DNA from: Flaccisagitta enflata | Taxonomy: Eukaryota | NCBI GenBank assembly: GCA_965153355.1 | Contig: OZ231126.1 | Span: 40,362,001 to 40,426,000 of the forward strand | Direction: 5' to 3' | DNA length: 64,000 nucleotides | Part shown: positions 1-64,000 of the stretch, piece after piece | Layout: the number at the start of each line of letters is the position of its first letter | Numbering within the stretch: the first letter of the stretch is position 1 | Made by a program: the position numbers and the translations under genes | Notes under the pieces: model-generated | What the model was told of the DNA's origin: nothing | What the model saw: the letters and a program-made list of their open reading frames with translations, nothing else | Database searches by the model: none

Positions 1-550
1 CAAGGATCGCACATGGTCAGCGGTACCCGATGCCCTGCTTGGAGTGATCAAGTGAAGAAGTGGAAAGAGAGCAGGGCAGCGGCCCCAAAGGGCCGATGTC
101 CTGTAGGACACAGGGGGGAATTTCCAGACGTCCTGAGATACAGATGGCTGATTTGAGGCCTGGAGGGCTGAAAAGAGGTCTTGGGGCAGATTTGAGGTCA
201 TGAGGGAAGATTTGAGCTCTGGAGAGCAGATTTGAGGACTGGAGGGCTAATTTGAGGCCTGGATGGCTAATTTGAGGCCTTGAGGCCAGATTTGAAGTCC
301 GAATCAAATTTGAGGTCAGAGGGCAGATTTGAGGCCTGGAGGACAGATTTAGGTGATTTTGGCTGGAGAGCCTATCAGGCCTGACAGGCTTGTTCTGCCT
401 GGGCGTGGAGGCAAAAACAGGCCTGAGATGCTGGTTTAGGTCCCTGGGGGGGACTGACTGGACGGACGGAAGGACGGACGGAAGGACGGACGTCTGGAAA
501 TTCCCCCCTGTGTCCTACAGGACATCGGCCCTTTGGGGCCGCTGCCCAAA
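1..550 (+). mobile_element. Non-autonomous interspersed element, family 2 (HINE/pearl-like), with subterminal inverted repeats, internal ~21-bp tandem repeats and a (GGAC)n tract; left end probably cut by the window edge
   Basis: GGGCAGCGGCCCCAAAGGGCCGATGTCCTGTAGGACACAGGGGG (~73-118) is inverted at ~503-547. Internal GATTTGAGGCCTGGAGGGC repeats. Related copies at 29401-29850, ~41990-42480 and 55692-56390. Confidence 0.7.
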
Positions 551-849
551 AGGAAACTAAGAAAAATTTGAGTGAAAATGAATGATTTCAATTTGATACT
601 TTTTTTTCAAATTAATATAGCTTCTACAGTTTTCAAGTTAGAATTTCGTTCGACGACTCAAATGAAAGATTTTTTGAAGTTCTTTAAAATGGTCATAGAG
701 TTTATGTACTTTCTCAAAAGTTACACCAACTTAAGGTAGAAATAGGCAATGTGCGATTTTGTTTTGCCCATGATTAGTCTTCCGCACTTATACGTGAGTG
801 AGAGAAAGGAAATAATTGTCCGTGTGTGTGTCTGTGTTTGTGTGATCGC

Positions 850-916
<67 letters not shown>

Positions 917-1015
917 GTTTAAGTATTTCATGGTCGAGTATATCTCATTCCTCACCGTTCCATGACTTCAAGATGTGTACGTGTGTGTGTGTATGTGTGT
1001 GTATGTGTATGTGTA

Positions 1016-1086
<71 letters not shown>

Positions 1087-1901
1087 CTGTCTGTCTGTTT
1101 TGTATTTAAGTATTTCATGGTTGAGTATCTCTCTTTCCTCACCTTTCCATGACTTCAAGATCCGATGTATTTTTTATTTTCTTTCTTTTTTTTTTTCTAG
1201 TCAGGGACGCTTTGACACTTTTTCCGTTTTCCTTCAGGCAGAAAGTTTTGTCTTTCCAACTTTATTTCCGATTTCACGTACTACATATAATTTCATCGTC
1301 GCAAGAGATAACGTCATTCCACAAGACAAATTGTCTTTCTATCGCCGCACGACTGGGTGTCATTTAGTTCCAATTCCAAAAGACCGATTGTCGTTCTTGT
1401 GCCGTAGAACAGATAGTCGTTCAAACGCAATGAGAGTAAATGTCATTTCAATTCCGCAAGAAGGATTTTCATTTTATAGGTGCAGGACTGAACACTATTC
1501 CGACGCATGAGGCCGATTGTCGATTGCCGATTGTCAGCCTCATAGGACCGAACATTTGTTAATTTGGCAATGCTGCAGTACCGATAGTTATTCCGTTTTC
1601 GCCGGGCAGAATGTCATTTTAACGCCATGAACTTGATGAGACCGATCATTTATCCAAATTGTCGAGACTGATTGTCATTTCAATATCGATGCGCGATGTT
1701 TTCTGAAAAAATATGAGCAAGTACAGTAGGAAGTACAGTACAACAGTACCGTACAGTACAGTTGGAAGTACAGCAAGTACAGTACAGTACTGTAGGAAAT
1801 CCGTATAAGTGATGAAATGGAAAATACGTTGACAATGTCGTAAAAGACGGGAGGAAAACCGTTCGTGACTGGATTGCCGAGTATCCGGCCTTGTTTTAAT
1901 T

Positions 1902-2055
1902 AACAAGGCCGGATACACGGCCACCAGTTGCGGGTGGGCAGGGGCGGGAATGAGTTTTCCCACTTTTCAACTCAAGCGTGACGGACCGACCAACCAACCG
2001 ACCGACGGACAGACGGACAAAGCCTCTTTTAGAGTTGCATGTCCGCAACTAGAAA
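1902..2055. mobile_element. HINE/DINE-1-like interspersed element, family 1 (representative; roughly 20 copies in the window)
   Basis: One end AACAAGGCCGGATACACGG..GGGTGGGCAGGGGC, internal (GACC/GACG/GACA)n, other end a hairpin AGTTGCATGTCCGCAACT followed by an A-run. Other copies near 4272, 6499, 7434, 10679, 13757, 14907, 25068, 28239, 31810, 33705, 40947, 43070, 44304, 48778, 50477, 51411-51930, 53370, 54319 and 63405. The Helentron-associated class is inferred from architecture. Confidence 0.75.
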
Positions 2056-2994
2056 TTAGACGGCGAAAAAATTTATGTTTGTTGTTTTGTTTTTTTTTTC
2101 TCCCCAAGAGAGTCTATGAAATTGTAAATAGCGCCTGATTAGACCGAAAATAGGAAAATAGGAATTAATGTTTAAAGCGAGTATGTCCGTCCTTCCAAAA
2201 GACAAAGTGTAAAAAAAAACAAGGCAAAGACGACGACGAACGACGACGACCAATCGTAGAATTGGCGCGCAAGCAGAAGAAATACGACATGACGTAATCG
2301 CGATGAACTATGTACCCCAAGACGGATCGAACGTCGCAGACTTTCTTCTTATATCATCGAACGCCAGCTGGAGAGCCGGTCGGTAAGCCTATGGAGGGGC
2401 CAGTCAGAGAGCTAGCCGGTAAGCCTCGAGCAACGATTGGTCCTGCTCTGCCTAGGGTAACCGCAGCTTCATCGCTCTAAGCGGCATTCGTAATCGCACC
2501 GTGCTCCGGGTCCTGCTGAACTGAGAAGGAAGGAGGCAGATTTTGCGCGGAGCGCGAGGTCGAGGGAAAAAGATACAGATAGCAAGAAGAAAGAAGGAAA
2601 GAAGATAGAAGCCGTCCCCTAGGTCCGTGTACAACAAGTAGAACAAAAGCAAAGGGATAAAAAAGGCAGATCGTGACATGGCGAAAAATCTATATCTGAA
2701 TGAGAATACTCACCAATACGTAGTTTCTGATGATTACTTCTTTAATCTGAACTAAGGGATGTAGCCTGAGATTGGATTTGTATGTTTGTGAGTGGACACA
2801 TACACTATCCAGAAATAATTCAGCTTTTGCATTGTTAGTCGCGGTCACATGACTTTAAAACTTGCTCTGTCGGTCAGTCGGTTGGCCAGGTCACATTTTT
2901 TAATTCCAGGCGGTTTCGACATTACTAACCCTGCCCCTGCCCCCCCCCCCATCCGCGACTCAGGGGAGTGCATACTGCCCAATTGATGACAGAT

Positions 2995-3556
2995 TAGTAG
3001 ATGTCGTTCCAGACTTAACATGAGAATCTTTACAACAGTAATATCAAATGAATCTTAAAACACTGATATTTGAAATATAAATCATTAATGCACATTATTT
3101 ATTTGATGATAGAAAAGAGCTGTTATACACATTTACATATTCATTTTAAGTATTTCATTTATAATTGAGGAACATTATTTAAAATAGAATTTGCCACAAC
3201 TTTCCCGCAATATCTTCTGCAAGAATATTGCCTGCTTATGCTTGCCAGAGCATCACAGTGGCTGTCACACATTACAGCATGTCATAGTTATGCTCCTTGG
3301 GCAATGGCTAATCAAGGATATTTTACAGAAATATACAAGACAATGTTATAGCAAATTTTATTTTAAACATTTGCCCTCTCAAAAATTTTCAAAATATTGA
3401 TACTTTAGCTTGAATATGGAAATCTGTTTCTTAGCACAAAACACCCATAGCAACAGAAGGATCTCACAGTTTAAACCAAACATCAGTCTCTTTTGCACTT
3501 TATCTTCTCCTAAATATGAATTCTCCTGTATTTCCAAGTCTAGATTATATCTACTG
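2995..3556. mobile_element. Diverged palindromic MITE, present only in duplication copy 1
   Basis: Ends AGTAGATGTCGTTCCAGACTT / AAGTCTAGATTATATCTACTG. Core AATTTGCCACAACTTTCCCGCAATATCTTCTGCAAGAATATTG resembles the elements at 47614 and 50790. Confidence 0.6.
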
Positions 3557-3777
3557 TAACTGTTTGAACTACATTTTTTCACTATTTATTGCACGTTTTT
3601 ACGAAAAAAAAAATTGAACCCATTTCAATATTTTGAGACTGGCATTTTTGGGCATTAGAAAACAATAATTGTCCCAGAGAAGGAGTGGGAAATGTCCATA
3701 TAGAAATTGATAACTCCTATAATTCTTTCCCTCAAAGCAAAAAGATGAGAAATGGGTTATGATGGAAGAGAATGGGG

Positions 3778-3873
<96 letters not shown>

Positions 3874-4536
3874 TAAAGAGACGTAGAGATATAGAGAAAA
3901 GGATGGAATTCTGACAGATTTGATGTTCAACGTCATTTTCCATTATGAGATGGTTTGAAGACACAAAAGGAGAAGAGAAAAAGAATGGAAAGACGATGGG
4001 AACTGAGCAGCAAAAATGGGCAAAAAAATCAGCGTGAGGAAAACCGGGCTGAAAGAAATCAGCCTAAAGAAAATCAGCACGTAGAAATTCTGCTTGAGGA
4101 AAATCAGCATGAGGTAACTTCACTGATCGCAGCGGAAAAGTTCTGACAGTGACAATTTGGCCGATGATACAGGACTCTCTTTTAAAACTATAAGTAGTTA
4201 ACATTTCCAGTCAGGAATCCTATTTTGCATGCGTGCGACTATAATTATAAAGGTCGAAAAAATATATAATTAACAAGGCTGCCCCAGTCGCGTGCGAGTG
4301 GGCAGGGGCTGTATTCGAGGTCACTTGATCATTTGGGCAGGAGCAGTGAGGCCAAAGACAGCAAAAACCCAAAAAAGGAAAGTGTGACAAATGGATCGAC
4401 GGACGGACCGACGAACAGATGGATGAATGGACCGACCGACCGACAAAGCGGGGTGTAGAGTCGGTTAGCATGCGACTAAAAATGCTCGATGAACTTACTC
4501 TGATTGGTTCGAACAAAGTGATTTGTAAAAAAATTT

Positions 4537-4613
<77 letters not shown>

Positions 4614-4970
4614 GGTTGTGGCTTTTGGGACAAGCGGAACTTGCGGCTGGAGCTGAGGCACAAGCAGAAATTATAGCTGGGTGTGTTTTGCATTAGGTCT
4701 GGCGTCACCTGCATGGAGAGGCCGTCTGCCCACACATTTGACGTTATCATCGACAACAACTGAACAAGGTTGCGTATACAAACGACATTGTTAGTTGTTT
4801 CCAAAGGGATCTTGGACTCTTTCATGAGTAAGTAGTAATGTTAGGTAATCGACACCGCTTTGATAGTTTAGGAATTATTTTCTTATCTTTAATTCTTTCT
4901 ACACAAAACAGCGCCTCTTAAGCATGCACCATTGTCTGTCACCATCTCTGTCTCTGTCTGTCTGTCTGTC

Positions 4971-5052
<82 letters not shown>

Positions 5053-5059
5053 TATATAT

Positions 5060-5114
<55 letters not shown>

Positions 5115-5130
5115 TATATACATATATATA

Positions 5131-5218
<88 letters not shown>

Positions 5219-5689
5219 CTCCCATATGTTATTACGGCTAGTTTTTTTCCGCCATTTTCCTTTTTTTTGTAGGGCGCGCGCGAGATGTGAATGCGGGCGT
5301 GAGTCTACAAACGAAAAAAGAAATATGTCTTAAATGAACCGCTCATTCGCTCGCTTTATATGTTTGCTTGCAACAACTCTACGCTGCTTACTTTCTCCTC
5401 AACGCTTTGCTTTGCCATGTTCTCTGTGCTTGCTTGTTCAATTCTTAAGCTCACTCATTCACTTTGCTCACTCCCTAGTTAATCAGTTAAGAGGGAGGAA
5501 AAGAAACATTTATATGAAATATGATATAACGAGACAATTAGACAATGAAGCAAACATTAGTGGAAACACTCTCTCAGCGCGTGATCAATTGAGCATGAAA
5601 TCAAATGGCAAAAGTAGAAAAGAAAAGTCGCGCGCTCAAACCAAATCTCGCGCGATTCGTTTTCCCCCTCAAGAGATTTGCGTCATGGA

Positions 5690-6880
5690 GAAAAAAGGGT
5701 CTAATTGCCCGGAATCTGAGGTTTAAAAACAGGCCTACACAAAGGGGCTGTTCATGTTGAGGAGAAAAAAAACCTAATTGCCCGGAATCTGAGGTTTGAA
5801 AACAGGTCTTCACAAAGGGGCTGATCATGTTGGGAGGAAAAAGAGCCCAATTGCCCAAGATCTGAGGTTTGAAAACAGGTCTACACGAAAAAGTTGTTCA
5901 TGTCAGAGGAAAAAGAGCCCAATTGCTCGGAATCTGAGGTTTAAGAACAGGTCTACACAAAAAGGCTGTGCGCCTTGGGGGGAAAAAGAACCTAATTGCC
6001 CAGAATCTGAGGTTTGAAAACAGGTCTACACAAAGGGGCCATTTACGTTGGAGGAAGAAAATCTCAGGTTTGAAAACAGGTCTACACAAAAGGGTTGTTG
6101 ATGTTGGGGGGAAAAAGAGCCTAAATGCCTGGAATCTTAGGTTTGAAAACAGGTCAACAGAAAAGGTCTGTTCACAATTGGGGGACAAAGAGCCTTATTG
6201 CCTGGAATCTGAGGTTTGAAAACAGGTCTTCATTTTGCACAAAAAGGCCTTCCACATTGCAATGCAAATAAAGGCCATAATTACCAAAAATCTGAGATTT
6301 GAAAATAGGTATACACAAAGAGGCTGTTCATATTGGGAAAAAACAGACTCTTTTTAATTGGAAACTGAGATCTGAAAACAAGTTTATACAAAGGGCCCGT
6401 TCACATCAAGGAGATTGAAAGCCTGATTTTCCAGAATTTGAGATTTTGAGACAGGTCGACACTAAGCTTAAAGAAGCTGTTCACATTGGAGAAAAAACAA
6501 AGCCATATACACGGGTGCCTAAGTCGCGTGAGGGTGGGCAGGGGCAGTGATGAAATAGACCAATGAGGCCGTTGGGCAGAAGCGGTAACACAAAAACCAT
6601 CTATAAATGCCAAAAAAGCAAAATGTGACCGACCAACGGACACAGCAAGTTATAGAGTTGCGTGGACACGACTAAAAACAGCCTAATTACCCGGAATTTG
6701 AGCTTTGAAAATAGATCTGCACAAAGAGGCTGTTCACATCAAGTAAAAAAAGAGTCTGAGGTTTAAAAACAGATCTTCATGAAGGAGCTGATCACGATAG
6801 TAAAAAAAGAGCAAAATTGCGTAGATTCGGAGGTTTTTAAACAGGTCTACACAGAGGGTCTGTTGATATTGGGCAAAAAT
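5690..6880. repeat. ~73-bp tandem minisatellite interrupted by a family-1 element (~6499-6677)
   Basis: AATTGCCCGGAATCTGAGGTTTGAAAACAGGTCTACACAAA recurs at ~5703, 5776, 5849, 5921 and 5994, and onward with increasing divergence. Confidence 0.9.
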
Positions 6881-6965
6881 GATGTAGAAGTAAAAAGAAA
6901 AGTAGAAAACTGCCGAAAAATGTCACCTACATGCCTACCTTAAGACTTACCGACAAAAATGTCAA

Positions 6966-7217
6966 TGGGCTCGCTACGTTTGTTCCCTCGCACCGCTCAC
7001 TCGTTCTGCTCACTTGCTCCGCTCACTCACTCTGCTCACTCGCTCCGCAGCGCTCCGCTTCGCTACGCTCGCTTCGCTCGCTCGCTCCGTTCACGGGCTC
7101 GCTCACTCACTTCGCTCACTCCCTCGTGGGACAGTTGAAATTCTTGAATATGTGTTCACGCTGTGATCGCGTTTCATAGGAACAAACGCGGTTTTCATCT
7201 TCACTAGAAACACGCCC
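6966..7217 (-). mobile_element. MITE, GGGCGTGTTTCTAGT-terminus family (partial)
   Basis: ACTAGAAACACGCCC terminus and (CGCT/CACT)n interior shared with 9116-9350 and 12960-13212. Confidence 0.65.
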
Positions 7218-7662
7218 ACTTTTGCATACGGAAGAGAGAAACGGGTTCTAGTCACACTCACTCATTGGGAAACCAACATATGTTTTTGATTGTCCGAGTC
7301 GGCAAAGAATTTTGACAGCATAGAAAAATGAAAACTCGGTTATTTGATCGTTTCATTAGCATCTTAAGTTTGGCAATGTAGTTTGTCTCGGCAAACTATA
7401 CCATCTCGAAGAAAACGAAACAAGCTAAAACTAAACAAGGCCGGATACACGGCCATCAGTTGCAGACGGGTGAGCAGGGGCGGAAATGCAACTGTCCGCA
7501 ACTAAAAATGTTCTAAAACGCTCATTTCCTCACTTTTCGACTCGTGTCCACGGACCAACCAACCAACCGACCAACCAACCAACCAACGGACCGACCGGAC
7601 GGACAAAGCCTCTTATAGAGTTGCGTGTCTGCAACTAAAAAGATGGTTATGTATGTGTTTAC

Positions 7663-7860
7663 CTATTTCTTTTACAGCCAGACAGACAAAAAACGGCTTA
7701 ACAATATTTACAAAATCGGAAAGCAATTTAGCCAACAGCAAGTGGCCACTTGGGTATTTACAAAACCCATTAAGTTGTTGTAAATGGACATTTCGGCTAC
7801 GATTTGTATCGGAGAGACACCGGGCTCTTACTCTTAGATACCGGCCAGGAATTCTAAAGT
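7663..7860 (-). CDS. Putative internal coding exon (198 bp, phase 1-1) of an unidentified gene
   Basis: (CT)n-CCAG acceptor and AG|GTAAAC donor. Length is a multiple of 3 with one open frame (FRIPGRYLRVRARC...VKEI). No recognisable domain. Confidence 0.3.
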
Positions 7861-7861
7861 C

Positions 7862-7948
<87 letters not shown>

Positions 7949-8040
7949 GAGAGAGAAGAGACAGACAGACAGATCAGACAGACAGAGAGACCGACAGAGA
8001 GACAGACAGACAGAGACGAAGACAGACAGACAGACAGACC

Positions 8041-8085
<45 letters not shown>

Positions 8086-9115
8086 GGCAGAGACAGACAG
8101 GCAGAGACACAGACAGACTGACACAGAGACAGACAGACAGACACAAACAGATAAACATACAGAGCGAGAGGGAAAGGAATATATAGAAACATAACTCGAA
8201 ATCGCCCCGTTTACGAGTTTTTGGAAATACTATTTGCATCAGAATTTCGACCAATGTTGGAGTGACCTCCTTCAATTATTGTTGCCCATTTCCTTTTAGA
8301 GGCACTTGGTCAGGGCCGGTTCTCCAAAAGCCTCATCTCGTGTGTCTGTCCGGTCTTCGTCTGTCTTCGGCCGGTCCGTATGTCTGTCCTTCTGTTTCTT
8401 GTAGCACTATTCATTCCTAGAACTCATTTAATCAACTTTGAAGTCCTTCAGAGCGTGTCCAAATTTTTCTTGTTGTAAAAAGTGTAGAGTCTAAAAGCAG
8501 ATGGCTGATGAAAATTGATCCGATAAATATCGGATTAATAAATATCGGATTAAATCCCATTCGAACGAGATTCATGAGTTCCAGATACAGTATGTTTTTT
8601 CTGCAATGCACCAAAAGAAACCTATATATCTCTGCTCCTGAGCATCGTAGCCAGATGCGGATTGCACCATTGGAAAGAGCGCCAAAAACTATTTTAAATA
8701 CGTTTTTTTCTGATATTTATATCCATCATAAAATTACCTTGCCACACCGCCACCGGGTAGACAGACAGTGAGATAGGCAGACAGACAAGCAGGCAGACAG
8801 ACAGACAGACTCAAAGATAAATTTAAAGACAAACAGGTGGACTGATTCCTCCTGTAATAACAAGGCAAAGACCAGCCCATAAATTGAGACATGCGGGAAA
8901 CCAATGCTGACATGAAAAGCCACGACCAGACAAAGACAGACAAACAGACAGACAAATAGATAGATAAAAAGATAAACTGACAGACCGACACAAACAAAAA
9001 GACAAACAGCTGGACAGATTCCTCCTGAAATAACAAGACAAAGACCAGCCCATAAATTGAGACAGGCCGCAAACCAAAGCTGACGTACAAAGCCATATCC
9101 AGACAAAGACAGAGA

Positions 9116-9350
9116 GGGCGTGTTTCTAGTGAAGACGAAAAACGCGTTTGTTCCCGTGAAACGCGATAACAGTGTGAACACATGTTAAAGAATTTAGTTT
9201 GTCGCGAGTGGCCGAAGTAGTGAAGCGAAAGCCCGTGAACAGGCGAAGCGAGCGAAGCAGCAATATGGCGAAGCGCTGCGGCGGTAGCGGGAAGTGGCGA
9301 TACGGCAACGGGCAACGTAGTGAGCGACCGAGTGGCCCTTTCAAAACGCG
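9116..9350 (+). mobile_element. Truncated MITE of the GGGCGTGTTTCTAGT family, flanked by a 28-bp direct duplication
   Basis: Left terminus intact, right terminus missing. AAAGCCATATCCAGACAAAGACAGAGAG at 9089-9116 and 9351-9378. Confidence 0.7.
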
Positions 9351-11517
9351 AAAGCCATATCCAGACAAAGACAGAGAGTCTGGGAAAGATTCTAGGTTGA
9401 CGTGATATACGGCAACCTTCCCACCAAAAAAGGAATATTTCGTAATGACGTCCGGGGATGTCGGCTGTGAGGAGGAAGAGGAAGAGGAGAGTGAAGAGGA
9501 GGAGGAGAAGGAAGAGTATAACAAGTAGGAGGAGGTGAAGGAAGAGGAGAAACCTCGTAATGTACAACGAACAATTACATAAAAACGCCCATAAATCCTG
9601 GCAAGTATGACTACTGCTACTATTGTGTAAGCCGCCTCCGTCTCCTGTCTCCGCTGCCGCCACCACCGCCGCCGCCGCTGCCGCCACCTCTGCCGCTTCC
9701 GTCGCCGCCGCCACCGCCGCCTCTGCCGCTTCCGTCGCCGCTGCCGCCATCGTTGTTTCTGCGGCCGCCTTCTCCACTGTCACCTGTCGCCACCATCACT
9801 ATCACCGTCACCGTTTCCGCAACCACCCATTATCAAGGAGAAACCCATGTTTATCATCTATTTTCTTTTTCTCGTATCTATGAGTAGCTGTTTTTTTTTA
9901 CTCCTGTCGGTTTTTTTTTTTTTTTTGGCATTTCACCTTTTGCAATAATTTTTGCGCCTGTGTCTCTTTTATGTGCGTCCTTACACATCTATAAGTGGAT
10001 AATTCTGTCTTCGGTTGGTTGGTTGATCGGTCTGTCTTTTGGTTTTTCAAGCAGACGTCGAAATCTGGCAACACTGCCGAATTTGGCTGTTTTCTTTGTT
10101 CCTGTAACCAAACATGCCCTCCGGCTTTTATTTTCTTTCAGTCGTTCATTCATATTTGCATTCATTTATTCATTAAAAACGTTCATTCATTAAAAACATT
10201 TAGTCATTGGTAAAGGTTTTTTTAACAGAAACGCTCATGCATACATTCTTAATCAGCGAGGCGCACATATTGGCCATAACTTGGCCTTGTTCCCTAAATA
10301 AACTTAATTCCTAAACTCAACCAAAAATGACATTGCGGCCATGATTTCGTGTCTATTTTCATATTTAGGTCTACTTCTCGACCCCCCCCCCCTCCCCTTC
10401 GCGACCTTTGTTCCTTCCTGCCTGCTCTTGTCATTATTCTTACGTTAAGGTCTGTTATTCTGCCATCTACAACCAGGTCTTGACTTTTACTTGCTTGATA
10501 TTGCCCATATTTTTTTCTGGTGGTACTTTTCCTCTGCGCCTTCGCCATCCCCGCAATTTCTAGGCGTTCTACTACATTCCATTTTCGTTCAATTCTTAAT
10601 CCATTTCTCTCTAATTTCCTAGCGTTATGTTAGGCTGTTTATGTCGGCTCGTCTACATCGATCGTTGAAAATGCATAAACAAGGCCAACACATCTAAGTC
10701 GCGTGCGGTCGTCAAGACTAAAAGTCTAAAAGTTGAAATGTAAAATTACTTAAAATGACTTAGTATGACGTAAAACAGCATAAAAACTAAGCAAACCCGA
10801 TAGACGGATCGACAGACAGACGGACCGACAGATGGACTGAGCGGGTCATAGAGTCACGTGCACGCGACTAAAAAGGATTGCCTAGCCTAATTCTCACGTG
10901 CTGTTCAAAAACATCGAAATCTAAAACTTGTTGTCGCTTTGTCTTTCTGTCTTTCTGTCCCGCTATCCCACCATCTCTCTGTCTATATGTTTTGCTGTCA
11001 TTTTAATACCTTGGTATGAATCTTTCAACTTTTTCCTGTCTTGGTCTGCCTCTCTGGCAGCCCATCTCATTTTCGTCATCATTTCCTCTTTTTTGCATTA
11101 GGGCTGCAATCTATCTCTGTCTCTGTCTCTGTCTCTGTCTCTGTCTCTGTCTTTGTCTCTATCCCTATCTCTGTCTCACCTGAGATTTGGGGTTGCATCT
11201 GCAGTAAGGCCTCCCAAGACATAGGCTGTGACAACAGCTGTCTGTCTCTGTCTCTGTCTCCGTCTTTATCTCTATCCCTGTCTCTCTGTCTCTCTATCTC
11301 TGTCTCTGTCTCCATCTCACCTGGGATTTGGGGTCGCATTTGCAGTAAGGCCTTCCGGGACATAGGCTGTAACAACAGCTGTTTATTTCTGTCTCTGTCT
11401 CTGTCTCTGTCTCCATTTCAGTCTCTGTCTCTATCCCTGTCTCCATTTCAGTCTCTGTCTCTATCCCTGTCTCTCTGTCTCTCTGTCTCTCTGTTTCTGT
11501 CTCTGTCTCCATCTCAC

Positions 11518-11652
11518 CTGGGATTTGGGGTCGCATTTGCAGTAAGGCCTTCCGGGGCATGGGCTGCAGTCGATGTTGTCTTCAGGGAGTGCCATCGGGG
11601 ACAAAGGCACGGAGCACAGAAGCAAACAAAAGAGCAACAAACTGAATGACAT
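11518..11652 (-). CDS. Putative first coding exon: signal peptide plus Cys-rich N-terminal cap (LRR-NT-like)
   Basis: ACAATG start. Reads MSFSLLLFCLLLCSVPLSPMALPEDNIDCSPCPGRPYCKCDPKSQ (45 codons), ending at a CAG|GTGAGA donor. Confidence 0.45.
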
Positions 11653-12137
11653 TGTTAACCCGCCGCCGCCGCTGCCACCGCCGCCGCCGCCGCTGCCGCC
11701 ACCGCTACCACCACCGCTACCACCACCACCATGTGTACGCCATCTTTGTCCTCGTTGCTGTCTTCCCTTTCGACTTTTCTGTAGCCATTTGTGTTGTCTA
11801 TGTTGTTTTTGTCCTTGTTGTTGTTGTTGTTGATGTTGTTTTTGTTGATGTTTTGGTATGATCAGGGCCAAAGGTGCCGTAGGCGTGATTATCGTTAGAC
11901 AATTACGGGGGCGGCGGGAAAGATTTCCGACTGTTGATGAAAACGAGGAGGCGGAGGCGGAAAAGGGGGAAGAGGAGGAGGAGGAGGAGGAGGAGGCGGA
12001 GGTGGAAAAGGGGGACGAGGAGGAGGCGGAGGAGGAGGAGGCCGGGGATGGCGATGACACGGAAAAGGGAGGGGAGGATGCTGGGGAGCGGAAGGTCGGA
12101 TAAGCGTCGTTCCCCAAATGAGCCTTAGGAAGACACC

Positions 12138-12900
12138 GCGATGGTGTCACGGAGGACGCTACAGTAGGAACCCCCGAGGAGCGTGGCGAGGAGAAGGGGG
12201 AGACTGAAGTTGAGGAGAGGGGATGGGCGACTATGGGAGAGTCTGAGTTTGAGGAAAAGGAGGAGAAGGAATGGGAAAGTATGGGGGCGCGATCGCTGAT
12301 ATTTCCTCTTTTTTCCAGCGACATATTCTCTTGGCTATTTTTTTCACATGATGAAAGCAAACTTATACTTAGATGTCGAATTAGATTTTTGAAGAGAGAG
12401 GCATCTGTGTGCATGCACGTATGTGGCCTATCTAAGTTTTTTTCTTCTTTTTTTTAGATTCTTGTGCAGCTGTGTATTTTATATTTCTCAAGTTCTTGTA
12501 CTCTCTCGATTTCAATTCGTTTTTTGTCGCGATGGTGTAACGGAGGGTGCTACAGTAGGAACCCCCGAGGAGCGTGGCGAGGAGAAGGGGGAGACTGAGG
12601 TTGAGGAGAAGGGATGAGCGACTATGGGAGAGTCTGAGCTTGAGGAGAAGGAGAAGGAAAGGGAAAGTATGGGGGCGCGATCGCTGATATTTCCTCTTTT
12701 TTCCAGCGACATATTCTCTTGGCTATTTTTTTCACGTGATGAGGGTTAACTTATATTTAGATGTCGAATTTGATTTTTTGAAGAGAGAAGCGTCTGTGTG
12801 CATGCACGTATGTGGCCTATCTAACTTTTTTTAGATTCTTGTGCAGCTGTGTATTTTATATCCTTCAAATTCTGGTACTCTCTCGATTTCAATTCGTTTT
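12138..12900. repeat. Tandem duplication of ~390 bp (12138-12520 and 12528-12900)
   Basis: CGCGATGGTGT..GTAGGAACCCCCGAGGAGCGTGGCGAGGAG through TTTCAATTCGTTTTTT occurs twice. Confidence 0.9.
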
Positions 12901-12959
12901 TTTTTTTCATCTTCAACGTCGTTATCCAGTCTGGGGGTTGGGTCTTTTCGCGTATTTAT

Positions 12960-13212
12960 GGGCGTGTTTCTAGTGAGCGCCAAAAAAACGTTTGTTCCCG
13001 CGAAACGCGGTGCGGTATGAACATATTCAGAATTTATTTGTCCACGAGGTGGCGGTAAGTGAAGGCGACCCCCGTGAAGACGGAGCGAGCGGCGAGCAGC
13101 TGTGCAGCGAGCTGGCTGGGCGAGTGAGCGAGGGTGAGCGGTGCAGCGAGACAGACATGCGCGCGACCGAGTGGCCCGTTCAAAACGCGATCGTCTTTGA
13201 CTAGAAACGCCC
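12960..13212 (+). mobile_element. Complete MITE with terminal inverted repeats
   Basis: GGGCGTGTTTCTAGT ... ACTAGAAACGCCC. Confidence 0.7.
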
Positions 13213-14275
13213 CCTATGGCCCAAAGGCGTTGGTGTTTACATCGTTGCCAGTGTTGTCGTTTCCTTTGAGGTTGTCGTTTCTTTTTTGAGGTTGTCGCGA
13301 TCACGTTCTTCACTCGTTTTTTTTCACTCGTTTCTTTACGTTTTGTTGATCCCCATTCTTCGTTTATTTCCCTTCCGTTCTTTTCCCCACTTTTTTTTCA
13401 TTCTCTTTTTTTTTTTTTTTTTGCGCTTTTCTCTCTCTTATTTTCGTTTCTGTTTTTTTTCCCCTTTGTTTCTCATTTATTACTTCTTCTCTTCTCAAGG
13501 TGGAAACTCTTCTTCTTCTTCTTTTTCGCTTTTTCCCATTTTCAATTCCATCACACGTTTTTCCATTTTCACTTTCTATTCTCCTTCTTTCTTTATTTTT
13601 CTTTTATTTGTTCATTGTCTTTTCCACATTTTTTTGTTCTCTTTGCCTTTTTACTCCTTTACGTGTTTTCCTCGTTGGCCATTATCTGGGAAAGAGAGAG
13701 AGATGCAATCATGTGAATATTATTTTCCTCCATTTCTCACTTTTCCACTTCCCCTCTTTTTAGTCGCGTGCTACGCGACTCTATACCCCGCTTTGTCCGT
13801 CCGTTGGTCGGTTGGTCAAGTCAGTTGATTAGTTGGTTGGTTGGTTGGTCGGTCACATTTTTACTTTTTTATGTTTTTGTGGTCTTTAGCTTCCTCTGCT
13901 CCTTGCCAAATGCTTTGTGCAACTCAAATACTGCCCCTGCCCACCCGCACGCGACTGAGGTAGCCGTGTATCCGGCCTTGTACCCCTCTTTTTCACCGTT
14001 GTAGACTCTCTCTACATGTCAAAGTGTTCCAGTTGGCATCGAGTCTTACTTAGAAAAGTACCAAAATCTTTAGATCTCCTCGGCGAAATTGTTACTGTTT
14101 TATGTAAGAACTAAGGCCTTGCGGGTCTGGCCGTGAAAAGGCCAAAGCTCGGTTTTGAGGCCAAACCCAAAATTCAGTTTTGACTACAAACCTTACTTTG
14201 TTCTCTGGCTTTTTTTTTTGCCTCTATTTTTTTAATTTATTCTTTTATGCGCGTTTGTGCGTGCGTGTCTGCACA

Positions 14276-14385
<110 letters not shown>

Positions 14386-14670
14386 TCTCTATCTCTGAGA
14401 GAGTCATGAGATAATCGCAACATGAGTCCCACCATGAGTCCCAACATGAGTCTCACCATACTGCACTATCCCTTCCAGTATGAACACATCCACACTCAAA
14501 CTGCACCATTCCTTCCAGTATGAACACATTCGCCCTCATTCATCCATCTTTTTCTCTTGTCTATTTTTCCGTTTCTTTCTCTCTGCGATAATCACAACAT
14601 GATTCCCTCCGCGAAGTTCGAAATGGCCACTCACGGTGAAAAGCCCATCTATTCTCCCTTCCCCCTTTCC

Positions 14671-14729
<59 letters not shown>

Positions 14730-15813
14730 TTTTAAAAGGCAGAAACGCCATATCAGTCACAAACGTGATGCTTTGGTGCCGATTACCTTTTAGAGATTCT
14801 TTTTTGTGGTTATTGAAACGTAGCTTTTGTATGGTGATGAGATGGTGCCCTGGAGAATTAAAGGCATTAGTCAAAAAAGAATATTTGCCAAGTTTGTTAT
14901 TCAGTAAACAAGGCCAACACCTTGCAGTCGCGTGCGGTTGTCAAGACCATAAGACCAAAAGACTAAAAGACTAAAAGACTAAGAGACTAAATGTAAATTG
15001 AATCAAATTAACGCTAAATAACTCAAGATGACTTGAAATGACTTCAAATGGCGTAAAACGGCAAAATAAGCTAAGGGTTACGGACAGACCGACGGGCCGA
15101 CAGACGGACAGAGTGGGCTGTAGAGTCGCTTGCACGCGACTAGAAATGTTTATCAAACATGTACTTAATAAAAAAAAACTTGGCATTTGGTATTTTATCT
15201 TAATGTGGTCAATTTCTTTTGAACTATTACTATAACAGAATTCTACGGCCCGCTAACAAAGGGAGGGGGGTAACTTTAAAAGTAGCCACTGTACACTGTT
15301 CAGTTGAGCGTTGCAATGTTGACTATGTGATGACAAAGATCACGCGGAAGGGTTTTTGTATGTTTTGTAAGAGTGATACTCAAGCAAACTGAGACACTGT
15401 CTTGTTTCATAGCGTTTGTTATGTATTTTTTTTTTCTTGTGACCCTCTGTGTATAGCTCAGAATGGAGTCTTAGGACACTGACTTGTTTCACAGCGTTTG
15501 TTACGTACTTTGTTGTTGTGAGGCGGAGACTGTGTTTAGCTCAGAATGATGTCTGAGAAAAGGCTGGAAAGAAAAAAAAAAAAAAAAGAATGAGATGTGG
15601 CGTTTCCAATAGACCAATATTACCAATAATATTGATATGAAAGGAGGCCAGTCAGACAAACTAAGATTAAGATCAATTTATGTCTATTGCTACAGAAAGA
15701 AAAAGCTCCATCGTGCTTTCTTGATAGCTATAATTTAAACTTTAAACTTTAAACTCATGAGAATGATTAGAAGGACGACATAAAGAAGGAGTTGATGGGA
15801 TTTGCACTTGCCG

Positions 15814-18533
15814 TCACAAATCTTTATCACCGTTGGTGACATCGTCACCCCCTTCTTTCACCTCCTCATCATCGCTCTTCTTGGGGTAAGTCCGTCCATG
15901 GAGAATGGTAGCGTGTTGTTTGTTGCAAATTTGGCATGTTGGTCGATTGGCACATCCCTTTGCCGAGTGCCCGACGTTGAGACAGTGAAAACAGAGTCGA
16001 CGGGATGCCAATTTTTGGACTCTATCGTCGACATCAAGTACGAGGAGCTGATGGCACTCCTCCGTCGCGTGATTGTCATTGCAGACGTTGCAGCATTCCG
16101 TCAACGATGCTCGAGTTTTGTTGCCGCACGCTGCCGCTACTACCACTGCTGCAGATTCTCTTTCCACTCCTTTGCTGCGTTGGATGATTGCCCATGTCTC
16201 AATCATATCGACGAGATGGTCAAAGGAGAAGGAGATGCCCTTGACGAACGATTCATGGTGTTTTCCCAGAACTTGTCCGCCAGGTGAGGAACTCTATTAT
16301 TGATAATTTGCTGCAAGAGTTCATTTCTGTAGCAATGGTACAATTCTCCACATGTATGCGCGATCTTCTTTGCCTTTAACAGCACTGATGCGAGATGGAA
16401 ATGTCCGTCATGGTCAGCAGATTGAATCCTCGGCTTTGCGACGATTTTGTTGAAGAGATCCGGGATGTTGCTGCGATTTGCCACAAAGAGTAGGTCCATC
16501 TTCTTGAAGGCAACATTCAACTCCTCCTCGGCGCTCTCTTCCGTTGCTCCAATCATCGCCGTTTCAACGATTTCTTTGGCCGGACCAGAAAACCATTTAG
16601 GTAATTCTGAGAGAATGTCCATCCGCGTCAGTCCATCGTGTTTTGCAGAGTCTTTGAACTTTCGTTTCCACATCATATAATCAGTAGATGAAAGATTTTG
16701 CAGAGGCTTATTTGGTCTATCTCTCTCCATTGTTCTCAGACCAACCTCCCTCGCTCGCATGAGGTTATCGTAAGACGCTCTTTTTAAAAAAGCTTCGATG
16801 GCGTCGCTCTGAGGCTGCAGATTCACCACTTCCGGTTGACGAGCAGTTTGGCGAGCCAGATGATTCGTCTGTTGGCGTCTTCTCAAATCTTGGATTTCCA
16901 TATAAACTGCTCGCAATTCCGAGTCCTTCTGTCGAATCTGCAGCTGCTGCGCCGCATTCTCTTCCATCAATTGGGCAGCATTTTGCTGTAGATGATGCAG
17001 TTGACGATCAGCTTCAGGGTGCGCCGTCCCTAGGGTTGCAGATGGCGCGAGCTGTGGATGCGTCCGCCGCTCATTCGCCTCGTCCGCTACCCCTTGGTCG
17101 TCTTCTCTTCCAGCTGTCTTCTCTGCTTCGTCATTTGCTGTTATCATTGATGCATCAGACTCTGCATCGCTGTCTTTAGGCTGTGGCTGTTGCCCAACAT
17201 CCACATTGATGTATCCACTATTGAGGGGTTCGTAATTTGCTGTAAGAGGATGAGCAGTTATCACAGGAGCAATCACGGAATTTTGTTGCTGCAGATGTTG
17301 CTGATGGAGCCGCTGCTGATGTTGAATGCGTGTCCTTTCTTGTTCTTGCTGTTGCTGTTGCTCTTCAGCCTCTTGCTGTTGCAATTGAATCCGCTGTTGT
17401 TGACGTGACTGCTCTTGCAATTGACGTTGTTGAAGCAGCTGCTCCTGCTGTTGGTGTAGCTGCTCCTGCCGTAGCCTTTGTTGCTCGGCAGCCTGTTGCT
17501 GTTGAGATATTTGCTCTTGCTGCTGTTTTTTATACGCTGCAGCTTGCTGTTGTCGCTGTAGTTGCTCCTGCTGCTGTTGCTGTTGCAACAGCTCCGACTG
17601 CTGCGACTGCCCGTGTTGGAGTTGTGGCTGTCTTCGCACCGGCTGCATATGCTGCGATTGCTGCTCTCGGCGTTGCTCTTGGCACTGCTCCGGCTGCCAC
17701 CGTTGCTGCTGCTGCTCCTGCTCCAGACGCCACTCCTCACGTTGCTGTCGCTGCAGATTCATTGCCATCTCTTCCTCCTGCATACCCTCTTCTTCCTCTC
17801 TTCCTCCACCGCCTTTCTCTGCCTCCTCTCTCGTCGCCGCACCATTCATGACGCTGCTTTTGACGGTTTTGGCGAGTGTCTCGGCGTCGACGAGATTGTC
17901 CAATGTATCATCATGGATGTTTACGCGCGAGCTATAGTCCGAATGAATCTGTGACATCCACTGATCGATAGAGTCTCTTAATATAATGGGCGAATTTGGA
18001 GGCGATTGTCCATTTGGCAATTGAGGAGAAAGGACGCATTTTTGATTGACGCAATTTTGTCTTGTTGGGGTACAAAAATGAGGATGTTGGTTATTCCCAC
18101 TATGTCTTCCGTGCGCGTGGACGCGATGTCAGAGAGATGGAAAACCCTCTTGATAATTCTCGAGGTCGAAGAAACGCATTGCGTACCATTGGCGTCGGAG
18201 GCGCCGCAGACTCGACGCCGCGAAACGAAGAGGGTCGCCTGGCAGTTTGTCCGTTGCCATTTGGCAAGCAAAAATGATGTAGTCATTCACCATATCACGA
18301 AAGCAGTGTCTAGCTGCGTCGGATTCCACCGTCGCATCTTCCCACTCGTTGGTGTCCACTACAGTCACTGCAACGGCGTTAAACAGTTGTTGACATCGCC
18401 CCATTTCACGTTTTAATTCGTCCTTCATACCACACAATGTATCTGTCCTCGGACATTGATTCAAACCGAAGAAGGACGCACGAGAGGACGTTGATGCGTT
18501 CGATTGATTATCGTCGCCATTAGTCGCCGCCAT
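15814..18533 (-). pseudogene. gag: BEL/Pao-type LTR-retrotransposon gag (Gln-rich linker, C-terminal triple zinc knuckle); one in-frame TGA (18129-18131), one frameshift (~16260); no pol follows
   Basis: CNVCNDNHATEEC...RVQKLASRRLCFHCLNVGHSAKGC...CQICNKQHATILH matches the BEL/Pao Gag knuckle arrangement. ORFs 18129-18533 and 16203-18020 are in the same frame. A shift at TGGGAAAAC gives ..GISFSFDHLVDMIETW, joining ORF 15814-16206. Confidence 0.85.
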
Positions 18534-18611
18534 GTCGACGAAATCGCCGCCGGGGGGTCGGGAAAAGTCGTAAGGGATGAGTCGATTTAAAATTGTTGAA
18601 ATATAATCTAC

Positions 18612-19140
18612 GTAAGTTTTATAGACGCGTCTTTGCTTTTAGTAACGTTGTTTTTATCTTGTTCTCCGGTCTGTTATTCTTGTTTTTTGCATTGTTGCAT
18701 TTTTATCTCCGGATTTTAGTATGGTTTTTAACGTTTGTCCGATCAGCTAACTATGGGGATGATATGGATGAATTTAATGGGACGGGCCGGGGCAGGGGCA
18801 GGTATTATCAGGTGGCATGGGCTCTGAAGAAGATGAACATGTTGTCATGTGCTGTTTCTGTCCTTTATTGTGTCCTGTCTCGATTTCATGTTATCTTTTG
18901 CGTTTGCTGATCATCATTAACGCCCACTTTCCCTTTTATTTTATCCCCTCTCTCAGTTGTTGAAATTTTTATGGAATAAACGAGACGGTCACCTTCCTAT
19001 TTTCCAAAAAAAAAAAAAAAAAAAAAAAAGGAAGCTAAAATTCTTTTATTTGCTTAATTAAAATAAACTTATGAACGGACAAATAACGTTAGTTTGACAT
19101 CGACAGACTGTGGGTGAAACCAACGAAAGTGGGCCTAAAA
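18612..19140 (+). other. Inverted cDNA-like insertion: intron (18612-18956), terminal exon with AATAAA, A24 tail (19006-19029), 33-bp unknown segment and 78-bp exon (19063-19140)
   Basis: 18612-19007 is the reverse complement of 19263-19658, and 19063-19140 of 19659-19736. Flanked by the direct repeat TAAAATTGTTGAAATATAATCTACG (18588-18612 and 19136-19160). Confidence 0.85.
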
Positions 19141-19141
19141 T

Positions 19142-19312
19142 TGTTGAAATATAATCTACGCCCACGATTGTTGAAATATAATCTACGCCCACGAGTTTCA
19201 ACTGGCACTGTCCATGGGCAACTAGCTGACTGACGACTTGTGGTGAAAGAAAGGTGGCCGAATTGGAAAATAGGAAGGTGACCGTCTCGTTTATTCCATA
19301 AAAATTTCAACA
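19142..19312 (-). mobile_element. Candidate short 5' LTR of the BEL/Pao element
   Basis: Minus strand reads TGTTGAAAT...ATTTCAACA (9-bp terminal inverted repeat, TG..CA) and contains AATAAA and a 27-bp tandem duplication. It would end 60 bp upstream of the gag ATG if the insertion is removed. No canonical TGG PBS and no 3' LTR seen. Confidence 0.45.
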
Positions 19313-19738
19313 ACTGAGAGAGGGGATAAAATAAAAGGGAAAGTGGGCGTTAATGATGATCAGCAAACGCAAAAGATAACATGAAATCGAGACAGGACAC
19401 AATAAAGGACAGAAACAGCACATGACAACATGTTCATCTTCTTCAGAGCCCATGCCACCTGATAATACCTGCCCCTGCCCCGGCCCGTCCCATTAAATTC
19501 ATCCATATCATCCCCATAGTTAGCTGATCGGACAAACGTTAAAAACCATACTAAAATCCGGAGATAAAAACGCAAAAATGCAAAAAACAAGAATAACAGA
19601 CCGGAGAACAAGATAAAAACAACGTTACTAAAAGCAAAGACGCGTCTATAAAACTTACTTTTAGGCCCACTTTCGTTGGTTTCACCCACAGTCTGTCGAT
19701 GTCAAACTAACGTTATTTGTCCGTTCATAAGTTTATCT
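19263..19738 (-). other. Exon (19736-19659), GT-AG intron (19658-19314) and terminal exon with poly(A) signal of an apparently non-coding or UTR transcript
   Basis: TTTTTATTGCAG acceptor, GTAAGT donor, pyrimidine tract + CTCTCAG acceptor, AATAAA. The neighbouring inverted copy is polyadenylated 25 nt after this AATAAA. Confidence 0.65.
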
Positions 19739-20090
19739 GCAATAAAAAGATGAGAGATTATTGAAATTAGTAAATTCCAAGGGCACATTCAATCAATCAC
19801 GAAAAATCAATCAATCACTTTAGGAAGCAATGCCGTAAATAAATAAAAACAATCAATCCAAAATTGGATGATACGAAGACGAGTTACGTATGTTTGTTTA
19901 CGTAATAAAAACAAATGGCATAAAATACAAGGCGCAACCATATGGTTACCACTAACCATTATGAAAAAAATGGCGAGAGAGCAAAAAAGACACCGACATT
20001 GAATAATAAGAAAGAGAAAAGAAGCCAAAAAGCACGCAAAAGAAACAAAAGCACACACACTTAACAGACGGACGAACATACATTTCTAAC

Positions 20091-23000
20091 ACCTTCAATC
20101 TAAAGTTTGGAGGGGGTACTGCCAGATTGAAGGGGGTTCTGCTGGGATAGTTCCCCAACTTTGTATTCAAGTTTTTATAGCTCTCTTCTTATGTTGATAA
20201 GAGGTACTGCCAGATTGAAGGGGGTACTGCTGGGATAGTTCCTCAACATATTAACCAGCTTTATATGCCTCAACTCTTACATTAGAAGGGGGTACTGCCA
20301 GATTGAAGGGGGTACTGCTAGGATAGTTCCCCAAATTTGTAATTAGGTTTTTATACCTTCAAGCAAATGTTTTAAGGGGGTACTGCCAGATTGAAGGGGG
20401 TACTGCTGGGATAGTTCCCCAACATATTAATCAGCTTTATGTGCCTAAACTCTTACATTTGAAGGGGGTACTGCCAGATTGAAGAGGGTACTGCTGGGAT
20501 AGTTCCCCAACTTTGTAATCAGGTTTTTATAGCTCCACTCTTATGTTGATAAGGGGTACTGCCAGATTGAAGGGGGTACTGCTGGGATAGTTCCCCAGCT
20601 TTTTAATCAGTTTTTCAAGACTTCAATCTCGTGTTTGAAGGGGGTACTGCCAGATTGAAGGGGGTACTGCTGAGATAGTTCCCCAACTTTTTAATCAGTT
20701 TTTCAAGCCTTCAATCTAAGTTTGGATGGGGTACTGCCAGATTGAAGGGGGTACTGCTGGGATAGTTTCCCAACTTTTTAATCAGTTTCTCAAGACTTCA
20801 ATCTAAAGTTTGGAGGGGGTACTGCCAGATTGAAGGGGGTACTGCTGAGATAGTTCCCCAACTTTTTAATCAGTTTTTCCAGCCTTCAGTCTAAGTTTGG
20901 ATGGGGTACTGCCAGATTGAAGGGGGTACTGCTGGGATAGTTTCCCAACTTTTTAATCAGTTTTTAATCAGTTCAATCTAAAGTTTGGAGGGGGTACTGC
21001 CAGATTGAAGGGGGTACTGCTGGGATAGTTCCCCAACTTTGTATTCAGGATTTTATAGCTCCACTCTTATGTTGATAAGGGGTACTGCCAGATTGAAGGG
21101 GGTACTGCTGGGATAGTTCCCCAACTTTTTATTCAGTTTTTCAAGCCTTCAATCTAAAGTTTGGAGGGGGTACTGCCAGATTGAAGGGGGTACTGCTGGG
21201 ATAGTTCCCCAACTTTGTATTCAGGTTTTTATAGCTCTCTTCTTATATTGATAAGGGGTACTGCCAGATTGAAGGGGGTACTGCTGGGATAGTTCCCCAA
21301 CATATTAACCAGCTTTATATGCCTTAACTCTTACAGTAGAAGGGGGTACTGCCAGATTGAAGGGGGTACTGCTAGGATAGTTCCCCAAATTTGTAATTAG
21401 GTTTTTGTACCTTCAAGCAAAAGTTTTTAGGGGTACTGCCAGATTGAAGGGGGTACTGCTGAGATAGTTCCCGAACTTTTTAATCAGTTTTTCAAGACTT
21501 CAATCTCGTGTTTGAAGGGGGTACTGCTAGATTGAAGGGGGTACTGCTGGGATAGTTCCCCAGCTTTTTAATCAGTTTTTCAAGCCTTCAATCTCGTGTT
21601 TGAAGGGGGTACTGCCAGATTGAAGGGGGTACTGCTGGGATAGTTCCCCAACTTTGTATTCAGGTTTTTATAGCTCCACTCTTATGTTGACAAGGGGTAC
21701 TGCCAGAGTGAAGGGGGTACTGCTGGGATAGTTCCCCAGCTCTTTAATCAGTTTTTCAATACTTCAATCTCATGTTTGAAGGGGGTACTGCCAGATTGAA
21801 GGGGGTACTGCTGGGATAGTTCCCCAACTTTTTATTCAGTTTTTCAAGCCTTCAATCTAAAGTTTGGAGGGGGTACTGCCAGATTGAAGAGAATTTACTG
21901 CTGGGATAGTTCCCCAACTTTGTATTCAAGTTTTTATAGCTCTCTTCTTATATTGATAAAGAAGATGCCTGCCAGATTGAAGGAAATTTACTGCTGGGAT
22001 ATTTCTAACATATTAACCAACTATATGCCTCAACTCTTAAATTAGAAGGAGGTACTGCCAATTACCATGTTCTACCTTTTCATTTGAAGAGGATAGTTCC
22101 CCAAATTTGTAATCAGGTTTTATACCTTCAAGCAAATGTTTTAAGGGTACCAGATTGAAGGGGTACTGCTAGGATAGTTTCCCAAAATATTAATCAGCTT
22201 TATGTGCCTAAACTCTTACATTTGAAGGGGGTACTGCCAGATTGAAGGGGGTACTGCTGGGATAGTTCCCCAACTTTGTATTCAGGTTTTTATAGCTCCA
22301 CTCTTATGTTGATAAGGGGTACTGCCAGATTGAAGGGGGTACTGCTGGGATAGTTCCCCAGCTTTTTAATCAGTTTTTCAAGACTTCAATCTCGTGTTTG
22401 AAGGGGGTACTGCCAGATTGAAGGGGGTACTGCTGGGATAGTTCCCCAACTTTTTAATCAGTTTTTCAAGCCTTCAATCTAAAGTTTGGAGGGGGTACTG
22501 CCAGATTGAAGGGGGTACTGCTGGGATAGTTCCCCAACTTTGTATTCAGGTTTTTATAGCTCCATTCTTATGTTGATAAGGGGTACTGCCAGATTCAAGG
22601 GGGTACTGCTGGGATAGTTCCCCAGCTTTGTAATCAGTTTTTTCAGATATCAATCTCCTGTTTGAAGGGGGTACTGCCAGATTGAAGGGGGTACTGCTGG
22701 GATAGTTCCCTAACTTTTTATTCAGTTTTTCAAGCTTTCAATCTCGTTTTTGAATGGGGTACTGCCAGATTGAGGGGGGTACTGCTGGGATAGTTCCCCA
22801 ACTTTGCATTCGGGTTTTTTTAGCTCCACTCTTATAATTTTAAGGGGTACTGCCAGATTGAAGGGGGTACTGCTGGAATAGTTCCCCAACTTTTTAATCA
22901 GTATTTTAAGCCTTCAATCTAAAGTTTGGAGAGGGTACTGCCAGATTGAAGGGGGTACTGCTGGGATAGTTCCCCAGCTTTTTAATCAGTTTTTCAAGCC

Positions 23001-25051
23001 TTCAATCTTGTGTTTGAAGGGGGTACTGCCAGATTGAAGGGGGTACTGCTGAGATAGTTCCCCAACTTTTTCATCAGTTTTTAAAGCTTTCAATCTAAGT
23101 TTAGATGGGGTACTGCCATTTTGAAGGGGGTACTGCTGGGATAGTTCCCCAACTTTTTAATCAGTTTTTCAAGCCTTCAATCTAAGTTTAGATTGGGTAC
23201 TGCCATATTGAAGGGGGTACTGCTGGGATAGTTTCCCAACTTTTTAATCAGTTTTTCAAGCCTTCAATCTAAAGTTTGGAGGGGGTACTGCCAGATTGAA
23301 GGGGGTACTGCTGGGATAGTTCCCCAACTTTGTATTCAGGTTTTTATAGCTCCACTTTTATGTTGATAAGGGGTACTGCTAGATTGAAGGGGGTACTGCT
23401 GGGATAGTTCCCCAGCTTTTTAATCAGTTTTTCAAGCCTTCAATCTCGTGTTTGAAGGGGGTACTGCCAGATTGAAGGGGGTACTGCTGGGATAGTTCCC
23501 CAACTTTGTATTCAGGTTTTTATAGCTCCACTCTTATGTTGACAAGGGGTACTGCCAGAGTGAAGGGGGTACTGCTGGGATAGTTCCCCAGCTCTTTAAT
23601 CAGTTTTTCAATACTTCAATCTCATGTTTGAAGGGGGTACTGCCAGATTGAAGGGGGTACTGCTGGGATAGTTCCCCAACTTTTTATTCAGTTTTTCAAG
23701 CCTTCAATCTAAAGTTTGGAGGGGGTACTGCCAGATTGAAGGGGGTACTGCTGGGATAGTTCCCCAACTTTGTATTCAAGTTTTTATAGCTCTCTTCTTA
23801 TATTGATAAGGGGTACTGCCAGATTGAAGGGGGTACTGCTGGGATATTTCCCCAACATATTAACCAGCTTTATATGCCTCAACTCTTACATTAGAAGGGG
23901 GTACTGCCAGATTGAAGGGGGTACTGCTGGGATAATTCCCCAACATATTAATCAGCTTTATGTGCCTAAACTCTTTCATTTGAAGGGGGTACTGCCAGAT
24001 TGAAGGGGGTACTGCTGGGATAGTTCCCCAACTTTGTATTCAGGATTTTTTAGTTCCACTCTTATGTTTATATGGGGTACTGCCAGATTCCAGGGGTTAC
24101 TGCTGGGATAGTTCCCCAGCTTTTTAATCAGTTTTTCAAGACTTCAATCTTGTGTTTGAAGGGGGTACTGCCAGATTGAAGGGGGTACTGCTGAGATAGT
24201 TCCCCAACTTTTTAATCAGTTTTTCAAGCCTTCAATCTAAAGTTTGGAGGGGGTACTGCCAGATTGAAGGGGGTACTGCTGGGATAGTTCCCCAACTTTG
24301 TATTCAGGTTTTTATAGCTCCACTCTTATGTTGATAAGGGGTACTGCCAGATTGAAGGGGGTACTGCTGGGATAGTTCCCCAGCTTTTTAATCAGTTTTT
24401 CAAGCCTTCAATCTCGTGTTTGAAGGGGGTACTGCCAGATTGAAGGGGGTACTGCTGAGATAGTTCCCCAACTTTTTAATCAGTTTTTCAAGCCTTCAAT
24501 CTAAGTTTGGATGGGGTACTGCCAGATTGAAGGGGGTACTGCTGGGATAGTTCCCCAACTTTGTATTCAGGTTTTCAAAGCTCCACTCTTATGTTGTTAA
24601 AGGGTACTGCCAGATTGAAGGGGGTACTGCTGGGATAGTTCCCTACTTATTTGAACACTTTGAAACCTCTCTTTTTATTGATGCACTTAATGAACATTAT
24701 CATTTTGTACAATGACTGTTTTTGGTTGTTCATGCAATATGAGGAGGGTACTGCCAGATTTACAAGGGTACTGCTGGTTTGATTCCCCATGTATTCTAAA
24801 GGGGTACTGCCAAACAGACTAGGTACTGCTGGGATCGTTCCCTAATATATAAAAGGGTACTGCCAAGTTGAAGAGGTACTGCCAGGATAGTTCCCCATTA
24901 TAACATGGGGTACTGCCAGATTTAAGGGGGTACTGCCAGGATCATTCCCCAAAGAGAAGACTGGGGTACTGCTGCGGGTACTGCCAAGATATATCCCCAC
25001 TTTTTCCCATTTTTTTTACAAGGGGGTACTGGAGGCCAGGGGTACTGCCAA
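20091..25051. repeat. 88-bp satellite array (about 50 units) with conserved 47-bp core and ~41-bp variant segment; higher-order organisation, degenerate right end
   Basis: Core GGGGTACTGCCAGATTGAAGGGGGTACTGCTGGGATAGTTCCCCAAC at ~20113, 20201, 20289 and onward. Five to seven recurring, mutually alignable variant segments. Confidence 0.97.
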
Positions 25052-25734
25052 ATCACATTTACCTACAATAGGCCGGATACACAGCATCCTTTGTCGCGAA
25101 GGGGTGGGCACGAGGGCCTGCTTCAAAAGCCTCGAAAAACTTAATGACCGATGGAATGACCAACCGAAAAGTAATGTATAGAGTCGCGTGTCCGCGACTA
25201 AAAGCAATTAGATAAGCTTATTGAGTGACTAATTCATTTTAAACAGGCGGTGTCTGAGATTGAACTTTAGCAAATTTGCTTTGTCAAATGACTAAGGCTG
25301 GCTTGTCTGAATGTCAATTGAAAATCAGACATGAAAAGTGAGACAAGACATCGGCATATTAGCTTGTGGGTGTGCCTAGGACTTCTCTGCATATTTCTGG
25401 TGAAAAACGCGAATCACAGTTTATCAAACAAAACTCAAGTGCAAAAAAGATTGGTTTCTGCGTCTCAAGAAAGATTTGTCTGAAGGAGGATATATTGATC
25501 TACTGCAGGATTTGGGGGAAGATGTTTCGGACATTTTTGCACATAAAACCCTCAAAAATAATACGGAAATCAGCTTTTTCAGGTTTTATAAACTGAACCC
25601 TATCAACAATTTAGTCGTTGACTTATCCAAATGATGAAGATTCAAACATTGATAATTCCACTAAATTTGCTCTTCCTAACTTTTTGATTAATGCTCTCAT
25701 GAAATACGCCTTAAAATTTCTCAACCTTCATTAG

Positions 25735-25941
25735 GTTTAACACGAAATGGTATCAAGATCTGTCACATTGGAAATTCAATTTTCTTGTGGAGAGAAAGCC
25801 GAAATTTCTTCAGAGTGGAGGAAATTGCTTCACCTTCAACAACGACGGGCAGTTGGAACAAGATGAAAGAAGCAATTTGGGGGGACTATTCTTCTACTTG
25901 GCTAGGACGAGAAACGAGACGGAAAACAACAACAACAACAA

Positions 25942-26040
<99 letters not shown>

Positions 26041-26252
26041 CTTCGATCAAAAAGGAATAGAAAGGGCACTCAAACCCATCGCAGACAATAAGAAAAACTG
26101 TTTTCAAGGAACGGACCCCGATCTCTGCGGCTGCTACATTCTCTTCGTTCATCCACCATTGACTCTCCCTACTTTGATGCAGACCAAGACGATGATTGTT
26201 TGTAATGATCAAGTCATTCCATACGAGTATCAACTAAGGCTCAATCTGAAAG
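25735..26252 (+). CDS. DEG/ENaC/ASIC-family (amiloride-sensitive) sodium channel, internal exon (extracellular domain)
   Basis: TTCATTAG acceptor. Open frame FNTKWYQ...GGNCFTFNNDG...GCYILFVHPP...RLNLK. GNCFTFN is a DEG/ENaC hallmark. AAG|GTGAGA donor (phase 1). Confidence 0.85.
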
Positions 26253-26567
26253 GTGAGATCACGCCACAGCAAGTGGGGGACAGATTTGAAGTCTGGAGGG
26301 CATATATGAAGCGTGGAGAGCTGATTGGAGGCCTGGAGGGCTGACTCGGGGCTAAATTTTGGCTGGGAGGCTTAATTGAGCGCCTGAGAGTGCTGTTTTT
26401 AGGCCTGGATGACCACCAGGGGACGGGGCGGATGGACGGGAGGTCGGACAGATGGATGGATAGACGGATGGACAAATGGACAGACATAGCGGGGTGTAGA
26501 GTCAGGTAGCATGCAACTAAAAATCACAACTTAGCATTCACTGTTCCGTGATTTTCCCATCTTGAAG

Positions 26568-27208
26568 CTCCTTTTGGCAATTGCGTGGATGAGTTTCCAG
26601 AGTGTCTTCGCGTGAACATGCCACGAATTCAAGCTTACAATTACACCATGGATTCGTGCATTGCAGCCTCGAAGGATAAATTGGACATGCCTTTAAAGTG
26701 GGCGAAATGGCAACCGCAAAACACCTCTTCGAGCGAGGACAACGACTATGGAGAAGATGAAGACAACAGCTACAACGACAGCGACGAAGACAACAACGAC
26801 AACGACAGCAGCAACGAAAACGACAACGACAACGTCATCGACAATGACAACAAAGACAAAGAGGAGAAAAAACGCCGTCGCATAAAAATTGACTACCATA
26901 AGCTGTGTCCTCCAGCATGCGTCCAGCAAGTCTTCAAACCCACGACAGCTTCGGGCAATGACATGGAAAATGGAAGGAAAGATTCCTTTTCCTTGCAAAT
27001 TTTCAACGTTGATTTCGAGACGACGATTGTGCAGCAGCTTCCGGCCACTGGACCGGAAGAAGTGTTGGGCACTGTTGGCGGACTTTTGGGACTCATGATC
27101 GGCGCCTCAGTTTTGTCCGTTTTAGAAATGGTTGAGATGATGATGCGACTGATTTTCGCGATGGCTGGCAAGTTGAAAGCGAAAGCTGCCAAGATAGCAC
27201 CTAGTTAG
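26568..27208 (+). CDS. DEG/ENaC/ASIC-family sodium channel, terminal exon (thumb remnant, TM2 with GAS belt)
   Basis: CCCATCTTGAAG acceptor in matching phase gives LK|APFGNC (cf. PPPYGDC). Also YTMDSC, CPPAC and VLGTVGGLLGLMIGASVLSVLEMVE (TM2/GAS motif). TAG at 27206-27208. Confidence 0.92.
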
Positions 27209-27252
27209 TTGACATATATATGTTTTTTTTTCCACCGAAAACGAATTTTGAT

Positions 27253-27258
27253 AATAAA
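27253..27258 (+). promoter_or_regulatory. Candidate polyadenylation signal of the DEG/ENaC gene
   Basis: AATAAA ~45 bp after the stop codon. Confidence 0.5.
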
Positions 27259-27771
27259 ATAATGGTATAACAAGGAGCGAACTATTCCTTAACATACAAA
27301 TGGAAGAGGGCCTCGTGAACCCTTATTGACTGCTTCATACGCGCATCATTACGCGTCTTCCATCGGATAAGCATCTACCAAAATATTCTCACAAGAAGTA
27401 GTGAGATATTGTTACCCGTGTAACCAGAATCAACTCGACACTAACTTCTTACAATCATGACTGGCTGGCAGCTTCATGACCTAGTTGACGAGTCTTTCTG
27501 CGACGAGGTGAATGAAACCAATAATTGTCTGTCGGCAGACTGGGAAGACATATCTCTTTAAAAGACGCAAAAATGTGTTGAGAAAATAAAAAAAACTGCG
27601 CCAGATAAATTGGGCGCATCAATCTTTTAACTTGTTTTCTTTTTTTCAATCATTTTTCAAGTAGGATATTTTTGTCTTTTTTTCATTCTACGGTAAAGTT
27701 GGCAGATCTTTCTTTTTTGACTCAGTTTACCGTCGTGTTTGGCGCCATATCAAAATTGGCTCAGCCAGTAG

Positions 27772-27863
<92 letters not shown>

Positions 27864-28574
27864 CTTTTTATCATCAAATAGCTTCCCTTTTTGGCACAGA
27901 AATGAGAGAAGCGCGCGCTTGAAAGCCTCAGGCTAAATTAGCAAAAGAAATTCAAACTTGGATACATTCATTTTTTTCTTCATTTGATGTCTAAAAGAAT
28001 CCTATGGTTTTTGCACTTAGTGCAAACTTTTAAAAAAAACTTTACAATTGAGATCAATCTCTCCGCAGGTTGTTTACAATTAACTAAAATATTAGAAGAC
28101 TACACTCTAATTGTGTCCGCGATTGCCAAGGGAGTTTTAGTTTCACAAGGTTGCATTTCCCCCCCCCCCCAGTGGCGGGGGTAAGTAAAATCAAAGGGTC
28201 TGGTGATGGGGAAGAAAATTAAATGGTGGAAAAGAAGAAACAAGGCCAAGTAGGCCAATAAGGTGCGACATGTGGATCATTGAACGAATAAGTTACCGAC
28301 CAACAGACAGACCAACCGACAGACGGACACAGCCAGTTATAGAGGTGCTTTGTCGCACCTAAAACAAAATTTAAGAAGATTTTACCCTTTTGACAGTTCC
28401 AAAAGATAGTATTTGATTCCTACAACACTGTTTTACACTTTTCTGTCAATATTCATACTATATTTGCACTCTGTGGGGTAGAAGATCAAACAATTTTTCA
28501 ACTCGGCGGGGAAGGAAATCAAAGACCAGGGGGGAAAAGATATCAAAAGCCGCTTAACTTTATACACCCCTGGT

Positions 28575-28789
28575 TGTAACATCTCTCCCAAATTTTTTGT
28601 CAAAGCTGCACTTGTATCAAAACCATGAAAAGCCTACTTCCAGTTGTACAGCATCATGAAGTTTTAACTGAAGTAGCATGAAGGTGTCATAACACTTATA
28701 TTAAGATTTCTTTTTAATGGGCCAAAAAGTAGGTTTTCATGGTTTTACTTTAAGTGCTGCTTTGACATCAATTGTGGGACAGACGTTAC
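28575..28789. mobile_element. Short palindromic MITE-like element
   Basis: GTAACATCTCTCCCAAAT..GTCAAAGCTGCACTT..AAAACCATGAAAAGCCTACTT mirrored by AAGTAGGTTTTCATGGTTTT..AAGTGCTGCTTTGAC..GTGGGACAGACGTTAC. Confidence 0.6.
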
Positions 28790-29400
28790 GATGAGGCGCA
28801 TTATACACGATCCATGATGCGCGTGATGACGTAAAATAAAAAGCATTTTGCATGTATATGGGATGCATCGTTGCGAAAAAAATATAAAGTTTGATTTATG
28901 TGGAATCTCTGAAAGCTCGACTATGGCAAACGGGGGTGGAGGTAAGTGATGATGAAGAGGAGGAGGGGTGAAAACGGCGGAAAAGGAAAGTAGTGGAGAG
29001 GAGTAGGAGAAGTGAAGGAGGAAGAGGACGACGACGACGACAACGACAACAACGACGATGCGTTGGTCGTTGAAAGGCGAAGAAACGAGGTAAAGATGAT
29101 GGAAGGCGTGTCTACCTCATGGCATGTCTCCCCCCTTCTCTTCCTCCTCCTCCTTTTCTCCCTCCTTCGCTTCATCCTCCTCCTCCTTATCTTCTGGCAG
29201 GTCTAGATGATCATAACGAGAATATATTTCACGCAGCTAACTCTCTAACAGTTTTTTTCTCACTTTCTCTGACAATGATGTCATAATTTTTTCTCTCGCT
29301 TCATCTTAGTCTCCTGACTCTTCGTCTGATTCTGACTGTGTGAGTTTCCGTCGTTTTCAGAGTGCATTTATCGTTGGTCTTACATTTCATTCTTGTTTTA

Positions 29401-29850
29401 TTTTTTGGGCAGCGGCCCCAAAGGGCCGATATCCTGTGGTGTACGTCCGCCTGTCCGTCCGTACATCCCCCCCCCCCGGAGCTTCTCAAGCCTCAAATTC
29501 CCATTGATAACATGGGAAATTGACAAAATACAAACTTCCCATTGAATAACATAGAAAATTAACAAAAAATTGAAAAATTGCATGATTCCCATTGAATAAC
29601 ATAGAACATAATGAAAATTGAGACAAATGTAAAATTCTCATAGAATAAAATGGTAAATTGACAAGAAATTCCTATTGAATAACATGGAAAGTTGCTACCA
29701 GGGCCTCTCAGGACGTCTGGAAATTCACCCCTGTGTCCTACAGGACATTGGCCCTTTGGGGCCGCTGCCCTGCTCTCACTCCAATTTTTCAGCTATTCAC
29801 TCCAGCAGGGCATCGGGTACCGCTGACCATGTGCGATCCTTGGATGACTT
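29401..29850 (-). mobile_element. Family-2 HINE-like element
   Basis: TTTTGGGCAGCGGCCCCAAAGGGCCGAT ... GGCCCTTTGGGGCCGCTGCCC ... GGGTACCGCTGACCATGTGCGATCCTTG, the reverse complement of the 1-550 ends, with a different internal repeat (CCCATTGAATAACAT). Confidence 0.7.
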
Positions 29851-29876
29851 GTTTTTTTCTATTGTACTTTCTTTCT

Positions 29877-29913
<37 letters not shown>

Positions 29914-29998
29914 TTTCTTTCTTTCTTTCTTTTCTGTCTGTCATCACTATTGTTCTTTCTTTTTTCTTTTCTCTTTCTTCTGTCTGTCTGTCTGTCTG

Positions 29999-30042
<44 letters not shown>

Positions 30043-30505
30043 TTTTTTCTTTCTTTTTTTTCTTGCTTTCTTTCTTCTTATTTTTTATTCTGTCTGTCAG
30101 CCTGTGTGTGATAGTGTGTGTTTCGGACCTTTTTTTTATAACTAATGTGAATGATCTCAGAATTTCACCAATAGATGTTTGAATAGTGGGCAAATTAGCA
30201 AACGGAAAACGTCTCACGCGATGATCCGAAGCAAAACGCACAAAAACGATCTATCTCGGACCATCTTGACATTCACAGAGCGCTGCTATACCAGTACAAA
30301 TTTAGATCCACTAAACAGGAATAACTCCTCCGCGGCAAATATATGTATATATATTTCTTTGTGCAAGTGTAGATCTGGAATTTATACTGTGAAACTATGA
30401 ATACCCAAGTTTGTCCTCGTTGCTCATTACATTCTAACGGTATTTTGGTTTCTATTGTGAGAGTTGGACCCTTGCAACGTTAAAAAAGAGTATGAATAGC
30501 ACAGC

Positions 30506-31237
<732 letters not shown>

Positions 31238-31449
31238 CACAGGCTTGTGTGACATTAAGTGGTTCAATATTCGGGACGTATATATTTTTGCATAAAACAC
31301 TCTGTTTTAAAATCCCGTGGTAATATTCATTCCAGGTTTGCTACATACAATTTACTGTGCCTATCTATAAACACCATTTGTGCTATACCGTTTTTTATGA
31401 TTAGATTTTTAGCATATGATATTATACAATTTTTTATTTCCAGTTTATT

Positions 31450-31717
31450 TTAAAGTTTGGTCCGCTTGTTGTAAGAACCTTCATGAAGTTCCAAGGCCCT
31501 CGTTGGGTTCCAACTTCCAACACATTCTCGGTTGGACCTCGGAGTCATGATCCCTCCACTCGGGGAAGCGATGAGGCAAAAGAAAGAATTGCCACGAGGA
31601 ATTTCCATCTCATCCTCTGCCTCCTTCTTCTCCTTGTCCTTTGCCTCCTCCTCGTCACCCTCCTCTTTATTCTTTGCCCTCGTGTGGAACCAAAGGTTTC
31701 TGACCTCTTTGTGATCA
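31450..31717 (-). CDS. Putative terminal exon of an unidentified gene (acidic/Lys-rich segment)
   Basis: TTTTTTCACTTGGCAG acceptor (phase 2), open frame DHKEVRNLWFHTRAK...NKRTKL*, AATAAA immediately after TAA. Confidence 0.45.
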
Positions 31718-32200
31718 CTGCCAAGTGAAAAAAAGACAAAAACTAAAAGAGTCAAAAAGAAAAAAGAAAGAGAAAATACAGAGATAGCTAGAAACTTCTT
31801 AGATACAAAAACAAGGCCAACACCTTACAGTCGCGTGCGGTTGTTAAGACCATAAGACCAAAAGACCAAAGGACTAAGAGGCTAAAAGTAAATTGACTTA
31901 AGATAACTTCAAATAACTTAAAATGACTTAAGATGACTTAAAATGACGTCAAATGGCAAAAAAAAAAGCAAAGTATTATGGACCGACAGACGGATGGACG
32001 GACTGACGGAGAGAGCGGGTCATTGAGTTGCGTGCATGCGACTAGAAACATAGTTGGTATGCAATTGCGTCGAAATCTAAACGTCTTTTTCTCTCTTATC
32101 TGAAAAAAACGAACATTTGTAAATAACTGTCTATTAGCTATCATTTGTAACCAATGCTATTGTCTTTTCAACTTCATTACAACTGAGCATAATGATTTAA

Positions 32201-32813
32201 CAGTGGCGACAGAAAATTTGATACAAAACTTTTTGACACTATCTATTGATTTTTTAACAACTTTGATTGTTATTCAATATCAAACAATACATCATTTGAA
32301 AGTTTATCAAAAGTACTTCAAATGCTGATTTTATGCAAGATGCTCAGCCCTTTGGTTTGGCCTCCGTATTGAGTTGAAGTATGGTGGTTATAATTTTGCT
32401 ACTCAGGATTTAAATTTATTTAAAAAACCTTTGCATCTGTTTTTTACCACTCCAGTTTAAATTACCTTAGAAAAATCAAAAAGGCCATAATTCTCAAATA
32501 CTATAGATCAGCAGATGAAATGATGGACCAACTAATAGCCTGACACACTAGCACAAAGAGCCATGGAATCAAAATAAAGTATTGAAAGAATTACAGATAA
32601 AACTCTCCTGAAATGATAATCATTTGACCATCACGATTAAAATCATTACTGAGCCTAAATCAAAAGAGCAAAATTCCTCCACAAGGTCAGCCTTTGAAGC
32701 ACTTTGGAAGAGTTTTCAAATATAATTCAATGCGGGGTTGAAAAATACTTCTGATAAGCCATAAATCCATGTAAGATGGGCATAACTTTGTATCAAATTT
32801 TTTGTCGCTACTG
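32201..32813. mobile_element. Tc1/mariner-like non-autonomous element
   Basis: TIRs CAGTGGCGACAGAAAATTTGATACAAA / TTTGTATCAAATTTTTTGTCGCTACTG. Confidence 0.7.
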
Positions 32814-32860
32814 TTACGTAGAAACAGTCGCCATTGGAAAAAGATTTACTCATTACTCAC

Positions 32861-33093
32861 CTTTGTAACCACATTTCACTCTCAAACAAATGCAGTATGA
32901 CTTTCACTTTCAGCAACATCTCATTAAAAGCTTCATCAGAAACCTCATAGCAGCTGTCGATTTTATTTTGCGTGATATTTGATTCAATGAATTTTTTTCC
33001 CTTTGCATACGCATAAATATGCCGGTCATTTTTGTATGTCGGGTGCCATTGCAAAACTGTTCCGGCTTTTTTTGTTTTTTTGGATTTTTTTTT
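32861..33093 (-). CDS. Putative penultimate exon of the same unidentified gene (5' boundary uncertain)
   Basis: Open frame ..VLQWHPTYKNDRHIYAYAKGK...SEMWLQ ending CAAAG|GTGAGT, phase 2, compatible with the 31717 acceptor. Confidence 0.4.
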
Positions 33094-35254
33094 TCAGTTT
33101 CGTATTGGCATTCTTTGTTTGACTTTGTTTTTTAGTCGCTTGGTAAGCGACTCCATAATGAGATGGGCTCAACTTGGGCTTAGTTTATATTCTAAATATC
33201 AGTCTTTTAAGTTTATTTGTCTTCCTGTAATGAATTTCCCCGTATTTCCAAGTCTTGACTACATCTACTGTACAGATAAGAAAATGGAAAGTAAACTTGT
33301 TTTTTTGTCATATACAACTAGGATATCATACCAACTATACTTAAATGAGTAAATGGGGTCAGGATATGAAGTCGAAGTGCAAGTGGAAGAGGAAGCGGAA
33401 GCGGAAGCGCTTGGTTGTATCCTTTTGCTTCCATAAGGCATCAAAAAATTTTTCGCATCCGTTTGATTTTAAAATTACACTTCCGCTTCCGCTTCTGCTT
33501 CCATGCTCAAACTACCGCTTCCATCCGCTTCCACTTCCGCTTCTGAATCCCTAGTATTCGGCCTTGTTTGCTGTATTATTACAAGAAACTAACGCTGGTT
33601 ACTTCTCATGAATGGCTGAGTGAGACAATGGAGAGCTCTGTCAGCAAAAGAGATGCCTCTTGCCGCTTGTGGTCTGAATTTATTACAGGACGGACATAAG
33701 GGAAACAAGGCCAGATACACGACCAATCATTTGTGATAGTAAGTCGGGTGGGCAGGGGCATAGTCTGACGTAGGTCTCAATTTGACATGGACAGAATTTG
33801 TCAGAAATCTAATCACCAAGTTATTTTTTTCTCCCAATGGGTAAAGCATTTATTTGGTTAAATGATGTTTAAATGAGTTATCCAACCTAAAAAGTGACTA
33901 ACATTTGGTTACCGGCCGACCAACGGACCAACGGACCAACGGATATACCAACCTCAAGAGTCGCGTTCACGCAACTAGCAAAAGTGTAAGCGTTTACCAT
34001 CTGACGCTTTTGCGACTATTTGTGCTGAATAATCTCAGAAAGAGACAAATGGAAAAATAGAGAGTTACTGTCTTGTTGTCTTGTCGTATTGGGTGATCAC
34101 AGAAAAAGACAAATGGAAAAAAGAGAGATGGATGATCAAGAGTGAGGACTTCGGAAACGCAAAGACTGATTAGAAACACCAATGATCCACACAATCTATG
34201 GTCAAGGATTCCCCTTCTTTCAGGCAAAAAAAAATGGTTTGGGATGGATGAAAAAAAAACAGGAACCAAGCCATTTGGTGACCAAGGACCAGACAATATA
34301 AACAGGACAAAAGCCATTTAAAAAGGAAATGTAGACCATGGAAGAAAAACTTATGTAAGCCATCACCTGACAGAAAAGGTTAAAAATGGGACACCGACCA
34401 ATTTTGGGACGCTTCTCAAAGGAAAATTCGCTGCAAGTTGGAGAAGAGAAAGTCAGACGATTTATATCAAAAGGTTTAGATTGAAGTGCGGAAGTAAGCC
34501 AAAAAGAAACAGATGGAAGAAAAAAACAACACAGGATGCAATTTCAGCTCAGATGGTTAAGCAACAGGATTATGTTAGTGGCATTAGATGCCTTTGTGAA
34601 GGTGGTGTAATAAGAGTCGTGGCAAAATACTATCTTGCTAAAATAATATGAAAAGACTTTAAAATCACAATCCGGATTGCTGAAGTGACAGGCTGGACAT
34701 CAATGTGTGATGGCAGAATGCAATCGTAGTTCAGAATGTAAACTGGTGTTCAGGAAAAGTGGCGGATTGATTGGAATTGGAGTTCAGACTTTGGAAGTTA
34801 CAGTTTAGGAGGTTTATAAGGCTGATTAGACAGATGAGGGAAGAATGTCATTGCGAGTTACGTGATTTTGATTGGTGGTAACAGACATTGAATGATATTT
34901 GCCATGTCAGGATCTTTAAAAAGCTCTTAAAGCTAGCCATCAGTGGCAGGTGATACTTGCCATAACATGAAGTTAGCCAAATGTCATCCATGGAAAGCTC
35001 TCATAGTCAAAGCTGTTGATCAGTGGCAAATGAGAATTGTCATAACATGAACGCAACCAAATGTCATCCGAGAAAAGCTCTCAACTCAGTCTCTCGGTGG
35101 TATATAAGATTTGCTATAACATGAACTTAACCAAATACCATCCAAAGAAAAGCGACGTTGAGTCTTCACTCTTCACACTTGTCTGCATTTAAAAAGCGGT
35201 GATAATCGTTGCAGCATCTCAAATAGGCAATGAAAGAGGAAGGAAGAGCAGGCG

Positions 35255-35510
35255 GCGTTGAATGTAATGGAAGAGGAGGAATTAGTGACGTTCAATCGTC
35301 TGATGAATGCGATGAATGTAATGAAAGAGGAGGATTAAGTGGCGTTGAATTGTTTGATGAATGCAATGAATGTAATGGAAGAGGAGGATTAAGTGGCATT
35401 GAATCGTTTGATGAATGCAATGATTGTAATGGAAGAGGAGGATTAAGTAGCGCTGAATCGTCTGATGAATGCAATGAATGTAATGAAAGAGGAGAATTAG
35501 GTGGCATTTC
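35255..35510. repeat. 54-bp minisatellite, resuming at ~38805-38960 after a nested insertion
   Basis: GAATGTAATGGAAGAGGAGGATTAAGTGGCGTTGAATCGTCTGATGAATGCAAT units on both sides of 35512-38802. Confidence 0.85.
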
Positions 35511-35544
35511 CTACTTAAATCAATAAAAAAAGCCGCACTTTTAA

Positions 35545-38425
35545 ACCGTCAGAGGTTTTTCTGTCTGTAGGGCTTCATAGAAGTGGCGAATCCGGTGGCA
35601 CCTATCATGTTGGGTCTTAAAATGTGCGTATTACCTAGGGGAACAGTAATCCAGGATTGGTTGACCCAATTTCAGGTGCGTGTTCCAATGCCACCAAAAA
35701 TGCCCAAAATGGCCGAAAATGGCCTTTTTTAGCCATTTTTGCCCCTTAAACCTATCTTAAACTTGGTGGAGAGCCATAAAATTTTGCATGCACATGTAGT
35801 AGATCCTAATTAAGTTGTATGCAAAAAATTTTGAAATTTTGAAAATTTTAAGGTCATAAATTTGAAAAAAAAACAGGTTTTTTCCAAGTATAGGTCAAGA
35901 AAAATGATGTCATTACCCCCCTTAATGTTGACCGATTTGGACAAAATTATTATTGGAGGTACTTCATATCATGGACTACCTCCATGTAAAATTTCATCCA
36001 AATCGGAGCACTTTAAGTGCCCGAAATTGTGTTCAAAAATCAAAAATTGGAAAAAATGATTCTGAAAATCGTCTTTGAGCTGGTGGCATTGTCATATTAG
36101 GGCAGGGATGTATGAACCATGGCCAAAATCTTTAAGAGACTGTTGGAGATGCCCAAAATTTCATGACCTGGGAGCATTTTTTGGGTGTCAAATAACAGTT
36201 CTTTGAAGACGTCAGACCAAAATAATTGATTTTAGACCTTTTTCAACCTGTAACCTGAAGAAATATGGTCCTGAAATTTTGCATGCACATGTAAGAGACC
36301 ATTATGTTTTATGAAAAACTTGAATGTCCAAATTAAAGGTAACCTAAATTTAGAAAAGAAGTTTTTGAGTATAGTTGAGAAAATGATGTCATTACCCCCT
36401 TATTGTCAACCGATCTCGACAAAATTTTATTGAGGTACACATCATGGACTACCTCCATGTAAATATCATCCAAATCGGAGCACTTTAGTGACCAAAATTC
36501 TGCCGACAATCAAAATTGAAAATGACTTGAAAATCGTCTTTGAGCTGGTGGTGTATATTAGAAAATGAACCATGGGCCAAAATTCCTTTAAAGACTGTTG
36601 GTGATGCCCCAAAAATTTCATGACCCTGGGAGCATTTTTTTGGTGTCAAATAACAGTTCTTTGAAGACCGTCAGACCAAAAATCGCGGAAATTGCCGATT
36701 TTAGGTCTTTTTTCAACCTGTAACCTGAAGAAAAGTTGAAATATGGTCCTGAAATTTTGCATGCACATGTAGTAGACCCTAATTATGTTTTATGGAAAAA
36801 ACATGGAATGTCCAAAAAAATTTAAGGTACCTGAATTTAAAAGAAAAAAGTTTTTTTTTAGTATAGTTGAGAAAAAAATGATGTCATTACCCCCCTTATT
36901 GTTGACAATGTTGATGAAGTTTACTGATCACATGCATCAGAGAGAGTTTGCTGTTAGTAATTGTCTGTTTGTCCGTTTGTCCGATGGGGCCTTTTGGTCG
37001 AAATCAATTAACTTTTGGGGGGTAACAACATAATATTTCCTCAACTACACTGTTTTTCTGAAATTGTGGTACCTAAAAATTTTTTGGACATTCCACTTTT
37101 CTATAAAACATAATCAGGCTCTATTACATGTGCATGCAAAATTTCAGGACCATATCTCAACTTTTTTTCGGGTTACGGGTTGAAAAAGGCCTAAAATTGG
37201 CAATTTTTTTAATTTTCACTCTTATGGTCTCCAAAGAATTGTAATTTGACACCCAAAAAATGCTCCCAGGGTCATGAAATTTTTTGGGGGCATCACCAAC
37301 AGTCTCTTAAAAGAATTTTGGCCCATGGTTCATACATCCCTGCCCTAATATGACAATGCCACCAGCTCAAAGACAATTTTTGGACTCATTTTTTTCCAAT
37401 TTTTGATTTTCGTACAGAAATTTGGTCACTTAAAGTGCTCCGATTTGGATGAAATTTTACATGGAGGTAGTCCATGATGTGAAGTACCTCCAATGAAAAT
37501 TTTGTCCAAATCAGTCAACATTAGGGTAATGACATCATTTTTCTCAACTATACTCGAAAAAAACTTGTTTTTTTGAAATTTAGGTACCTTAAATTTTTGG
37601 ACATTCCATGTTTTTTCCATAAAACATAATTAGGGTCTATTACATGTGCATGCAAAATTTCAGGACCATATTTCAACTTTTCTCAGGTTACAGGTTGAAA
37701 AAAGGCCTAAAATCGGCAATTTCCGCGATTTTTGGTCTGACGGTCTTCAAAGAACTGTTATTTGACACCCAAAAAATGCTCCCAGGGTCATGAAATTTTT
37801 GGGGGGCATCACCAACAGTCTCTGAAAGGAATTTTGGCCCATGGTTCATACATCCCTGCCCTAATATGACAATGCCACCAGCTCAAAGACGATTTTCGGA
37901 GTCATTTTTTTCCAATTTTTGATTTTTGAACAGAATTTTGGGCACTTAAAGTGCTCCGATTTGGATGAAATTTTACATGGAGGTAGTCCATGATGTGAAG
38001 TATCTCCAGTAGAAATTTGGTCCAAATCGGTCAACTTTAAGAGGGGTAACGACATCATTTTTCTTGACCAATACTCGGAAAAAACCTGTTTTTTTCAAAT
38101 TTAGGTACCTTAAAATTTTCAAAATTTCAAAATTTTTTGCATACAACTTAATTAGGGTCTACTACATGTGCATGCAAAATTTCATGGCTCTCCACCAAAT
38201 TTAAGATAGGTTTTAGGGCCAAAAATGGCCAAAAAAGGCCATTTTCGGCCATTTTGAGCGTTTTTTTTTTGTGGCATTCGCACATGCACCTGAAATTGGG
38301 TCAACCAAGCCTAGATTTGTATTCTCCTAGGTAATGCGCACATTTTAAGACCCAACTTTATAGGTGCCACTGGACTCGCCCTCTTGACCCCCCTTTGAGC
38401 TAGAAATCCTTATTCCTCAGACGGT
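35545..38425. mobile_element. Foldback-type element with ~1.3-kb inverted arms built from ~0.5-kb tandem subunits
   Basis: ACCGTCAGAGG / CCTCAGACGGT ends. 35583-36905 mirrors ~36990-38380. AAATTTTGCATGCACATGTA recurs at ~35780, 36275 and 36752, and inverted at ~37125, 37640 and 38163. Confidence 0.85.
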
Positions 38426-39402
38426 AAAAGGCAAATTGTCATATTGAATTTCAAAATAATCAATTAAAATCTGAGACCATTAGAAAGCTCTTGAAGAGAT
38501 CTTTCATTTTGCTCCAATCTGGCAATTCTAGCTTTACTCATTTAGAAATGGCATAAGAATGAGTAAAAACATTTCCATTATCAGTTTGCAATCCCATTGA
38601 AAAATGAACATTTTTACAAATAAGGAGATAACTTTGACAAGCTCTAGCTCCTAAACCGTTTGAGATACAGATCTAGGATTGGTCTAGAATGAAAGAAAAT
38701 TCAAATCTTTAAAATCACTTCAACAGAAAAATGTTCAAATGATTTTTTTTCTCATTTATCAACTCAAAATAGGGTGCGGCTTTTTTTTTTTTAGTCGAGC
38801 AGTAATTGTCTGATGAATGCAATGAATGTAATAAGAGAGGATGATTAAGTGGCGTTGAATTGTCTGATGAATGCAATGAATGTAATAAGAGAGGATGATT
38901 TAGTGGCGTTGAATCGTTGGATGTATGCAATGTGAGTAATGGGAGAGGAGGAATCAGTGGATAATGTATGCAAAAATGTGTAGGAGGTGAATGTGTGTAC
39001 AGAGCATTGGTTTCAATTTGAAACTCTGTTGCTAGTGGTGGCAGTGATGGTAAATTACCATTTAGAAAAATTAGATACTAATAGTTGTTTTGGTTTTGTA
39101 ATAAGTGTCATCTTGATATTTTCATGTGATTTTGCTGCTTTATGTCAAAACGACATGAAAAAAGGAGTGAGCGTCGAAAAAAGAAACTTCGACATTTTGC
39201 TATCTACAACAGCGGTTTATGGCATTTAAGTCATTGTTGGTGAATAGTAAAAACATTTGAGCGCTTTCCATGTCATCATCGTGTCATCATCATCATCATT
39301 ATCATCATAATCATCATCATCATCTACGTTTGCTCCACCACCCTAATAAAGGTTGAAAAAGACGGAGCGGCAGTGAAGGAGGAAGAAGGATGAGAAGGTC
39401 AA

Positions 39403-40506
39403 CAGTCAGTCCCAATTCCGTATTTATCCATATGATCGTATCTCAACATATTCCGGCGAACCAAAACTTTTTCCATTCGAGCATATTTCGGTATATCGAA
39501 ATATGACTTTCAAAAGTTGGATTTTCTCAGTTGTGGCTCTTGTAAGATCTGAATGACTTACATAGCCGTTTGTCTTGTCTACGGTCTTCAATGATTTTCT
39601 ATTGATTTTGCAGCTTAAATCGTAGGAGAAATTGATTCATGAATGCTGTACCATTCAATCATAGCATTGGCTTTTGTTCAGAGTAAACAATAGCCTGTAC
39701 TGAAATGACAAAAAACAAAAAAATCGAAATTCTCCGAGCAGCTGGAGCTGTCTTGGGCTTCTATTGTTATCATTTTCAGCTTTTTAAGTTTAGATCTTGG
39801 TGGCCGCGCCTTACCTTGAACTTCCCATAGGTCAATAGAAAAACAAAAATTTCAAATTGGTCAAATCATAATTTTGACTGCAGATTTGAAATCTACATTA
39901 AAAACCGTCTGTTGAAAGTGCTTTTCTTTTTTCAAAATTCCTTCGGGATCACTATCAAAATCCATGCTAAATATTTTTAAAAAAGGTAAGTTCAATGATT
40001 TTACAAAGAAATTAAAAGGAAAGGTATATTTCGCAACATTTGACATCACATTTGACCACCTTCTAATTGGAATATCAAAAAAAGGAAAACACTTTCAATT
40101 GTCAGTTTTTTCTGCAGATTTCAAATCTGCAGTCAAAATTGGAATTTGAATACTTTGAAATTTTGGATTTCCTATAGGGGTAGGGTTAATAGAAGGTAAG
40201 GTGCGGCCACCTAAAAGTAGAATTTCAAAGCCAATATTGAATTCAATAGAAGCCTCAGACAGTCCCACAACATGATCTGCTCGGAGAATGATAATTTTAT
40301 TGTTTTTTGTCATTTAGGTACAGGCTAGTAAACAAGATCAGAATTTGGAAACCGCTTTGCTACTTCGTTTTGAGTGGCCAAATAAAAGAGGGAAGACAAA
40401 AGTCATATTTCGATATACCGAATTATGCCCTGATAAACAAAGCTTCTTTATCTCGTAATATGATAAGATACGGTCATATGGATGAATGCGGAATTGGGAC
40501 TGACTG
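39403..40506. mobile_element. Non-autonomous DNA transposon with long imperfect inverted arms and apparent 4-bp TCAA target duplication
   Basis: TCAA|CAGTCAGTCCCAATTCCGTATTTATCCATATGATCGTATC ... GATACGGTCATATGGATGAATGCGGAATTGGGACTGACTG|TCAA. Confidence 0.8.
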
Positions 40507-40709
40507 TCAATGAGGGGAAAGTAAAAGAGAAAGCACGAGACAAAGTGGAAGGTTAGAAAATAAACAACCCAGGAAAAGACTAAGGAAAAAAGAAGAAAAA
40601 CTGAACAGAAAGAAACAAAACTTGTGAGAGGAAAAAAAGGGCAATATAATAGAGGCGAGCAGCAAAGGACAACTCGTAGCTGAGGGAGGAAGGAGGATAG
40701 TCGGAGGTC

Positions 40710-40816
<107 letters not shown>

Positions 40817-41845
40817 TTGTATGTATCAGACTGCATTGCGGGCACAGTATATTGCTTTATGGTAATAATACCGTTCCCTTTCTAGCAATATTTCGATAAA
40901 AACAATAATGGCGTGATTAAATTGGGAAAAGACACCTTACCATTTGTTAGAAGCGTGCTGCGCAACTGTTTCGGTCTCTTTTCTGTCCGTCCATCCGTCC
41001 ATCCCTTCTACCGTCTCTTCGTCTGTCAGTACAACCATCCTTCCATCTATCCGTCAATATTCCGTCCCGCACGCGACTGGGGTAGCCGTGTATCCGGCCG
41101 TTTTTCTCTTTACTCGAGTTCAGCTGAAGATGTTTCAAGTGCAAATAATGTATGATATTTTCCTCCACTTGATGTACCGCAGAAGAAACAATCAACTATC
41201 TGTCATGTTAAAAAGATTGATACTCGCAAGAATTCATGTTGAAAAAATACCGCGCGTTGAAGGAGGAGGTGCTTGAAAAGTCTTGGTAAGTGAAAAATTC
41301 ACAAACCCTGTTTTAGGGTCATTGGTATCTGTAGCAGTATCTGTAGCAGACTGCTAGTAGTATCTGTAGCAGCAGTATCAGTCTTGAATGACAAATGATA
41401 TGCAACCTAGCCTCAGAGCTAAAAAGTGGCTTGTAATGATGAGTTGCTTTTTGGTAAGGGTTGAGATGGATTTTGATAATTCTAAGGATAGTAGTGAGGG
41501 GTGCGCATTAAACTCCAGTAAGAGCTCCCAAGGCTCTTGTCCTTATTTTTTGGTTTTGATGTAATGTTGTCCACTGTCATAGAGCAAGAGACTTGGCCCA
41601 ATCTTCGGTTCTATGTTTTGTCAATAAAACAATCACCAATCCCAATATTGCATTCTTCATGTAACAAACCAATGAACGCAGGGACACATAAAACCCGTTA
41701 TGGAGCCCGGAGCCGCTGCTCAAAAAGTAAAGGAAGAATGAGATAGCATCCTGGCAGAAAATGGGAAAAAGTGAAACCAGAAAAAAAATTGGAATGAAAA
41801 AAATATAAGACAGAACCAGAGTGGTAAAAAGAGAAAATAAATGAG

Positions 41846-41923
<78 letters not shown>

Positions 41924-42955
41924 AAAGAGAGTGGATGGGGGACAGAAATAGACATCAAGACTGCAGGAAAGACTTACTGAATCAAACCAGTCATCCAAGG
42001 ATCCCACATGGACAGCGGTACCCGTTACTCTGCTTGGAGTGATCAAGAGAACAAGTGAACTTTGAGCAGGACAGTGGCTGCAAAAGAGCAATATACTGTG
42101 CTGTTGAACACAGGGGCGAATTTTAAGGAGCTCTGATAGGGTGCTATAAAGATATTGAAGAGGCCAGATTTGAAATGTGGAGGGCGGATTTTAGGTCTAG
42201 GGGGCAAAATTTAGGCTTGGAAGACTGTTTGGAGGCCCGTAGGGCTGATTTTAGGGCAGGTTTGAGTCCTGTAAGGCTGAGCTGAGACCCAGAGAGCTGA
42301 TGGGAGGACTGGAATACTGGCAGGAGGCCAGCAGGGTCAACTCTAATTATTTGAAGGCTCTGAGGACAAATATCAGGCCTGAGAGTGGACGCATTGGCCA
42401 ATGGCAGAGAAGGACAGACAGATGACAGCACAGAAGGATAAAAGGACAGACTTTTGGACATCGGACTTGTGTGACCGCTGTTCATTAGGTGGCAGGCAGA
42501 TTGAGTTTAGATATCGAAGGGAATGAATAGGTGTCTCAGGAAAACATACAGCCAAATCATTCAGGCCAGCAAAAATGATTCACTTGTTTTTTTCTCGCGT
42601 TTCTCCCATCAACCACCCACAACTCTTTCCTTTCCTCAACTAGCTCTGTGACAGGCAGAGATCTGTTTTTTTCACCTAATGTCACATTTTTTCTCAATAT
42701 TGAAACCACCAGAAAAACAAATTCTGCAGAATGTTTTTTTAAATTTTCAGAGGCCTAAAGAAACATACCAAGGAGCCTGAAACAGATTCAATTATCACAA
42801 TATTTCAGGGCTGTATAAAATGGAGTCGCTTTTGATTCCCCCTCCCCCGGCCCCCCACCTTTGATAAAACTATGATTTTCTTCCTCTTAAAGCAATAAAA
42901 CCGTATATTAAAGGTTTAAATTGCGTTGTACTGACCAGGTTTTACGATTTGTTAC

Positions 42956-43009
<54 letters not shown>

Positions 43010-43738
43010 CCATCTCCAAACCCATTCCCCCCCTACGCATACCCCCGTGTACAGGCCTGCCATATTTCTTTTTAGACACGTGCGCGCGACACTATAACCC
43101 GCTATGTCGGTCGGTTGGTCTGTGTGTCCGTCCGCCGGTCGCCCTTAGCTTTTACAGCGTTTTCGGGCGCATTTTGCATAACTGCTCCTGCCCAAATGCT
43201 TAAGAAAGTCTTTTTCATCACCCGCACGCGACTTCGGTAGCCGTGTATCCGGCCTTGTTGAGTTCAATTTCCAGATTTGCAGCAATTGAAAAGAAAATGC
43301 GTAACTCATGGACCGAAAGACGCATAAAGCTTCCTAAGTTTCAGTGAGGCGAAAGTACCCACAGATACAAGAAACACAGAAATGACTGAATGACAGACTT
43401 ACAATCTTTGTTAAAATCTGATATCTGAAATCTTTAGCAAGAATCATTACGCGCACAACAAGCAAACTTTTCCATATTACGTCATCCTGCTTTTGTTAAA
43501 CCAGTTGCATAAGCCTAAAAATGGCAAGTTTGATCCACGTCAAGCTTAATGATTTTATGGCAAGTCAACACAACTCGTAAATTGCTTTTCCAATATACCT
43601 TTGCGCGTGTGTTAACAAGATGTTTTTGAATTTGATGGTCATTGCTAATGACAAGAGGGAAATGTTTTTAAGCAAAACCACTGAAGCCTAACCAGGCAAA
43701 TTATTGAAATAGCAAAAACCACTTTAGCATCAACATGC

Positions 43739-43817
<79 letters not shown>

Positions 43818-43883
43818 CCAAAGCCATAGAAATAGGTGAAACAAATTGACAAAGCAAATGACGAAGCCTTTTCGTTCATTAAT

Positions 43884-43980
<97 letters not shown>

Positions 43981-45279
43981 CTAGACACACACAAAATGCG
44001 CACAATAATTCGTTCCGACAAACCCTTCTAACGAGGTAGAAATGAGAAAACATGTTCACAAAACACAAGCAAAAAGCTCAAAAAGAAATAGAAAGGAATA
44101 AAAGAAGCATGAATTGAAAATAGAATTGAAATTAAATTTGCTGTTCATTTAGTTGGCGCCCGTCGAATTCGTTTGGTACGCCGGGAAACTTCCAATGTTC
44201 GTCTCATAATTCCACTTTCTCTCTGTGTCTCTTAGTCTATCTCAGTGCATACGTATCTGTAACAATCGTCGTTTCTGTTTCTTTTTCGGCAGCCCATATG
44301 GATAACAAGGCCGGATACACGGAAATCCAGTCGCGGACGGTTGGGCAGGAGAAATAATGCGAAAACCGCTCGGAATTCAAAAATGTTACCGACGGACCGT
44401 CCTTCCGATCGACCGACATGGCAAGGTGTAGAGTCGCGTGTCCGCGACTAACAAGTGACGCGGGGTCACAATATCGCTGCGGACGGGTGGGCAGGGGCAC
44501 CAACCCCCATCCACACCCCAACCCACCCCCAGCACTCAAACATATACAAAAAGAATTTAAACGCTCGTTTTCCCACTATTCAAGTATTCAATTTGATGAC
44601 CCCGGACCGACCAATGCAATGGAGCGACGGACTTATGGACCAACGGACCAACGGACAGATGGACGGACGGACAGACAAAGCCTCTTATAGGGTTGCGTGT
44701 CCGCAATTAAAAAGTCCATTAGGGTACACGGTGATATGCATGTCGATACCTCCGTTTTCTCTCAGTCTACCTGTCTGACCATCTGCACATCTCCCAACCC
44801 TTGCTCCCAAAAATCCAGATTCTAGCCTCTTGAAACTAGATTATGACCTCCTAGACTCCGATCCCAGCCTTCAAAACAATACCTGTTTCTCAGTTACCGT
44901 TTCTGTCTGTCTCTCTGTCTCTCTGTCTTGTGTCTGTCACCATTTGACTGTCTAGAAACTTTTCGATGGGAAAAGTGGGGGTGGGACGACTGTTAATGAC
45001 AAAGTCTTAGGGATATTTTCTTCTAGATATTCGGTTTATTTGTGATTTTGCATTGCCTAATCATAAGTCTGAGTTGCATATCCAAAGTTGATACATACCA
45101 ACTCCCCAACACATACTCTCTTGTGAAAATGCGACGACTCAACTGAAAAAAAAATCCCCATTCAATATAAAGTTAATTTTGTGACGATTCTTCAACAAAA
45201 TTAACTCCACCATGTCCTTATTGATTGAAAACAAAGAATTATCGCTCAGCCTTTTTCTCTTTGACTGTCTGTCTGTCTG

Positions 45280-45370
<91 letters not shown>

Positions 45371-45529
45371 ACTCACAACTCACCAGTTGGAGGTAGAGCG
45401 TAGGGGATGCCGAGGTAAGCGTGTACGTTTGCGGGATAAGCGTCAGCAGAGTGGATCGTCAACACACGTCCACGGACTAAACCGGAAGTGGTGTTGACAA
45501 CAGGGTATGGGTCTTCGTACAGGCGCAAC

Positions 45530-45588
<59 letters not shown>

Positions 45589-47613
45589 ATCGATTTGAAA
45601 TGCTTATGGGTCACCCGTTGGTGAGGTGATTAGTTCAAAACAGATTGGTAACTCGATGTCTTTTTGTTACCAATTTGAACAGGTAATGAGCTGGTGATGT
45701 CATGGTTTTTAAATCGACTATCTGTTGTACTTATTGATGCTAGTGGAATATCCAATAGTGATGTTGTGGGTTTTAAACAGACTCAATAATTTATGACCGA
45801 CAATTCTATTAGGTCATCCGTTGTTGATGTCATGGGTTTTAAACTGAGTGGACATCTTGTACATACCGCTTCAATTGGTGATGTGTTGGAATTTAGATTG
45901 TCCCTATGACTTGTACCTATTGATTCTGATGGGTCATCCATTGATGATCTCATTGGTTTTAAACTGACTATATATCTCATCCTCACCCAGCGGGGTATGG
46001 CAGAAAAATGGTGAGGCTGTCAGGTTTTTATCCGTGTCCAACGAAACGTGTGTGGTAACAATGATTTGTCAATATTTCATTAAAACAATGATTTTTTTAC
46101 AAAAAGTGTAACTTTTCTCAGGATTGACTACAATTGTGATTAATTCTTTTGAGCAAATTAAAAAGAATAATTTGTATTCTTCTTGATTGATTTTCTTTTC
46201 ATTTTTTTTTCTTTTTTTTTTTTCTCATTGCATTTGTGTCCAACAGCAAGTCGTGTCACATGAGGGACGTCAGTGGACGTCCCTCCCAATACGTCACTGT
46301 CCTTACCGATTCAAGAGGGTCATCCGTTGGAGATGTCATGGGTTCGAAACTGACTTGAGCCCGTGCCCATGGCCAAATGTGAATGAGAAGGAAGAAAATG
46401 AGACTCATTGTAGATCGCAAAGATGAGACGAACCTGAAATAAATGTTAGGTTAGGTTAGGACTAGGTAAGGTTGTGTAATATCAATCTTCCAGGTCCTGC
46501 CCTCAAAGTCAAATGCCAGTGTGATGCGGAATGGTATGATCATATTTACTATAGTAGAACCCCGCAATATTGAATATTAGGGAGCCAACAATTCTTATCC
46601 ATTATAAGTGGATCTTTTACTTCATAGAAATAAAAAGAAATTGATCTAAGGGGACAAAAAATGTTTTCGTCCATATTGGGTAAGTTTTTGTTACTCTTGG
46701 ATCTGTAATAGCAGGGTGTAACCGCACAAACATCTTTTACTGTTTGACCTTCTTATGCTCGAGCAAGTCAGACGATCAATAAACCAGTCTTTACATAGAT
46801 GCTTGGACGCTTTCAAAACTGATCTTCAAAATTGGCAGTTAAACTAGTTAATAACGAATATACGCAGAATGATGATATTTCAAATTAAGGAGGAATTTTG
46901 ATGGAAACAAAAGCGAAATTAAAACTGCATTGTAAAAGAAAATCATCAAAGGCCAAAGACAAGCTGGAAGAAGTTGTTACAAACGGCAACAATGAAATAT
47001 TCTCCCAACTCCGGACTCGAAAATGGCAATAATGGTATTCGTTGTGTCAGCACAAAAACCGACCCATTCAAAATTTCCAAACTTTTTCTCTCTTCAGGGA
47101 GAAAAAAAAGTGAAAACCAAGAAGAAAATTTCATAAAGCCGGAGGAACTCTGTCACCAGGAAGAGGAAAGAGGTGGAGGAAGGGAAGGAGGAGGAGGATG
47201 AGGAGGAGAAAAGGGATAGAGGATGAGGATGAGGAAGATGCAAAGGAACAGAAGGAGAATCTAGAATGAGAAAAGGAAGAAGGAGGAAAGGGGGGGGGGG
47301 GTTGAAAGGTTAAGAAAAAAGAATTCTCTACCAGAAAGTTGTCACAAACTGGAAAGGAACAGATTGAATTATTAAGTCACGATGCAATTGGAAGAGTATG
47401 AATCAAGGAATAGTTTGGTATATATTCAGGGCCTGTATTTCGGGCAATGCCTGACACGTTAGGACTTCAGAAATGTCACTGCGAGAATCCAGGAACAGTA
47501 AGGCATGGCAGTTAATCGGACACAAATTACGACAAAAATTCAGTAAAGCAGCGCACGAGTTGTACAATGTTCAAAAACAATTTGTGCGCTGCTTCACTAA
47601 CATGGATCAGGTA

Positions 47614-48176
47614 CAGTAGATCTCGTCTAGACTTGAGATAACGGGGGCAAGCATTGTAGGAAAACAAATGAAGCCAGGGGAGCGATATTTGGATCATAGA
47701 CTAATCAAAGGATGATTAATTCCCCATAATAGCTGGTTGCCATGGAAACACATTTCCATGTATTCTCGCTAAAGTATAAATATTTTGAGAGATTTTTTTA
47801 AGGAACATTGCTTAAAATAAAATTTGCTACAACTTTCCCACAGTATGTTCTGTAAGAATGTCGCTCGTTTGGCCGTTGCTAGGGAGAGTATCCATGTGTG
47901 ACAACCCCTAGCAACCGCTAAACGAGCGACATTCTTACAGAACATACTGTGGGAAAGTTGTAGCAAATTTTGTTTTAAGCAATGTTCCCTAAAAAAATCT
48001 CTCAAAATATTGATACTTTAGCGAGAATACATGGAAATGTGTTTCCATGGCAACCAGCTATCATGGGCAATTAAGCATCCCGTTATTAGTCTATGTTTGA
48101 AATATCACTCCCCTGGCTTCATTTGTTTTCCTACAATACTTGCCCCCGTTATCTCAAGTCTAGACGAGATCTACTG
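47614..48176. mobile_element. Near-perfect palindromic Tc1/mariner(pogo)-type MITE, TA target duplication
   Basis: TA|CAGTAGATCTCGTCTAGACTTGAGATAACGGGG ... CCCCGTTATCTCAAGTCTAGACGAGATCTACTG|TA. The arms pair to the centre near 47895. Confidence 0.9.
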
Positions 48177-49185
48177 TACATGATAATTCTTCATGCGAGT
48201 TGCGTGATAAATCTCGTTTGAATAAACCAATTCAAGACCGAGATTGGTCGCGAGAAGTTTCGCAGGGTCCGCTAAGTTTAGAAAACGGCGTTCATTTAAA
48301 GATTGACCCAACGGAAAAAAGACTTTAAACTTACTGATTGGAAGAGCTAGCTACTTGCCGACAAACAGATGCACCTTACTTATTCGGCCGCTTGAATAAA
48401 AACAAGGCCGGATTCGCGGCCAATGAGTACTTTTTAATTAATCGCTTGCATATCTTGTTAATCTACGAACACACCCTCTTGTAGTGTCACTAAGCAAGCG
48501 AAAAGAATGTTCGATACAACTCAGACAGTTGAACCAACTTCCAAGCGTTTTACTACTTAATTACTACTTGTTGCGAGAAAAAAAAACGCCCGAAACTGGA
48601 AGACATGCAAAATGATTGACATTATCATTTATTTGGTAGTGGCTTTATGATCAGACGCCAAATTGGAGAGTAAAGAAAGCCGAAAGAGTGTGTCCCCGAT
48701 ATTGTTGACTTGAAACGTAATTTCACAGTTAGTACAGCCTCTCCACATGTTCAGGGAATAACCATGGGCAAAGAAAAACAAGGCCGGATACACGGCCACC
48801 AGTTGCGGACAGGTGGGCAGGGGCGGAAATGCGTGTTTTCACTCTTTTTGACTCGTGCTCAGCAACGGACCGACCAACCAACGGACAGACGGACGGACGG
48901 ACAAAGCCTCTTATAGAGTTGCGTGTCCGCAACTAAAAACAACAAAAAATCCGCACATGGCATCTTTTGATGCCTTTGATCGGCTTGATTTCGATAAAAA
49001 CACAAAAAATCAGTTACTGTTGGAAAGATATTCAAAAGTTCTTCAAATCTAGACCAAGTAGAAAGTTGTCACTCAATTTGTTTAAAAATGGCAACAATTT
49101 GAAGTGAGCATCATATTAATCTGTCAATTGAAGGGATTCTGTAGTTTTATTTCTGTCGTTGAAAGTACGAAAGACACATTTGATA

Positions 49186-55680
<6,495 letters not shown>

Positions 55681-55691
55681 AAATAAAGGCC

Positions 55692-56390
55692 TTTTGGGCA
55701 GCGGCCCCGAAGGGGCCGATGACCTATGCTTTCACACATAGGGGAAATTTCTCCTTCTCCTTCTTCTCCTCCTTCTCCTCCTTCTCCGTCCACCCCCTTC
55801 GAAGCTCATATCTAAGCCTTGAGGCTCAAATCCCAGCCCTGAGGCCCAAATCTTAGCCTCGAGGCCAATATCCTAGCCTTGTGGCCCAAATTCCCGCCTT
55901 GGGGCTTAAATCCCAGCCTCAAGGCTCAAATCCCAGCCTCGAGCCTCAAATCCCAGCCTTGAGCCTCAAATCCAGCCTCGTGCCTCTAATCCCAGCTGAA
56001 AGGCTCAAATCCCAGCCTTGAGGCTCAAATCCCAGCCTCGAGGCTCAAATCCCATCCTTGAGGCTCAAATCCCATCCTTGAGGCTCAAATCCCAGCCTAG
56101 AGGCTCAAATCTCAGGCCCAAGGCTCAAATTCCAGCCTCAAGGTTCAAATCACAGCCTCGAGGCTCAAATCACAGCCTCATGGCTCAAATCACAGCCGTG
56201 AGGCTCAAATCACAGCCTAAAGGCTTTAATCCTAATGTCTATGCTCAAATTCAAGCCTAAAGCTTCAAAACTTACTAAGCATAGGTCATCGGCTCCTTCG
56301 GGGCCGCTGCCCCTCTCACCATCACACACCCACATTTACTCACATAGGGGCAACGGGTACCGCTGACCATCTAACGCTTTTGCGACTATT
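55692..56390 (-). mobile_element. Family-2 HINE-like element carrying a 21-bp tandem array (~55812-56260)
   Basis: TTTTGGGCAGCGGCCCCGAAGGGGCCGATGACCTATGC ... GCATAGGTCATCGGCTCCTTCGGGGCCGCTGCCC ... GGGTACCGCTGACCAT, with GAGGCTCAAATCCCAGCCTC repeats. Confidence 0.75.
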
Positions 56391-57104
56391 TAAGCATGTA
56401 ATTATGTAATCATCCAGTCATGTAATCATGTGATTATGTAATTATGCAATTATGCAATCATGTAATTATGTATTCATGAAATTATGTAATTATGTAATTA
56501 AGTAATTATGTAATTATGTGATTATGTTATAATGTATTTATGTATTCATTAATTTATAGATTTATGTATTTATGTATTCATGTATTTATGTATTTATGAC
56601 GGCTTCCCTCCGAAGACAACATTTGTGTTTCAAAGGAGATCAAAATAGAAAAAATGTATAAATGAAAATGCAAAAATAAGTGAATAAAGATGATGGAGAT
56701 GGCTCAGATATAATATTTAAAAGAAAAATTTGCATTGATTCAGCAAAAGGACCAAGTTTAGCCAATGTTACCAAAAAAATTACTTTGAAAATTTGTACTT
56801 ATTTTATTTTTGGTCACTGACAGGGGGCTGGTTGAAATTCTAAATTTGCATAGGAAATGAAAAAATGAAAAAACAAAGAACATAGTTCTCTTCTCAAATC
56901 GATTACAGAGAGAACTATGTTTTTCAAAATGCAAAATTTCCCTGTATTTGGCTTTCTTAGAATTTCAACCTCAGAAAATGAAAAAATGTGTAAGCAGAAA
57001 ATCACTAGAAATCATCATTTTCTTGCTTGTTTTATGTGAATCGCATGGTTCAAATGGCATTTTAAGTCAGAATATGATAAAAATGCATGCACCAAGTATC
57101 CTTA

Positions 57105-57694
57105 CAGGGTGTTCAATCTCAAAGTGGGAAAAGTAAAAAGCTTAGATTTCTTAACTCACTTGGGCAGGGATTTCAAACTATTTTTCTCTTGTAGTATTAT
57201 ATTTGACGTTTTTTGTGTACAAATTTTATTGGTCTAGCTCAAATAGTTTGTCCACAACATCAATTTGAAATAAAACTGGTGTTTACAGTTGAGGCTAAAA
57301 AACTCATATTTTTATCAACACCATTTTTCAATATTCTGCCTTTAATTCTCAAACGGCTTGATAACCAGTGCCAGATTGGTCTCAGATGTAAAAATTTTTA
57401 AATTATGCTTCATTTGAGACCAATCTGGCATTAGTAGCTCAATCCGTTTAAAAATTAGAGCAATTTTAAGAAAAACTATCATGATTAAAATGAGTGTTTT
57501 TTAGCTCAAACTTTATATAGTTGCTTCACTTAAAATTGATGTTGTGAACAAACTATTTAGGCTAGACCAATGAAATTTTTATACAAAAAACGTCAAACAC
57601 AATACTACAAGAGAAAAATGATTTGAATTCACTGACTAGCTGCGTTAAGGAATGTAAGCTTTTTACTTTTCCCACTTTGATATTGAACACGGGG
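57105..57694. mobile_element. Palindromic mariner-like MITE, TA flanks
   Basis: TA|CAGGGTGTTCAATCTCAAAGTGGGAAAAGTAAAAAGCTTA ... TAAGCTTTTTACTTTTCCCACTTTGATATTGAACACGGGG|TA. Confidence 0.85.
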
Positions 57695-58316
57695 TAGAGA
57701 CAATTTGTCCACTAGAAGCATTCCAGCTTCATTATTGTCCTGATAATGATGCAAAAAGTATTGTGAAACACTTCATTTTCCTTCATAGATTTTCCGTCTT
57801 ATGTTAGGAAAGTATGACGAAAAAAAAATTTTTCTCCGAAACCACAATTATTGGTATCAATCGATGCAGAATATCAAGGGCTTTCGATTGATACCCCATA
57901 TTGCATATTTTAACTAATTTTCTAACATATTACGCGCTATTTTGATTTTGGCGCCGTTCTAGCGAGGCTGTCACTTGTTTGGATTTAACTTTTTAACTGA
58001 TTGAAATCCGTTTGGCGATGAAAATTCGACTTGGAACATGCTGGGAACCCGTCCAAAATGAGCTTGTCACATCACCCACCTAATACTTCACCACAAAGAC
58101 TCATTTAAGCCGTACATCACCACAACAGTAAAGAACGATGATCCTTTAATCTTCCTCAAAACTGCTAAGTGATGGTGATTTTTAAAACAACGTGGCAACG
58201 TCGAGGGGTGTGGGAAGGGGCAAGCGGTGGGTCGTTGTCTTTTCGGCGTGTTTCTGTCTGTCTGCCTGTCTGTCTGTCTGTCTGTCTGTCTCTGCCGGTC
58301 TGTCTGTCTCTGTCTG

Positions 58317-58383
<67 letters not shown>

Positions 58384-58568
58384 AATGGAACAAGTGACGC
58401 AGGGTCACAATATCATTGCGGGCGGGTGGGCAGGGGCCTACAACCCCCATTCACACCCTCGCCCACCCCAAACACACTCACACGCACGGACTATCACACA
58501 GCAGCGTCTAAAATTCATGTTTTCACATTTTTCAACTCGAACACCGTGTACGTGTGTGTGTGTGTTTT

Positions 58569-58645
<77 letters not shown>

Positions 58646-58661
58646 GTGTGTGTGTGCGTGT

Positions 58662-58704
<43 letters not shown>

Positions 58705-58722
58705 CACATGTGTTTGTATTTA

Positions 58723-58820
<98 letters not shown>

Positions 58821-58924
58821 TGGATGAGCGGGTGCCCTATATTATTCTTATGTCGTTTAGTTAATATCTATTGAGTGTTTGCGCATGGGTATTAGTGTTT
58901 GTGTTTGTGTTGTTGTGACCGATG

Positions 58925-59150
58925 GTAAGGCTACCTGGCGTTCTTTGTATCTCTTTCTTAGCGTTGGCACGTCTTTCTGCGCCTGAGTCACTATTGCACA
59001 GCGTTTCTCGTCACTTTTCGCCGAAAGCCAAACGTGAGTCTTGTTCATTGCAGAAAGAGTAAAGCTTTCGGCGGTCAACGCGCGTACATTTGGCATGTAC
59101 GTCATCAACATCTTCCAGTAGCCGAACATGCGCTCAACAAATATGATGAC
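58925..59150 (-). pseudogene. Probable C-terminal fragment of a DNA-transposase-like protein
   Basis: FVERMFGYWKMLMTYMPNVRALTAESFTLSAMNKTHVWLSAKSDEKR...LRKRYKERQ resembles the ERxF / NKT..WL C-terminal region of hAT-like invertebrate transposases (recognised from memory, not searched). Interrupted by an (AAC)n expansion. Confidence 0.4.
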
Positions 59151-59202
59151 ATTGAAGTATAGAACAGTATGAGAACAATAAAGAGAAAAAAAGCCACTAA
59201 AA

Positions 59203-59796
<594 letters not shown>

Positions 59797-62700
59797 GCAC
59801 AAATGTACGAGCGCAAACCACGAACTGTTCAATTGCGTTTTACGCGCAATTTCCATGACACTGTTTTGGTTGGCACTTTTAAAGAGATGCTTCCTCTTAT
59901 TATTTTCATCGCGTTGCCTCGGATAAAATCGGAAAAAAAATGAAACCAGATTTAGAATCAGCATGGTCAAAACTATATGTCCCCTTGAGTACAGCGGCGT
60001 ACAGGCCTTTTTACAAGCGCAAAAGTATCTTATTTCACAGTGAGTCTCATTTCTCTTAACCTCTCTTATTTTTACTCGCTGAAAAATGACATTCTGACTC
60101 TCTGGGCCCTTTCTACATAATACTAGACAAGCAAAATGATTAATTTTTCATTTTTTTATCATATTTTCATAGTCTGTTCGCTCGTTTAAAAAATCAGTCA
60201 ACTTTTTTTCCAACCTGATTACTCCACAATCTGCCGTGCAAATGTTCCTACTTATGTATTTATGTATCTATGTATTTATGTATTTATGTATTCATGTATT
60301 TTTGTATTTATGTATTTATGTATTTATGTATTTATGTATTTGTGTATTTATGTATTTTTGTATTTATGTATATATGTATTTATGTACTTACGTAATTATG
60401 TATTTATGTAATAGGCAAATGTCAAGAAACGTCAAGTTGGTAGGGGTAGAACTAGCCATTTTTTTAATGTTTCAAATTCAACAAAACTATACATCACTGT
60501 ATAGCTCATGAAGTAACATTTAAGAATCCTTTGAAGAATTTTGTTAACTGAGCTCATTTTTCATGCAAATTAAGCTTAATTAGACAGATTTTGAACACAA
60601 GAAAATACAAAATTAAGCATATTGTAGCGAAAAAATCAATATGAGAATATTTTTTACCTAAATTATGTTTAAACGCAATAGTATGAGGATGTTTCATGGA
60701 AAAAAATCGAAATTTCATGAATTTTCAAAAAATCTCTATAAGCACCATTTTTGGTTGGTTGGGCAGTGCGGTAAAAATTTGTTTCCCCAAGCTCTTCTTG
60801 ATACTAGTAATAAAGATACTCTTCAACAACTTTCATGCAAAATTTCAGCCAAATCGGCTTACTCATTCAAAAGTTATGCCACTTTTTCGTTTTTTCATCT
60901 GGTAGGTTGGTTGGGCTGGTTGGGCCGGTTGGACTCATCTTCAGAAGACCAATTTTTTTTGCCTGATCTCTCTTAGTAAAGTCTGTTTTCCCGCAAAAAA
61001 TCAAGGGTGTAGCTCAAAGGGTTCATGAGATATGGGCATTTTTGTAAATTGCACAAATTGAATCTTTTTTCCTTCAAAGTTCGCGAAATCTTGACTTCCG
61101 CTTAGAAGAAAATAACTGCGAGAATCGTCCGACGAGCGTATCAATTCTGTTCACACTTCTGGACCAACAAAATATAAAATTTCATTGTGACTGAACGCCT
61201 GGGAGGCAAGACTTCAAATTTTCAGTGTAGACTCAAAATTTCACGCTCTTTCACGTGGTGTGATCAGATTTTGTGTAAATTGTGTCGTTTCCACGCCATA
61301 GTGGCATATCTTAAGCGTTAGGTATGCGTTAGGAACAAATTTGGGGGTGTTCGCGAATTGATACGCTCCAAGAACATTTTTATTTCTCTGCATAGGATCA
61401 ACCCAATAACATGAAAATGGAGGGAAATGTCCCTCAAGTTGTTTATCATCGAATGCTAAAAGAAAAAATGCTTAATGTTCAATCAAAATGAGCTAAAAAA
61501 AAATAAATGTCATAATGTTCAGCTTTGAGAGAAAAAAAGCAAAAAAATCGAGGGAGGGAAAAATTGATATTTAAACCATTTTTTGGTAACTTATTGTTTG
61601 AGTAATGAGTTGAAATTTTTTGTGTATACTGTGGGATTGTTAAATGTCAATGAAAACTCATAATATCATATGATAAGACATTTTTTGATTTGATTTGCTT
61701 GCTATTTTCTACTGGAGACAGAATGGAGACAAGCCAAAAAGAGCCCTTTGATCAAATTTTTAGACCCCCTAGGGGTAGGGAGGGTCACAAAAAATGGTTT
61801 GGAATTGTGCACTAAGAAGTTATGAATGTCTTTGAACCGTTTAATTCAAATTTAATGATGTATCTTAAGCTTGGGCTAACGTAGATTGGTAGAAAGTCGG
61901 GCCCACCAGCATGCTGTGGAACCGTGACATTTTCCAATAATGTATTCGTGTAATTATGTTATTATGTGTTAAAAGGTAGCATGAAGCACGTTACGTTTGC
62001 CCTGTTGGGATTGTTTCTCTTGAGGAAAAAAAATCGTTGAAGCGAAGATCGAGATAGAAGAGAGCCTTTTTTTCATTTGAATGAACATCATTTTTCCTTA
62101 AATATCGTTTCAGAATTTTCGAAGAAAAATATGTATCCACCTTGCCTAACTCACAACGACAACACTCTCATGGTTGTTTTGGTTCGTTTTTAAAGATATA
62201 GCAATGGCAAATATGCAAATAAGCACAGCTCTCGATAAAAATGATTACACGTAGAACTCGTAACACGTTGGACTATGCTAAATTTCTGAAGTCGCAGACA
62301 AATTCATCAGCCATACATCATTTTTCATTCATCATCTATCCTCGCAGGGTAGGTTTAGCGGAATCCCACAATCATAAATTTTGTTTTATTGACTTTTATG
62401 TTCTAGTGACTTTAAATATGGCCCCTGCCCACCCGCATGCGACTGGGGTGGCCGTGTATTCGGCCTTGTTTCCCATGAGTTTTTATCTTTAGAATTTTTG
62501 ATGCTTTGACATCAACTTTCGTCCTCTTTATCTACATTCCAATTCCCGCCAAAAAATTTCCTTCTCTTTTCCTTTTCTTCTTTCTTTTTCCTTATTTTTT
62601 TCTCCAAATTTCATGATTCTTCTTTTTTTTTCAATATTCCACTTCTATCATTAATTTCATAGGGAGGAAAGATGGTAAGAAGTTTTCTGAATGTAATCCA

Positions 62701-63827
62701 GTCGGAAAAAGCACACGAGCGTTTAATTGCTTTTTTAACGGAATATTAGAATATCGAAACTCGGATTTAGAGACGTTGACTCAGACGGGAGACAGACGCG
62801 AACCCATTATGGAACCCTAACTTAAGACCTATTGGGCTCCCTTTATCGGGGGGGGGTTGTTGTATCAGAAAACTACACCAGATTGTACCTGGGGACTTGA
62901 GATGCTTAGAATTTGATTTAAAAAAACACTCAGACATAGGCTTAGACTTGGACTCGAGCTAGAACTAGATCTGGAACCAGTACTGAAACTCGTACTTAAA
63001 CTTGGACTCTTACTTGGACTGGGACAGGGAGTCAGCTCAGATTCGGACACGGATTGGCAATTTGGTTTTGGGATGTTGGCTCAGTGACCAACATGAGGTT
63101 GTAGCCGGGTCTGAAGGAGACACGATACTTTATTTTTCCATAATTTCTTTTCCTTTCATGTTTTTTTTTTTTTTATCTCGTGTCTCATGATTCATGAATA
63201 AGATTCCTAGTTTCGCAACATTAGAGCTCGTTTTCAAATGTAAACGGGTTTTATTTATTTATTTATTTTTTTTTCATTTAAAGATTGTGATGATGAAAAG
63301 TGCAAAAGAGAATAAAATGAGACAAATGTCAAAAAAACCATTTCAAAGGGGCCTTTATTTTCGTCGAATTTCATACCTCCCACATACATTTCCACTGCAT
63401 ATTTTTTTTAGTCGCGTGCACGCGACTCTACACTCTGCCTTGTCCATTCGTCGATCCGTCCATCGGTCTGTCTGTCGATCCATCACACTTTTTTTTATCA
63501 GTTTTATTTCTTGAAGTCATTTTAAGTCATTTAAGAGTATATTAAGTCATTCTAAGTCATTCTATGTCATTATTTAAGTCTCACATGCGACTTATAGGTG
63601 TTGTCCTTGTTCTGATACAAACGTGTCTTTTATTTTTCTTTTTTAAATTGTGGTGATGAAAAGCGCCGCGTGTGGGAAGAAAGTTGAACTGAGGTGGAGT
63701 ATGAAAGAGATAACTTCTAAGTTCTTTTTCTTTTCTTTTTTTTTTTTTTTACTATTTCTCGGAGATTATGTTCTTTTTATCTCTCTTTCATTTTTTGAGG
63801 AAACCTGATTGTACACGAAATTGAGGA

Positions 63828-63964
<137 letters not shown>

Positions 63965-64000
63965 GGAGAGAACTTAAACTGCCTTTAAATGAACCGAGTT

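Follow-up and report, generated by a model that had tools for sequence, protein, structure and literature searches.

A circularly permuted copy of a trans-spliced, polyadenylated transcript inside a multi-copy Gag-like element of Flaccisagitta enflata

Introduction

By which route can the parts of one transcript be written back into DNA in permuted order, next to the unit that encodes them? This question is raised by a locus of Flaccisagitta enflata that we analysed within the whole 64-kb stretch of DNA presented here (the window). On the minus strand, a unit made of an exon B, a 345-nt intron and an exon C lies beside an inverted version of itself, in which the order is intron, exon C, an A-run, a 33-nt segment X and exon B. 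The first-pass annotation of this DNA had proposed that this second version was reverse transcribed from a partly spliced RNA opened at the 5' splice site, joined by a template jump and integrated in cis.

Results

The insert is a permuted copy of the neighbouring unit

Every element of the anatomy described by the first-pass annotation was found base for base at its position. The source unit reads as follows:

19738-19737, minus strand: AG of the source acceptor TTGCAG, upstream of exon B
19736-19659, minus strand: source exon B, 78 nt, where the acceptor is used for spliced-leader (SL) trans-splicing
19658-19314, minus strand: source intron, 345 nt, starting GTAAGT and ending CTCTCAG
19313-19263, minus strand: source exon C, with AATAAA at 19295-19290
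19265-19263, minus strand: source cleavage/poly(A) site

The intron signals are canonical and conserved in the three family copies aligned (the window, L001 and L002). In the source intron, a TTAAC branch-like motif lies 37 nt ahead of the AG, and a pyrimidine tract leads to the final CAG. The acceptor TTGCAG is also kept in 3/3 copies, and the 3' two-thirds of the intron is nearly invariant among them. Neither the B|C nor the SL1|B joint was listed for the contigs of runs X1, X3, X14 and X17, which are too short or end at the repeat and can therefore miss such a joint. Unspliced RNA appears in two metatranscriptome contigs, X14 record 15 spanning B|intron and X14 record 10 spanning intron|C plus the poly(A) site, both of which could be DNA carry-over.

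On the opposite strand, the insert and its borders are arranged as follows:

18588-18612, plus strand: DR1, left direct repeat (target-site duplication), whose last G is also intron base 1
18612-18956, plus strand: copy of the whole 345-nt intron from its first base, the reverse complement of 19658-19314 with 2 mismatches
18957-19005/7, plus strand: exon C copy up to the cleavage site, with AATAAA at 18975-18980; 18957-19005 is identical to the reverse complement of 19313-19265
19006-19029, plus strand: A24 tail, not in the source; its first two A are possibly genomic AA
19030-19062, plus strand: SL1, the earlier 33-nt X, complete from its first G
19063-19140, plus strand: exon B copy, 78/78 against the reverse complement of 19736-19659
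19136-19160, plus strand: DR2, right direct repeat, whose first 5 bases are the last 5 of exon B
19140-19194, plus strand: tandem duplication of the target motif, 27 nt x 2.0 (TRF and alignment), single in the other family copies

The insert is a unit-length, circularly permuted copy of the source in the order intron, exon C, A24, SL1, exon B, and the net gain at the locus is 548 bp (18613-19160). Its first base, the intron G, is common to the end of DR1 and its last five, TAAAA, are common to DR2; these two ends, intron base 1 and the last base of B, are adjacent in the source, and no base is missing or doubled. In the arm formed by intron and exon C, 394/396 bases match, the two mismatches being at 18694 and 18699. 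The exon B copy opens at the first base after the acceptor AG and runs to the last base of the exon. The tail starts 25-27 nt past AATAAA, where the source reads AATTCGG, and it is the sole A/T run of at least 18 nt within the 64-kb window.

Chance is excluded as the origin of the 33-nt segment and of the flanking repeat, considering that shuffles predict 0.00 matches of the segment in the window, where there is 1, and 0.02 matches of a 20-mer of the repeat, where there are 3. The distance from the source poly(A) site (19263) is 102 nt to DR2 and 122 nt to the exon B copy, shorter than the spacing of about 150 bp first given. The four-junction arrangement is known from the assembly alone, as public contigs of 4 runs are too short to span any junction.

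Two features set the insert apart from usual retrocopies. Introns are commonly removed and the order is colinear with the mRNA, while here the 345-nt intron is kept and the order is permuted. Moreover, the poly(A) is internal and exon B, not the A-tail, abuts DR2, unlike in ordinary target-primed insertions.

The 33-nt segment is the spliced leader SL1

The segment X is identical at 33/33 positions to the chaetognath SL1 (Table 3 in PMC2481426) once alignment gaps are removed, in keeping with the arrow-worm origin of the window, and this sequence occurs once within the 64 kb. The X|B junction is therefore a trans-splice junction, and X is not, as had been supposed, a cis exon to be found upstream on the minus strand followed by GT: it is the leader added in trans. 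In the source, the sequence upstream of B consists of TTGCAG and unrelated sequence, matching X at 15/26 bases. We also considered X as a diverged copy of that upstream sequence and rejected it, since the 104-nt inverted match is made of 78 exact bases of B plus 15/26 in AT-rich sequence.

Searching the region with Rfam (E up to 1) and for tRNAs gave 0 matches, indicating that an SL RNA gene, a snoRNA or a SINE head is absent from it, and SL1 had 0 matches in viral contigs. SL1 is supplied by SL RNA genes elsewhere and not by an upstream cis exon; in Spadella, SL RNA genes sit in 5S clusters (PMC2566580).

The presence of SL1 at the acceptor of B, together with an A24 that has no counterpart in the source, means that the insert derives from RNA, and places the earlier reading of a reverse-transcribed copy on firmer ground. 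As in a retrocopy, the 5' end of the copied RNA is that of a mature RNA, a complete SL1 joined at the acceptor of B. The templating transcript is trans-spliced, polyadenylated and intron-containing.

The source unit belongs to a multi-copy element

The source locus is neither a single-copy gene nor an ordinary host gene. It forms the 5' region of an element that is present in many copies and has a decayed Gag-like ORF. Two further parts of this element were delimited:

19739-20091, minus strand: upstream part of the 5' region, outron or U3-like, with its boundary at 20091 (TGTTAGAAATG...), abutting a satellite
15800-18533, minus strand: decayed Gag-like ORF, with ATG at 18533-18531, an in-frame stop at 18131-18129 and a frameshift near 16290

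Alignment showed that homology between the window, L001 and L002 starts at 20091, with different flanks in all three. With TGTTAGAAAT at its start and ...ATTTCAACA at its putative end, the 5' region has an imperfect inverted terminus of the TG..CA type. The ORF is 99% identical to P0003, an 874-aa protein in which a CCHC knuckle is visible; Atlas clusters it with DUF1759/CCHC/Gag at 0.92, which has the level of a lead, and Pfam returned 0 families even at E=1.

The family is high-copy, with 3656 X1 contigs over 1951 nt, 2787 of them below 99% identity, a depth that is not readable as copy number. A blastn search of 18100-20120 against the window, covering 18.5 kb downstream, gave only the inverted copy, satellite edges and A-runs, and thus no second copy of the 5' region. 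The ORF list and Pfam revealed no pol frames in the window, nor was a tRNA-type primer site recognisable, so that none of the terminal direct repeat pair, primer-binding site and pol of an LTR element was seen in this possibly truncated copy. Likewise, Pfam found no reverse transcriptase gene among the 22 long frames of the window. Over these 22 frames/proteins only ASC was above its curated cut-off, at 26552-27208; a PT-repeat match at 7506-8186 stayed below threshold, scoring 16.6 bits where 26.2 are needed. Chaetognaths are reported to have LINEs (PMC12460157 and PMC2566580).

The adjacent unit, or a near-identical one, was copied

We compared the insert with the available copies of the unit. 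It matches the adjacent unit at 472/474 bases, whereas L001 gave 454 matches, 19 mismatches and 3 gaps, and L002 gave 443 matches, 30 mismatches and 3 gaps, that is, differences at 22 and 33 positions. In addition, at 8/9 positions of the copied range where most of the X1 depth departs from the window, the insert has the minority base of the adjacent unit. These comparisons support a template transcribed from the adjacent unit or a near-identical one, in line with the source in cis first proposed. One of the two mismatches, at source position 19571, is private to the adjacent unit, and for this reason the RNA possibly came from a sister copy elsewhere. With 2 differences in 474 bases and perfect repeats, the insertion looks very recent.

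The target motif resembles the spliced B|C junction

DR1 and DR2 are identical at 25/25 positions, as the first repeat inventory had it; what it missed is a third, 21-nt copy at 19167-19187, which makes up the 27-nt tandem duplication. The first 15 bases of DR2 equal the spliced B|C junction sequence, and this 15-mer, TAAAATTGTTGAAAT, occurs within the window only at 18588 and 19136. At the right joint, B continues into the target TTGTTGAAAT in register with a spliced B|C RNA. The identity to the spliced junction that had been pointed out is therefore real, but its 10-nt core, TTGTTGAAAT, is an ancestral feature of the family. In the window this 10-mer is confined to the start of exon C (source and copy) and to the copies of the target motif, and it belongs to the target motif of 3/3 family copies, meaning that the complementarity is older than the insertion. 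The extension from 10 to 15 nt is made of A/T bases only, and the identity reaches 13 nt in L001 and L002.

Complementarity between the target and the B|C junction probably guided the insertion. An RNA hairpin between the start of exon C and the end motif was found in both minimum-energy folds, which were no better than those of shuffles (z = 0.43 and -0.68), and it is given no weight here.

L1-type endonucleases prefer TTTT/AA. The bottom strand at the left edge of the insert is TTTT/AAAT, reading ...CAATTTT/AAATCGAC, and fits this preference.

Following the suggestion to look for empty sites, we found the site empty in 4/4 other copies seen (L001, L002, X1 record 3 and X3 record 24), these copies being paralogues or coming from other populations rather than proven alleles.

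Discussion

Proposed priming at the end of exon B and jump from leader to tail

We consider it likely that the insert is a very young retrocopy of the short 5' transcript of the host element, produced by priming at the end of exon B and by a jump from SL1 to the poly(A) tail. The RNA would have carried SL1 trans-spliced to the acceptor of B, would have been cleaved and polyadenylated 25-27 nt past AATAAA, and would have kept its 345-nt intron. The bottom strand would be nicked at 5'-...ATTTCAACAATTTT/AAATCGAC-3', some 100 nt past the poly(A) site of the source, and the freed 3' end could pair over 5 nt with the terminal AAAA of exon B. This pairing would reach 15 nt if the start of exon C were included, either in a spliced RNA or through a splint across the intron. 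The reverse transcriptase would then copy B and SL1 up to the first base of the RNA, jump end to end onto the poly(A) tail, copy exon C and the intron, and stop at intron base 1. A second nick 10-25 nt away, followed by fill-in, would generate the flanking repeat.

In the version that we tend to prefer, a single intron-retaining RNA would serve throughout, its own uncopied 3' part being the nearest acceptor for the jump. Synthesis would stop on meeting its own starting duplex, giving exactly one permuted unit. Together with the order of the steps and the use of one RNA rather than two, we infer here an enzyme of LINE type.

The joint between A24 and SL1, tail to head, is best explained by a template jump, as the first-pass annotation had proposed. 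Template jumps of LINE reverse transcriptases producing chimeric retrocopies with flanking repeats are described in PMC2104539. The deduced RNA of 507 nt contains only three AAAA sites, one of which is formed by the last bases of exon B, so that a TTTT primer landing at the end of B is about a 1-in-3 event and not a 1-in-500 one. The single-molecule version leaves one observation unexplained unless a splint is assumed, namely the 10-base identity to the start of exon C beside the landing site.

Possible templates opened or joined by splicing

A less probable explanation, which we nevertheless take seriously, is that the two products of the first splicing step were the templates: a free SL1-B exon ending ...UAAAA-3'OH and a debranched intron-exon C-poly(A) molecule. 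The enzyme would have primed on the A-rich 3' end of the free exon, jumped to the tail of its partner and run off at intron base 1. The insert would then be a DNA fossil of stalled splicing, whose intermediates were reverse transcribed in succession at a nick beside their own gene. The conserved 10-15 nt complementarity between the end motif of the element and the B|C junction would have guided the process.

Both ends of the insert indeed coincide exactly with a 5' splice site of consensus form, AAA|GTAAGT, and if the enzyme ran off a genuine 5' end of an RNA, nothing more has to be assumed. Chimeric retrocopies typically contain a second template copied as far as its 5' end (PMC2104539). Both parts come from one local unit, as would fit RNAs held together at the transcription site, and a free exon ending in AAAA resembles a short A-tail for a TTTT primer.

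Splicing intermediates are, on the contrary, rare RNAs. A lariat branch blocks reverse transcriptases, while here the whole intron was copied with its TTAAC branch-like motif unchanged, and thus debranching has to be added as a further step. The availability of only three AAAA sites takes away most of the statistical weight of the splice-site coincidence, and the contigs of four runs, which can miss a B|C joint, bear no sign of intron splicing. Among the literature matches listed for retrocopies, neither lariats nor splicing intermediates were named. An RNA opened at the 5' splice site, as originally proposed, therefore fits both ends of the insert but is not required, given that one intron-retaining RNA yields the same permutation.

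Rather unlikely, in our view, is a related scheme with two RNAs, in which a spliced SL1-B-C molecule annealed by 15 nt would template SL1-B and the enzyme would jump to a second, intron-containing RNA starting at intron base 1. It accounts for the perfect match of the target to the spliced junction over 15 nt, which keeps the register of the joint. A nick anywhere from 18587|88 to 18602|03 would give the same product, and the true duplication may then be an ordinary one of 10-25 nt. This scheme still needs an RNA cleaved at the 5' splice site for the left end, and it requires two processing states of the RNA of one gene; the identity on which it relies is, past 10 nt, of A/T bases only and stops at 13 nt in L001 and L002.

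Improbable origins: particles, DNA-level capture and artefacts

The Gag-like nature of the host ORF (the CCHC knuckle of P0003 and the Atlas clustering) brings up a different and improbable origin, in which the block was made in a virus-like particle during replication of an LTR-type host element, before this copy integrated. The plus-strand DNA end would mis-prime on an SL1-B(-C) RNA packaged in the same particle, or would extend into a Tf1-like self-primer, before being transferred to the poly(A) end as in strong-stop transfer. The imperfect TG..CA-type terminus of the 5' region, the placement of the insert exactly at its putative end and the complementarity between exon C start and end motif, conserved in 3/3 copies, are in agreement with this, as is the fact that retroviral-type enzymes perform obligatory end-to-end transfers and microsimilarity switches (PMC5131818). 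That the conserved complementarity is itself a Tf1-like self-priming site of the element family seems very unlikely to us.

Against a particle origin stand the absence of a second 5' region within 18.5 kb downstream, of pol frames and of a recognisable tRNA-type primer site, as well as the lack of Pfam confirmation for Gag. The 25-nt duplication is also unlike such switches, and in Drosophila the retrocopies described in PMC5131818 replace internal sequence. Finally, the insert is probably younger than the host copy, since it shares 99.6% identity with its neighbour, whereas the host copy has decayed and diverged from P0003.

Scarcely more than marginal is the capture, at a DNA break, of a piece from ordinary retrocopies (SL1-B-intron-C-An) arranged in a tandem array or an extrachromosomal circle. 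Copies of the family are numerous (3656 X1 contigs), a circle or tandem array would yield a unit-length permuted piece, and circular LINE products are known in yeast, as stated in PMC3510499. On the other hand, the ordinary, non-retro form is found in 2/2 metagenome copies, the best-supported loose end of X1 at the poly(A) site consists of 14 contigs continuing into genomic sequence, and coincidence would have to account both for a break exactly at the 5' splice site and for a joint in register. As to a single crossover of a circle at TAAAA, it was discarded, considering that it would leave the other 20 nt unduplicated.

An assembly or library artefact, such as an inverted chimera formed during whole-genome amplification or repeats joined wrongly, would suit an inverted duplication near its source within a high-copy repeat and contigs too short to span the junctions, yet it is highly improbable, since neither amplification nor mis-assembly of genomic DNA can make a faultless SL1, place an A24 where the transcript is cleaved, or produce a perfect 25-nt flanking duplication. 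Twin priming is ruled out by the same orientation of both parts of the insert.

Comparison with known retrocopies

The retrocopy that we favour, primed at exon B and completed by a jump, has its closest parallel in the bipartite or tripartite LINE chimeric retrocopies of the Buzdin/Gogvadze type (PMC2104539). In both, two RNA stretches are fused directly between short flanking repeats (14 bp in the fungal case presented there), and the joint is attributed to a template switch of the reverse transcriptase. Unlike in these chimeras, both parts come here from one transcript unit and sum to exactly one permuted unit, the poly(A) is internal and joined to the 5' end of the leader, and priming would have taken place at the AAAA of B and not at the tail.

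Semi-processed retrocopies are poly(A)-tailed, keep an intron and are colinear with the mRNA; the insert shares with them the tail and the retained intron and differs by its permuted order.

A DNA-encoded 5' leader is also what proves the RNA origin of the SL-tagged retrogenes of dinoflagellates, as reported in PMC6050394, PMC5585692 and PMC12014239. The insert departs from them in that its leader is a metazoan SL1 and that a mobile element supplied the 5' transcript, which is non-coding and was copied with its intron and in permuted order. We found no metazoan SL-tagged retrocopy in the literature searched. In chaetognaths, processed pseudogenes bearing SL were only hypothesised, in a 2008 dispute on leader-primer PCR from DNA (PMC2566580).

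Pseudogenes derived from circRNA likewise have parts in an order that is not colinear with the gene, and carry an exon-exon back-splice junction (PMC4897178). The insert has instead an intron and the A24|SL1 joint. As this non-colinear joint connects a poly(A) tail to a capped leader, no back-splice can create it.

LTR-mediated retroposition, as outlined in PMC5131818, resembles our case by a retrocopy inside a Gag-bearing repeat and by similarity at the fusion point (5-15 nt at the right joint of the insert). There, the interior of the element between its two LTRs gives way to the retrocopy. The insert has replaced nothing, 25 nt were duplicated, the left joint shares 1 nt, and neither an LTR pair nor pol was found.

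Significance

The locus keeps in DNA, at single-base resolution, four marks of RNA processing: which acceptor was used, the leader in full, the place of cleavage and a tail of some 22-24 A. It also preserves a direct tail-to-head joint. The locus thereby documents, in nature and in vivo, that a reverse transcriptase went as far as the extreme 5' end of a spliced-leader RNA and continued at the 3' end of a poly(A); natural records of such a jump are rare. Within the literature searched, this is the first concrete genomic SL-tagged copy in a chaetognath, and possibly in any animal.

If the insert is a fossil of stalled splicing, the retrotransposition machinery can sample spliceosomal intermediates in cis. 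In trans-splicing animals, joints between an A-run and an SL provide a simple handle for genome-wide searches, from which the frequency of such jumps and the clustering of breaks at 5' splice sites could be read. The locus also flags a multi-copy Gag-like element with a trans-spliced 5' region and a conserved internal complementarity.

A permuted retrocopy carrying a spliced leader

Strand reading, a repeat finder and a base-by-base walk bore out the anatomy described in the first-pass annotation, namely a source unit on the minus strand and, between direct repeats, an inverted and permuted copy of it.

Source unit, insert and host ORF (position in the window, strand, feature)
19738-19737, minus: AG of the source acceptor, TTGCAG
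19736-19659, minus: source exon B, 78 nt
19658-19314, minus: predicted source intron, 345 nt, from GTAAGT to a pyrimidine tract and CAG
from 19313, minus: source exon C, with AATAAA at 19295-19290
18588-18612, plus: left direct repeat, 25 nt
18612-18956, plus: copy of the whole intron
18957-19005, plus: copy of exon C
19006-19029, plus: A24
19030-19062, plus: X
19063-19140, plus: copy of exon B
19136-19160, plus: right direct repeat, same 25 nt as the left
15800-18533, minus: decayed host ORF with ATG at 18533, broken by a stop in frame (18131-18129) and by a frameshift (near 16290)

The insert lies on the plus strand, 102 nt past the deduced cleavage site of the source, which it matches at 472 of 474 positions. 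The 25-nt repeat overlaps it by 1 base (G) on the left and 5 (TAAAA) on the right; an additional 21-nt copy of the repeat is found at 19167-19187, and TRF reported a 27-nt tandem duplication at 19140-19194. In the source intron, a branch-like TTAAC motif stands 37 nt before the AG. A24 is the sole A/T run of at least 18 in the 64-kb window. X, the block between A24 and the exon B copy, is present once (0.00 matches expected from shuffles of the window), while a 20-mer of the flanking repeat gave 3 matches (0.02 expected), and chance is excluded as the origin of either.

Results showed that X is "Form 1, SL1" in Table 3 of Marletaz et al. 2008 (33/33 after removing alignment gaps), this being the one paper among the full-text matches to fragments of X (PMC2481426). 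According to the accessible part of that paper, SL1 was recovered from Spadella cephaloptera and Flaccisagitta enflata and represents <1% of the leaders in S. cephaloptera. SL1 therefore identifies the window as chaetognath DNA, which agrees with the ASC frame at 26552-27208 and with the recurrence of the stretch among marine metagenome runs. Judged by sequence, the junction between X and exon B is a spliced-leader (SL) trans-splice junction at the acceptor of exon B. X is not encoded near source exon B, as the sequence upstream of that exon matches it at only 15/26 bases; Spadella SL genes are located in 5S clusters, according to an excerpt of PMC2566580. A complete leader, a tail (A24) added with correct spacing after AATAAA and flanking repeats free of mismatches jointly establish that the insert passed through RNA, so that the RNA origin claimed for it earlier is secure.

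The source unit belongs to a multi-copy, putatively Gag-like element

The stretch was found in many marine metagenome runs. A metagenome contig scan with the last 21 nt of exon B led to two contigs, L001 and L002, both with the source unit. In both and in the window (at 20091) the unit starts with TGTTAGAAATG, and the flanks are unrelated in all three. From this start, L001 and L002 contain about 350 nt of upstream sequence, TTGCAG, exon B, an intron from GTAAGT to CAG and exon C with AATAAA, followed by about 100 nt, one motif copy holding ATTTCAACAAT and the ATG of the ORF. Public contigs aligned to the stretch included 3656 pieces from sequencing run X1 (869 at >=99% identity, 1415 at 95-99% and 1372 at 90-95%) with many variants per site, showing that the source unit is a multi-copy family. 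The insert is absent from L001 and L002, and record 3 of X1 and record 24 of run X3 cross the left flank and continue as empty-site sequence; the insertion site is therefore empty in 4/4 other copies seen.

Compared with the X1 contigs, the insert shares the minority bases of the adjacent unit at 8/9 informative sites, in both of its parts, so its source is the local unit or a very close sister copy. The mismatch at 18694 is private to the insert, and that at 19571 to the adjacent unit, the insert's base being present there in every X1 contig as well as in L001 and L002.

The relatives of the host ORF are 7 unannotated proteins, from marine assemblies only, which form a Q-rich family ending in CCHC; the closest, P0003 (874 aa), is 99% identical, with a CCHC knuckle at its end. 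No Pfam domain was found in the ORF or its relatives, and the language-model neighbours, DUF1759/CCHC/Gag clusters (0.92), amount to no more than a lead. The host 5' region has an LTR-like look with TG...CA-type imperfect inverted ends, and downstream of it, in the window, we found neither a second 5'-region copy nor pol frames. From these sequence features the host appears to be a multi-copy element of Gag-like type and is only a putative LTR retrotransposon.

The 3' two-thirds of the predicted intron (19314-19560, minus; columns ~600-800 of alignment A1) are near-invariant among the window, L001 and L002, whose divergence is 4-7% across the unit and far greater in the ORF. Such uniformity is unusual within an intron, and a promoter, a structured RNA or recent homogenisation may lie behind it; an Rfam search of the region gave no match. 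In runs X14 and X17, from two RNA studies, 5'-region contigs over 18100-20050 are 10-15x deeper than ORF contigs and are unspliced at the B acceptor, the B-intron boundary and the intron-C boundary, meaning either that a short transcript of the 5' region is abundant, most of it without splicing, or that the libraries contain DNA.

Target motif and mechanism of insertion

Exon C opens with the ten bases TTGTTGAAAT, which also stand in the target motif; across the window the 10-mer is restricted to the exon C start (source and copy) and the motif copies. All three family copies (window, L001, L002) have it in their target motif, so the identity is older than the insertion. The 15-nt identity between target and spliced B-C junction noted previously holds as this 10-mer plus the adjoining TAAAA in the window, and spans 13 nt in L001 and L002. 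In read-through RNA the exon C start is able to pair with the motif, as it does in both minimum-energy folds; these are no more stable than shuffles, and nothing is drawn from them. The same bases form a 10-nt inverted repeat between the exon C start (19304-19313) and the end-of-5'-region motif (19141-19150, 19168-19177), conserved in L001 and L002 and resembling the element's first bases (TGTTAGAAAT); its possible roles, judged by sequence, are those of a terminal inverted repeat, of a hairpin that conceals the poly(A) signal or of a site for self-priming.

The insert has RNA sense on the plus strand, so the 3' end of the bottom strand at the right-hand repeat served as primer and was elongated towards the left; this geometry most likely reflects target-primed reverse transcription. 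At the repeat's left edge the bottom strand reads ...CAATTTT/AAATCGAC, and a nick would have fallen at TTTT/AA, with the other strand nicked 10-25 nt to the right and fill-in generating the flanking repeat. Exon B, then SL1 up to its first base, would have been copied first, followed by an end-to-end template jump from that base to the final A of a poly(A) tail, a kind of jump invoked for LINE-made chimeric retrocopies in the available text of PMC2104539. Exon C and the intron would come next, with a stop at intron base 1 and joining to the other target end by a 1-nt overlap. We regard this general scheme as probably correct; the mechanism is well constrained, not unique, and three versions differ in their templates.

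Tentatively, the sole template may have been a single trans-spliced, polyadenylated RNA that kept its intron. AAAA at the end of exon B would pair with the TTTT primer; since AAAA stands at only three sites of the 507-nt deduced RNA, two of which lie in or at SL1, landing there would be roughly a 1-in-3 event. At the cap, the RNA's own uncopied tail would be the closest free 3' end, and a halt at the starting duplex would leave precisely one unit, permuted. Among the RNA contigs of the family, X14 records 10 and 15 are unspliced, which may reflect DNA carry-over. The adjoining 10-nt identity is explained by the single template only if the primer also paired with the exon C start across the intron.

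The first-pass annotation had invoked the products of the first splicing step, a free 5' exon and an intron-exon C-poly(A) intermediate. This makes both insert ends true RNA ends, but it requires rare RNAs and debranching, and the intron copy is full with its branch-like motif unchanged; we consider this version slightly less likely than the single template. An unlikely version has spliced mRNA annealing by all 15 nt before a jump to RNA cleaved at the 5' splice site.

Mis-priming while an LTR-type host element replicated would agree with the insert's place where the 5' region ends and with the Gag-like ORF, but it is very unlikely given the duplication of 25 nt, the absence of paired LTRs and the apparent youth of the insert relative to its decayed host. 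That a fragment of a tandem or circular retrocopy array was captured is highly improbable, considering the ordinary form both of 2/2 metagenome copies and of the loose end with the best support at the poly(A) site. An artefact is scarcely credible: no spanning read was found among the public contigs aligned, but it could not produce SL1, A24 and a perfect repeat.

Other features of the window

An 88-bp satellite at 20095-24643 (51.7 copies, ~80% matching) abuts the 5' boundary of the Gag-like element (20091). The sole clear host gene signal found in the window is an exon-sized frame at 26552-27208 (plus) with an ASC (amiloride-sensitive sodium channel) domain (E = 1.3e-14). Two near-perfect foldbacks, at 47606-48184 (279-nt arms, 94%, 21-nt spacer) and 50783-51398 (299-nt arms, 89%, 18-nt spacer), share some similarity (inverted repeat I20) and are candidate foldback or MITE-like elements. 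Other inverted-repeat families (35696-38265; 45256-45367, 52633-53913 and 58248-58379) have arms of 100-190 nt, 87-99% complementary, scattered over 20 kb of this repeat-rich window.

Comparison with known retrocopies

Spliced-leader relics mark dinoflagellate retrogenes, as the accessible parts of three papers report (PMC6050394, PMC5585692, PMC12014239). Among the open-access literature matches listed, we found no metazoan SL-tagged retrogenes, no permuted or head-to-tail retrocopies, and neither lariats nor splicing intermediates paired with retrocopies. For chaetognaths, SL-bearing processed pseudogenes were merely proposed in a 2008 exchange, in the text available (PMC2566580). Circular RNAs are known to give rise to permuted retrocopies, whose back-splice junctions set the insert apart from them, as far as the accessible part of PMC4897178 goes. 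The insert is thus, at a single locus as assembled, a template-switch retrocopy that is unit-length, permuted, SL-tagged and placed beside its own source.
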